64,000 nucleotides of DNA from Laetmonice hystrix (lineage: Eukaryota). Under the pieces are notes generated by a model that worked only from the letters and a program-made list of their open reading frames with translations, did not search any database and had not been told where the DNA came from. Positions 1 to 64,000 of the stretch are shown piece after piece (positions within the stretch are counted from its first letter, which is position 1; each line of letters opens with the position of its first letter). The stretch is taken from contig OZ249451.1 of the NCBI GenBank assembly GCA_965235115.1, positions 16,492,001 through 16,556,000 on the forward strand. Reading direction: 5' to 3'. Made by a program: the position numbers and the translations under genes.

Positions 1-1830
1 AATATTGCTTGGTAAACAAAGACAGACTTATCAGTTTCATTTTGTGTGAGAAATCGAAGTTTATGAAGCTCCCTTGCCCGCTTTTCTACCGATTTCGTAA
101 ACTATTTTTTGGGTGGCATTCTGATGCCGGACGATGGAGTGCAACTGCTAAATTGTTTACAACGAAGCAAAGCACGTGACTAAGCACATGCAGAGAGTAC
201 ACACGCAGGATGTGACACAGTATGAAATTACACGGGTTGATGGGAGGTTGTCTATAGCAAATTATGGCGGGATGTGAGCTATCGGGAGAAATCCATAGGT
301 TTGGTCGTATAGAATCTACTTGTGCTGCATACGCAGCGAAAACACGTCGGAGGACAAAATGCTGTGGTAGGATTATTTACTTGGATCCCTAGTACACGGT
401 CATGTTGGATAATTGCCAGAAATCCTCCAAAATGTGTTTCATAGCATGCCCCTTTAATGCACCACAACATGGTTGGTAAATGCCTATCATGAAAGGTACG
501 CACTTTAAAAACTAAACATAAGAATTGTCTCTGACATAAGTTGTCTGTTTATTAATTTTACAAGAGTAGCCCATAGAAAAACTAGGGCTACGATATATGC
601 CCCTCGCTCGACTGAGATTGGGGCATCCAATCTCTAAAGGACAAAAATATGTATAGTCCCCGGACTATGTCATAATTACTACCATACTTATACGTAACAT
701 GATTTTTATACAAAACATGTCATAAATGCAAGAACTAAATACTTGTATACAGTCACACCAGGAATTTTGGTACAGCACAAATATGAGACCATTTCGTAAT
801 GACACGCACTGAGTATGAATATCCAAGGAGATGCTTAAAAACGGACAGTTTGTGAAGCATCTCTTCTTGACGGTGTTTTCCAGAAAACACAGAATGCCTT
901 TCAGTATGGTGTTCGGCACGAAATGTTTATGCAACACCCTTGTTGTTGACCACATGAAAGTTTATGTGTATCACCGTATTGGATACATGGAAAGTTTATG
1001 TGTTTGGTGTGTCTTAAGACTTTTTCACTTTATTTCTTGAAGGTTGTCAACTGTTGAACTGATGACGGTTGACACATTATTGCCCTGTTTTTGCTTGCTT
1101 CTTGTTTCTCTTGTTGGTTGCTGTTACATTGTCGACTAATGTCTTGGAGATCTTACCTGGCTTAACCAGATTGGTAAGGTTGTTTGAGTCTAACCAGGGG
1201 CCAGGCGAAATCGCAGGTACCATGACAGTTCAAGGAATGATGTCAACCTGGTTGAACGTTCTGGGAAGCCAGTTCGGCCTGGTTTCACGCTTACCTTGTC
1301 AAAATCCATGCACCTTCTGTCCCGAGGATACTTCCTAGGTTTAATATACGTATGTATTGTAAACAGGGGGCAGCGAAATGCACTGTCACCTTCACATTCC
1401 ACATTTTTTGCCGGAAACACTCAAAAAAAAAAACAGTGCTTTCTGCCATCGGGAATGTCTGACCTGCAGGCATAGCGTTGCAACAGGTGACATGATCACG
1501 TGATTGTGGCTATAGTCTCGCGTTCTGTGAAAAGGGTGTAAAGTAGCCCGGCTAAAACTCTTTCGCTAAAAAGACGCGCGTCATTCCAAATTTGCTGCTT
1601 TTTTTAAATATTTTTAAAAAAATATTCACGAAATCCAATCAGGAAAGTAGGCAGTGCTATAGAACATAATTACCAGACTATATATACAAGCAGTATTTTT
1701 GCCAATTTGTAAAATCTGTATGAAATAATTGACATTATTCCTTTAATTAGGTACAGTCAAAATCTCCCCCCCCCCCCCAAAAAAAAATGAGGTGGGCCCC
1801 TTCTCAAAATCCTGCCCCCCCCCCCTTATC

Positions 1831-1851
1831 AAAATCCTGGATCATCCACTG
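1831..1851 (-). mobile_element. Probable terminus of a short non-autonomous interspersed repeat, same family as 14712-14872
   Basis: Reverse complement (CAGTGGATGATCCAGGATTTT) shares GATCCAGGATTTT with 14713-14732. Both sit next to poly-G/poly-C tracts. Confidence 0.4.
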
Positions 1852-3943
1852 GTTACCCTCGTTTCGGTCTCGAACTTTAAGGGTTATTTTCCCGGCCTCT
1901 ACCAACAGCTACGCAAGGACAGTGCATTCAGTACATTTAGCACATTCTGACTACTTTGAAGATCGATCAGAGAACTCGAAATGGGAGAAAAGGGGGGAGA
2001 ACATCCCGAAACGGGAGATTTGACGAGGGTTACTGGAATTATCCTCGTCCGGTAGTCCACAGTGTAGTTGATTGGTCACCTGCCGCTGGTGGTAGGCCTA
2101 TAGGAGGTTCTGACACTTTAAACGTGAAGGATTCAGGAGATAGCAAATTTGCCCCTTCAACCCCATGATTTAGTTCAAGGTCAAGTAAGTCAGCGAACCA
2201 CAACTTTATTTCACTAGTCACCTGGTCGCAGCGCCACCTTCTGGATACCAAGAGGCCTTTGGCGGCGCCACTATCGGGTCAGGGTGGAAGGTGCCTTGTG
2301 CCTTGGAGTGTGACACGAGGGCTGGGAGCACGGTGTTACAATTAGTGATTGGAGTTGGGTATGACGGCCTGGACTCGGGTTGATTTTGCTAGGGGGGGGG
2401 GTAGTTCTGGGAGTTGAGTGGCTTTACGGTGGTTTGAAGAGCAGGAACGTAGCCTGGCTCAGAATCCCAGGGGGGCCAGTGTCCTACATTCTGAAAACCA
2501 GATTGGCCTACCGCGTGATAGCGCGTTATTGCGCCGGTCGAGCGGGGTCCAAATGCCAGATACGATCGTCAGGACTTGGGCCTTGTAGAGTCAGACCAAT
2601 CCCTGATTTTTAGTTGTTCTCAATATAAGCGCTGCCTTTGCGTAGCTGTATGTATAGGGCGAGAAAAACTGGTCAACCGGAATCGGTTACGAGGGTAACT
2701 GACACCAATCAAACCTGCATGACGAGTGTAATTTGCCTCGCGTGGTGTGACTACTATAGTCGGTTCGTGTAACATGGGTTCATTAAAGGTAATATGTCAC
2801 GAATTTATAACCTATATAGCGCGTGTTTACATCTCGAGTAATCACAGCGAGAGTCACGTGATCATGGGACCGGTTCAAACTTTGCGCTGCAGTGTCGTCG
2901 CACTTTGCGGACACTGCAGCTAGTTTTATTTAGTTTTCTACATTAGGGATAATTTCACAGCTGTCTACTCGTAGTATGTGTCAACAGAATCAATATGAAA
3001 AACAATCAGTGCCATAAAGTACGTCAGTGGTGAGCAGGTAAGCAGAAAACTGAAGATTTCGGTCGATGCCCCCCGTGACATATTTCCTTTAACATATTCA
3101 TGAGCAGTGTTCCAAGAGTTACGCACCGGAACTCGGGGTTGACGACCGTTACGTTGTCCTTGAAACTATCCACTTTCCTCAAGATACGCTAGGTACCCGT
3201 TTTCAGTACCTCCGACGCCTCACCTCCCGCCTTGGGCCCACTGTTTGATGCGCCCTACGGCGCTACTCACATTTAACTGTTCAATACATTTTTAACCCTT
3301 TAACATAATATTTTTGAACGATAATGTTCCTATTTATAGAGTTGGGAACGCAGTGTGCACTCACTGTCTAGAGTAATACCAATTCCTGGAGATTTACTTA
3401 TTATTACCATTAGTTACCAAATGGGACGGTGACACCCTTTCTGTTCAGAAATAGTTTAATCGCCTTAAATTAAAGCTGGGCACGTGCAGTGTGGGCTTAC
3501 TGTCCAACAAATATTTTTAATAATTATAATAAACGGGTGTTGCCCAAATAACAATATTATTTGTCTTCGAGTTTTTCCTGCATGTACGTTGGACCAATCG
3601 AGAGACTTGAGGATATCACAGCGACAACTCGTTACGTAGAGGTAGGTTTTAGAAAGGTCTATAATATGGTTTCATTTTCCGATTTTAAGGCAATAATCCG
3701 GAGGAGAAACGCCTCGTGGAACAATCCTCCTTGAGAACAATTAGCCGGATTTTTTTCATTCCTTTATTTATAGGCCTACTGGGAAATTTTCCGTACATGG
3801 GATACTGGTTTTCAAACCTGCCCAGTTCGAAAAGCTACCATCAATCAACTTTACCAAGTATAATTTTTACGAATGGCTCTAACAGGAATGCATGCTAAGA
3901 ACGCCCGCTGTTTCCACGATTATGAAGCAGCGATGCGACCAGT

Positions 3944-4186
3944 GCCCGGTTTCTTGGTGGAGCTTGAGCTGAAATTCTTGGCTCAAGCTCAAGGATTTGG
4001 AGCTTGAGCCAAGGATTCTCGGCTCAAGCTCAAATTTGGGTTTCACAGTCAGACGGCCGTTGAGCTTGAGCTTGAGCTGGGACATGACTTCATGGCTTGA
4101 GCTTGAGCCGAGAATCCTTGGCTCAAGCTCCAAATCCTTGAGCTTGAGCCAAGAATTTCAGCTCAAGCTCCACCAAGAAACCGGGC
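3944..4186. mobile_element. Foldback/MITE-like element: 90-bp perfect inverted repeats (3944-4033 and 4097-4186) around a 63-bp spacer, built from GAGCTT/AAGCTC subrepeats
   Basis: The reverse complement of the left arm matches the right arm base for base. The ORF track shows the same peptide (LELEPRILGSSS) on both strands as a result. No coding capacity. Confidence 0.8.
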
Positions 4187-4806
4187 CCAGGAATCCAGTC
4201 AGGAGCACCAAATGTTGAGAGAGCATAAAACCATATTTTACCACTTGAACTGACTTTTGCCTCAACAACTTGCTCACGATTCGCTATAATCTTATAGAAA
4301 TACCTGGAAATGGGCTTCAGATGTCGGAATGAGGTTACGGAAATAGCCAAAATACCAAAGCAGCGATCTGGTGCAATCTGATTGTCATCGTCCTTTAAAA
4401 CATGGCGACTTCCCTACTTATATCGTCCATAACAACCAGAAAAATGATACCCTTTGAAAGGTGTCATTGTGTACAAAATGAAACATCCTAATGACTTCTT
4501 AGTCTCAACCGAGATGATACAACTTCCATTTCCAAGTGGTGTTTCTTTCTTTCTGTCTTTTTTCATGTGCGTTTGCGACCCCGGCTAAACAAATATTACG
4601 TCTGATAGACAGCAGCGAATGACAAAAAAAGGAGGGGATTGTTGCACAAATACAGTGCCGACGTAATGTACATAGGACTGTCATCTCGACACACATGCAT
4701 TTGTGGACAATTCACCAAATTCCAACGCTTGGTATCAGCCCTATTACTGGCATAGGTCAGCTGAGTGGATGATAGAATCGCAAACTGGTACGAGAGTTTC
4801 CGGATC

Positions 4807-4893
4807 TATAAATAGGAAGTGGACCCAAGGCAGACGTCACTTGGGGACTGGCGACTGGACTGGACGGACGGTGGAAACAAGGATAGTCAAAAG
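4807..4893 (+). promoter_or_regulatory. TATA box and predicted non-coding first exon of the thyroglobulin-repeat gene
   Basis: TATAAATA at 4807-4814 and an Inr-like TCACT with A at 4839 (32 nt downstream). Strong donor AAG|GTAAGG at 4893/4894. Matching acceptor TTTGTTAG| at 5768, 9 nt before the ATG at 5778. Confidence 0.6.
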
Positions 4894-5777
4894 GTAAGGG
4901 TGCGATTCACTTTTACAATCTCCGATTACTGCTGGACAAGGGGATATAATTTTATAGTGAGATATTCTCAATGAATATAGATTACATAACGGTACATTAA
5001 GGTAGATACATGAATGAATTCATATATACATACGTTAACGCCTCTTTTTCTTGTTTCATGTATTATTTTAAGAATGGATCCCAATTGACAATACACGTAT
5101 TCTATTTGCCCTACACCGTGGAGGTATGATCCGTCTATGCCCCAGGACCGAGCTGACTCGTTCAAAATAACTTTGACAACTATGTGGATATCTGTGCCAT
5201 ATTTTGGCTTGGCCCTAGTTAGACATGTCAACCCCGTAGTCAGGGGTTCGCTTCGATGAAATAACTATTTACATTCAGGGTTGGGAGTAAATACTGGGGC
5301 GACAGTTACTGAGTGGAGCCAAGGGCCCCTAGCCTGAGCTTGGTGGTGAGGAGCCATATAGTCAAGTATTGTGAATGTTGACAGAATGGTGGCCCAAATG
5401 ACCAAGGCAGTACTTGCGACCTTCATGCGAGCTTTATCTGAATGTGATATTGGGATTGTTTCAAGTATCAAATCATATTTTTGGTATCAAGGACGCATGC
5501 AGCACCAACGTATATATTACAGGGGGAATTTATTTCCACCTTTAAATAAAAAATCGCCTAGACACCGCAAGACCAATCGCATTGGTGGGTTCGGCTGGAA
5601 ACTCCTTAGTACTTACACAAAGATCAAATATTCCGTATATTACAAAGATACAATATGTAAGATTATGGCCCTTTATCTTTTGAATGAACCTTTGCAATTG
5701 CGGACCTGAATTGTGTTGAGCGTAGTCATTTTGACGTGGCGTTATTCTCTTCTTTCTTTCTTTGTTAGGTGTACAAA

Positions 5778-8469
5778 ATGAATCCGATTGGAGTGTTGGT
5801 TTTCGTTTTGTGTTCCACCTTCTTCCACCAGGTGGCGTCCCAGGGTCCTCGCGGTAAGTTTTTGCTTCCACCATCTGGGGCAGATTGGGCAGAGGAGTTT
5901 AAAGCTACCTTACCTAAAGTTTTAAAAAAGGCCCGTCAGTCAAGACCTCGCTATTGTAGACTTTGACATGATAATGCATTATCATTACAGATATTATCCC
6001 TGATAATGCATTATCATTACAGATATTATCCCTGACACTGATGATGACTACTCGGAAAAAGATTGGTCTCAATTTTCCCCGCTTATACAAAATTCCCCCA
6101 TCTAATCTCCTTCCGCGATAAATAGATATGAGGACATTGCAAATTAATGTTTATACTACGTTATTTATATGTTATTTATGATACTTATATGATAGTAAAG
6201 GGTAATTTTTTGAGATAATGTACACTACCAGACACTGCCATACAATATCCTGAGTTCTTATCACTAAAGATCTAGTACACGGAAACTCCGTTTATGACAA
6301 ACATCCGCTATATGACAGTCATATGATATGTAGCATAATTCCAAATACCTAAAATAATTTGATACCAAATACGATGTCACTAATCAACAGGGGCTGGAGG
6401 GGCATGCACTCGCAGCCGGTACCATTTAGATGAAGGATGTGGCAAAGGGCTCATCTGCGGCGATGACGACAAATGTGTCCAAGCAGGTAGGAACTATATT
6501 ATTTGAGCTTTTGTTTATGGAATAGTATTGATTTATTTCATATAATATTATTATAAAATTAAATATCGAAATTGCAGAAGTTAAGTTTTGACAGATTTGA
6601 TATCAGAATGTTTCCTCCTGCTTTGATATCGCTTCAGCTACCCGATTAGTGTTCACAGTTGAAAGGCGTAGTCTTTTTAAAGAATAATCAATGTACTACT
6701 AGTTTCACATTTTTTTGAGGTTATAAAAATTACATTATACTCATTTTCTGTATCTTCAGAAACCTGTAGGGAAAAATATGAAGAGTATTTGGAAAACAGG
6801 GGTAAGATTCAGGACCTGGAACCTCCGAGTTGCGATGCTGATGGGAACTTTAACCTAATCCAGTGTTACGCCATGTGGACAGGCAATGGACAGTGAGTGA
6901 GAGTGAGAGACTTACAGAATGCTAACATTTCCTTTTGAGTCTATTTCCTTAATTGCGAGATTTGCAGGCAAAATCGGATATTTTACATTGAATTGAAAAA
7001 GACACACGTCTTTCGCCCGGTTTATTTTGTTTTGGCTTTTGGCCATAAGTCACCAGTAAACGGTGATATGTGTACCTAATTTAAGCTATAAAATAAATAT
7101 CTTAACTGTGATGTGTGGACCATCAACCAGGTCATCATAATGATAAGAGTTATTAACATTTTTCAATACTTTCTCCACATTATTGTGTTTAACCTTCATT
7201 TTAACCGTCGTAAGTAAAAAGTAGTTCCAGTCATCCTTACCACACAGTCGAATAAGGTAGTCCGTACCTCAATCATCAAACACCAGTATGAATGCATTGT
7301 TTTGATTGGTTTCCTGCCCAGTTGTGGATGCGTTGATAAGTACACTGGGGGAAGGATGAGTGTGGGGCTCTCCGGCCGGTCGGATGAGGCCAAGAAAATG
7401 ACGTGCCGTAAGTTTTAACCAGTAAACATTGTAATAGTTTATAGAATGTTTGAGTTAGGAATTTCGTATGCCACTGACAGGGAAATATGCAGATATGATT
7501 AGGTAGTTCGAAATTTGGAATTAAATAACGTTTCCAAATATATTTGGGCTTGAAAATAGCATGATCACCATAGGTGAATGGGAATCTTGTCCGTACCTAT
7601 ACTGTTCTGCTGAAAATTGTACTGCTAAAAAATTATACTGTGTATTAATGGAGTAAGTAAAAATGCAGTCAATGTTGTCTTGTTCTTGGCCTAGTTTTTC
7701 TGGGAGTCTGTAGCTATCATTTTGTACTTGCCGCAGAATGCGCACAAGACAAGGCTGACCGGTTCTACCGTTTCGGGAACATGCCCGGTGTTTCTTTCAA
7801 CTGCCATGACGTAACAGGAGATTACAAACCGGCAAAATGTGTAGGATCTGTGTAAGTCTGTCATAGGTCACGGATTTTGTCCGAGTCCACTTGTATCCTA
7901 TCATATTAGTAGGCAGGTTTCTATAAAGTATGTAAAGTTAATCAAGCATGCATTCTTTTTGAAAATGCATGCGTTATGTCGAATCCTGACATGAATATGT
8001 TCATGTTCCTCTCAAAGGTATATGTAAGTACATTGTATCATTATAACTTGGGAAGAATGTGAATTGCCAATCTGTCTCCCTTTTTCCTCGCCAGATGTCG
8101 CTGTGTCACCCGCAGTGGCGACCTTATTCCTGGATACGGAGATATCCCAATCGGAACATCAGACTGCCGTAAGGAAATACTCCTAGATTTGTATAGATAT
8201 ATATTAAGTATATTTTAGTAAATATCTACATCAAAACGATTACATGTATACGGTATGTTAACATATTTATGTTTTTACTTTGTTCATTCCCGCTAGAGTG
8301 CGCTCGTGACAAGGATGACGGTGGCCTGCCGTTCCAATGTAAGTCGGATGGAAGCCACTACAAGAAGCAATGTTTTGGCAACATCTGTTTCTGCGTCCGT
8401 AGACTGGAACAGGTCCTGGCTTCTTCCGGCTCAGGCCACCCGCCGGCTCCCAATGTCGACCAGTGCTGA
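5778..8469 (+). CDS. Secreted protein with three thyroglobulin type-1 repeats (equistatin/saxiphilin-like thyropin candidate), 250 aa, 7 coding exons
   Basis: Exons 5778-5853, 6391-6486, 6760-6892, 7322-7407, 7737-7851, 8095-8168, 8297-8469. All introns are GT-AG, phases are consistent, total 753 nt. Signal peptide MNPIGVLVFVLCSTFFHQVAS, then a 4-Cys module and three Tg1 repeats (C..CDADGNFNLIQC..CGCVD..C; C..CHDVTGDYKPAKC..CRCV..C; C..CKSDGSHYKKQC..CFCV..C). ATTAAA at 8559 and AATAAA at 8717. Confidence 0.9.
5969..6032. repeat. Exact 2 x 32-bp tandem duplication in an intron; each unit starts with a 16-bp palindrome
   Basis: TGATAATGCATTATCATTACAGATATTATCCC at 5969-6000 and 6001-6032. TGATAATGCATTATCA is self-complementary. 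Confidence 0.9.
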
Positions 8470-11400
8470 GGGTCTGATGCGGACAGAAACAGGGGACAGA
8501 TCGGATGGACCCTTGACCAAAAGAAAGCCACAAAGTGTAGTTGTTTCTAACAGAAAGTATTAAATAGATTATTTTGTGCGTTAAGTCTTTGTCTATGTTT
8601 TCTTCCATGTACTTTTGTCCACACGTACACCGAATTGATTATGCCATTCAGTAAGCCCTGGGTATATTTCTGTATAGACACCAGTGTGGAAACTTCGGAA
8701 AGTCATGGTCATATTAAATAAAACTATTGTAGGGTATTGAACATTAATCGTTTTGGGGAGGGGGATTTGTGCAAAAGAATAAAAGATGTCTATTTTCTGG
8801 CTTGAGATCCGTCTCCCCTCGAAAGATGGCGTTGTGCCCCCCCTCTCCCAACACGCACATAACAAGGTCTAGCAATTAACAGGAATATAAGTGTTCGATA
8901 TGGCATGGACGGCTAGGCCCGTCTCCATCTTGATTTCTCAAAAAGATTGTGAACTCCGTTTCTTCTCGCTCTCATCTAGGTCCGTAGGCGAAGGGGTGGG
9001 GGGTGGGGGGAGGTACCTGGGTTACAAGTAACCTACCCACAGGGCCAACCAACATCCGCCTGGTCAATAGGAAACATTTAATAATATACTTTTCTCAAAT
9101 ATATCAATACAAGGTAGAATAAAGAATCTGCTCTAGCTCCAATATTGCCCTCGGACCCTTTGGACAGATCTCTACGCCCTAATGGACCTCGCCCCAGAAG
9201 TACCACCCACCCATTTCCAGACGGGTCTATGCGGGCCGGCCAGCGTATATTCCGCAGACGCCCAGTGATGTATGCCATTGATAATAAAGGCCCATTCTGT
9301 ATGGATATACTCATTTATAATATGCAACCATTACATATAATAAACGTCCATTTTGTATTACTCTTTATTACATAATGGTGCTATAAAATGGGTCTTTTTT
9401 TATATTAAAAATGAGGACATCTAGTACAAGCGAGTAACACCAGGTGTCAGCTCAGTCGCCGACGTATAAACCCGGCACCCCGGCTTGAGATGTAACTCCT
9501 TGATCTTCCACTAGGTGGCACTAATTTTCTCTTCATGTCGAACGCCATCTCCCGATAAAATTACACATCAAGCGAATCTTACGTATCCCTTGATTAGAGT
9601 AGAAACGGTCCTGGCCTTCAGGCTTGAAATTCTCGGACTTGGGGCAGACAATTTATACGAAATGACGAATTTTGTCACCTACCGGGAGACTCAAAGGATA
9701 TCTCATGTAGTCCAATCCCTGAACATTCTACATACCAATCTTAACGCATCATCTTCTGACCATAGCTCAATACTGTGCCAAAGTTACTTTTAAATTATGT
9801 CTACAGTGAATGTTGTTGGTGGATATTTTGGCCTACTGTATTATATCAATGTATCAATATATTGGTTTATCCTGAATTCCGCAAATATGTATGTATAGCT
9901 ACATACTGTATAGCTACATACAGAGCCGAATCCGGATTGGGTAAACATTTTGATCGGAAACTGGAATGGCAGTCCTCCTGGCCGCTGATGATATATAAGT
10001 TAGGCGACTTAAGATTTCTGCAGTAATATTTTGTGTTAGTTCCTATGCAGGTTGGGTCTGTACGAGCGAGGCACAGTAGCCTCCTGTACAGTGTTACGGT
10101 CTTGCCTTGAGAGATGTATCTGAAGTCTCTCCTTGTGTATAGAAGAGATAAATGGGTCGGCTGTACAGTGTGAGTAGGGAACACTATCCTCTCTGTTGCT
10201 GGTTTTTGTATTTTTTTTGTTGTTTTTCTTTTTGTTTTTTTTTTTCGTTTCGCCAAAGTGACATCAGGAACGCTGCAAGGGGCAGACGAACAGAGACAAA
10301 ACGCGGGAAACCACTATAACCGGCCTCGTCTATCCGACCTGCCTGTGTCAGAGCAGTCTCCCCAGTGCAGGACAGGATAAAAATTGGGCCACTTGATGCT
10401 GAGCCAGCAACTCTCCCGGAGGGCCGTGGCCCCCACCCCACCCCCACCCCTCACCCCCGCACTCCCAGTACCTCAACACTCGATCTTTGATGTTTTAATG
10501 GGAAACAGACAAGCGTAATTAAGCTGACATTTTCTTCATTGAGTCGACGACTTCATTGTTTTTATTTCATCATGTGTGATTTTACGCTGTGGAGCAAATG
10601 TTAAATGGTATCAGATTTGCCTTTAGGCCGTGAGGTTGAAGTTTAACTTTGTTGTTGTTATCGTCGTTCACAACATTAGTATATTTTCAGTTATAACCAG
10701 CTGGTTCATGTACAAAAATGAGATAAATAATAAAAACTTTGCGAACAGATGGGAGGCGAATGGAGGCAAGCAGTTTCAGTTAGAGTGGTGTGAGTATAAT
10801 GCTGGGTATACTAAAGGGGGACATGTTAGAGGTTGACCAACCATCTACAGTTTTTATCCGGGTCATGTAATGTATATTCTTCTGATAGCGTATTCCTGGC
10901 AGAGGCAAAGAGCACAGCGTGCAGTGTCGTTGGAAAACCACAAAATAGGTCAGCTGTAAATCTTCCTTTGTTTTCAATAAATAATAATATATAACACATT
11001 TAATAATAATTTGTGTAAAAAGAATAATAATAATAAAAAAATTTCTAAACAGCTCAAAACGTTAAACAGTGCACTGTTTTGCCCCCTTCCCCCTTCCCTC
11101 GCTGTGAACGCTTTCGACAATCAAGTTCAGAACCATCACTGGGTAATAGAAACCAAAGGATCTTTATTTTGTGTAGCTATTCCTTCTTCGCATACGACCT
11201 GCCATATCACAACATATGATTGGCAGGAAAATATATATCTACGGACATATATCCTGATATACAGTGGTGCTAATGCGGGTCAGCTCATTACTGACCGACA
11301 TACAACACATTATATCAGATGCTGGAATTATAATAAGGCATATTAACTCCATAATAGACGATTGGACTCGGATATCATTATCCTCATTAGGATAATTAGG

Positions 11401-14400
11401 CATCGATCTCTCCTATATATCCTCCTAAAATTACTGGGAATGTATGTAATAACATTTCTGTAAACAATAAAGTTATGTACCGTGAATTGTATACGACGTT
11501 TCATTTTTGTTATATTGTAAAAGAGTGGATTCTATATATTACTAAAAATAGTTTGACTACCAGTAGGGCTCAGTCAGTTTACAACTAGGAGTGATATAAT
11601 CATAGGTACACGACTAAACGGGAGAGTAAGGGGGTGTAATAAAATCATGAGGAATTCAAACCAATATTGTAAGGGGGAAAATACTGAATCGTGTTCAATA
11701 TTTGGCGAATATCCTTCAGGTACCCCCTGAACAGATGATGTCAGATATTATCTGTCCCCTTCGTACAACATCCTGGCCAAAAAATAATAATAAAATAGAA
11801 AACGTTTCTAAAGTTATTCGACGCTGAGAAAGTATGACCTGGTTTGATAACAATACGGCGGCAAACATGCGGCGCACACACAAAAAAAGCTCTGTATAAA
11901 AACAAGAAAAGAATTTGCACTCATACAGCATATAGAGGTCAAATTCCTACACTGCGTAAAGATGTCAAGTTTAAAACTTAATCATACAGTATTGAGGTTA
12001 ATGACTTTTAAACATTTTATAATTATCATTATGAATTTTTTTACATCACTTCCCATTTACATCGCAGTGAGTTCCCCCTCCTCCCAACGTTACTTCCGAT
12101 AATATATCTGCATTCCATCATCGTCACAAAACACTCTAGACGTAACACCCCCCATGACGTATCACATGACCGTTTTGTTGTATAGTCTGTGTTGCGAGCG
12201 TTGCATGTACTTTCAAAAGGGGGTCGGCTGGACTGTTAATAACGGCCGGCTGCTGGTGGCATACTGGTGGCGTGGTACAGACCTGGTTGTATAAACCGCG
12301 CGCCTAGCTGGAGTTTGCCTCAGTAGTGTGCACATATCCGGTAGGTTATAGAGCTGAGAGTGTGCGAGTGTGACGTCCCCCCCGGACCCGGACCGTCAAG
12401 CCGGTATACGGACCCCAAGGTCGGCCACGACACCGGTCGACAATCATCGGCCCCCGTCGGTATACATCATCAGTGCCCGCCGATATCTTCCGAACAAACC
12501 TGGATTGACATATATACGTCTCTATATTTCTGCAGCCGTTTTCACGTGTACATAAACTACAGATGCTAACATCATGTTATAGCAGCTGTTGTTGTTTACG
12601 GCATACTCTGACGATGCATCAGCGTCGCTGGATTTTTTTGTAAATTATCTTTGACATTTTCCTCCAGGAGTTGTTGTGGTTTACGTCTCTCCAGTGTAGT
12701 TGAGAGGGCCATACATTAACTGGGCGGAGCCAGTAGGTAGGTGTTTTAATGTACATGTTTATCTTTATTGGTTTGGAATAGAAAACATGCATTGGCATAA
12801 TCACAACACCTATTTATATTCATGCACATGTAAGCCTGCAAAGCAAACACGTGTAAATGCATGATGTAAGCTTGCATGGAACCTGCATATCACATGCAGA
12901 AACTATACATGATAATGTTGAAAATAAAATTGTCTACACTTGATAAAATATACCCACACGCACCAAGGCATGCACCCTCCCACATATAATACAGGCTTAT
13001 ATGGAGACCTATATCACACCTACATGTACGTTCATCCATGTATGCTATAGACGCCTATACCGTACATGTTATACTTATAGACCGGTACCGTCCTGGGACC
13101 CTGGGGTGAGAATGATCCTCGGGATGTTCTTAAAAAACGATGAATGGGGCGAGGGCTGGTGTGGATAAGTGGTTCAGTCTGACTCATCTGCGTGGCAAGA
13201 GTGGGGTTAGGTCCTCCGAGTATACCATTTCTCTCATTGACCTTCCCCAGTGCTCCACAACTGGGTCGTACAAACCTTTGGTATTTCCAAGTGTGTGACT
13301 GAGGATATAAAACAAATTTTGAAAAGAGTAGGGATTGTATCCCGGTGGCAGGTTTCTTTCTCACTTCATCCTCATCAGCGCCCCCACCCCCACCCACACC
13401 CCACCCCCACACCCGAGACACCGGGGTAGATTAGGTTCCACAACTGAACAAGTTTTATAGGGCGTACAATTCACTCACTCACTATCCAGACAATATACAC
13501 AAGCGAAAGCTATATAAACATACATTCGTGGACCATATTATGTACACTAATGCCAACTTTGTAGGACTAGTATTGCTTGGGCTGCAGACCTATATCCATG
13601 TAATTATTTACATTGATGCCAGGTTATATTGTCACCAATACCGATCTATATAAATACATAAACAAACATATATAATACAACCTATAATATTACATTATGA
13701 GATGTGCCGAAATTTCACGTCAGGGGCGGGCATGGCAGTAGGTGAGCTTTCTGAATACAACTTTGAAAAAAAAATCATCAGTCATGTCCTAATGCTTTCT
13801 CTGGTTTCTCTTTTGGGACACAGGTGCCATTGTTGATGGTTTATGGTGAGTGGAAGCAGTGAAACAGGCACCACGGCCAGAGGATAGACAGGCAGGGGAG
13901 AGACGGCGGGCTAGACCCGACCGACGCCCATGGCAGATCGAGATCCGTGACGGGTGTAAGGTTTCTCACGGAGTTCGGCGGGGGCCAGGGAGCGAGGGTG
14001 TAACGTACGGACGGGTAGGTAGAGAGACGAACAGACGGAACGAGCAGACGGTCCGGGGCGGCTGCCGTACGGACGCGGGAGGGAGTTCAACTCGGCGTTC
14101 CGAGAGATAATATACCACCAGCAAACGGTTTGAACATGGCACTATGGGGAACGTATAGAGCTAAAAGGTCGGGAGAACCACAGACTCCCTGACTCCTTGA
14201 TCCTCCCACGGGGATCATCCAGCCAGCAGGGGAGCACAAGGCAAAGTTGGAGCATCGAGAGGCAGGGTTATAGTCTCGTAAGCCGATGGACTTTACAGTT
14301 ACGTGGGCTGGCGCCATTTCTTTTGAAAACAACCACATGAAGGACCTCCACGCACGTAGCATCGACCAAATGTAAATACCGCAAAGAGTTGGGGCTACCA

Positions 14401-14711
14401 ACTTCGGTGATACAGGGTAAATACAACATATCCTCGCCAGAACGCAGGTTCTTCCTGCTGGAGGACGCTCACCGAGCTACTGACTCGACCGCTGACCGCT
14501 AGGTGGGGCGGCGTCAAAGATTACCGAACGTTGCAAGAGTATGCCAGAAGAAAGTCAGTAGAGAGAGCCGAGTTGCCGAGGAGGTTTTTCTCAGGGAGTT
14601 CTGTGCGGCGGAAGTACCTCGATAAGGTAAGTTCCAAAGTTCACTGTACAGGTACAGTGTATGCCGCTTTAATTGTCACCTTTCAAATCCCAAGAACTGA
14701 GTAAAAGGAAT

Positions 14712-14872
14712 ACGGGGCGGATCCAGGATTTTTCTTCGGGGGGGGGGGGGGGCACAGGGCTACCTGACATGGGCAAGGGTCACTCAGTATGGGGGGACCA
14801 GAACCCTGCTTTTGAAAAATTTGGGGGTACGGCCCGCTGTGCCCCTAAAAACGCAAGAAATATAGACCCACT
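14712..14872 (+). mobile_element. Short non-autonomous interspersed element with a GGGGCGGATCCAGGATTTT terminus and poly-G tract
   Basis: Starts ACGGGGCGGATCCAGGATTTTT followed by a G run, and ends in a degenerate inverted copy (TAGACCCACT). A related terminus occurs at 1831-1851. Confidence 0.5.
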
Positions 14873-15998
14873 CTCGAGAGGATTCGATGGAAGGGAGTGG
14901 GGGATCGATCAGCTTGATTCTCTAAGTATATATTTTGAAACGTTGTGAACACAAAAAATACTTATCCAACACATGTTACCAAACCTTGCGCGTTAATTAG
15001 AACCACTTGTGACGTAACGTCAACACACTCTTGACGTGTTATGTAGCCTAATTATATTGCTAACATCTTCCAAGTGCCTCACATCTCCTAATGTTATTAC
15101 CAGTTCCTCTCGCATCTTAGAGGAAAGAGACTTTAGATATATTCTCCAAACTCTCAGCCAATGCATAGGCTCGAGCAGTGGGTGTGCATTACGTGGCCAA
15201 GTTTTCCTATGTCGAGGGCTGCTTTCTGGCAGAGAGGAGTAAACAAGACGCCCATAGCCCGCCTGCTAAAAACCAACTCCTCGGTGCACCCTGAGAGGGC
15301 TCTCCGCCTACTACATAGAAAAACCCCGCCATTGAACGGAGCTTTTCAGGGCCGACTTGACATTGCATTATGATATCAACTTACCACGGTTAGTTCTGTA
15401 CAGTACGTCGTACAGCGGATATTCATCTGGTATTTATTATATGACGGCTATTGTCATGCACCAAGGCCTTTCACATCTCCAAAGCTGTTTCAATCATTCC
15501 AATTGAATGTGTTTACCTTTGTGTATTTAGCAACAAGGGGTTGGTTTTTGTAAACGGCCTCTGTGTGTGATTATTCATGTGAATGAAGGCAGGTCGGTGG
15601 CTCACGTCAACATTTTTTACATATCGTATCGTAAAAAAAACATTCTGTACAGGTATGAAACATGTTGGTGGCCTTTAAGAAGCTTTTCGTTAAGTACATT
15701 ATCAAGTACATATTCTGAAATACTGCGCCGGTTTGAATTAAGAGGGCATAAATATTGTATGAAAATTTAATGTCAAGGAAAGAGGAACCCATGCATAGCC
15801 ATTTCGTATACGGCAGCACGAGTCGTGGTATATACCAGCGGCCCTTTTTTTTTGAAGGACTCCCCACCCTTTACAAGTTCCGCCGGGGTTTCCATGACAG
15901 TCTTTAAGAGTTTTCTTTCTTGTGGAAGTGGCTTTGTTCTAAAACACATGTTGCAAAGTCTGAGCCTTTAACTTATGACTCATAACGACCTGGTGTCA

Positions 15999-16130
15999 CG
16001 ACAATTGACACCCGGCGACAAATGACTCCCCGAAATTGACTCTGGCGAACTACCTTCCACGACAAATCACTCCCGCGACATTTCACTCCCGCGACAAATC
16101 ACTCCCGCGACAAATCACTCCTGCGACATA
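15999..16130. repeat. 16-bp minisatellite, consensus CGACAAATCACTCCCG
   Basis: Four near-perfect units at 16060-16123, preceded by more degenerate copies from 15999. Confidence 0.85.
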
Positions 16131-17110
16131 TCGGTACACTAATTCTGCGCAACCATAACTTGGTGCACGGATATATATGCGCACAAGACAAATGCTCACA
16201 AGACTATAATTATGACTAGGAGGAACACTGTGTGGGTGCATGTTTGTCTGATGGGACTCTTTTACGTCATTGTATATCTTATTGACCTTCCTTGGTAACT
16301 TTCCTTTTCGTTCCTTGTAAAACCTCGAAACGGTATTACAAAATGGCAACATTTTCTCCGTGTATTGGATATGATTTAAAAAGGTAGCAGCGTTTAATTC
16401 TGTTACGCGCAGTCGTAACTCTTTGAACCTATAGTTTCTCCATAATCGATGTAGGAATTTATTGCCCGTTCACCCAACTGTGACAATTGTCGCACATGCC
16501 CTACTCCTCCGCTAACCGACACCTCACAAACATGACTGTGGTTCAAATGGCGCGTCTGTAAATGATGTTCAGTTTGCTAACAAGTCGCCTACAGGCCAAG
16601 GTGATGTCCCGTTTTTTATGACAGGCAACCTCAGCTCCCGTGCCAGTAAACGTCCAGCGGAATGCCAGCTGCTTTCGTTAAATACCTGTACTCGAGGCAA
16701 CGCCCTTGCTCCCAACGTGACTGTAAAAAAATAAGGGGGCAGACTACGGACATAGGCTCTACGCCGACGTAGGAAAACGAGTAATTGGCTGTTTTTGAGA
16801 ACTGTTTAAAATTAGTGGTACCTGGACAGGTATTTGAAAGATGATTCAGCCAGGTGGCCATCTTACACACAACTCTGTAGGAGTGTAGTCTATTCTATCT
16901 CCATTTGTGACATTTTCTAGTATTTCTTGAATAAGCATCGATGCCGATTTTATAAGGGAACCTATGATAATGTGTTTCTATAATTACCTTAAGGACACAT
17001 GAAGAAATAGGAGTCAGTAACATTCAAAAAAAGAACACATTCCGGGCAGTCTCTATAATATATTATATGATGTTAAAGAACTATAGAAAGAATACGTTTA
17101 GTATACCATA

Positions 17111-19057
17111 TCACTCCGCACTGCAGTGACCAGTGTTCGAAAATACCATTCTCTTAATGAGATCTATGGTCCCGTCTGCACAGACCATTTACTGGTAGGT
17201 GAATACTGAGGAGATGAAGTCCGTGATGTTATATGTCCGTGCCAAGTGGCACTCAACACTGTGATTGATGGGTTTGTAAGTCTGTCCATGTCAGGAAACA
17301 CTACAGGAATCCATACGTTACATAATATCCTTGTGGTCTATGAGTTTCCGGAACCGAGTTCCCCTTTTTTCAGTCAGCATCATGACAGAGTATGCGAGGA
17401 GTATGATGAGGCGCAGGAAGCGTGGTGTTGGACAATTGGTGTGGATGGTTTGTGCAAACGTAAAAAGAGAAGCACTGTACTGGCTGCCCTTGGCTGATCT
17501 AAGCTCTCCCCTCTGTATATGAGACTGCATGTGTGTCCTTCCTGGTACATTCCTATATATACAGGTCCTATATCCCTTGTAGATTATATCCTCCTTCTGG
17601 TTATCTGGGATAGCTATTTCACATATTTGTAACATTCTAAGTGAACATCCAAGGTATCCAAGACCTACATTTACAGTGTGATAAAGCGACCACTTGTCCC
17701 ACTGTGAAAAGTCAGGCCCTCACACATTCCTGCAGTACACTGATTGAACGAACCGACGACGTTTTGCCAGGACGCTGAGCATTGCCCAAATTTCTGCGGC
17801 CTTTGGTCTGCCCAGTCTTGTTTTTACACCCCATTACTCACAGCACACATTATATTGCCCTTACTAGCACTAGTAACCCGGTAACTGCACGTGGTGGCCT
17901 TGCCTAATAATGTGTGCCGTATACTGGCCGGAATACGTTATAATAACGTCAGCATCTGACCCCTAGCCGCTGAGGTCACCATATCATGGAAGGCCATTGG
18001 GAGCAGTCATATTAAAGGAACTACTGGTTACACAGAAGCGACTTAGGTAAACTTTGCCTATAGTATGAAAAATAGTTTCCATCCCACAGCCAGTTTCATT
18101 CATTGTAATTAAGGTGACCGCTTGCCTAATTATGGAAGAACAATCACGTGGTCTTAAAACGGAAAAGGTTGAAACATTGAGCGATAATTGGTGTATTTGA
18201 TACAGCGAGCATGGCTGAGATCAGATGGCAACAATTTTGACCGAGTGCTGGTAGGCGGTGGGGGCGAGGAAAACCTCTGTCATCGACAGAGGGCGACCAC
18301 GTGTTGGGACAGCTGGCCCACTCCAGACAGCCCAGTTATTTTGGGTATTTATGCAGAACATGTCAAAAGGTTATGCTTTGAAGTAGTGACTTGGTCCAGA
18401 CATGCGCACGGACATCTTGAGCTGAGCTAGTTAGATATATCGTCATACACGACCTCGGGGGCCTATATCCTATAGGTTTTAGATTTCTCACGTTCCAGTA
18501 TTTCACTGTCATTTACCTGCGGGTTTCCTCCTAATTCTGAAAGTAAGTTCCAAACTTCAAAATCATAACCACTCGGAAATGGCAAAAAAAAAGAATTGCA
18601 AAGTGGGTCTGGGATTTGACCTTCACAGAGCAAAGGCGATCTGGGGAAAAAGGGAGTCAGATGGTATGGGTGTGGGCAAGACTTGGTAAGTGTTGGCGGC
18701 TAGGGCAGAACTGATCACACGGATATGTGGGGGTTCGGCCTATGTTTTAGGAGGTAATCATCTGTTTAAATGTAGCACTAGGGGGTCTGCACATGAGGCA
18801 AGCGCACTGCCTGACATACGACTCTGTGAAGGTAGGGTATTCTGGGGAGGCCTGGGATCGCTGTAGGTAAGTGGAACCTGAAGAGTTTGCTTCGCTTCCT
18901 ACTTTGATCGATGGCCGTTTAAAATGTTTGTAGGCCACTTGAGTGAACTGTCAGGAACAGTGCTAGAGGTAAATACAATAGAATTCCCACGTTGCTTCTT
19001 TTTTAATCTACCACATATCCTTCCGCTGCAAGGAGGCCCTCAGCGTCGTGCACATAT
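17111..19057 (-). pseudogene. Possible decayed or compact spliced gene of unknown identity
   Basis: Candidate exon 19012-19057 (YVHDAEGLLAAEGYV) joins 18947 onward (FTQVAYKHFKRPSIKVG) in phase across a 64-nt GT-AG intron. Frame 17635-17111 reads as protein-like sequence with three internal stops. No family recognised. Confidence 0.25.
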
Positions 19058-22000
19058 CTGGTAAAAAAAGATTATATTTGAGAAAGAGATAAAAATGCCT
19101 GCGGTGGAAGGAAATTCTGAGAATGACGGATATAGTCGGGCATTGTCATACTGCATGAAGGCTCACCAACGTATCTTCGTATACTAATGCAGACTTATAC
19201 ATAGAACATAGACATTGTATTGAACATCTAGACAAACATATTCTACAGCATCTGATAGAAGAAATGTTGATATTTGACCTGGTCTCCCTGGTATGAGTGA
19301 AGGTCGTGTGTTACAGCAGTTACCGCAGTGTCAGCAGAAGAAAGATAAACAACTTAACCGTACCAGCTGACCGGATTCACGATTCATTTTTTATGATTGA
19401 CGGTTTTCTGATTGAGATCTTATCAAAGGCTGCTGTTTCAATATCGGAGTCCACCTGGTCCCTGAAACGTATACACGTAAAGCCTCGAGGTTATCGGTTA
19501 GTATATAGCCACAGGCAAAAGATCTGATAAGTTGATATCCCTTATTGTTTGTTCATTTGTGTTATTGACAGCAATGTCCCAAAGCTCACCTCTGGGCAAA
19601 CAGCATACTGCTGATCATGATGGCATATCATATGCCCACATGTATGCTATTGCTCATTGATCAGTCTAAAAGTCATCGTCCCTTTTTGGCGATGGCTTTA
19701 TCAGGAATTCGGTTTAAAGTTAGGTTTGGCTGCATGTAGTAGGTGTCGCCCACCAAATATGAAATTCTCAAAGAGTTAACCGTGAGCAGTAGTATACGGG
19801 GAGTGAACTTTACCAACGCAGCAAGGGTTCGAGTTCCTGGGTCTGACCTTGTGGTGTCTTGTCATTTATAACGTGCTCTCTCTGTTTGCCACAGGGGGCG
19901 CTCCACAGGCCATTATTCCTCAGACATGCGCAGTCTTTACTACACTAACTTGGTAGAGTCACAGTGGCAGCCACGAATTATTACTTTGAGATCGAAACTA
20001 TCACCAATAATGCCAGAAATAATTCGTTCAACAAAACAGAGCAAATTCGCCCTTGAATGAATATCATTCATAAATCATAAAGCACGTCATGATAAGAATC
20101 AAAATTGTAAATAAATAAAATGACATTCATGTTGATTTTCCCGCATCTGCTGACAGTATCATACAATATAGTATAGTTAGTCGAGTGATTGGTGATTGGA
20201 ATTGGTCCTGGTCTGGATACTGACAGCAATCAGAGGGCAAAGGACCTAGCATGCCAAACTCTGTCTGCTGAACACTAGCTCCTCTCCGAGCCCCACCGCA
20301 ACTATATACCAGCGGATGTATAACATCTTCATGAAGAATGTTTACAACTCGACAGATCCAGGTATGATAATCGTACCAGTAACGGATGGAAATAACATCA
20401 CCTACAAACTACCTGCCATATCGCAAGGTTGATCAGTAAAGTAAACAAACACATCGCTATGACATTACGAGCAAAGGTCATAACCTGATAAGGTTAGGTT
20501 ACATAGAATGGCAGTGATCTTTCGATACGCTAGCCTTTTCCTGGTAGATATCAACATGCTTGTAGGTCAGTGATGCAATAATACAAAGTCTGCCTCTCAA
20601 TTCCCCAATCCGTACGTCGAAGACGTTCGGCCGTGATGGATTGAAAATAAACAAAAATTGCAATACTACATAAACATTATGCAGTGAGAAAGAAAACATC
20701 ACTTAAATTTACATGCGTCTATGTAGTTTTTGGAAGTGGACGGCCCGATTTGCTTATACTCGTAAGAAAGAGTACAGGACTAAAAGTTTCAACGAAAACA
20801 TTGGCAGTTCTAAACAGTGGTTCAGAAGACAGGCCCTTCGCATCAATTTGCAAAGTAGGCCGAGTGGCCTTGGACTGCATGTGTGTACCTCGTCAGCTGA
20901 CAGCTCACAAATTGGGGCGACGGGACGCAACGTCATCACATGGTGGCGCACCCTAGCGGCAGTTGGCAGAGAAGAATCTGTACACAAGCCAGGAGAGAGA
21001 GAGTATAATGCAGGGCCTAACTCTGGAAGCGACAGGCAGGCGCCATGTTTAAACATGTTCTTTGGGGAATTTCTAAGTTTCTGAACTTCTAAAGTAGGCC
21101 TATGCATGCTCATGGTGCTGCGGTTTGCTTTGAGATATGAAAATATCAGTCTATTTATAGATCGGTCTACATGACGTTTGTTATCATCGTATAGCAATTT
21201 GCATTGCCATCGTTTTATGCACAGATTGTCCCCACAGGTGTCCAACATTTAGGTGACGCCCTTGCAATTATGATTTAAGATATGCCCATGTCGATGGCCG
21301 ATATGAACGGTGGCATATCGTCTATTTGTCGACATTCGGAAAGGGACGTTTGACCGGCAAAGCTGAATTAAGGGTTATGGGGCCAACGCTGACTAGAATA
21401 TAAAACAGGTGCCAGGGTATACACAGAGCATTTCATCCAGGGTCCTAAAAGCTTCCTCAATCACAGCCAAACGCTTCACCACGGGACCAACCACGCTAGA
21501 AGACATAGACTCATAGCACACTGCACACAAATTATGATGTCGACCTCAGCAACTCTTGTTAACTATTGAGCAAATTTACATATATTTTCACGTGATTCTG
21601 AAGAATGACTGGATATATCTGTCATGGTTGACAGTGATTATAGGCCTACTGGTCGTTTTCAGGATACGTCAAGGCGTGATGGAAACGTGAAGGATGTCTT
21701 TTCTCAGGGATTCTTAAACGTGTGTGCACCTGTAACAACGACCTGTTTATTCAAGAAAAATGAGAGAGAGAGAGAAAAAAAAGGATTGACCTTTAGGCGT
21801 CGCCAACCTGCGCATACCCCCTGGTTACACTGGCTAAACTCTGATCACTTATAATTCTTTCTTGACAAAACTAATTTCGGCACTTTAGATGTTTCAGTCA
21901 TGATCGGCGTATTATTGTCGATACGTGTCTCAAGTTTGCATTGCGCCATTGTAGTTTGCAGGATTGAAGGTATCAGATCGTTGACAAGTCATAAAATGTG

Positions 22001-25000
22001 ACCGTGGTCGTATACACGCTCCAACTGTTGTCAAAGGACACAGTATCTAGGTCCGTACAATCTATGACCGACCCTTTCACGGCTATGTTATAGGGATAGG
22101 TTGTATCCACATATTGTGTACATTGTACATATTGTCAGGCTACCGATTGAATGAGTGGTTGCACTATACTACATGCTCACTGATTATTATCCAGTGTCCG
22201 TGTTGCCTCAGGGAACCGTAGTTATTCAGGTACACACAACCCATGTACTGATGTGTGTACACATTTAAGGCCAAACTAGACAATATAATTCGATCCATAC
22301 CAAATCTTTGAGATGATTGGGCCAGATGGTCCACAATTTGACATTTATTTTCTAAAAGAAAATAAGAGCGCTTATGTACCTCCGAAATTTACCGATTATA
22401 ACCAGTCGGGGCAGCCAATTGTTTGGAAAGTGTGGCACGGCGATTGGGAAAGGTTTTAGTGCATCACGTATTTGGCACGACCGATTTACTGATTAGTCTG
22501 GTGTTTCAAATGATGGTCACGTACTGTGTGTGGTTTTAAAATCACCTGTGACTGCATACCTCGCTTGCAGGTTGTCGGTGGAGTAGCTTACAATCTGCGG
22601 TCAAAATTCGCAGATTTGACTGATTAAAGGCAGTAAATTACGTAAAGAGGGTTTCTACGCTCCGTTAATCATTTCACCTTTAACCTTTATGGCGCCGTAA
22701 ACGTCCGACCGTCTCCACCCCCGGTACCGTATGGTCAGCGAAGCGCGCAGCATGACGGGAAAACACGACCCGAGTCTCGGAGCTCTCTGTCCCGAAACTC
22801 TCGTGACCTGGAGAATGTAGGTCGGTCACAATGTGAGGATAACCTGACCACAAGTAAACGGCTCTCTGCGCACCAGAAACTAGACCGACATAATCTCGGC
22901 CGCGTAGACACGCCGGAGAGACGGGAACGAACTACGCAGGATGGGAAACAGCCGCTGTGCTGTGGAGTGCTTGGCTTAAACCGAACATAACCACTTAAAG
23001 TACATTTCGTGTATCAGACAGTTTCGGGCGGAGGAAAACAAGGCAGGGGCTCTTCACTGCTGGTGATGTTGGGCCTGGCAGATGCCCACCAGCCCGCTTA
23101 GTAGTGTCATTTCGAAAGGGTGAAACAGTCCATGACCAAACCGCAGACCGGCATGTAAACATCATATATATGAAGCCTTAACAGCATGTGTTTGGTCTGA
23201 AGGAACTTTTCACCTGCCTTATTCCAAGATTCGCGCCTACTACCTGATCAGAAACCTCACGTATTTCGGATAGACCCTACTGGATTGGAAATTTATGGGA
23301 ACCAATTAATCAGCATTTGCCTGCTGTCGAGTGCTCATTAGAAACATGTGCGGTGCATAACTGGTTCATGGCAAGGAGTTAACCCACAGATCAGTTGTAT
23401 GGAGGCACTCCATCAAATTCACCACACGTGGACTTGAGAACCATTTGCGGATGTCAACTGTTGCGGAGCCAGGAGTGTAATGGGATAACCTGTTCCAGGT
23501 CGAGTGTAAGAACCTGTTAAATACGGAGGCAGTGGAATCCATCGATTAACCCATCACCTGTGAACGGATACGCAAACAAGTGAAATTGTAAGTCTGATCA
23601 ACTTATCGTTAGCATCCTCAATGTACACAAAAACAATCATACTTAGCAATATACGTGCGGGGGTAGTCTCCAGATGTCGGGACATGGGATGAAAGCCAGA
23701 CAGAGCACTCACCAAACAAGACCACAAACTATTCCCACTCTATGGAAACTGCACGCAATACGTAGATTAAAGACGTGTTGTTTGTATTACTGATACTGAG
23801 ACCTGACTGATATGTAAAAATACTAGTATGCAATGTTTAGCATTCCGTGTGGGAATATATTGCAGACTTCGATCTCTTTCCCGATGGCACCTCGAAGGAA
23901 GAACAACGCCAGAACACGAGAGCCGAAGATATGATGTTTTCTTGACGGCCCTATTACAGTGCATGGGCTCTTTCCAAGGTATGGTATTTCACGTACAGGT
24001 TGGAAGCACATGTTGCAACAATCTCGTAGTCAGAAATAGAGGCCGCAACTGGAGAAAAACGCGTTACCATAGTGACACAACCTTGTGGGAGGAGAGCGGA
24101 AGGGAGGGGGTTGTTTTGAAAGTGTACATGCCGTGGTTGCTGCTGGCAATTGTAGACCTAGTTGGGTGTCAAGAGGACGACTGTATTGGTATCTCTAATG
24201 TACAGCGACACGAGGGGGAGGGGGCTATTTTAGATCAAGTTGAAAGGTTTGGCAGTGGAAGGTTGTTGCCGCTGGCGATGGCCATTTTACAGCAGCCAGG
24301 ACGGCCTCAGGTCTGAAACCGACTTCAATCACGTCACAACTATGTCACTGCACCCACAACCTTCGCCAGTAATAAAAACACTGCGGCAGACGTGGTGTGG
24401 ACGTGTCTTAAATGGGACTTTGAATTTTCTTGGACTTCCTCCGAAATGATACATTGGCAGTGAGGTTCACTCCGGAAACTTTATGTGGGAAGAACGTAAA
24501 CCTTCAACGAATTTACCGTAAATGTCTGGCATTATGCAATTATATACAGGGTGGGCCAAAAGTAGGTATACAGTTGTTAAATGCCAAAATAAGCTGTAAA
24601 GTGTATACCTATTTTTGGCCTACCCAGTATAACCCAGAACACAATCGCTGGTCAAGACAATATTGTAATGAGGCTATAGATTCATCAGGTGGCCGCAACC
24701 TTGCTGTCATTGACCAGTGATGCAGAATGTCAGGAGGCAAGGATCTGGACAGACGCCATAATATAGAGAAGAAGACTTGCATACTAAAGTTCAACATCCT
24801 AGATAAATGCAACTTTTTTTCTCTCTCCTTTTACAAAGCATATTTTGACGTCTAACCCACAAGCAAGTCGATCCACTTGTTGCTGATGAATACAGCTAAG
24901 GTCAAACACAACAAACCCTACTTCATTATTATCAGTCGATAGTGCTTCACCACATCTGAATAGACTGCGTATACATGCGTCTAAGAACCTTTACGGTGTC

Positions 25001-28000
25001 AATCCAGCCATCTGTCAGTGTCATGTAATCACAGCAGGGGAGCTATGGGTTTACCTGTCAGAACGCTTGGCGTTTGACCCTTGTTGATTGTGTTGGCGTA
25101 GGGCAGGTCATCTGATTATCCGATCCGTGGTACTGTCTGTGATAGACTGCATCATGGTGCACCACAGAGACGATGAGGGTGGTTTCCCAGCCGAAACCTC
25201 TCAACATTGACATCGTAATCATGGAGTCCGAAAGAAAACTGGTTTAACAACATCATTGGCTACGTAAACTTTCAACATTGATATAAAAAAAACTGTTAGT
25301 ATAATTATGATTACTTTCAAATTCTTTGAAATATTCCCACGTTATAACTCGCCGGTCAGTAATTGTAAAATGCACTCAAAGTCAACCCGGACCTTAAGGT
25401 CATATAAGGCAGCCTCATTACATAGAAACAGTTGGATAGATTACCCAGACCTACATTCTAAACGAGGTTGACCTTCGTAAACAACATATTTAACAGCCGT
25501 TAGTTGTAATAGTGTCCCCTTATAATTAAGTTAACATGCCCGTGCCCATATTATTACTCTAGGACATTGGGTTCAGTTTGGATAACACCAACTTCAAAAG
25601 GTTTATGATAATGTTGTTTCTCTAGCAACGATGACGGATGTGAGGACTGTAACCTCCAAGCGTATACGGCATAGCTTGAACCAACTCTAGTCTCGTTGCT
25701 TGAACAGGGCTCTACACCCGCGGGACTTTACATCGTTCATTCTTTGCTGTAAACCTCCCAGTTCAGGCAGCCAAGGCCGACAGAAGGGGGCGTGGCCAAG
25801 TTCCAATCTTATGCCAGGGATAAACAGGGGTTGTGACTGATGTGTTGATACCGCACGCCAAATAGGTCACTGTGACAATCAAATAAAGCGTGGTGGCCAA
25901 TGTCTTACAGCCACCCTGCGTCAATGAGCGACGTTTTCTCGCTGATGTCTCGCGGCTAACGGGTCACGTGACGCAGTTCCCGTGACACATTGAAAGTCGT
26001 TTGACAGTCTTCTCCTGCGTTTGTTGTTATAGGTATTATGTCGATTAAGAGCCACTTGGCGTTTAATACGGCTATTACATCGATAGGCATTGTGGTTATC
26101 TGTCTCTATTTATCCAAGCTATTTATTGCGACAAAACGAAATCGAGAAAATGATGAAAATCGAGGGGGATAAGTGTTGACATGTTCAGGTTGTTGCGGTC
26201 TTGCGCTGATGGTTTTACCAAAAGTTGTTAGGCAAACTACCCCACTGACTCCCACAGCCCACCATGTGTCCATGTCGAAGCATCTCCCGGGGGCGCCACT
26301 CATGTTGTGGGGCAAAATTGACTTCCTCCGTACAAAGAACAGATCCCTCAAGTCTTACGCCCAACTTGACAAGAGGTGCACGGAAAAAGAAGAGAAAGAA
26401 AGAAAAATGCAGATAGAGGGCTGAAAGGACGTTGCACATCTAGGCCCGCGTATACTGGCACTAAAAATACAGCAGGGTTAGTGGGAGGCACAGAACATCC
26501 ATTTATTTATCTTTGGTTGAGTCATAACAACGGTCGGGTCACCTGTCGAACCTGTACCAGCGCTTGGCTTCGACTTCGTCTGTGCCGGCTGGGCAGCTTA
26601 TAAAATATGGTCTCCAGTGTATTCAGACTTATAGGCGCAACAACCGGATTGTCCTCTAAAAGTGTTCATTTCAGTGAGCATTTCATAGAAGATTGCCCCC
26701 TTTGTTACAGAAATTTCCTGTTTTTTGTTGTCGCATTGTTAGATATTTAGAAGGATGCAAGCAGCTGAGAGAACGCGGTCAACATAACCTGATACTGTGT
26801 CGACTTCTCCGTTCTTCGTTCAACCTTTATTTTTTCTCTTCTTACCCCCATTTTCAAGGTTACCTTTTGAATCCAATGAGAGAGACCGGGATGGGGGTAT
26901 CGTATACATAATTTTGACTCTTAAAATTCCCTCGAAAATACTTTTTCTAAAATTAATGCCGAAGGCAGCTGAGAGTAGGCAATCTCCTCCAGCTGAGTTT
27001 ATTCAATGATTGTTCGATGCACATTTATCACAGCACTTAGTGTATCTTTATGACGAGTGAGAATTGCCCTATAATTACGTGGGAAACCACACGTTTAATC
27101 TCCACTTGGCAAGTTGGTACTTTGATGATAGAGCACTGTAACGGTTGTAACAATAATACTCGGTCTACTAACCTCCCTAAGTGAAACCTCAAAGTCTAAA
27201 CACCTTTCATCCTGTCCTCCTTTTTTCAAACCATCCTACCGCAACTATACCTTACCCGGTTACATATCAAAGGTGTTCGGTGTGGATTTCTTCCCACCTT
27301 CTCTGCAGCTTTATACAGTTTTTTTCTTCTTTCTTGTTGGGAACATCCTTGTCAGTACAAATCAGTACAGTGCTCTACCTGTATAAAATATCCTACAAGG
27401 TTACTTGGAAGAAGAGTGTCATTGTGTGCAGCGCTACCGGTTTTTTATGCCCAGTCTTTTTGGCAAACACACAGGGAAAACATCTCCGCAGCGGGGAGGG
27501 AAGCCCAGCCTAGGAGGCCTGTCCCTGACTGCTGGTTGGAGATGATTGATTAATTAAATGGGGTCAGACGTTGCAAAAAAAATTAATATATCATTATTTT
27601 TGTATTATCAACTGCATACTTGTATGCTTATTTGTGACTAGGACGAGATGTTTAATTTTTCACCTGCCATGGCGTCCTGCAACGATGTCCAGCCCACATG
27701 CCCGAATCGGTTTGTAAAATTAATGTCACGGCACGACCAGCTTCTTTTTGCACAGAAACAAGCAGCAATCGTCAACTCGTTGGTCCAGAACTCGAACATT
27801 GTTATAACATTAGTCACACCAGCTAAAAGCCAGAGGCGACTTAAAGGCACGTTTGTCGCGAAAAGTATTCGGACAAGAGAACGTCATCAACATGCAACGT
27901 CCGTCGACCAGACTGTCTCCGTCTGTTTTTAGATTTCATCGTCGTTGATGAGACGGAGATGGGCGTGAGGATATATAAGGAGCTATGTATGACGATGTAA

Positions 28001-29669
28001 TTGTTAGTCCGGTCATTAAGGTGAAGGTCGATAGTAACATCAAAGTCACCCTCACAGTCATTATTAACCTCAAGGTCTTCGGATGATAGTTTGACATTGT
28101 TGAAGGTTTCCCGCCGTCTATATCGTGATTGCCATACCAATCATCTGCCACTATTTTTTGTTAAAAGAATTATCAAGACCGGGAAATAGGACCTTGGGAA
28201 TATAACAGAATGTGGATTCCATGTGTTTCGTTTCGATTGTGTGGGAGTCATTAATCCAGGAAGGCGTTGCCTGTAACAGGGATTGCCCATTAGTTACAGT
28301 TGGTTACGCGTTACACGGAGCTGTGATCACTACAACCAGCCATGTCGATGGCATTGCCCTATTTCTCACATTAACGTGTTTCAACTTTGGGACCACCATG
28401 TAATGCTTGCAGGCCTTGGAGGGATCATCCATGACTGTAAGGTAGAAGGTACAGACGTTAGGTGTGTACTACATGCTTAAAACAGAAAGTCTTATAAAGC
28501 TTTGAAGGTTTGGTATTTGTTAGGATATTTGTTTAGTCTGAACAGAAGACCAACAGGAAAACGTCACACCCCAAGGCGACTGTCACTCTCCTTCGGGCTT
28601 CTTAAGGTGACCTCCGTCCACCTCTATCTCACAATCCATCAGTCATGTATGTAATTATCGCTCACAACTAATATTAGCCGACATTACGATGATGATGCGT
28701 ATAGAGAGTCTACTGCTAGAGATACGCACCTAACCAAATATAATTTTTGGACTGGATTGTGTTTCCGACTGGCTCAAAAACGGTGGTGAAAATCAGGGCA
28801 AAGAGGTATGAAGGAAGAGACGAAGGAGATAGTGGCTGACCCGGGGAGGTCAGTCCAACCCCGCGGTCTGAATGCTGATTGGTTCGTGTCTGCCTTCCGG
28901 TTAAGCGCGCCACCTGCCGGGCACAACGCGCTCTTGATTTCGAATGCAGAAAGCCTACAGACGTTGTTAACGACTGATTATGTTAATATGTCGACGACAG
29001 GTGCTCGTTCCTTGGATCGGCACCGTATCTGGAAATATATGCGACTTTGTCTGACCATCCTAAGTTAGAGAGAAAAAGTTTACTTTGTCATTGGAGGGAG
29101 AGGAGAGGAAGGTCTAGCACGTAAAGGAGAAATGAAAACATGCACAGTGTTAGTCATTATAATAATGCAAAAGCTGGTATTCAATGCGAGAATTATAGGA
29201 TTCCCTATGAATGAATCAGCGCGGAATTTTTATTAACAAGCTTGATGATCGTAGTCAAAAGGTGAACGTGTCTAGAAGTGACCGACACGGCGCTTAAACA
29301 TATGTACATTGGCATGGACACGTCCCATCCACTGCGGGATATACTGCGTAGTTCGAAACAACCCCAGTCCGTGGGAACGGACCCACAACAACTTGTTTCT
29401 CTAAATCAAAGTTTGGCCACGTTACTGACGTAAAATGTGATGTACAGCGACCGCTCGACTAATGCTTGTGGCCACACGCAGTGTCCTGGGCATTTCCGTT
29501 GTTTATCGCTTACCGAGTGAGGAACGCATTGTTTTTGATCAAACGCTGAGGTTAGCTAGATAAAACAGGTCTGATTGTCAACATCTGTAGAGCAAAAACG
29601 TTAGGTATGACCTCCCTCCCACCTGGGGGAGGGCAAAGTCTACAACTTGTATTTATATTCATGTATAGT

Positions 29670-29841
29670 NNNNNNNNNNNNNNNNNNNNNNNNNNNNNNN
29701 NNNNNNNNNNNNNNNNNNNNNNNNNNNNNNNNNNNNNNNNNNNNNNNNNNNNNNNNNNNNNNNNNNNNNNNNNNNNNNNNNNNNNNNNNNNNNNNNNNNN
29801 NNNNNNNNNNNNNNNNNNNNNNNNNNNNNNNNNNNNNNNNN
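29670..29841. other. Assembly gap (172 N)
   Basis: Run of N; ORFs spanning it are artefacts. Confidence 0.99.
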
Positions 29842-31566
29842 TGCCCCCTTGCCAAAGGTCCACCAGTGATAAGATACACAAAGATGACCCCATCAACTGT
29901 GTTTGACATGGCGGATGTATTTTTATCCTATATTTATGTTACCGTCACAAAAGGTTAATTCCCCTATACTACACACCGATTACGTTTGTCACCCGCATCA
30001 TTTAAACAGAGAGCTGGATACCCGTCATTATACTCCTGGTTGTATGTCCCACTCTGTCAACAAACAGTCATAGAAATTCTTCTTTCCATAAACATTTCGA
30101 CAGGGGAGTTTTAGGTTAAATATAACCAAGATGTTTTAGTAGTTCCACCAAAAAAAAAGGCATTTTATTGAGATGACCTTTCGTTGATAAGATGAGTCTA
30201 GGCGAGGCCGCATTCTTTGCCATCGGGCCGGACTGATTACTGACATTTACATACGGTAAACGCCATGTCGGGCGTATATTTTGGAAGGTGAACTCTTGGC
30301 TAGGACTTCAAAGACAACACCATTACAGGGATGGTCTTGCAATTCAAAACGACCTGACACATGCAAGTGTAATTCAGCGAGCAACGGGGAAGTAACGTTC
30401 TCGTTCTTAGAAAGTGAAGTATTTCTGCTGGCAGGAGATAAAACAGGCCCCTTTTACTAAGGGGGCTACTATTAGGTATTTAGGAGGGGGCCTCGGTGTT
30501 TTTGGAAATAAATCATTTCGGGTGGAAAATTAGTTAAATAAATCAATTCTCCCTGGCTATGCCTGAAATATAATGTGTTTATAATGTAATGTGAAATAAA
30601 AAATGAAGCTCATGTGAAATAAATATAATTTTGCCATGAGGGTTGGGAAAAAATAATTGTAGGCTGACAGTAACATATATTATGCGTTCAATATATCATC
30701 TCAGTTGGCAGTGTACCAGGTATGGCCCACAGTTTAGACAGTAGACATACACAATGAAGGTGACAGGCCACATGATGGGCAGCGCCTTGTACCATGATCC
30801 CGGGCCGACTATCCTGCTCCATCTGGTCTCTGCTGTCCCCTTCCATCTGTACATGATTGCCGCCCAGATGTACACAAACATTCAGGCAAACGTGTGTACA
30901 GGCCTTTCTGGCAACTTTCACATTTGGCAATGGGCCTGACCACAATGATTTGACCTTATATGTATAATATATAGGGCATTATATGAATGTACAGTTGTTT
31001 TCGAACACCTTCTATTTTCTGTTCTACCATGATGATGATACACTGCTGCAGTTGTGGGTTAATAAAGAGCTGTCACTTTCCTTGCAAAACCACGAGAGGT
31101 GGCAACTTTAAAATTTCACGATTGGATGACGCCGTTACTGAATACATCTGGGTGCATCAGTTGGAATGCCTACGCCCTTCTGACGTACACTACGTTGAAA
31201 AAGGGGAACCTAGAATAAAACATTGTATCATAATTACCTTGGTAACTGAAATACTGAAAAACCGCTTCCGACTAACGGAACTTGTCCTAACAACTAATAC
31301 TATTGGATGCATAACAACTTATTACAATTGCCAGGGCGTGAAATGATGCATTATTCAGCTACATTATTTACATCCTCGGTAGTCTTTGGATGGCTCTGTG
31401 TGTACGTGGGCGTAAGGAGTGTAAATGCTGTATTTTTTGATGAGCACATGACAACATTGACATTGGCTCCAGACGATATAATGTTATGTTTCTTCCGTCT
31501 CAACAACCTCAAAGCGCGGGAAGAACTTTCACGTTTAACTCGGAGACGTTTATGCAACCTTGTGTT

Positions 31567-31583
31567 CAGCCGCAGCAGCAGCC

Positions 31584-31618
<35 letters not shown>

Positions 31619-31636
31619 AGAAGAAGGAGAAGAAGA
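31567..31636. repeat. Compound microsatellite: (CAG)n interrupted by CCG, followed by (GAA/GGA)n
   Basis: Directly visible trinucleotide tracts. Confidence 0.9.
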
Positions 31637-34600
31637 GTCGATAATCATTATCGTCTGACATTTTTACCTGCATAAATCTACGATCAGTGTCACGGTCGTT
31701 ATCACATTAAAACCTGATGTGTGACAGGCGCCGTCTGGTCTCAATATATTTGTTTTATCAAATCAAACGACTTGAGAACAGGGTTATCTCTTGTACCGAA
31801 CCCAAGGTCAAGACATTCCGTCTCTCCAGTGTTTACCATGCCATTATTAAAAGACACTAATTAGTTCGTCTCTCTTCACTCCGTGATATCCCAGGTGTGG
31901 GTCAAGTAAGACGGGTCGTGACAGGTGCGAGAGTCTAGGGTGATAACCACGAACTATCTAAAGGTGGAGGTGAGGGTTGGTATGTAGACAGGCGTGCCAG
32001 GACCCACCTGTCTACTGAAGCAACTAACAGGCCGGGCCCAAGGAAGAACACGCCGCGAGTTGGGATCATGCTGGGTACACCAATGCTGGGTACCAGCATA
32101 GTGCGCCCCTAACAGGTTTTTTTCGCTCTTAGCGCGGCTAACAACCGTATTGATAGGGTTGGGTATATTGGGCAATCGTCTGGCCAGTTTTATGTAAAAC
32201 ATGTTTACAACACTTTTCCTTATTTTAAGCCAACGCTGATTGGCCAAGGTAAGGTACTAAGTGTACACCTTGCTTAGATTATCGTTTATTGTTTATTCAA
32301 GCAGAGTATATTGTATTCCCAAAGCTTATCCAGATTTACTGTGACATACGACATGAGGCCAACGCGCATGCCCAATGGTAGCCGGATGTGTGACGTTTTA
32401 TCGGGAAGAGCCAATCATCTGCCAGTGCTGTACAGCTGTACAGGCTTCAGCCATTTTCTTTACCTCCAGGGGGCGCTGTTAGCTCAAACATGCACCAGTT
32501 GTTGTTTTCTTTGGTTTGTTTGTCAGCAGTCCATGTGTACGTCGTATATTTTTGTAACCTCCTGTTGATAAGTGCACACCTTGCCTGGGCTGGGCTGGAT
32601 GTTCCCCGAGAAAATGCAGGAAAGAATGGTTGTCTTTTCTTGTAGTACCATGGCACATGGCAAAAATTCGTGCTCTCCGGTGAATTTACTACTCTCTTTC
32701 TATAAGGAAAAGAACACAGCCCCCACAGATGGTCCCATTTTCGTGCTTCTAAGGCGCTGTCTTAAGGCACTGTCGCCTTTAATACTGAATCAGAATTTAT
32801 CTGTTAGACCTAGGAGGCCAAAAATATCGATATTGTCGGTCAACACGTTGAAGATATTTTGGATTATTCTTCGTGGACAGCCAGTACACCAAGTTGTCTT
32901 GTAACTAACATGGGGACCGTATTCCCATGGTTTGTGTGGTATACACTGTCCATTAGGTCTACCTTACTCACCGTCACCGCCAGACTGATTAAGTAGACCC
33001 GTTGGACGTTTTGGCCCAGACGATAGCCAATACATACTGACAGGACCTTGCAGGGCCTAACTTTGACCAGACCCGTCACATTGCGTTTAACTTACATGTA
33101 CAACAATACCACCACAACCAACAACAACAAACAAAAGTAAAAAAAGAAAGTAGACCCTATGGTATAAGTTTTTTTTCGGGAGGGAGAGAGTTAACTCATA
33201 AGCAATTACAGTCAGTCGGGTCAGATGTATTACAGGGTTGGAGCCACAGGAGAACTTCCTGACACTAATACTATGATTGCAAGGCCCAACGAACTACCGA
33301 CTTTACTCAGTTGTGGTAGATTGCGGTCATGGCCTTGTATAATATGCTTGTTGGATAATAAGGTTTGGACGAGGTGTCAAATACCAGGACAAAAATGGCT
33401 GGATATGTATACGACGGAGAAGGCTTTATGTTGCAGTCGGTTTGTATGACTTTCACAAGATAATAGCCTTATCCCCGTGGGGTCTAGTAGACAATTGGTG
33501 ATTAGTCTGTCGCCATAGGACTGAAAGGATTGATCAGGTTTCAAAGAGACCCTTATCAGCATGAAAATGGGCGATAGTTGCCAGCAGGGTGTAAACCCTT
33601 CATTTTACATATGTACGAGCCATTTGACCTAGAACCACAACATTGGGACTTGGCCCATAGCAGTACGCAAGGCACGTACCAATAGCGCTAGTTTAGCTAT
33701 GTAAAACGTGCTGGAACGTTGGTTGAGGTATCGCCACGGTGTTCAGGTTTTATATGGGGACACAGCTATGGCACATAATTAGTCATCAGAATCTCGCGTC
33801 AAACGGGAGCCGAGACCGCAAATACAAAAAGTATAGTCCCGGAATAAACGCAGCATTCCAAAATGTTCGTCCTTTTGTAAACGGTCTGTGCATGAGCCTG
33901 CCGGGATGTCCTGATCACAGGAGGTAAAGACAAAAGGTCGTTGTGTCATCATTGTTTAGAATCAATCGCCCACCTCTCCTGTCTGCTTCCTCGCCTCCTG
34001 CTGCGTCCATCGCCCTCCCACCCACCCACCGTATACAAACACGGCTAGAATCCGACCATCATGACTCATGACAGCTTCTCTCCAAGGTGTTGGACAGTCA
34101 AATATGCCTGTCCTATTAAATAGATGGGTCAAAACACGATGGGACGATCGGTTCACAGCATGGTCCCAACACCAAACCTAAATGCACCCCTATGGCTCCA
34201 TCGGAAAGACCCTTGTCCATGCCAAGAATAATGCTAGAGGAAGCAGGTGCTGTTGTCGTAACACCCCCTCCCCCAAGTCTAATACTGATCTGGTGCCTTG
34301 ACTCGAACCACCCGTCGTCATAGAGACGACGTCCTGGCGACCTGGAAAACCCGAAATGCTCGAGTGGGCGTTCTGATATACGGAATGGTCCGACGGGGGA
34401 TCCCGGCATCTTGTCATGGTTAGCTGTGTGCTGGAACCCAATCCATCAAAGCCCTGTGGAAAATACCGGGCTAGAATGGATCTTCCATCGACTTGTGCGA
34501 CCTTACATAAATATTTACCTTTGGGTAATAACAGGAGTCTATGCGTCAGTAGCACGAGGGTTGGGTTTCGACATGGGTGTAGGTGGAGGGGAAGGGACGC

Positions 34601-36615
34601 CTCTAAGTTGTAGGTGGACGTACGAGGTGGGCGCCTTGAGAGTTATGGGTGGACTGGTAAGATTCAAAATGGGACGTGATCAAAATCATAAAAGGTAAGC
34701 CACTCTGTAATTCGCGACGAGAATACCAAAATATTGGATTATAATGATTTGGGGCATTTCATTTATGCAAGTCCTACTATTTGGGGGTTACTTTCAGGGG
34801 AATCAGGACAGTAGATCTACTACGTAGGTGAGGTATTATGAGGCTTACATCACGAACGCCTTAGTGTACATGGTATGGTGTGTTCTCAAATATAACATTC
34901 CGCATGCAGTGTTTTTAATACATTATTAGATCCCGGTTCGTATTGTAGATTAGTGTTGGCTCCCGCATATCTTGCCCTACATTTTCGCTGTTTAATTTCC
35001 TCGTCACATTTAAGTCATTAACAAAAGCCTCAAGGAAATATGCAAGGAGACAGATTTATATATGTCCTGCATTACAATGGCTCAAGAACCATTCTTTTTT
35101 ACCATGTATACTCTGGAGTTTTGACTTCTATATGACCGGATTCTAGAGACATTTTATTAATATAAACTGAAGGAAGTAGAAAAGAAATATAATAACGACC
35201 TTTCAGGAGTTGTGCGTCATCACAAAGGTCGTTTTTGACTTATGGATCTTCATGATGGCAGCAGAGGCATGCATACTGATGGTGGAAGCAGTTTTGTCGC
35301 TCGCGTCAAGTCTTCACTCGACCCCTCCAACCTATATGTATAGTCCTTGACCTCGTAATGGTGGTCGTACCTTAACCACACTGTCACATGTAAGAGTAGA
35401 CCGAGTCTACAGACCTCAAACTGATGACTACAGGAACGCCTCATGGCTTCGAGTATGCTACCCAGTCCTCCCCCAAAATAGAAACTCCCTCATTGGACTT
35501 GAAATGTATCCCTTCACTAAACTACTATACGTAGTAAACCGTTTGAGATGGGGCAGTATATACCATGCAGCATTGCTTGCTGATTTTATAACGGTTCGAC
35601 CTTTGAGTGGTTTCTATTTGTAGTTTAAAGGCAATTTGAAGATTTTCAGGTTGTGAAGTGAAGGGATGTTTCATAGCAATCGTCTGTTATAATAAAACAA
35701 CCTCTTAAAACACATAGACACACAGAGTGTTGACGGACACACAGGGGTCGTTGTATAACCTTCCCCTTCTTAAATTTCCCATTTATTTGCGATGCATTCT
35801 ATAGCGATCAGAAGGGAATTCCCAACAAAGGTCAAATGTAACAAAGAAATGGGTCAATGAAGGACAAACTGATAACATTCCTTTTGTATACCCCACCCTC
35901 CTTCACAGTCTAGGCGAAAAAAAGACGAAAATGCCCTTCAAGCTTGGTTAAGTGACATATACCGCGGACCAGGCCGTTTATTTCTATAATAGGCCAATAT
36001 TGTGATAACCTACTTTGAGCTAGAAACGGAGAGCTCTGTAGAAATATAAGTACACAGACTTTGTTTTTGTGGAGTTACACAAACCGCAGTAACAACGCCC
36101 GCTTTAAGCAGACGGTCAAACACTATCGGTTTTATAGGGAGAATGAAGAAAGGCTTATTGTAAGACATATACATATACGCAATAAGGTATTCCGGTAATA
36201 GAGGCAAGGATATAATCGTGTGGCGGAGCACGTTCTGGGATCTTAAAACTTTATATCGATCAGAGTTCTTCTCTCTTGGGAAATGATTATCTTACAACTG
36301 AATGACCTGGCCATCGGACGACCTTTCCAGACAGAGTTGACTGGCCCACAACAGCTGAGGTGCATGAAATGCCAAAGTGTTGTTTTGAAGAAGTGGATAC
36401 TTTTTATTCTCATGCGGTCGCACCAGACGCTCTAAGATCAGCCGAAACCTGCATTAACAGCCGTGTTTATGTCGTGTTTTAAATACTTGGAGAACTTGTT
36501 CAGGCCCTAGGTACGCAGCAAGGGCAGAAAAGTTCAAATGTTTAGTTTGTATATATGTGCCTTTCAAAGTATTTCCCTTCACTTCTTTGATTTTCGTTTA
36601 CTTCTGTCTTTTCAG

Positions 36616-36687
36616 AAAGGGACTTCAAGGCAGAGCCGGGCCACCTATTCAGTAAGAATCAGGAAGGGTTGAAGACCTCTACGAAAG
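36616..36687 (+). other. Candidate small exon upstream of the giant exon, with two possible donors (36651 and 36687)
   Basis: Acceptor CTTCTGTCTTTTCAG| at 36615; donors CA|GTAAGA (36651/36652) and AAG|GTACGC (36687/36688). The 36-nt form is open in all three frames, so coding status and frame are unresolved. Confidence 0.5.
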
Positions 36688-37004
36688 GTACGCACATAAT
36701 GGTGGTAACCCGTCCCGAGTGTAGGCATGGGGGGTCCTAAGCCGACAATGTATATGTTTGGTGGACCTATCGTCCTTGAATAGTACTAAGAGTACCGAGC
36801 CAAAATAATATCCTAAGGTAAGTTACTCTGTCTAGGAAGTAACCTGTAATTTCTATATATATTTTATTATTATTGGACAAAGTAAGCTGTTTAGTATAAG
36901 ATGTGGAAAACACTATGCTAAAAGGACAACTGAAACGTACTGAAACATAACATTGGTGTACTTCACTCTTTGATATATTGTCCACATATTTCTTCTCCTT
37001 GCAG

Positions 37005-37319
37005 AAACTCCCTGCTGAGAACCACGTACACCGAAGTCAAGATGGCGCAGCCAATGGCATCCGAAATTATGTACAAGAAAGAAGGCAAACTCGGGATGAC
37101 AACATTGTCTTTTCGCAGCAAACAGTACACGTTTCCCAGCCTCATAGTAAAACCGGATATGTGCAGCTCCGACGACCCAAACGCCGAGGGAATGTGCGTC
37201 CTTCTCGACGTGGGTCTGCTCTGCCCCTTTTGTACAGGCACCTTCTCCGCCAAATTCGTGCGCAGCCATGCGCGGCTTGCAATTTCTCAGACTCCCACTT
37301 TCGATATGGCTTCCGGTGA
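37005..37319 (+). other. Second open reading frame (104 codons plus stop from the acceptor) overlapping the start of the giant ORF in another frame
   Basis: ORF track 36978-37319. From the acceptor in phase 0 it reads KLPAENHVHRSQDGAANGIRNYVQERR...KTGYVQLRRPKRR...RYGFR*. Confidence 0.35.
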
Positions 37320-40300
37320 GGCACAGGCAATAGAAGGTGTAGCAGCACAGCAGCCATTGGAGGGTTCCGTGCATCCCGAACATCCCCAATGCTGCTTCAC
37401 ACACGCGGGTACGCAGACACAACACTCGCATCCGGAATCTGATCCCGACTCCGACCTCGAGTTGAGAAGATCGGTGGAGAGTGAATTGGAAGGGAGTGGT
37501 ATCCACGTTCATATTTCTCCTAACAGACCTGGAGTGAAACCCAGGGTCGCAAACGTTGTCCCATTGGGTCGGCAAGTGGGGCAGCAAAGTCAGCACGGGC
37601 ATCCACAGCAACAGGTACCGCCGATGTTGTACCCAAGGCGAAGTCAAGGCGAACCAAGACCCAGGGCCCCGATTCCCCGGGAGGGATCTTCAATCTATGT
37701 CCAAGAAAAGTCCTCTCATTTCATTGTCAAACATGATGTGACCAAGAAACATCCACAACAAGCTCCCAGAAAGTTTCCACCCACGATAGCACCGAGGACA
37801 CGCCCCCTTGGAGAGCAAAAGGGGACGTCACCGCCGACACCACAGAGGCGGCCGACACGGCAACAAGATAGGCGGTCAAGGGGACCACAAATTGCAAACA
37901 GTAAAACAAAAAGAGTTTCTGCAGCAAGACGAAAACGTGGTAGCAGCGTTGAAAGACAAGAAATAGTGTATGAGGGGGAGAACATAGCTTCAGGAGGGTA
38001 CCTTGAAACTAACCTCGATGACTTTTCACAGAGCATAAAAGCAGAGAAAGAAGGGCAGCATCGACGTATGCCTGCCAGTGCTGTGTCCAATGGTGAAGGC
38101 AGTGGACATAGCAGTGACTATGGGAGCATGGACTCGCCGCGCAGAAAAGGTGACCATCGAAGGACACCAGAGTCGGAGGAACCGACAGGTGTTGTTAAAA
38201 CAGCTGATGAACCTAAACAGCAGGTTGTTCCCCCTGTGGTAACAAGGTCGGAGGAAAGCCCTCCAAGTGTAAAAAGTACACAACATGAAAGCTTAGAGAG
38301 GCCGTCCACCTCAAGATATGGAAAAGGGATGGATTGGGCCAGTGACTATGATATTAGACATCCAAACCACCCAATGAACCGTCTTAGAAATGTTCAGCCT
38401 CCAAGTAAAAGGACTATTCAATCAAATGCAGTATCTGCAATACATGCCAGTCATAATCCAAGTGAGGAAACTGGAAGAGCTCCGCAGTTTAGACCACGTA
38501 CAGTTTCAGACACTACAGAAGATATTCGCTTTGCTAACGATAGAGATGTTGACCCCCAAGACCCACCGGAAACGACAGTAAAAGAAATACTGGAAGAAGC
38601 AGCCAAATATATCAAGGCAGATGCTTCAGAAAAACAAAGACAGTCAACCTTTGAAAGGAATGAAACTGAAATCGTACAGATACGGACCGAAGAAACGATA
38701 TCAGATTACTCAGGTGAACAACCTGAGATCAAGCCTGACACTGAGGACAGTGTTGAACAGGTTTTGCAAAAACCTGTTGAACAAAGTATTTCCACTGAAA
38801 ACGTCGGAGGACCAATGTCAGTACCTGAACAAGTTAATCTAAAATCCAGTGAAAATACAGAGGTCCAGTGTGTTGTACAGCAGGTGTCCGAAGAAGAAAT
38901 GGACATTACATCAGAAAGCGTTTTCAGAGTTGTAGAAGGTGCTGAAGCTACATACGCCCCAGAATCCAGTAGCGATGAATCAGATACTGGTTCCGAGGTC
39001 GTGAGTGAAGTCTTTCATCCAGAGGAGACTGTAGATGAGATACTTGAGAGTGTTGAAACTGAGACATACAGTCCAAATTCTACTCTGAGTCGTGCCTTTA
39101 CTGGACCCCGGCGTAAAAGGAAAAAGAAAGCCAAACGGCATGGAAGGCCACCCGCAAAAGCTCCCAAGGAGCTGACGGACTATGAAGTCTCACAAATAAA
39201 TGATACATTTCCTGAATCAGCAACACAAGAAACGGAATTAAAACAGATTGAGCGTCCTCAAGATCCTAGAAAAGGGAAAGTTCCACAACAAGTAGAGTCA
39301 AAAGAACTCTATGCAGCAATTTCAAGAATTGTGGAAAAGAATTCGAAGCCAGAGAGTACTGGCAAAAGTGAATTGCATCAGGTAGTTTCACGGGTAATTG
39401 AAAGTGAAATGAGAACTCCCAGTCCAGAAACTATGCTAGAGGAAATCCTAGAAGGGGTGGGTACTGATGAAGAAACGGTTCCTGACTCACCTAATTATGA
39501 TAAGAAACATTCAAAAACAACAATGGCCAATATGGATTTCCAGACAAATACAACATTCTCTTCTGTGGAGCTCCAGCAATCCATAATGTTGCAAGAAAGC
39601 GAGCCTGAACATAAGAAAGTAATAACATCGAGGTCTTCTTCTCGTAACAGTCTGCAGACCACACTGACGTCGTTACAGGCACTTCAGACAGAGGCTCACG
39701 TCAGTCCGTCCAGCTCATGTGAGTGCTTACCTGAAGATGCCGCTGACACGGGATCTATGGAGAGGTCTGTTTCATCATATAATGGTACATCTGAGAATTC
39801 AGCTGATGATGATGTCAGAGACTCGGAAAGTTCAGAGTTCCACGCGTCAAACGTTGGCGCTGGTTCTGAAACGTCCATAGAAAGGATAATCGATCGGACC
39901 CTTTACTTGACCGACAAAATCATCGCAGCTTATCCGGAACTCGGGCAGTCAGACGAAAAAGACGTGGACCATGATGCTGTCCTTGCTAGCGTTGCAACGC
40001 AGAGCTCATTCTCTGATTCTGATGATGTCATTGATGCCCAGGAAGACAACATCAAGCATGCTCATGAAAATGTCCTCCATATCAGCACAGACAGTGGGTC
40101 ATCATCTTTAGGCCGAGAGGAACCGTACCAAGGTGAACGTGAGACACAGACCCCAGGAGTGTCAGCAGTAGAGCAGCCAGGAGAAGATGTAATAACAGGC
40201 GAATCAAATGATCCCGACGAGTCCTTGAACGATTCCAAAGAAGAAAACGCCGACAGTTTTAAGGAAGTGTTCGACAGTGAACTGTCTCTTGTGGCAGACC

Positions 40301-43300
40301 CTGAAATTTCAGAAACCGATTTCCACTTTTCAGAAGCTTACTCTCCACCATCGGCCATGGTAAAATTTCCAACTGAGACTTGGACGAGTGCCCCAGCTGC
40401 TGAAACCACAGAGCAGTGGAGTGACATACAGCCGGATGCTGAAGCTGGAAGTCGGGAGGAAGACCCACAAGTGAGAAGCATGATTCTTGACCGAGTAACA
40501 AAAGATTTGTACAACATACAGCATAGTCTGACATTGGATGGTGAAAAATGGTTGATGGAGGACTTCTACCAAGATGCTGAAATGACTGAACTTGAAAGTA
40601 TGTCAAGCCAAGGGACTCTCGAGAAAAACAGGCTCAGCACAGAGATACAATTTCCTCCTGAGGCTTTGGAGCAAACAACCCGTGACAGTCTGGATGACGT
40701 TAACAATTCTAGTCTGCGGATGGTACCAAGAAAGGTACAATTTTGGGTTCCTGATAGAAATGAAGAGGTCGTGGACCAGGACCCAGAAACAATTGAAGCC
40801 TTTGAAACGGTTGAGAGAAGTCTTAAAGAAGTTGAACAGGCCATGAAGGAAATGGCTGGACTAAGTCCTAGCACAGATGACGAAATGCAAGAGGTCCCAT
40901 CTCAGACAGATTTGCGAGAAGTAACTGATGACCAGTACAATAGTGAGCACACCATAGAAGATGTAGATCAACTTGAAAGCAGTTGTAACGAGGACTTCGG
41001 AAGTGAATTTGAGGATGTTATAGAGGCAGTGGTCGATGAACAGTTGAAAGATGATGAAAGTGCTGAAGCCAAAAGCCCAGTGTGCACGCAGAAGCTAACA
41101 ACTGACATGGGTTTTATTGGTAATATTGCAGTAAGAGATGAAAAAGAGCCTGAAACGCAAATAGTTCCCAAACACTATGTCAGCCCAATCCAGTCATCTT
41201 CGTCGGAATCATTGTCTGAAGAAGGAGAAGAAGTAGTTGAAGTTCCTATTGGGCGCACTTGTGAGGACCTCATAAGAGAGGTTCGAGTCGAGAATGCCCA
41301 GGCTGAAACATTCGTCCAGGATATAGTCAGACAAGACAGCGTTCAAAGATCAGAGCTCTGTATAACTTATGTTAATATCGATGGAAGTTCATCGAGTGAG
41401 ACCGTCTCTGATGCTGTCACTGAGGAATCCGATGGTTCAGTGATTAACATGCACGTGAAAGCGTGGACTCCTGAGAGGAGGCTGGAGGGGAGAGTAGAGT
41501 CACCAAGTGATGTGACGTATGAGACAGGCCTTGGTTTTGAGAACAATACTTTCCTTGAAGACGAACCCGACACCGTTGAAACACTTCCAAAACAACGGTC
41601 TCTGAGCGATGGGGATGGCGACGACGAAGATGAAGATGACATTGAAACAATGAGAAAGATAGAAACGTTGTCATTGTCGCTGTCATCGTCTTCCGAATCT
41701 GATTCTGAGTCAAGTGCCTCTGACGACAGTTACCACAAAATTAACTCGAGCCAGGAATATTCAGCACCAGAGGTGATAGGAGTTGTCCAAACAATCTCTA
41801 GCCAGAGACACGATACACCAGAGAAGAATTCAGATACGGCTCCTGTTGCTGATGATGGCAAACCTCTTGTAGATGAGGAACACAATCTGAATCGATATAG
41901 AACTGTCGCTACATTTTCCCTGAAAGAAAAGGAAACTAACAAACCAGAAAAAGAGCTGACACATATTGGCACCTTTACTGAAGATTTGGACCACTCCACT
42001 GAGACCTCTGCCTGTTCCGATATTCATTACGATGAACCACGTGATCATCACCACCAACCACCAAGTGAAAATTTAGAAACTCCCCCAGGCAGCTGGGAGG
42101 AAGTGCTAGCAGAATCCACCACAAATGTAGCCTCTTTTGAAACAGAAGATGTATTGTCCAAAGAACAAGCGCAAGAATTTCTGCGCCAGATGTTTGGTAC
42201 TAGCCAAAAAGATGCCCATGATCAGGATAATAAAAAACTTGATGTATGTACTGCTGTAGTCCCTGCAGGAGAAGACGGCGAGGTTACCTCAGAGGAGGTC
42301 AGCACCCAGGAAGTAACCTTAGTATTTGCCTGGCCGAAAAAACCAGATGAGGTCATCAGGAAATATGAAGATCCGTACAGAGAAATACATTTGCACCGCG
42401 TGACAAAAGTGAAAGACTTTGACATTGAAGTTGTTGAAGGGCCAACTGTGACAACGATAGAAAGGCCTTCAGTTCCAGCTATCACTCTCGAGAAACAGGA
42501 GGGTGAAGATCTTTCAAAAAAGCTACCAGCAGGTAAAGATGCAATAGTTGTGCACCAGAAAAGGAAAGATACTGTGACCAAAAGAAAGAAACAGTCCAAA
42601 CCAGAGCAGGATACGGTCGGCATGATGACAGAAAAAACTACGGAAAAAGGCAAACTGGCTGCATATAGCAAAGTTGAAGATGACGAAGGTAATGGCTGTG
42701 ACCACTCAAAAAGCAGTGACATGGAAGTTGACCTAGATGAGCTCCTTGCGGATACCTCGGACGTGTCTGAGACATTTAGCGTTGGAGGTGAGCCTGGAAA
42801 GCCTAGCCAAAAGGATGCTTCTGCACAAACAGACAGCTTGCAGCACGATTCATATGCTTTGTATGATAGCCAGCTGAAGCCCAGCTTGCTTGCAATGGAT
42901 ACTGACTCTACGGATGAGGGTTCATGCATGTCTGATAGTAGCCAAGGTGAGCTATGCACGCACACAAGCACTTTCACACAAGGTAACATGGCCCATCAAG
43001 CGCATGCAACCACTGCAAATATACCTCTCTATTCTGAAGCAATTTCTAATAAGAGTGAGCAGCAAAACCTTCACATGCTTGAAGACAGGGATGAACCCTT
43101 TTCCCAATACATAACATTAACCCATAGTAATAGTGCACCTCGCACATCTAACATAACCCTGATAGATAGCGATGTAAATAGTTCGCATGGCCCTATGGTT
43201 TGCAGCATCTCCTCACAGCATCAAAAAGCTTTTAGCCATAAGTCACAGAGCATGCCTAGACCAAAGGGTCTCGAAAACATGTACAGAAATGTGCTGGATT

Positions 43301-44551
43301 TTGGTACAGATGTTACAGTGGTTTCAACAGCTTCACCCATGCCCCTATATACCGTAGGCAGTAGGCTTGATAACTTGTTTAAAGGCAAGGATGTCATTAG
43401 AAAGTGTTGCCACGCACGAGGGTCTGGCAACCAGCTTTTGATAGTCGAGGTTGGGAGTGGGAGATTGAGTAGGGCAGCCCCCTGTGACCTATCAGATAGA
43501 GGGCCAGCATTCAGTATTGACCATTTTTCCAGTAGGCCTTATCACTTTGATGGCATCGCATTGAAGGACCACATCGGAAAAATAGCCTGTGTAAACGTAA
43601 CCTGTGAAATGGGCGATGATGAGCTTGTGCATCACATGGAAACTGCTATTCGGTCAATTCCTGAAAATGCATTGCAACCCCAATGGTGTGACCCCTGTAC
43701 GGAGAATGCAGATCAGATTGATATGGTTCAGTTTGGAATGGCTTGTCCCAATCTCAAAGGCTGTGTGCTTCCCAATGCTAAAAGCTATGAAACTCCCTGC
43801 TTTTATGGATCGTGCAACAAAGACAATATGAACGCAAAGGCAACGACAGGCTCAAACAACCTTCTTCTTGCTGAGGTCGCCCAGGTCACTGTTCATATTG
43901 GACTGTGTGATATACAAGGCCAGAAGGTATGCATTGCCTTTGGAGTATATCACGGTTCTTATAGTTTTCATCTGAAGTCACCATCCGACATCGTGTGCAC
44001 GACATCCTGTGTCATTGCTCAAGTTGCACCTTCTGGAACAGCAATGGCTTTACATGTGTTCGAAGTGAAGTTTTCAAGTGACTTGCAAGGTGAAACGGGT
44101 CAAGGTGAAAACATCGCGGGCGAAGATATTCAGATATCTGAAGAACAGCTAGTATTTGCAGATGAAGAAACATGTGTCTGCGATGATTCCATGCCACAGG
44201 ACGCTACGACAGTAGACATTTGTGGACCTCATACTGCCCTAGTATCCATTGTTGGATCGAGTGCAGATGTCCTGGACACACACAACGTGTTACCCGTGTT
44301 GTGTACTATGCAGACGGATGCAGAAGATGGCTGTGCCCAAGCCGAGTGTCTACATGAGTTCAGTGAAGAGCTTTTGCAGTGTGTTGGAGAGACTGTTGAA
44401 TTGGCTGATAATGGACCGTTGTCCCCTGACCTCTCTCGTCCCGTTTCTGACACAGAAACTGGGAGTGGTCATGGCGGATCTGGTAGTAAGAAAAAGAAGG
44501 GTGGTGATGATGGTTCAAATGAGGACATGAGTGGTAACCAAGATGTAAACC

Positions 44552-44583
<32 letters not shown>

Positions 44584-47500
44584 GGTGGTGGTGGTGATGG
44601 TCGGGAAAGCAGAGGTTCAAGTGGGAGTGGTGCAAATGGTTCAGGTGGTAGTGGAGGTGATGGTGGTGGTGACGACTGGGACAAAAAACGAGGTCATGGT
44701 GGGAAAGGTAAAGGGAAAAAGAAAGATGCTGAAGATGAGGATGAAGACGATGATGATGATCAAGACGAAGAGGGCGAGGCGTCCAAAGCTGACGGAAATG
44801 ACAAAAGTGGCAAACGTGAATCTGGGAAAAGGCAAAAGGTTGGCACTGCAGGAGCATACACCATTGAAAGAGTTTATCATCATCTTTCGTTCAAGCCAGT
44901 TGAGATGCCTCAGAGGAGTGATACTGATGCATTACAGATGGCCCAGGGTCCAGAGCGTGTTGTCCCGATTGTGACGCCCAAACCAATGAAGTCGGACGTC
45001 AGATCTTCGACTGAAGAACAAACCCTCGTCAAAGAGGACCTTCTGACTAAGATGACAGCAGGAGCACGTGGGGGTATGCTGGATGTGAGAGCTATGTTTG
45101 AAGGGATGAATCGTGGGGAAGGATTTGATCATAAAACGATGGATACCCTAACAGGCAGCAGTTTCAAGCCTCTTTTACCTGAACAACCGTTTAGAGAACA
45201 TTGTGTTACACAGGAGAGTGTGAAATACGACATAGAGGAAAGCCAGGGGTATCGTGATGCATCCCGCTGGGAAACGACTAAAAGAATCTCTATGCCAAAG
45301 CCAAAACTTCTTTCTATGAAGCAGGAAGAGACTGACACCTCTGGCTTTCATGAATTCGTGAAACCTTTATCACAGACTGAGCGAACGTTTGGAGAGTCTC
45401 ACGTTGAACGCTTACATAAAGGAGAACAGTATTTGAGACAAGAAGAACAGATAATATCCGAAAAGCAGATGGAAGCGGACGACTTTCCTTCTGCTTCAGA
45501 AATCTTGGCGTCTTTCAGGAAAAAGGCCAGAAAAGAGGAATGCAAGGATCGTAAGGATACCGTAGAAAAGTGTGAAACAGACCCAGTAGGTAAGGGTGGC
45601 TTGAGACGAACAATTATTGAGGTGCATTCGCATGACACACCCGCAGCAGCTCCAACTGAGATAGTCAGCCTGGAAAATAATGAGACGTCATCTCAGGATG
45701 AAAGCACTGATTTCCAAAGGCGAGTGATATCTGACACAACAACGTATAGCAGACAGCAGCGATCCGAACAAAGTACATCTGTACATTCTCAAGCAGCCAC
45801 GGATGGCACTACCAACACAATATATCCTGGCATAAGAGAAGAGCGTCGACCGGATGCGTTACCATCTGAGGAATGGCGTAAGACGACTGACGTTATCAGT
45901 AGTAGACCTCCTGTACATCCATCCAGAAGGAAACCGAGTGACTCCCAGGAGGACGACTCCATGAACATTTTTACTATGGTGAAATACTTGAATAAACCTG
46001 ACAGTGAGACAGTCTGGAAGCGCACGTCAGATGGATCTCAAGAGAGGAGAACGACTAGTTTTACTGATACAGCTCCAGTGGGAATTGTAGTAGACAATCT
46101 GCCTGTCAAAGGGCCATTTGTTATTCCGAGGCACACTGATAGGTATGCCATACATTCACGACCTCTGTGCCATGCTCAGGTACTTCGAGTACTGACGACC
46201 TTTGATAATATAATCAGTTGCCAACCGATTCACCCAGTGCGTGTGCTCTACTTTTGTGCTGTTATATCATATGAAGAAAGTGCTTGTACTACCTTTGGAT
46301 GTATTGATATGGTACAATGCTACGATGGAGTAGAGGATGAGAGTTCAGTGTACAGTGAGTCTACTGGGTACAGCGAAGATGAGTATTTGACTCAAAGCAG
46401 TAGGTCGGAGGCTCTCAGTGAAAGTGGAGGTGACGATGATGCCTTGAGAATATACCATGATGGAAGACTAGTGGCTAAGTTACACAAACAGAGAATGGCC
46501 AGCACAAAAGATGTTGTTGTGCGGAATGAACAGAACATGCAGTCACTGCCCTTGTTGGAATCCTTTTCACCAGTTGTTAGACATCAGAGTTCGAGGGCGT
46601 TTGTTGAGGATAACATTCCTGGGCGATATGCAGAGGAGCGCTATGACACTGAGATGTTCCATCAACAACTTGGAAACAATGCATCTTTGAGCGGAATGCA
46701 CTCCAAAACCTTTAGCCACTACAAGGCAGGAACATGGGATGAGGACAGTGACACACTTCGACGTATGCCCATTAAGGTGGAACACGTGAGTGGGCCAGAT
46801 CAACGTGAAGTAATGTCCATGTCCAGTATGCATGGCGTTGGAAAGGACAAATTTGATGCAGTCATGGATACACTCAAACGAAATATCCTTGGTGTTGGTA
46901 GTGATCGCACACAATCAAGTCCAGCATTTCAGAATCAGTATGAGAGGTACCAAGAGATCCACCCGGTTACACAGCAAATACAACCGCCTTCTTATGAAGA
47001 CATACAAGGTGATGGTGTTCTAAGGGTCTACTACGATGAGAATATGATAAGGAAAATAAAGAATCAACTAGGATCTTCCTATGGAACGACGCTGAACGAT
47101 GATGGCAATGTCCTTAAAGTATACCATAAGGGAAAGCTGGTGGCGGAAATTAATCGTCGATTTGATCATGTGCATTCAGTTCAGGACCAGCCAGGTGAGA
47201 AGGTTGCTCCCATGGCAGGCAGACCTTCTGAACAGAAAGTTGAGTTTAAAATAACTCCATCTCTCCAGCCACCTCAAAAGGTCAGACAGTCCTCTGTGCA
47301 CGTCTTGAAGAGAGAGGATAGCAAGCTTGATACGACGGAGTCTGTGGCAGACAGTATTAGCATAGCCAGCAACCTTGATAGCGAAGATGAATTTTTCTTT
47401 GAAGAATACACTGTTGAACACAAAGTACCTATCGGTGATGATGTCATCAATGACGTTGGCGAGCCACGTGTAACAGAAATGATTTCTACACACTCCAGGA

Positions 47501-48002
47501 ATAGTGACGCTCCATACAAGCCTCCTGCTCCGGCCCCACCGCCCAGGTCAAGCAGCACACTGAGTGCTAAGCGGTATGCTGAGGAAGTGGATAGGATCAT
47601 GATCGAAAATAGAGAAAAGGCTAGAAAGGCTGCAATAGCAAGACAGCAAAAGGAACTCAGGGCTCAGAAAATACAAACTCATTCTGCACGGGTTAAGAGA
47701 ACAGAGCCTACAATTCAACAACCTCCAGTGAAGGTATCAAAACCGGCTACATTTACCAGGCCAGTGCCTCCATGGAGGCAGCAAGGTCCACCCCTAGAGA
47801 GCCAAATACGATACAAATCGCCGGAGAGAGACATTGACACCTTTTCAGAATGTAGCACCAGCAGTTGGATGACTGAATCAGATTCATCAACAGTCACAGA
47901 AAATCGAACTCCTGGATCCTCTCCCCCACCATTCATGTATCAAGCTGAGGTTACAAGAAGAGAAGAGACAGCTCCTAAGTTGCCGCCATTCAGAGCCCCG
48001 CC

Positions 48003-48045
<43 letters not shown>

Positions 48046-51000
48046 CCTCAAGCATATACTCTGCCACATCAGTATACAAAGGTTACAAAGACCTCAGCGA
48101 AGCAAGATTCAAAAATGTCAGTAATTGATGATATAAAACGACAAATTGATGAGATGTACTCCAGCCTAACAGCAGATAGGCCAAGTAGGAAACCTGTCCC
48201 GAAGTATGCCAAGAGGCAACCTGCTGCTCCCAAGCCTGCATTGCCAAGCACGCAGAAGGCCAAGCTAGTTGAAGAGGTCAAGAAACATCTGTATGAACTG
48301 AGGTCACAATCTAATCGGCCACTTACTCCAGAATACAAGGCTGAGCTGATGAGAGAAATCAAAAGGCGCATTTATGAGTCAAGGCTCCAGCAGATACAAA
48401 CTAGCAACCGGAGTATTTCTGCAGGGCATCGTTGGCTTGAGCAAACCCAAAGAACCAGGGAAATGGATGAGGTTTCAGAGGCAGACAGCACGGCAAGTTG
48501 GACGACGGTGGCCAGTGGAACAACAGCTACAACAGGACGAAATACTCCCTTCAATGAGGTGACAGTAATTGTTGATCCATATGAAGACCAGTTTGAGGGC
48601 AGATACCCAGGCACGTATCCAGCACGATACCCAGTTGATCCAAGAGATCCATCCAGGTACACTGACGTGTCTAGTCACAGTAGCTACAGTGACCAACATC
48701 ACAGAATGTCAACATTTAACCAGAGGCCCAGACAACCGGCCCCTGTAAGGAGGGATGCGTATAACCAGTATCAGAGAATGCAACAAATTCAAGGTTATCA
48801 GAACTTTCAAAACGTGCAGCAAATGCAAGGCACCAGCTATAGGTATCAGCAGCCTCAGGTCGAACGGGCTCCTTCCCCTGATCCCATTTATATTGAGCAC
48901 GTTGAACTTCAGGAAATAGCTCGACAGGATGTAGAGAGACCTTCATTGCCACCTGAGCAACCTGATCCTGAATATGTTGAACAGGTTGAACTTCAAGAGT
49001 TTTCACGCCAAAACCTTCAGCCATCGTCTGCAACGATGAAACCTCAGAGAGCAAATAGGATATCTTGGTCAGGAGAGCCGAATGCAGCACCTCTTTCAGC
49101 GAGAGGCAAGACGAGTTCTTTGCCAGTCCTGCATGGAGACATCTACGATAGTATGTACCGTATGCTAGCAAGTGCATCCACACCTATTGAGGAGGAGCAA
49201 GTATATGATAACCTTCCAGGACATGTAGGCTATGCAGGCACTCAGCCAGGCGATGCAAAGGACCAGGGATATGAAGTTATACCGGCAATGACCAGTGCAG
49301 AAGCTCGCCTTAAAGCACAAGAGTATATTCGGTCTGCATACAAGTTCATTAATGAAGATGCTGATACGTATGATAATTTACCAGACAACCTCCCGGTACA
49401 GAGGACAATGCCCCAGAGACAGCAAGCCAGCAGGATGGACCGGTCCAGCGGGCGTGGACGGCAAGGGACCAGTGTCGGCCAGGCGTCCCATCAGACTATG
49501 CGGCAGGAGGCTCACAGAGGCAGGACAACGTCTACTGGAGGTTATGCAAGCACAAGGGTTGGAAGTCCACCTGGCACAGTTTCACCGACACCACCACCAT
49601 ATAGCAACATCATGAGAGGTAGGGTGGGTAGTCCGACGTTCGTCGAGACAGATCCAGATGCAACGTATGACAACCTCGCATCTGTAAGAAGAACCATACC
49701 CAAGGGATCAATGACAATGCCAGCACAGGGTTCTACACGTATGTCATCTCAAGGTGTAGCAAGACAGATGTATTCTGGGACACATGGACAAAGGAGTCAA
49801 CAGTCTGTGCAGAAATCAGGGCCATCTCAAAGGCAAGTAACAACACAAGGACGTCATACTTTGCCACAAGGTATGAGCAGTCAAGGGGTGTCAGGAATGC
49901 ATGTGGCTTCCAATCAAAGAATGGCCTCAAGAATGACAGCTTCACAAGCCTCCGCTTCAAGAGCAGGAACATCTCGCATGATGCATTCGCAGGGGTCAAG
50001 TACTGACAGGTTAGTGATTGAAAACCCAGATGAACTTGCTAGCAGGGAGCGGTCATCCAGTACAAGCAGTTGTGCAAGCTCTATTCCGCAGGTAGACCTT
50101 GACGCGCTTGATAAGCTTCTTTTGGAGATAGGTTACGAAGGTGGTCACTTTTCTCCAAATGGTAGCTTAGTTGAGGATGACGGAGCTTATGCAACTATAC
50201 CAGCACATACAGTGACAGGTACTTTTTCAGAAAATAAGGTATCATTTGACGGTTCATCCAAAGATGACATGTGTGCTGGTGTTCCTCATTTTCCTGTTGA
50301 TGTTTTAGATGTACCTCCTGAACTGAAACTTCAGACTCATCCTAAATTATTAAGGAGCGATCGTGATGAAATGCTTAAACGTCTTGAGCAGGTCCGAAGT
50401 GTTGCTAAGGTAGAGAAACGCTCAAAATCCCAGTTGCAAAATGAATATCGATCAGAGTTGAAACGCTATATCCAGGGACTGACAGCGCCTCAAGTTAGTG
50501 GTGTGCAGAAAACAGAGCCAGGCCCGAAGACAGAAGAACACGACATATACGCTACAGTGGACAAAAGCAGGACAAAATCAAGGACAGCAACACCATCCAA
50601 CACAGCCCCATGGAATCAGAGAGAAAAAGATTCACATCTGTCCTCCTTAGAGCATTCACAACAATACAGGCAGGAACATGAAAAACTAGTGCGGCAAGAA
50701 CAGTGCGAAGATTACAGTGAAGAGGATGTGCCCGTATATGAACGACTGACCGAGTTTCAGAAACCTACACTGAAGCAGATTCATGAGCACAGAAAGAACC
50801 TGAAGCCCTCTCTTGAAGTCATCAAAGGTATACACGATCAGAAGAAGCTGCAAACGGCATTGAACCAAATGCAACAGCAGCAGGAGATACAAAATCAATT
50901 TTCGAAGGCAGCTATGTACACAGAACGATATGGCAAAGTAAAGTCTGGTTCAAATAAGACCTCAATGCAGAAGACCAACAATATGAGGCACAGGGAAAGG

Positions 51001-54000
51001 GAGGAACAGCCAGTACAGACACAGAACATAAATTATAGTCAAGACGTTCGTCACTTTGACAGATATTTTGACCAGTATCCCCAGCTGAATACTCGCTTTT
51101 GGGAAGAAGAAAGGAAAAGCATGCCAACTTCACGGGAGAGTACGTCACAATCATGGCGAGAACACATTGCTCAAGCACCACCTCTACTCAAGCCGTCTTC
51201 AAGTGTGCCGCGAAGAGAGACTCAAGGAGTTGAACCAGGTCCAGCGCCGTATGATGAGTCGCCGATGTCCTCCCCAAAAGGTCAGCATCGCATCCAGCTA
51301 GAATTGCAGCTTGAATCAATCAAAGAGGAGTCACACTTCTCTTCTGATTCTTCTTCCGATGGTCAAGGCTGTCTTGCTTTGCCCCAGGTGCTTCAGAAAT
51401 ATAATTACACATTCCCCAAAATGTCAACTTACAGCACACACACACAAAAACATAGACAAAATATCCGTAATAAGCACCAACTGCACCATAATTCCAGACA
51501 GTACAATGCATCACAAAAATTCCAAACACTTCCCCCCTCTAGACTGTCAGATATTATAGAAGAGTCTGATTCTTCACCAGATCGCAACACGGGGTCGTCT
51601 GACAGTGAAGGTCACCGGTTTGCATGTCATGAGAGGCATCGTGACGATAGCATTGAATCTCATCCAGTTGACCTCACTGACACAAAACCAGGCAGTAGCC
51701 TGACACAGGATCAATCTATAAAAGACCTCATTCACACCATGGAAGACTATTATTCAAGCTCTAGGACCACAAGGTCGAATAGCCGTCAAAGAACTTCAAC
51801 ATTTGCTCATGCAGGTAAAAGAGAAGTGATTGACGAACCCTTTGATGCAGGTAACACTCGTACCATGTCAAGGTATTTTTCAAAATTGCCACAGGAGAGT
51901 TGTAATGATTCAATGGGCTCTTCAAGTGGTAAAAGTAGCCCGAAAACATATATTTGGCGAACCCCTGAGATGGAACGAGGCATTATCATAAAGGGTTTTA
52001 TTTACGAGCAGATCTGTTACAAATTTAATGAAGCATGCCTTCAGGAAACATCTAGATTCGTGTTAGAGATTACCAGTAGCCCTATGGATTGTTTCGTAAC
52101 CGCATGCACACAGCAAATAGGATACCAGATTCCAGTTAGACTTCGCCTGGCAAAGCGCCTTCCGAGTTTGCCGAGTCAGCAAGATGCAAGAAGTTACTTT
52201 GATGCTGGTATCTCCCTTGCGGAAGAAGGTTGCCAACATAGTTGGGTTGTGCAAAATATTTCAGAATGCGTTTTGTTTGCATGTGTTCCTCTGGTTTCTG
52301 ACACCGTTGCCTCACACAAAATGGCTTATCTTTCTAGGGAAGTCATAAATATAAAGCCCCAAGAGGGGGAGAGAGATGAAAGAAAGAAACATTATGGCCT
52401 TGGCACATCCATTATCAATCAAAGAGCTTATCCCATGGAAAGTAATGGATCAGCCAATACCTTTGCAGTTCAACATAAGATTCAACCTATTGAACCCAAC
52501 CAGTCAAATTCCCTAGCTTCTAACGAGAGACCAACGCGTATGGTAGATATGTATTCTGAGAGAACTAATATGTATGGGTTCAAAAATTTCCAAGTGGACG
52601 AATGTTCATCACAGACTCTCACAGAGACAGAAACAGCTCAAGTCGTATGTGACGAGTGTGCAAAGTCTCGAAGTGTTTTTGGTGAGACAATATGTAGTAA
52701 CATATGTCATGTTAAAGCAAGCAGTGAAGAAGCTATATCCGATCTCTGTGCATGGTTGCAAAAATCTCAGCCCCAGAAGAGATCAAGTAGTGAAGGGCAG
52801 CTTCAGGATATCAAATGGTCAGACACAGAGTATCCCCAGGGTAGAGACAGTGTGTTAACTGACGGACTGTATACATACAGCAGTGAAAGCGCTATATCCG
52901 ATGTATATAGTGATGACGGGTCTTGTAGCCCTGATCAAAAAGAAAGTGAGTCTGGTTCACCATGCTTGTATTCCACAGCGCAGTCACCAATCTCATCTAG
53001 TGACAGTGCAGTGCAAAGTCTACAGAGTCTAGCCATCAGTCCTGGACATTCTCGGACCATGCTCAATGATTACATGCCTCTCAGTTACTCAAATAGGATC
53101 CTAGCAGCAAGCAGCGAGAGTGCCATAGCCGATATTTATAGAGGATCTTCTTCAAGTAGTGACAGTGTGGTCGACAATCTTCAAGAAGTTGACGTGTCGA
53201 GTGTTACGGACATCTACCAGCGCATTATGTCGCTTACAGAAGGCATCGATTCGACTATATATAAAGTGATCGAATCAGAGGCTTCGTTAGATACATCTGC
53301 AAGTATGGAGGATGTCAGTGATCATGAGGAGATTTCTGCTTCAGGTCGATCTTTGGATTGGGGTTACAACGAGAGAAAAGGAAATAAATATGAGGGAAGA
53401 TTAATAGCCTCAAATGGGGAATATGCAAAGGAGAAAATGTCAGATGATGCCAGTAAATGCCACAAAAAAGAGGTAAAGCTTGCAAACGATTCAACTAAAA
53501 AGGTTTTCATTGAAGTAGATAGGGAGCAGGGAGTGGTAGGCGATGATGTGAAAAACATAGGTCAAGAATCAAAGACTTCAGGCCATGTAGAATTAGCTGA
53601 TACCATTAAAATGCCCCTGTCCAAGAGAGAGACAGAACGTGATATAGCAATTCGAAGAAAACCGCAAAATGAGGAATGGTGTCAGCAAACGTATGACCCT
53701 TCAGTTATACGATATCGGATGCCAGTAAATACAGAGGAACGTTTTACGAGTGTTCAGCATGACACTGGGAAATGCTGGAACATCAGGAAAGTCGAAAAGG
53801 TAACTTTGAATAGGATCCCTTTTGATGCAAAGTCAGAAACTACGGAACGTCATGTACTACGCCCCCTTTTGGAACAGGACTCAATTACGGCTAGGGCAGT
53901 GGATGCAGCGCCCCACATTTCTCCAGAGACGAGTGCATCATTGTTAAAACGGAAGGATATCATTCCAGATGGTAAATCACGACCCAAGAAAGACATGAAA

Positions 54001-55416
54001 GGCGGGGAAAATGGGCATGATTCCATGGAAGTGGGTGCTTCTCTTCCAAACGTGACAACCAAGGCAACACAGAGCGTTTGTAATGAAGCTCTGAAAGCCT
54101 CCAACAAAGACGTGTTGTCCCTTTCGAAGCCATTGATGCTAAATAAGGATGAATTGAAAGCAATAGATGAGACAACCGCAGTTAAGGGGTCACTTTTGAT
54201 CACACAAGACTGGCTCCATACCTATCCAGGGGGACCTGCTGACAAGTATAGGCAGCTCAGCAGCAGATTTCAAGAGCACCTTGTCTCAGCATGTGGGAAA
54301 ACTGACACTGCCTTGGATGAAGAGTCCTTGCCGGTTTGGTACAATATGAAGGGCAGTGGCGACATATCGGAAACATCCTCGTCTACTGACAGTTCCAACT
54401 GGGGCAGTCAAGAGACAGTAATTGAGAACCCTAATTCGGCCATCCACTACCAAGCTGTGCCAGTTCATCAAGTTATGCCAAGTTATGTGTCAGTAGTTTC
54501 AAAGGCCAGTAGTGCCCCTGTGACTCCGGATATTGAGATGCAAAGGAAACGATTATCTGATCTCCTTTCTGGTAAGATACCTGTGATGCCTCCCACGGAA
54601 CCACGAGAATTGAAAGATACACATTCGCCATCTTCACCCGAGATAGAAGTAACTAACGAAATCACTTGTGTAAATTTGAATGCCGAGGTTACTAGAGGCA
54701 GGGTAGGGGGCAAATACATGGAAGACGTAATCAGGCAAACAGGGAGGAGTTTAGAAGATTCGGTTAGTGAAGCCTCTAGCATGTTTTCAGGTCAGGTATC
54801 ACGTCATAATGATACACTTTCAAAAGGATCACTGGAATATCAAGCAGAATCTCCTGAGGAGAGTCTACCGTTAACAGAGAGAGACTCCACGCCCTCTTCA
54901 GAAGATCCAGAGAATATCGTAGATACTCCCGGAGGGGTGATATCTACCAGAGATCTCATAAGTTTCTCTGATGACGAAGAAATATCAACTCAGGGGACCA
55001 ATGGCAGTGTGTGCACGCAGGATGCAGGCCTAGAGCTGCCTACATTGCAAGAGTTTGCATGTGGCAAAGCCACATCTAGAGTTGAAAACGACCGGGATGA
55101 GTCTTTAACAAATGCACAACAGAGAGCAGAAGAAATGAGAAATCTTTTTGAAGAGCAACTGACGGTCTTTGACCGTCTTTGTGCTATGAGAGAAACCTTC
55201 AGGGATATTCTCGACCATTCGTCGGAAGTTCCGAAGGTGGAGTGTCAAGGTGAAGCTGACCTTGACGGAGCACGGCGGAGTTCCTCAGCGCCGAACGTTT
55301 TCGTTGTAACAGATGACCATACAGACACTACCCTAGATAACACAGTGTCGTCGTGTCCAGTGTATAAAAGCAAATCTTGGGCAAACTATGAAGACCTGCC
55401 GTATACCGATGTTTAA
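37042..55416 (+). CDS. Giant (6124 aa from first ATG, roughly 670 kDa) predominantly disordered protein encoded by one ~18.4-kb exon; uncharacterised scaffold-like protein
   Basis: Stop-free frame 36970-55416 in the ORF track. Splice acceptor TTCTTCTCCTTGCAG| at 37004; ATG 37042 in strong context (AAGATGG). S/E/D/T/Q/P-rich composition, no signal peptide or transmembrane segment seen. AATAAA at 56162 and 56241. The true N-terminus may extend into upstream exons via a phase-2 junction at 37005. Confidence 0.9.
44554..44595 (+). repeat. Coding (GGT)8-GCT-(GGT)5 poly-Gly tract, followed at 44731-44772 by an Asp/Glu run
   Basis: Directly visible; in frame within the giant ORF. Confidence 0.95.
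48004..48045 (+). repeat. Uninterrupted coding (CAA)14 poly-Gln tract
   Basis: Directly visible; in frame within the giant ORF. Confidence 0.95.
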
Positions 55417-56313
55417 GTCCCCTCGTATTATAACCTGCTGTAAGGACGCCAATCAACTAAAATTAAAATGGCATGAGCAGTTCTTGTCATCGATGTGTAC
55501 GTTCCTATTTCGTGAGGTATAATAATTGGGGTCTATGCAATTGCTGTAACTGAAAATGATGGACAGAATGGCGGTCTTTAGAGGCAGTTTTTGAACCATT
55601 TTTAGAGTTTCATGATTATGTGCTTTTCAGTAAGCACCCTTGAGTGAGGCTCACCAGTTTCGAGGTGTTATGCAATGATCTTGTATATCCATGTATAGTT
55701 AGTTGGTCAATCACGCGTAAAATAATATCGTGGTGCTTGGGTTTTTTGCTTGGATAGTCTTGAAATCAAGATTAATATTGTTGAACTGGTCGATTTTGAG
55801 CAAAAATTATTGGTGATGGTTGTAGCTTAAGAAACGATTGTGTAACTGGTGTCGCTTCTCCCAACCCCTTTTACTGATCACTTTTAGTTCTTAATACTTA
55901 ATCATCAAAGCATACATGGTTATGATTAGGAAATTTGAAGTGGATATTCTTGTAAACTTAAGGTTGGTAGACTACACAACTATGATCATGCATGTGTGTA
56001 TATTATGTAGAGCATTGACGCATGATGGCTACACAATCCGTTGTACTTTGCACACAAACATACCATTGTGATATGTCGTACATACAGAACAACATGTTTT
56101 AAACCAAGTATATGATTTCTAAGTAGCATGTTGCTCACTTAAATCGTTCTACGTATGACGCAATAAATGAAACTTAATAATCGTCACCGTGATGGTAACT
56201 TACACATTGTACCGATCTGCTAAGAATATCCATTGTCCGTAATAAAGTGCTAAGTTTTCAAAATCCTCAGAAGCATTCTAATCGTCTGTCACCTTATCTA
56301 TTAACTGTTTCAG

Positions 56314-56381
56314 ATGATTGGTCGAACGACTACGAGTATCTTCCCGACCCAGGGGATTAACCGTGTGCCATTTCGCCTGAA
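56314..56381 (+). CDS. Candidate alternative terminal coding exon, (D)DWSNDYEYLPDPRGLTVCHFA*
   Basis: Acceptor TTAACTGTTTCAG| at 56313 and a GC-richer island inside AT-rich sequence. Phase-1 reading is open for 21 full codons to TGA at 56379-56381. It lies just downstream of the AATAAA signals at 56162 and 56241. Confidence 0.45.
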
Positions 56382-58053
56382 ACCCTGCTACGCTTGGAAC
56401 GGCTATGTTGTCGTCCTTGTGTGACGTCATCCCCAAACCTCGCCGTGTCTCGTCTGTGATAACGCTATGTCACGATAGTCTTGTGTACAAAGAATTAACA
56501 TATGTTACTCTACTAATCTTTGTGGATCTATGATCTTTCTGAGCAGCTGGTAAATAGATATTCACACTGCATGAAGCGACGTCAGCAAAGTATGCACACA
56601 GCGGTCGTTTTCGTTAAAAGTGCCTTTAGGAAGGTTTATTTTGCTATAATGTCAATAGTTTGCGGACGCATCATAGACTTTTATAATCATGTATGTACGG
56701 AAGGTTTTCTGAGCAATCATGTTAGTTTAGTACTTGTTTTGTTTTTGTTTGTTTGTTCGTTTGTTTACTCGTTTTGGAAAATATTATTCACGCCAAATGT
56801 ATATCGTGCCAGCAGTTTATCGCGTAATCATGGCTTGGTATAGAAGCGATTAATTGTATCGGTTGTATCCAAAATTTCTTCACTTGCATGAGAGTAATAA
56901 CGAATGAATATTCAATTTGTTTTCCCATGGACTTTTCGTTGGGGAAATTTACAGTAAGATTAATACAATTATATGTTTCATTACTCGCCTGAACGTTCTA
57001 CTCCCTGTATTGTTAATATATTTTAATATTTCATTTTGTATCACCTCAAATCCTCCGTGAAAGTGGGGTATCAGTAATGCTGTGTGGTTCTTATCAGTGC
57101 ACGATTATACTAATGACCATACCGTAGTAGATTATTTTGTTCCTATTGAAAGTTTCTAGGTATGCCGCTTGTGCTAATGCTCAGCAGATACAAAAAGGTA
57201 ATTTGAAAGTTATGTCATTGAGTAAGCTGCGAAAAGACAATTATTTCATCAAAGTTTGACTGGAGAAAGCAATCGCATTCGTATAAGCGTGTACGTATAT
57301 TAATTTACAAAAATGTTTCTACGCAAATATGATATTCTTAATAATATATTTGTCGAATCGTTATATAACGATTTCCAGACTTCAGAAAAAAAAATTAAAT
57401 GAAATTTGTTGTACAGATGTGAAGACTTAAACGACGAAACACAGTGTTAAAACAACATAGATTTGGGTTGGTTCAGTGCTGTTTATGTGTATCGTAATAA
57501 ACTCATTGGCATGTGTTTTACGGTGTGGTGACTCCTCTGTGACTACTTATTAACATCAGGAGTTTTTTGTAGTACCGATCAAATCATACGTCCTTCTAAA
57601 AAGGAAAAGCGGATATTTTTAGACAGTAGGGCACGTTGGGAAAAAACACTCCAACGGGTCACACTAATGTCGTGGGAATATTATCTGAAGCATGTCTGTC
57701 GGTTCGGTTAAGTGGTTTAAAATGAGTTTATATTAAAGCATGGTCTCTTGTGTTGTTAAGAGTAAAGCGTGAAGATAGAAAATGTCTCTAGAAGTGTGAA
57801 CTCTACTATAATCTTTGGCCTAAGCAGCTCTTGTCCACACCGCATAACCCCTTCAAATAACACTTGACAAGTCCCTTTCGAAGGATCCGTGTTTAAAATG
57901 ACATATTGCGTGGTCCTGAGCTTAAGTAGAGATAGAATATTATGAAATGAACGAAGCGAGATCATTTAGAATACAATGTCGTAGGAATGATTGTAATTGA
58001 TGTTTTTATCCTACAAAAAAGGCGCATTAAAAGCCTTTAGCGATATGTGGTGG

Positions 58054-58120
58054 GCTAATCTTCCTCCTCTTCTTCTTCATCATCTTCTTGCTAATCTTCT
58101 TCTTCTTCCTCCTCTTTTCT
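58054..58120. repeat. CTT/CCT-rich simple repeat in two blocks, each starting GCTAATCTTC
   Basis: Blocks at 58054-58089 and 58090-58120. Confidence 0.8.
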
Positions 58121-59245
58121 CGCCTGTCCTTCTTCGTATATTACTCCAACATTGACTACTGACCACCGGTATATATAATGACGCCAAACTATAAAAAAAG
58201 AGCTCCTCAGACGAATTTTAGCAATCATTCCCTGAATTTTTCTGCATGGCCCCTTCCATAGGTGGCGCCACGTGTACCATTGCCGTCAGGGACACGGACA
58301 CGTGAATCCTACACCCGAGATTAATGTCGAGAACAAAACACACACTTTGCCCTACATGTAAAGAAAAATAAAGTACATAGACAACGTCTGTCGTTTATTG
58401 AAGAGGAGAAAGCAACAACATGCCTGCAATACGCTATATACAATCTAACATTTCCAGTCATTGGGGATATCGAAGCCATACATAGGAATGAAGGACTGAT
58501 TCAAGAGGACATCAAACATAATCCCTGGCCTGGGTCTAGATCATCCATCACCGATACATTTTATTATATACACGAGATCGCCTTTAATACTTACAATATG
58601 CAAAATTACAATAGGCCTTTCGATACGATGCCTACTCTGAGCTAACCGATAAAGAAATGACCCCGGGCATAGACTCACACGTCTCACATGCTCTCGTCAG
58701 TACAACACACAAAATAATTTATGTCAACATGCGAAAGTAAAAGTCACACCGCAAACTGACTTCCGCTCAATCTTACAACGGCTGTTGAACGCTACGCCTG
58801 CTGCCATCTGCCGGCAGAGTGTAAAATCACATGTCGAGTTCAAAGGTTCCTGTATCATCGAACCGGAAAACGGGCCCTGCAAAACTTCTGACAGAATCGG
58901 CGATACCTCTTTGTAGAGTTATGATGGAAGAACATTGGTGGCCTGCAAATCATGGAGAAAGCGGAACACATGTTATTTGTGACAGAAAACAGTACATCAT
59001 GAGAAGCCACCGGAAGAGCCAAATTGAAGCGACATTGTACCTCTCAGTTTCATGTCATAGAAAAGTTAGGGTCTACAAAACTTTCACTGAGAGAAAGGTT
59101 GACAGACTAAGTGTTTTGGGCCCGAGGGATCAGCCCCCCCCCCCCCCACCCCCACCCCCCGATAAAAATGAAAAGTTTTAAGGATGCTCTGCCCTCCTGG
59201 TTGAGAAAAGACCCCATGCCTTATGAAGAGTCACAGTACCTGGGT

Positions 59246-62200
59246 TTAGATGGCTAGGGCGTTCATATTTTCACTGAGTGGAGGTGTTCCATTCCCAGCA
59301 TAACCTCCTGGATTCCCGCTGAACTGATACCGTCCCCCTTGATCAGACTTGGGCTTAACTTTGTTCTGTTTCAAAGGAAGTTGAGACATTCCAAATACAA
59401 CTTGTGAAAAAATTATATAACAATAGTTCCAACTGTTTAATTATTTTGTGCCAGAACTTTTTGTTGTTGTTTTTCTGGTAATAACCTGACTCCTAACATT
59501 GGCGGTGACATATTCGGAAGGCGTGGGGCTCGTTTAAGAATAAAGAGAACAGGGACAGAATGAGATTAGAAGATGGACCATCAGAAAAGTGAAGAACATT
59601 ATATAGACCTACCCGTGGGAACAACTACATGAGGAGCTGCATGTTTTCTGTGTCGGCCCATTGTGAAGGTATCAAAAGTTAAAACCACACTTTGTACTAT
59701 ACCTTTTTGAGCTTCACCACAGCAACAGCGACTCCAGCACCTATAGCGCCCAGAGCGGCAACTGCCCCCACTCCAACTAGAAAAGAAAACACCCGCCTTT
59801 TGTTTAAAAAAAGCCGTACAACACCTATACAAGGTTCATATGTACAATATAACTTAAGTGTTCCTTTCGTTCCACATGGATTAATGTCTTTTTGACACGT
59901 CGGCCATGAATAGGGCAACACTTGATAAACAAGAAACAGTATTAAAACAAGAAATACTCAACAGAAAGATTATTAGGTAAAACGTGAAAATATAATGGCG
60001 AAATTAAAGATTATATCAGACGTACTTTAATGTCATATTAGTTTATGTATACATGTAATGTAAATGTGGAAAAATGTTATTTCTTACTTGCCCACGTAGG
60101 TACGGACGCTGCTCTGTAAGAAAATGAGAGTGGTCACCTTTAAGACTACATCCAATGTACATAAAATATGTTCTTTCGTTTCTATTCACAAAAACTCCAA
60201 ATTTAGGTTCAGAAAATATAAAGAGGCATGATGACCACCTTAATATTGCCAATGGATACTAGCTTGAGAGACATTAAACATAATTATGATACTAAAGGTA
60301 ATGTGATGACTCCCCATTATTGCAAACCATATAATTAATATTGTCGATAAAATAATTAGTTGTGTACAGCTAGTACAAAAATATCGCAAATTTAAAAAGA
60401 AGGAATCACTTACTCAGTGCTTGCCTCGACTGAAAATAAATGAAAGACAATTGAGAAAATTATTCATTGAGGTTTTCTCTCTTTTTTCAAATGATTTCCA
60501 CGATTTCATTTAGATTTCATATGTTTTCGTGATGTGGCCTATACTTTCTCTGATAAGATACTCATTGTTAACTTATCATAGAATGACTTACAGTAGAGGC
60601 AAGTGTTGTTGTTGACTTGGTCCCCCAAACAGGCGCATGCGCTTGCCGTACACTGACTGTATTCAATGCTCATACAATCAGGGTTTGTGTCACATGGATC
60701 GCCTATGTTCTTCCCATCACATGTTGCGTTTTCTGGCGTCACAGTGTACCCGACATTACAGGCACAATCTCCGAGGTTTGGGCTACACAGCCCGCCGGGA
60801 CCGAGTGCCAGACAGTCTTGACTGGATGAACAGGGTTCGTAGACCTTCCTGCCAATGCATAGATCTTTGGCTGGGCTGGAATAATACCCAGCCTGGCACT
60901 GGCATGTCTGGTTGGAGGCCAAACATGTGCCAAAGGCAAGAGCGGCACATTGGGTGTTAGCGCTGCAGGAATCGTCGACTTTGCGGACATCACAAGTTAG
61001 AAGATCTGAGGAAGGGTCATAGCCATCTCGGCAAGAACAGGCTCCCTTGGCACAAGTGGCGTTACCGATAGCCGTGGAACAGTGTTCCTCTGCCCTGCAT
61101 GTGTCAGAAAGCTTTAACAGCCGACAGGCAGTTAGGTTGGCAACGGGTTGGAGGTGGTCTGGACATTCACAGATGCTCCCCAGACAACTGGCATTGCTTA
61201 TGGCTGCAGAGCAGTCTACATTCACAGCACACGCGTCGCCTAATATTCCTGCAAGACCATGTACAATATCATGAATTAGAGACAGATTTTCCCAGGTCGA
61301 TATCAGGTACGTGGATGATTTTCTCGATTTCCCCACGAAGAGACACTTGCTGAAAAATGATGGAAAAATGTAAATCTATACAAACGGTAATTGCCAGTTA
61401 GTATATGGGGTATTTACATATATTTACAAGTATTTACACGAAGTATAAATTGAAACGGCCACAGATAATAAGAACTCGGTATAACTCGGTCCACACTGGA
61501 CAACTAAAGATCAAGTAATGATGCAAATAAAGAACTAAAATAATCCAAATAACGAAATAAAATAAACGAAAAATAACTGGTTAATTGGTTAATTACCAAT
61601 GAAATTATTTTTTCGTCTGAAGGAGTAAAATAAAAATAAAAACGACCCTCGATTGCAATAAATGTGCCACAAAAGAGGCCCCCCATTTTGTTTTCTTTTT
61701 TTAAAGCTCGTAACAGCAGAACAGTCTGTGCCTGTGTCACATGGGTCGCCCAATACTCCTGAAAAAATCTACTGTAGCGTCATCGTTTGGCGAACTTTAT
61801 ATGCGCCAATATTAATTGAGAAATAATTATTAATAAATGTGACCCCGAATATGACCCAGTTGGGTGCAGACGGCCCACTCACGTTTCAAACACGAACTGG
61901 AGGTCTCTGTCTGGTTGTGTCGGTAGCCTGCCAGACACTGACAGTGGCCTGCCGGACAATGACTATTGGTAATAGCAGCAGAACAATCGGTATTCTTGTC
62001 ACATGGGTCACCCATTTTTCCTGAAAAAATGTATGCATCTGTTACCCTACTCACTGTTCGGGATTTTCTGGTTTTCTAAGTCTATTCCACTGTACTGTAG
62101 GAGGTCATGATAATCAGGGAAGGAGGTGGGAAATGGTGGAGATAAAAAAACAATCGCGTTTTCTCGATTTCCTTTAACCAACACCGTGTCGGTATCGTGC

Positions 62201-63943
62201 CAATAGTACACATTAAATCTGTTTATTGGGAAAGAACCACATGTTAGTCTAATCAACCACAGACTTCATACAAGTCTGAAGGAGTAAAATAAATATAAAA
62301 GCGATCGTCGATTGCAATAAATGTGCCACAAAAGAGGCCCCCCCCCCCATTTTTTTCTCTTTTTTAAAAGCTAGTAACAGCAGAACAGTCTGTGCCTGTG
62401 TCACATGGGTCGCCCAATACTCCTGAAAAAAATTTATTGTAGGCCTAGCGTCACTATTGTAAAGCGTCATCGAACGGAGAACTTTATATGTACAATACTA
62501 AATCAATATATGCCAATATTAATTGAGAAATAATTATTAATAAATGTGACCCCGAATCTGACCCAGTTGGGTGGAGACGGCCCACTCACGTTTCAAACAC
62601 GAACTGGAGGTCTCTGTCTGGTTGTGTCGGTAGCCTGCCAGACACTGACAGTGGCCTGCCGGACAATGACTATTGGTAATAGCAGCAGAACAATCGGTAT
62701 TCCTGTCACATGGGTCACCCATTGTTCCTGAAAAATGTATGCATCTGTTACCCAACTCAATGTTCAGGATTTTCTGGTTCTCTATGTCTATTCTACTGTA
62801 CTGTAGGAGGTCATGATAATCAGGGAAGGAGGTGGGAAATGGTGGAGAAATATCGAGTGAAAACACTCCCGTTTTCTCCACTTCCAGTTACTCCCCCATG
62901 GTAACTTCCAGTCGAAATTGGGAAAGAATCACATGTTAGTTTAATCAACCAAAGACTTCATACAAGTTAATATTGATTACCCATGGTGCTAGTTATTAGA
63001 ATTGTGCCCTGGTTGAGTACCGTACACACTTCGCACTCACGTTTCACACAGGAACGCGGGTTTTCTGTCACGTTATAGCCGTAGCCTGCCAGACATTCAC
63101 ACCGGCCTGCCGGACAAGAACTATTGCTAACAGCGTCGGTACAGTCGGTATCATTCTCACAGCTATCCCCGATGATTCCTGGAAACAATTTCGTATGTCT
63201 ATGTCAGTGTGAAGGGCAACAAGTGATAGCGAGAGCCTTCTGTACAACCTTGGGAGTGTGAAAGGAGTCAAAGTATGCAATCATCAGTGAGCTTTGTACA
63301 TTATATACATTTACCACACGCTGGTACCACTAAAAGTTACCTTATCACCTGGTAGAAAATACATAATCGATACAATCAATACGATCGGGTCCAAATAGCT
63401 TCAATGTACAAATGTACAGGATGATTGTAATGGAGTTTAGAACTCATACCATCTCATTCCATCATGACCTCATTATCAACATTTGATTTGTACTGCAATG
63501 AAGGTAGCCGCATTCTCCATGTATTATCTCTAGTGTGCTTTAGTGGGAGAGGGTGGAGGACCAGTCATTGACTGAACCCCAATTACCCAAATAAAAATTA
63601 TCCCCCCAAAAATGTGACGCCTCGGGCGTATTATCACGGCATAAATCCGTCGTCTTTGCGTTATCGTGCAATATCCACCAAGTGACCGGAAGTGTGGATT
63701 CTGCAGTGCGGTTTATAGAAAGTCGGAGCAGTTGGCCTGTAAAAAGGTAACATTATAAAAAATATATATAAGCAGATGTTGGCCTGAAGATGTTACTGGA
63801 CTTACTCAGGAAACAGTTTTTAGGATCTGCAGTCATGTTATGTCGTCGACCGGGGAGGCACGAACATTGACCTGAGAGGCAGAAACTACCGCTGATGGCG
63901 GCCGAGCAGTCGGTGTCGTTCTGGCAGTCATCTCCTATTACTC
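59246..63943 (-). CDS. 3' part of a single-pass type I membrane protein with tandem 6-Cys EB-like modules; the 5' end lies beyond the window
   Basis: Exons on -: 63806-63943, 63041-63178, 62590-62727, 61883-62020 (each 138 nt, phase 1-1, one module), 60592-61248 (657 nt, five modules), micro-exons 60414-60429 and 60088-60113, TM exon 59703-59776 (IGVGAVAALGAIGAGVAVAVVKLKK), last exon 59246-59365 (NKVKPKSDQGGRYQFSG...NALAI*). All junctions are GT-AG and phase-consistent. Module pattern GDxCxxxxDCxxxxxNxxCxxGxCxCxxGY. Confidence 0.88.
61617..62967. repeat. Recent tandem segmental duplication, units of about 660 and 690 bp, each with one intact and one truncated EB exon
   Basis: 61617-62277 and 62278-62967 align through both exon and intron sequence. 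The intact exons differ by two amino acids (GKMGDPCDKN vs GTMGDPCDRN). Confidence 0.85.
62364..62422 (-). pseudogene. Truncated EB pseudo-exon (GVLGDPCDTGTDCSAVTSF*); second copy starts at 61758
   Basis: Good acceptor (TTTTTCAG|GA) and only the first two Cys of the module, then a stop in A-rich sequence with no strong donor. The copy at 61758 runs into AT-rich intron-like sequence. Confidence 0.7.
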
Positions 63944-64000
63944 CTGCAAACAGATGGAACCAGGCAGGTTTTTAAATTCCAGGAAATTACCGTTAATCTT

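What the first reader, a model, noticed from the sequence alone, without database searches (positions are those of the whole stretch)
37005..55416. An 18.4-kb single coding exon encoding a ~6100-aa orphan scaffold-like protein
Seen: more than 6100 codons with no stop, starting at a clean splice acceptor and followed by an AT-rich UTR with poly(A) signals. The protein is mostly disordered, with no ankyrin, spectrin, Ig/Fn3, mucin PTS-repeat or long coiled-coil array that I can recognise. Established: coding exons this large are rare and mostly known from titin (about 17 kb), mucins and giant ankyrin isoforms, most of which are far more repetitive. Inference: a non-repetitive frame this long must be under selection. 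Its motif content (see separate findings) suggests a lineage-specific cytoplasmic signalling or cytoskeletal scaffold.
Basis: partly seen in the sequence, partly recalled or inferred. Interest (0 to 1): 0.85.

Follow-up and report, generated by a model that had tools for sequence, protein, structure and literature searches.

The report
Giant one-exon disordered protein gene
A (probably annelid) worm genome has a real, transcribed gene whose whole 6,124-residue, mostly unfolded, non-repetitive protein is written in one 18.4-kb exon; two other genomes keep it, no known protein family matches it, and its role as a docking scaffold is a guess from short motifs.

Summary
Window 36970-55416 (+) is one stop-free frame of 6,148 codons, with a chance probability of about 1e-157. 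It has a coding-type codon-position bias and no internal repeats.

A transcript-like public run shows a GT..AG splice from a 72-nt exon (36616-36687) into 37005, and an earlier exon ending at 14626. Both upstream exons are non-coding, because exon 2 carries an in-frame TAA. The CDS therefore runs from ATG 37042 to TAA 55416: 6,124 aa, 682 kDa, pI 5.1, all in one exon. That run holds 81-86% of the exon's sampled words.

The gene is single-copy in its 627-Mb genome. It is not a strict orphan:
- One ENA protein (6,451 aa, one ORF) is colinear at 59.5% identity.
- A second ENA contig carries a colinear copy at 35-38% identity, as two giant ORFs split by one frame shift.
- Against that second copy, synonymous sites are saturated, yet 24 conserved islands persist.

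Pfam, PDB sequences, the ESM Atlas, an exhaustive HMMER search and a fold search found no known family.

Conserved motifs suggest a multivalent scaffold: an LD-like helix, YDNL and YATIP tyrosine motifs, three basic clusters and a C-terminal PDZ ligand. That function is untested. I class it as a new family of a known kind, of moderate interest.

The parts
14108..14626 (+). Exon 1, 5' UTR. The 3' end is exact; the 5' end is only the minimum implied by the transcript contig.
   Evidence: The 30 nt that precede exon 2 in the X4 contig map uniquely to 14595-14624. The donor GTAAGT lies at 14627. The contig carries 517 nt upstream of exon 2. I did not check that those 517 nt are contiguous in the genome.
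36616..36687 (+). Exon 2, 72 nt, non-coding. It carries a TAA in the frame of the main ORF.
   Evidence: read laying piece 36614-36685 of X4 record 25, with AG before and GT after. Translating the joined UTR shows the in-frame stop.
36688..37004 (+). Intron 2, 317 nt, GT..AG
   Evidence: The joint 36685->37003 'skips 317, GT..AG (cut +2)' appears in X4 only. The three DNA-like runs read straight through.
37005..56270 (+). Exon 3, the giant terminal exon: 37 nt of 5' UTR, the whole CDS, and about 0.85 kb of 3' UTR. The 3' end is approximate.
   Evidence: X4 has depth only from 37003 onward in the laid stretch. X4 holds 0.81 of the sampled words of 36500-46400 and 0.86 of those of 46401-56300. 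AATAAA at 56162 and 56241.
37042..55416 (+). Complete CDS: 6,124 codons plus TAA. The protein is 682 kDa with pI 5.06; 67% of residues are disorder-promoting, and there is no membrane-type hydrophobic segment.
   Evidence: This is the first ATG after the in-frame stop, in the context GTCAAGATGG. Both orthologues start at the same Met.
37042..37287 (+). N-terminal conserved module (aa 1-82), the best-conserved part. C52, C61, C64 and H76 are invariant (CPFC...H), a possible zinc knuckle.
   Evidence: Alignment A1: 81% and 63% identity to the two orthologues. AlphaFold2 is not confident here (pLDDT 39). The Atlas gives only weak C2H2-like leads (0.87).
37927..37947 (+). Conserved basic cluster 1 (RRKR, aa 296-302), inside a three-way conserved island
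39103..39147 (+). Conserved basic cluster 2 (aa 688-702, a Lys/Arg run), NLS-like
42556..42600 (+). Conserved basic cluster 3 (aa 1839-1853)
44461..44778 (+). Low-complexity Gly / Lys / Asp-Glu tract (aa 2474-2579)
   Evidence: This tract is the source of the two weak hits P0003 and P0004.
46435..46488 (+). First 'LR[IV]YHDGKLVA' hairpin motif (aa 3132-3149), kept in all three species
   Evidence: AlphaFold2 predicts two strands at low confidence.
47008..47160 (+). Second and third hairpin motifs, forming a roughly 50-aa strand-helix-strand-strand-strand unit (aa 3323-3373). This is the only confidently folded piece found.
   Evidence: pLDDT is 63-79 for model residues 351-402, against below 50 elsewhere. 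The fold search gives only generic matches at Z about 5.
48097..48621 (+). Conserved helical module (aa 3686-3860), including a Lys/Arg/Glu-rich helix at aa 3736-3786
   Evidence: Alignment A4: 85% and 52% identity.
48877..49008 (+). Two tandem P-x-P-x-Y-[IV]-E-x-VELQE tyrosine motifs (aa 3946-3989)
49120..49686 (+). Tyrosine-motif cluster (aa 4027-4215): IYDSMY and three YDNL motifs. The first YDNL is kept in all three species.
   Evidence: By my own arithmetic from the composition, about 0.02 copies of YDNL are expected by chance; three are seen.
49984..50541 (+). Most conserved C-terminal module (aa 4315-4500). It holds a Ser-rich tract, the LD-like helix LDKLLLEI (nt 50107-50130), YATIP (nt 50176-50208) and VPPELKLQTHP (nt 50311-50343).
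   Evidence: Alignment A3: 84% and 55% identity. There is a single LDxLLxx[LIV] match in 6,124 aa.
55402..55413 (+). C-terminal Y-T-D-V, a class I PDZ-ligand-type end. The closer orthologue ends S-D-I.
   Evidence: The end of the farther orthologue lies 22 nt beyond the fetched locus and was not seen.
56162..56246 (+). Two AATAAA poly(A) signals in the AT-rich 3' UTR

Best explanation
This is a real, single-copy, transcribed gene of three exons. Exons 1 and 2 are 5' UTR. Exon 3, about 19.3 kb, holds the whole 18,375-nt coding sequence for a 6,124-residue (682 kDa), acidic, Ser/Glu/Thr/Asp-rich, non-repetitive protein that is almost entirely intrinsically disordered.

The protein belongs to an uncharacterised family with full-length colinear orthologues in at least two other genomes. 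Selection has kept the frame open and preserved at least 24 short islands spread from residue 10 to residue 5292.

The most likely mode of action, inferred and not shown, is a very long flexible docking platform. Its small N-terminal module and many short linear motifs each recruit a partner, so the molecule gathers signalling and cytoskeletal or junctional proteins. The motifs are:
- a paxillin-type LD-like amphipathic helix
- YDNL, YATIP and Y[IV]ExV tyrosine motifs, which would bind SH2 domains once phosphorylated
- PxxP and PPxY motifs
- basic clusters
- a C-terminal class I PDZ ligand

Shown: gene structure, transcription, conservation, and the lack of repeats and known domains. Inferred: disorder as a functional state, every motif-partner assignment, and the subcellular site.
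For: - ORF and coding signature.
- Splice joint, non-coding upstream exons and start codon. The same Met starts both orthologues, and the farther one also has an acceptor about 35 nt upstream of it.
- Transcript-like run X4 covers only exonic parts in the laid stretch and holds 0.81 and 0.86 of the exon's sampled words, against 0.87-0.92 for the DNA-like runs.
- Single copy in the 627-Mb genome.
- Orthologue P0001 is one ORF of 6,451 aa, 59.5% identical end to end.
- Orthologue L001 is colinear at 35-38% identity from the same Met.
- Against L001, pS is 0.78 and four-fold sites differ at 64% (saturated), while pN is 0.46 and 1,605 columns are identical in all three.
- No repeats.
- No Pfam family in any of the three proteins.
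- Disorder: 67% disorder-promoting residues; AlphaFold2 pLDDT below 50 for 457 of 508 residues in aa 2973-3480.
- No signal peptide or membrane segment: the highest 19-residue Kyte-Doolittle mean is 1.63.
- Motifs and their conservation.
- The LD consensus LDXLLXXL and its binding domains (FAK FAT, GIT, alpha-parvin) are as described in PMC7703752.
Against: - No partner, localisation or phenotype is known. All motif assignments rest on consensus matching, and short motifs are common in disordered sequence.
- YxN overall is not clearly enriched: 9 seen, against about 5 expected by my own arithmetic from the composition.
- The LD-like motif ends in Ile, not Leu.
- The PDZ-ligand end is confirmed in only two of the three species.
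- Three conserved basic clusters and a Cys/His knuckle would suit a nuclear protein equally well.
- X4 is not labelled as RNA in its record; I infer that from its exon-only coverage and the splice joint. Contigs cannot prove that one uninterrupted 19-kb mRNA exists.
- The taxa of the two orthologues are unknown, so the family's range is not established.
Confidence: 0.6

Rival explanations
1. It is a giant disordered nuclear or chromatin-associated protein, comparable in build to Ki-67 or the single-exon ZNF469. The basic clusters import it into the nucleus, and the N-terminal Cys/His knuckle binds nucleic acid or a nuclear partner.
For: Three basic clusters are conserved in all three species, at aa 296, 688 and 1839. 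C52, C61, C64 and H76 are invariant. The Atlas lists weak C2H2-type neighbours at 0.87. ZNF469 is a single-exon gene for a 3,953-aa protein (PMC12226416).
Against: No zinc-finger or DNA-binding Pfam match, even at E<=5. The finger lacks the second His of a C2H2 unit. The conserved tyrosine motifs, LD-like helix and PDZ-ligand end are typical of cortical or cytoplasmic adaptors. Atlas scores below 0.9 are at noise level by the tool's own statement.
Confidence: 0.2
2. It is a structural spacer or cytoskeleton-binding giant, like the giant ankyrin inserts, MAP1B/Futsch or AHNAK. Its length and charge matter more than its individual motifs.
For: Its size and single giant exon resemble AHNAK (about 17 kb, about 700 kDa) and AHNAK2 (17,559-bp exon) (PMC10682155), and the 7.8-kb giant ankyrin-G exon (PMC12798937). 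The protein is acidic and mostly unfolded.
Against: It has no repeats, unlike AHNAK or Futsch. It has no PDZ, ANK, ZU5 or tubulin-binding domains. Conservation is concentrated in 24 discrete islands, not in length or composition alone.
Confidence: 0.12
3. It is a very divergent member of an already characterised family whose similarity the searches available here could not detect.
For: Disordered proteins diverge fast. Only three sequences were available for profiles. The word-index search missed even the known 3,314-aa piece of L001, which shows that tool's limited sensitivity here.
Against: The exhaustive phmmer search of 1.84 billion representatives with aa 2026-3225 (frame residues 2050-3249) found only the two orthologues plus two low-complexity hits. 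Profiles of two modules against PDB sequences found nothing at E<0.01. Pfam found nothing on three species. Two JGI metagenome scans found nothing.
Confidence: 0.07
4. The ORF is not a functional gene: a chance frame, a transposon or viral remnant, or an assembly artefact.
For: Nothing beyond the absence of any known domain.
Against: The chance of an open frame this long is about 1e-157. The transcript is spliced. The gene is single-copy. Three DNA-like runs read through the locus. Two colinear orthologues keep the frame despite saturated synonymous sites.
Confidence: 0.01

Closest known systems
AHNAK / AHNAK2 (desmoyokin family)
   Same: Proteins of about 600-700 kDa encoded almost wholly by one giant exon of 17-17.6 kb, flanked by small exons. 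They are largely non-globular scaffolds (PMC10682155).
   Different: AHNAKs have an N-terminal PDZ domain and a centre made of 128- or 165-residue repeats. This protein has no PDZ domain (it carries a PDZ ligand instead), no repeats and no detectable sequence similarity.
Giant ankyrin inserts (ankyrin-G 480 kDa, ankyrin-B 440 kDa)
   Same: A single very large exon (7.8 kb in ANK3; PMC12798937) encodes a long, extended, non-repetitive, motif-bearing polypeptide that works as a scaffold.
   Different: Those exons are alternative inserts inside a protein with ANK, ZU5-UPA and death domains. Here the exon is the entire protein, 2.4 times longer, and has none of those domains.
ZNF469
   Same: A gene with a single coding exon for a very long (3,953 aa), mostly disordered protein of poorly understood function (PMC12226416).
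   Different: ZNF469 carries bona fide C2H2 fingers. Here there is only one incomplete CxxC...H knuckle and no Pfam zinc-finger hit.
Paxillin-type LD-motif adaptors and tyrosine-phosphorylated docking proteins (paxillin, DLC1, PEAK/Cas-type scaffolds)
   Same: A conserved LDxLLxx[L/I] amphipathic motif, preceded by a Ser-rich tract and followed by tyrosine motifs of the YxN and YAT[IV] type. This is the logic of multivalent docking (consensus from PMC7703752; pYxN and Grb2 discussed in PMC10279719, listed but not read in detail).
   Different: There are no LIM, pseudokinase, SH3 or other folded domains. There is one LD-like motif, not four or five. Binding is untested, and the resemblance is at motif level only.

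Membership tests
AHNAK family | N-terminal PDZ domain | tested here: not met
   No Pfam PDZ hit in the window protein or either orthologue. The N-terminal module has no Pfam hit at E<=5.
AHNAK family | Central array of about 128-165-residue repeat units | tested here: not met
   Self-BLASTP finds no internal HSP at E<=1e-3. TRF finds only three short simple tracts.
AHNAK family | Giant exon of about 17 kb encoding most of the protein | tested here: met
   18,375-nt CDS inside one exon.
Giant ankyrins | ANK repeats, ZU5-UPA and death domains flanking the giant insert | tested here: not met
   No such Pfam domains. The upstream exons are non-coding.
Titin/obscurin-type giants | Ig and Fn3 domain arrays | tested here: not met
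   Pfam finds nothing.
Mucins | Signal peptide and tandem Pro/Thr/Ser repeats | tested here: not met
   The N-terminus is not hydrophobic, and the highest Kyte-Doolittle window is 1.63. No tandem repeats.
C2H2 zinc-finger proteins | C-x2-4-C-x12-H-x3-5-H unit | tested here: not met
   The invariant CPFC is followed by 11 residues and then one His; no second His or Cys follows within 3-5 residues. No Pfam zf hit. Metal binding through C52 is possible but untested.
LD-motif proteins (paxillin type) | Sequence matching LDXLLXXL in a disordered, helix-prone context | tested here: inconclusive
   LDKLLLEI at aa 4356-4363 has Ile in place of the final Leu. It is kept in P0001 and, as LDHLLVEI, in L001. 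Consensus from PMC7703752.
LD-motif proteins (paxillin type) | Binding to an LD-binding domain (FAK FAT, GIT, alpha-parvin CH2, vinculin) | not testable with these tools
   This needs spliced partner sequences, or peptides and ITC/NMR. No complex prediction was run.
Class I PDZ-ligand proteins | C-terminal X-[S/T]-X-hydrophobic-COOH | tested here: met
   The window ends ...Y-T-D-V and P0001 ends ...D-S-D-I. The L001 end was not seen. The consensus is from general knowledge, and binding is untested.

The most novel reading that the evidence does not exclude
This is the founding member of an undescribed family of non-repetitive, almost wholly disordered proteins of about 680-750 kDa. In every genome seen, the complete coding sequence is intronless, and it has stayed so across a divergence deep enough to saturate synonymous sites. 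That would make it one of the longest non-repetitive single-exon coding sequences known. It would also be a natural 'string of 24 or more docking islands': a giant scaffold built with essentially no folded domains.
Probability: 0.5. Interest if true: 0.65.

Novelty: new variant of a known kind. Interest (0 to 1): 0.55.

Why it matters
Giant scaffolds encoded by a single exon are known (AHNAK, giant ankyrins), but they are either repetitive or attached to folded domains. This gene has 18.4 kb of unique sequence with no recognisable domain, yet three genomes keep it open and colinear.

That makes it a clean natural case for asking how selection maintains a protein of more than 6,000 residues made almost only of linkers and short motifs. 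It also raises the question of why such a gene stays intronless.

The 24 conserved islands give a ready list of candidate interaction sites to test. For annotation, it shows that annelid gene sets contain very large uncharacterised proteins that domain-based pipelines will label only as 'hypothetical'.

Tried and rejected
- Pfam on the whole protein in two halves, on both orthologues, and on six conserved modules at E<=5: only sub-threshold noise such as COG6_N, BACON, SH3_15 and Myb_DNA-bind_5.
- PDB sequence search with profiles of the N-terminal module and of aa 2973-3480: nothing below E 0.028.
- ESM Atlas on three parts: best scores 0.81-0.87 (C2H2-like, EXPH5/Dendrin, RVT_3/RNase H-like). 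All are in the range the tool reports for shuffled sequences, so I rejected them as leads.
- AlphaFold2 of the N-terminal 100 aa: pLDDT 39, unusable, so no fold search was made.
- AlphaFold2 of aa 2973-3480: only about 50 residues are confident. VIA-align against PDB representatives gives generic strand-helix-strand matches to glyoxalase/VOC half-domains at Z about 5, below the tool's noise level of 7-8. Foldseek against AFDB clusters gives TM below 0.1. I rejected both.
- The Cys-rich, hydrophobic stretch aa 2038-2469 looked like a folded domain. Its cysteines are not conserved and its identity is the lowest in the protein, so I no longer treat it as a domain.
- Word-index homologue searches: the C-terminal half (region 250-1100 of a 2,690-aa query) returned nothing and missed the known L001 piece, probably swamped by low-complexity words. 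The N-terminal 180 aa in a 1,000-aa query returned nothing. Both blanks are weak evidence.
- Two JGI metagenome scans with modules A3 and A4: no relatives.
- dS against L001 is saturated, so I can report only pN and pS, not a numeric dN/dS.
- Complex prediction was not used. No specific partner sequence could be supplied unaltered, because partner domains are split over exons.


Full report
**1. The observation**

The window holds one open frame at 36970-55416 (+) of 6,148 codons. No other ORF of 300 aa or more lies between 36 and 57 kb. From the exon's own base composition, a stop is expected in 5.7% of codons, so a stop-free run of this length has a chance of about 1e-157. The other five frames carry 197-595 stops. 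Codon positions show the usual coding bias: G 33.5% at position 1, A 36% at position 2, and GC falling from 0.55 to 0.40 across the three positions.

The protein has no internal repeats. BLASTP against itself yields no second HSP at E<=1e-3. Tandem Repeats Finder reports only a Gly-codon run, an 18-nt acidic duplication and a 14-Gln run. The 172 N at 29670-29841 lie in an upstream intron and were left alone.

**2. Gene structure and transcription**

Four public runs of one sample hold the locus. When they were laid on 32000-37999, three of them covered every bin, so they behave as DNA. The fourth, X4, had depth only at 36614-36685 and from 37003 onward.

One 744-nt X4 contig joins 36685 to 37003, skipping 317 nt with GT..AG ends. 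The sequence fixes this intron at 36688-37004 and the 72-nt exon at 36616-36687.

The 30 nt that precede the small exon in the contig map uniquely to 14595-14624, followed by AG and a GTAAGT donor. Exon 1 therefore ends at 14626 and intron 1 is about 22 kb.

Exon 2 carries a TAA in the frame of the big ORF. The joined 5' UTR has several more in-frame stops and six short upstream ORFs. The first in-frame ATG after the stop is at 37042, in a good context (GTCAAGATGG).

The complete CDS is thus 37042-55416: 6,124 codons, all in one exon. X4 holds 0.81 of the sampled words of 36500-46400 and 0.86 of those of 46401-56300, against 0.87-0.92 for the DNA-like runs. One X4 contig of 3,527 nt starts at 37179. 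The exon and its 3' UTR are therefore represented almost completely in transcript contigs. The 3' UTR is 36.7% GC and has AATAAA at 56162 and 56241.

Two caveats apply. X4 is not labelled RNA in its record; I infer that from its exon-only coverage and the splice. And contigs cannot prove a single uninterrupted mRNA.

**3. Conservation**

The gene is single-copy in its 627-Mb, 35-contig genome. Earlier notes of this scan call the genome probably annelid; I did not test that.

A word-index search with the last 1,199 residues found one protein, P0001. It comes from ENA, is 6,451 aa long and is a single called ORF on a 170-kb contig. A global alignment is colinear from the same initiator Met to the C-terminus, at 59.5% identity with 2.7% gaps.

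An exhaustive phmmer search of 1.84 billion cluster representatives with frame residues 2050-3249 (aa 2026-3225 of the protein) found only P0001, P0002 and two low-complexity hits. P0002 (3,602 aa) lies on a 2-Mb ENA contig. It is followed directly by a second ORF of 3,314 aa. tblastn shows the two ORFs to be one colinear orthologue at 31-38% identity across the pieces (35-38% in the three largest), starting at the same Met and split by a single frame shift near locus position 20800. That locus also has a polypyrimidine-CAG acceptor about 35 nt upstream of its ATG, as in the window. The coding sequence is therefore intronless in all three genomes.

Against this farther orthologue, synonymous sites are saturated: pS is 0.78, and 64% of four-fold sites at identical residues differ. 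Non-synonymous pN is 0.46, and 1,605 columns are identical in all three proteins. Twenty-four islands with 60-75% three-way identity are spread from residue 10 to residue 5292. I could not determine the species behind the two orthologues.

**4. What the protein looks like**

It is 682 kDa with pI 5.06. Disorder-promoting residues make up 67% of it. It has no signal peptide and no membrane-like segment.

Pfam finds nothing in the window protein, in P0001 or in the second L001 ORF; the first L001 ORF (P0002) was not scanned here (its precomputed field shows no Pfam hit). Six conserved modules searched at E<=5 also gave nothing. PDB sequence profiles find nothing. ESM Atlas neighbours all score at noise level.

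AlphaFold2 on aa 2973-3480 gives pLDDT below 50 for 457 of 508 residues. The exception is a unit of about 50 residues (aa 3323-3374, pLDDT 63-79). It is built from two copies of a conserved 'VL[RK]VY[YH]..' hairpin motif; a third copy sits at aa 3132-3149. Its fold matches are generic, at Z about 5.

The N-terminal 82 residues are the best-conserved part, at 81% and 63% identity. They keep C52, C61, C64 and H76 invariant, but they did not fold confidently. A hydrophobic, Cys-rich stretch at aa 2038-2469 is poorly conserved and is probably not a domain.

**5. Conserved short motifs (a sequence-level reading; no binding was tested)**

- Three basic clusters, at aa 296, 688 and 1839, are kept in all three species.
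- Two tandem P-x-P-x-Y-[IV]-E-x-VELQE motifs.
- A cluster with IYDSMY and three YDNL motifs. YxN is the Grb2-SH2 type consensus. By my own arithmetic, about 0.02 copies of YDNL are expected by chance. The first YDNL is kept in all three species.
- A Ser-rich tract followed by LDKLLLEI. This is the only match to LDxLLxx[LIV] in the protein and is kept in all three species. The LD consensus and its FAT, GIT and parvin partners are described in PMC7703752.
- DDGAYATIPAH and VPPELKLQTHP, both invariant.
- A C-terminal Y-T-D-V (S-D-I in P0001), of the class I PDZ-ligand type.

The C-terminus of the farther orthologue lies 22 nt beyond the fetched locus and was not seen.

**6. Interpretation**

The structural claims are well supported: a real gene, transcribed, with one coding exon, non-repetitive, mostly disordered, and conserved under selection.

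The functional reading is the most economical one for a protein whose conservation is concentrated in motif-sized islands. It would be a very long flexible platform that collects SH2, PDZ and LD-binding partners at the cortex or at junctions. This remains inference, and I give the whole statement 0.6.

A nuclear role is the main rival (0.2), based on the basic clusters and the Cys/His knuckle. A mainly structural spacer role gets 0.12. Undetected membership of a known family gets 0.07.

**7. Comparison and novelty**

The closest known kinds are these:
- AHNAK and AHNAK2, with 17-17.6-kb exons and proteins of 600-700 kDa, but repetitive and PDZ-bearing (PMC10682155).
- The giant ankyrin inserts, such as the 7.8-kb ANK3 exon set inside a multi-domain protein (PMC12798937).
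- The single-exon ZNF469 (PMC12226416).

The present gene fails the defining features of each family. It shares only the general design, which is why I class it as a new variant of a known kind. Interest is moderate (0.55): the gene is striking in size and in its lack of repeats and domains, but it has no functional data yet.

Noticed in passing
window 60539-63188 (-): A convergent neighbour on the minus strand encodes Cys-rich EB modules (Pfam PF01683, E 1.8e-16 for 60539-61336). Further similar ORFs lie at 61830-62054, 62537-62881 and 62967-63188. It is probably a multi-exon secreted EB/EGF-like protein gene.
   Followed up: partly
window 3939-4033 and 4097-4191: An inverted repeat with 95-nt arms, 98% complementary and 63 nt apart. 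Short mirrored ORFs lie on both strands. It sits upstream of the gene's first exon, and its nature is unknown.
   Followed up: no
window 14108-14626 + 36616-36687 + 37005-37041: The roughly 628-nt 5' UTR carries six upstream ATGs with short ORFs of 1-29 codons. This hints at translational control of the giant ORF.
   Followed up: no
L001 20800-20806: The farther orthologue is split into ORFs of 3,602 and 3,314 codons by a one-base frame shift, inside the conserved ADSISI...FFEEYTVEHKVP island. It could be an assembly error or a real break; this was not resolved.
   Followed up: partly
window 52876-52917 and 53110-53145: A short internal duplicate of the motif SSESAI[SA]D[VI]Y (aa 5279-5292 and 5357-5368). 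The first copy is conserved in all three species. Its function is unknown.
   Followed up: no
window 14627-36615: Intron 1 is about 22 kb and contains the 172-N gap at 29670-29841. No ORF of 170 aa or more lies inside it.
   Followed up: no
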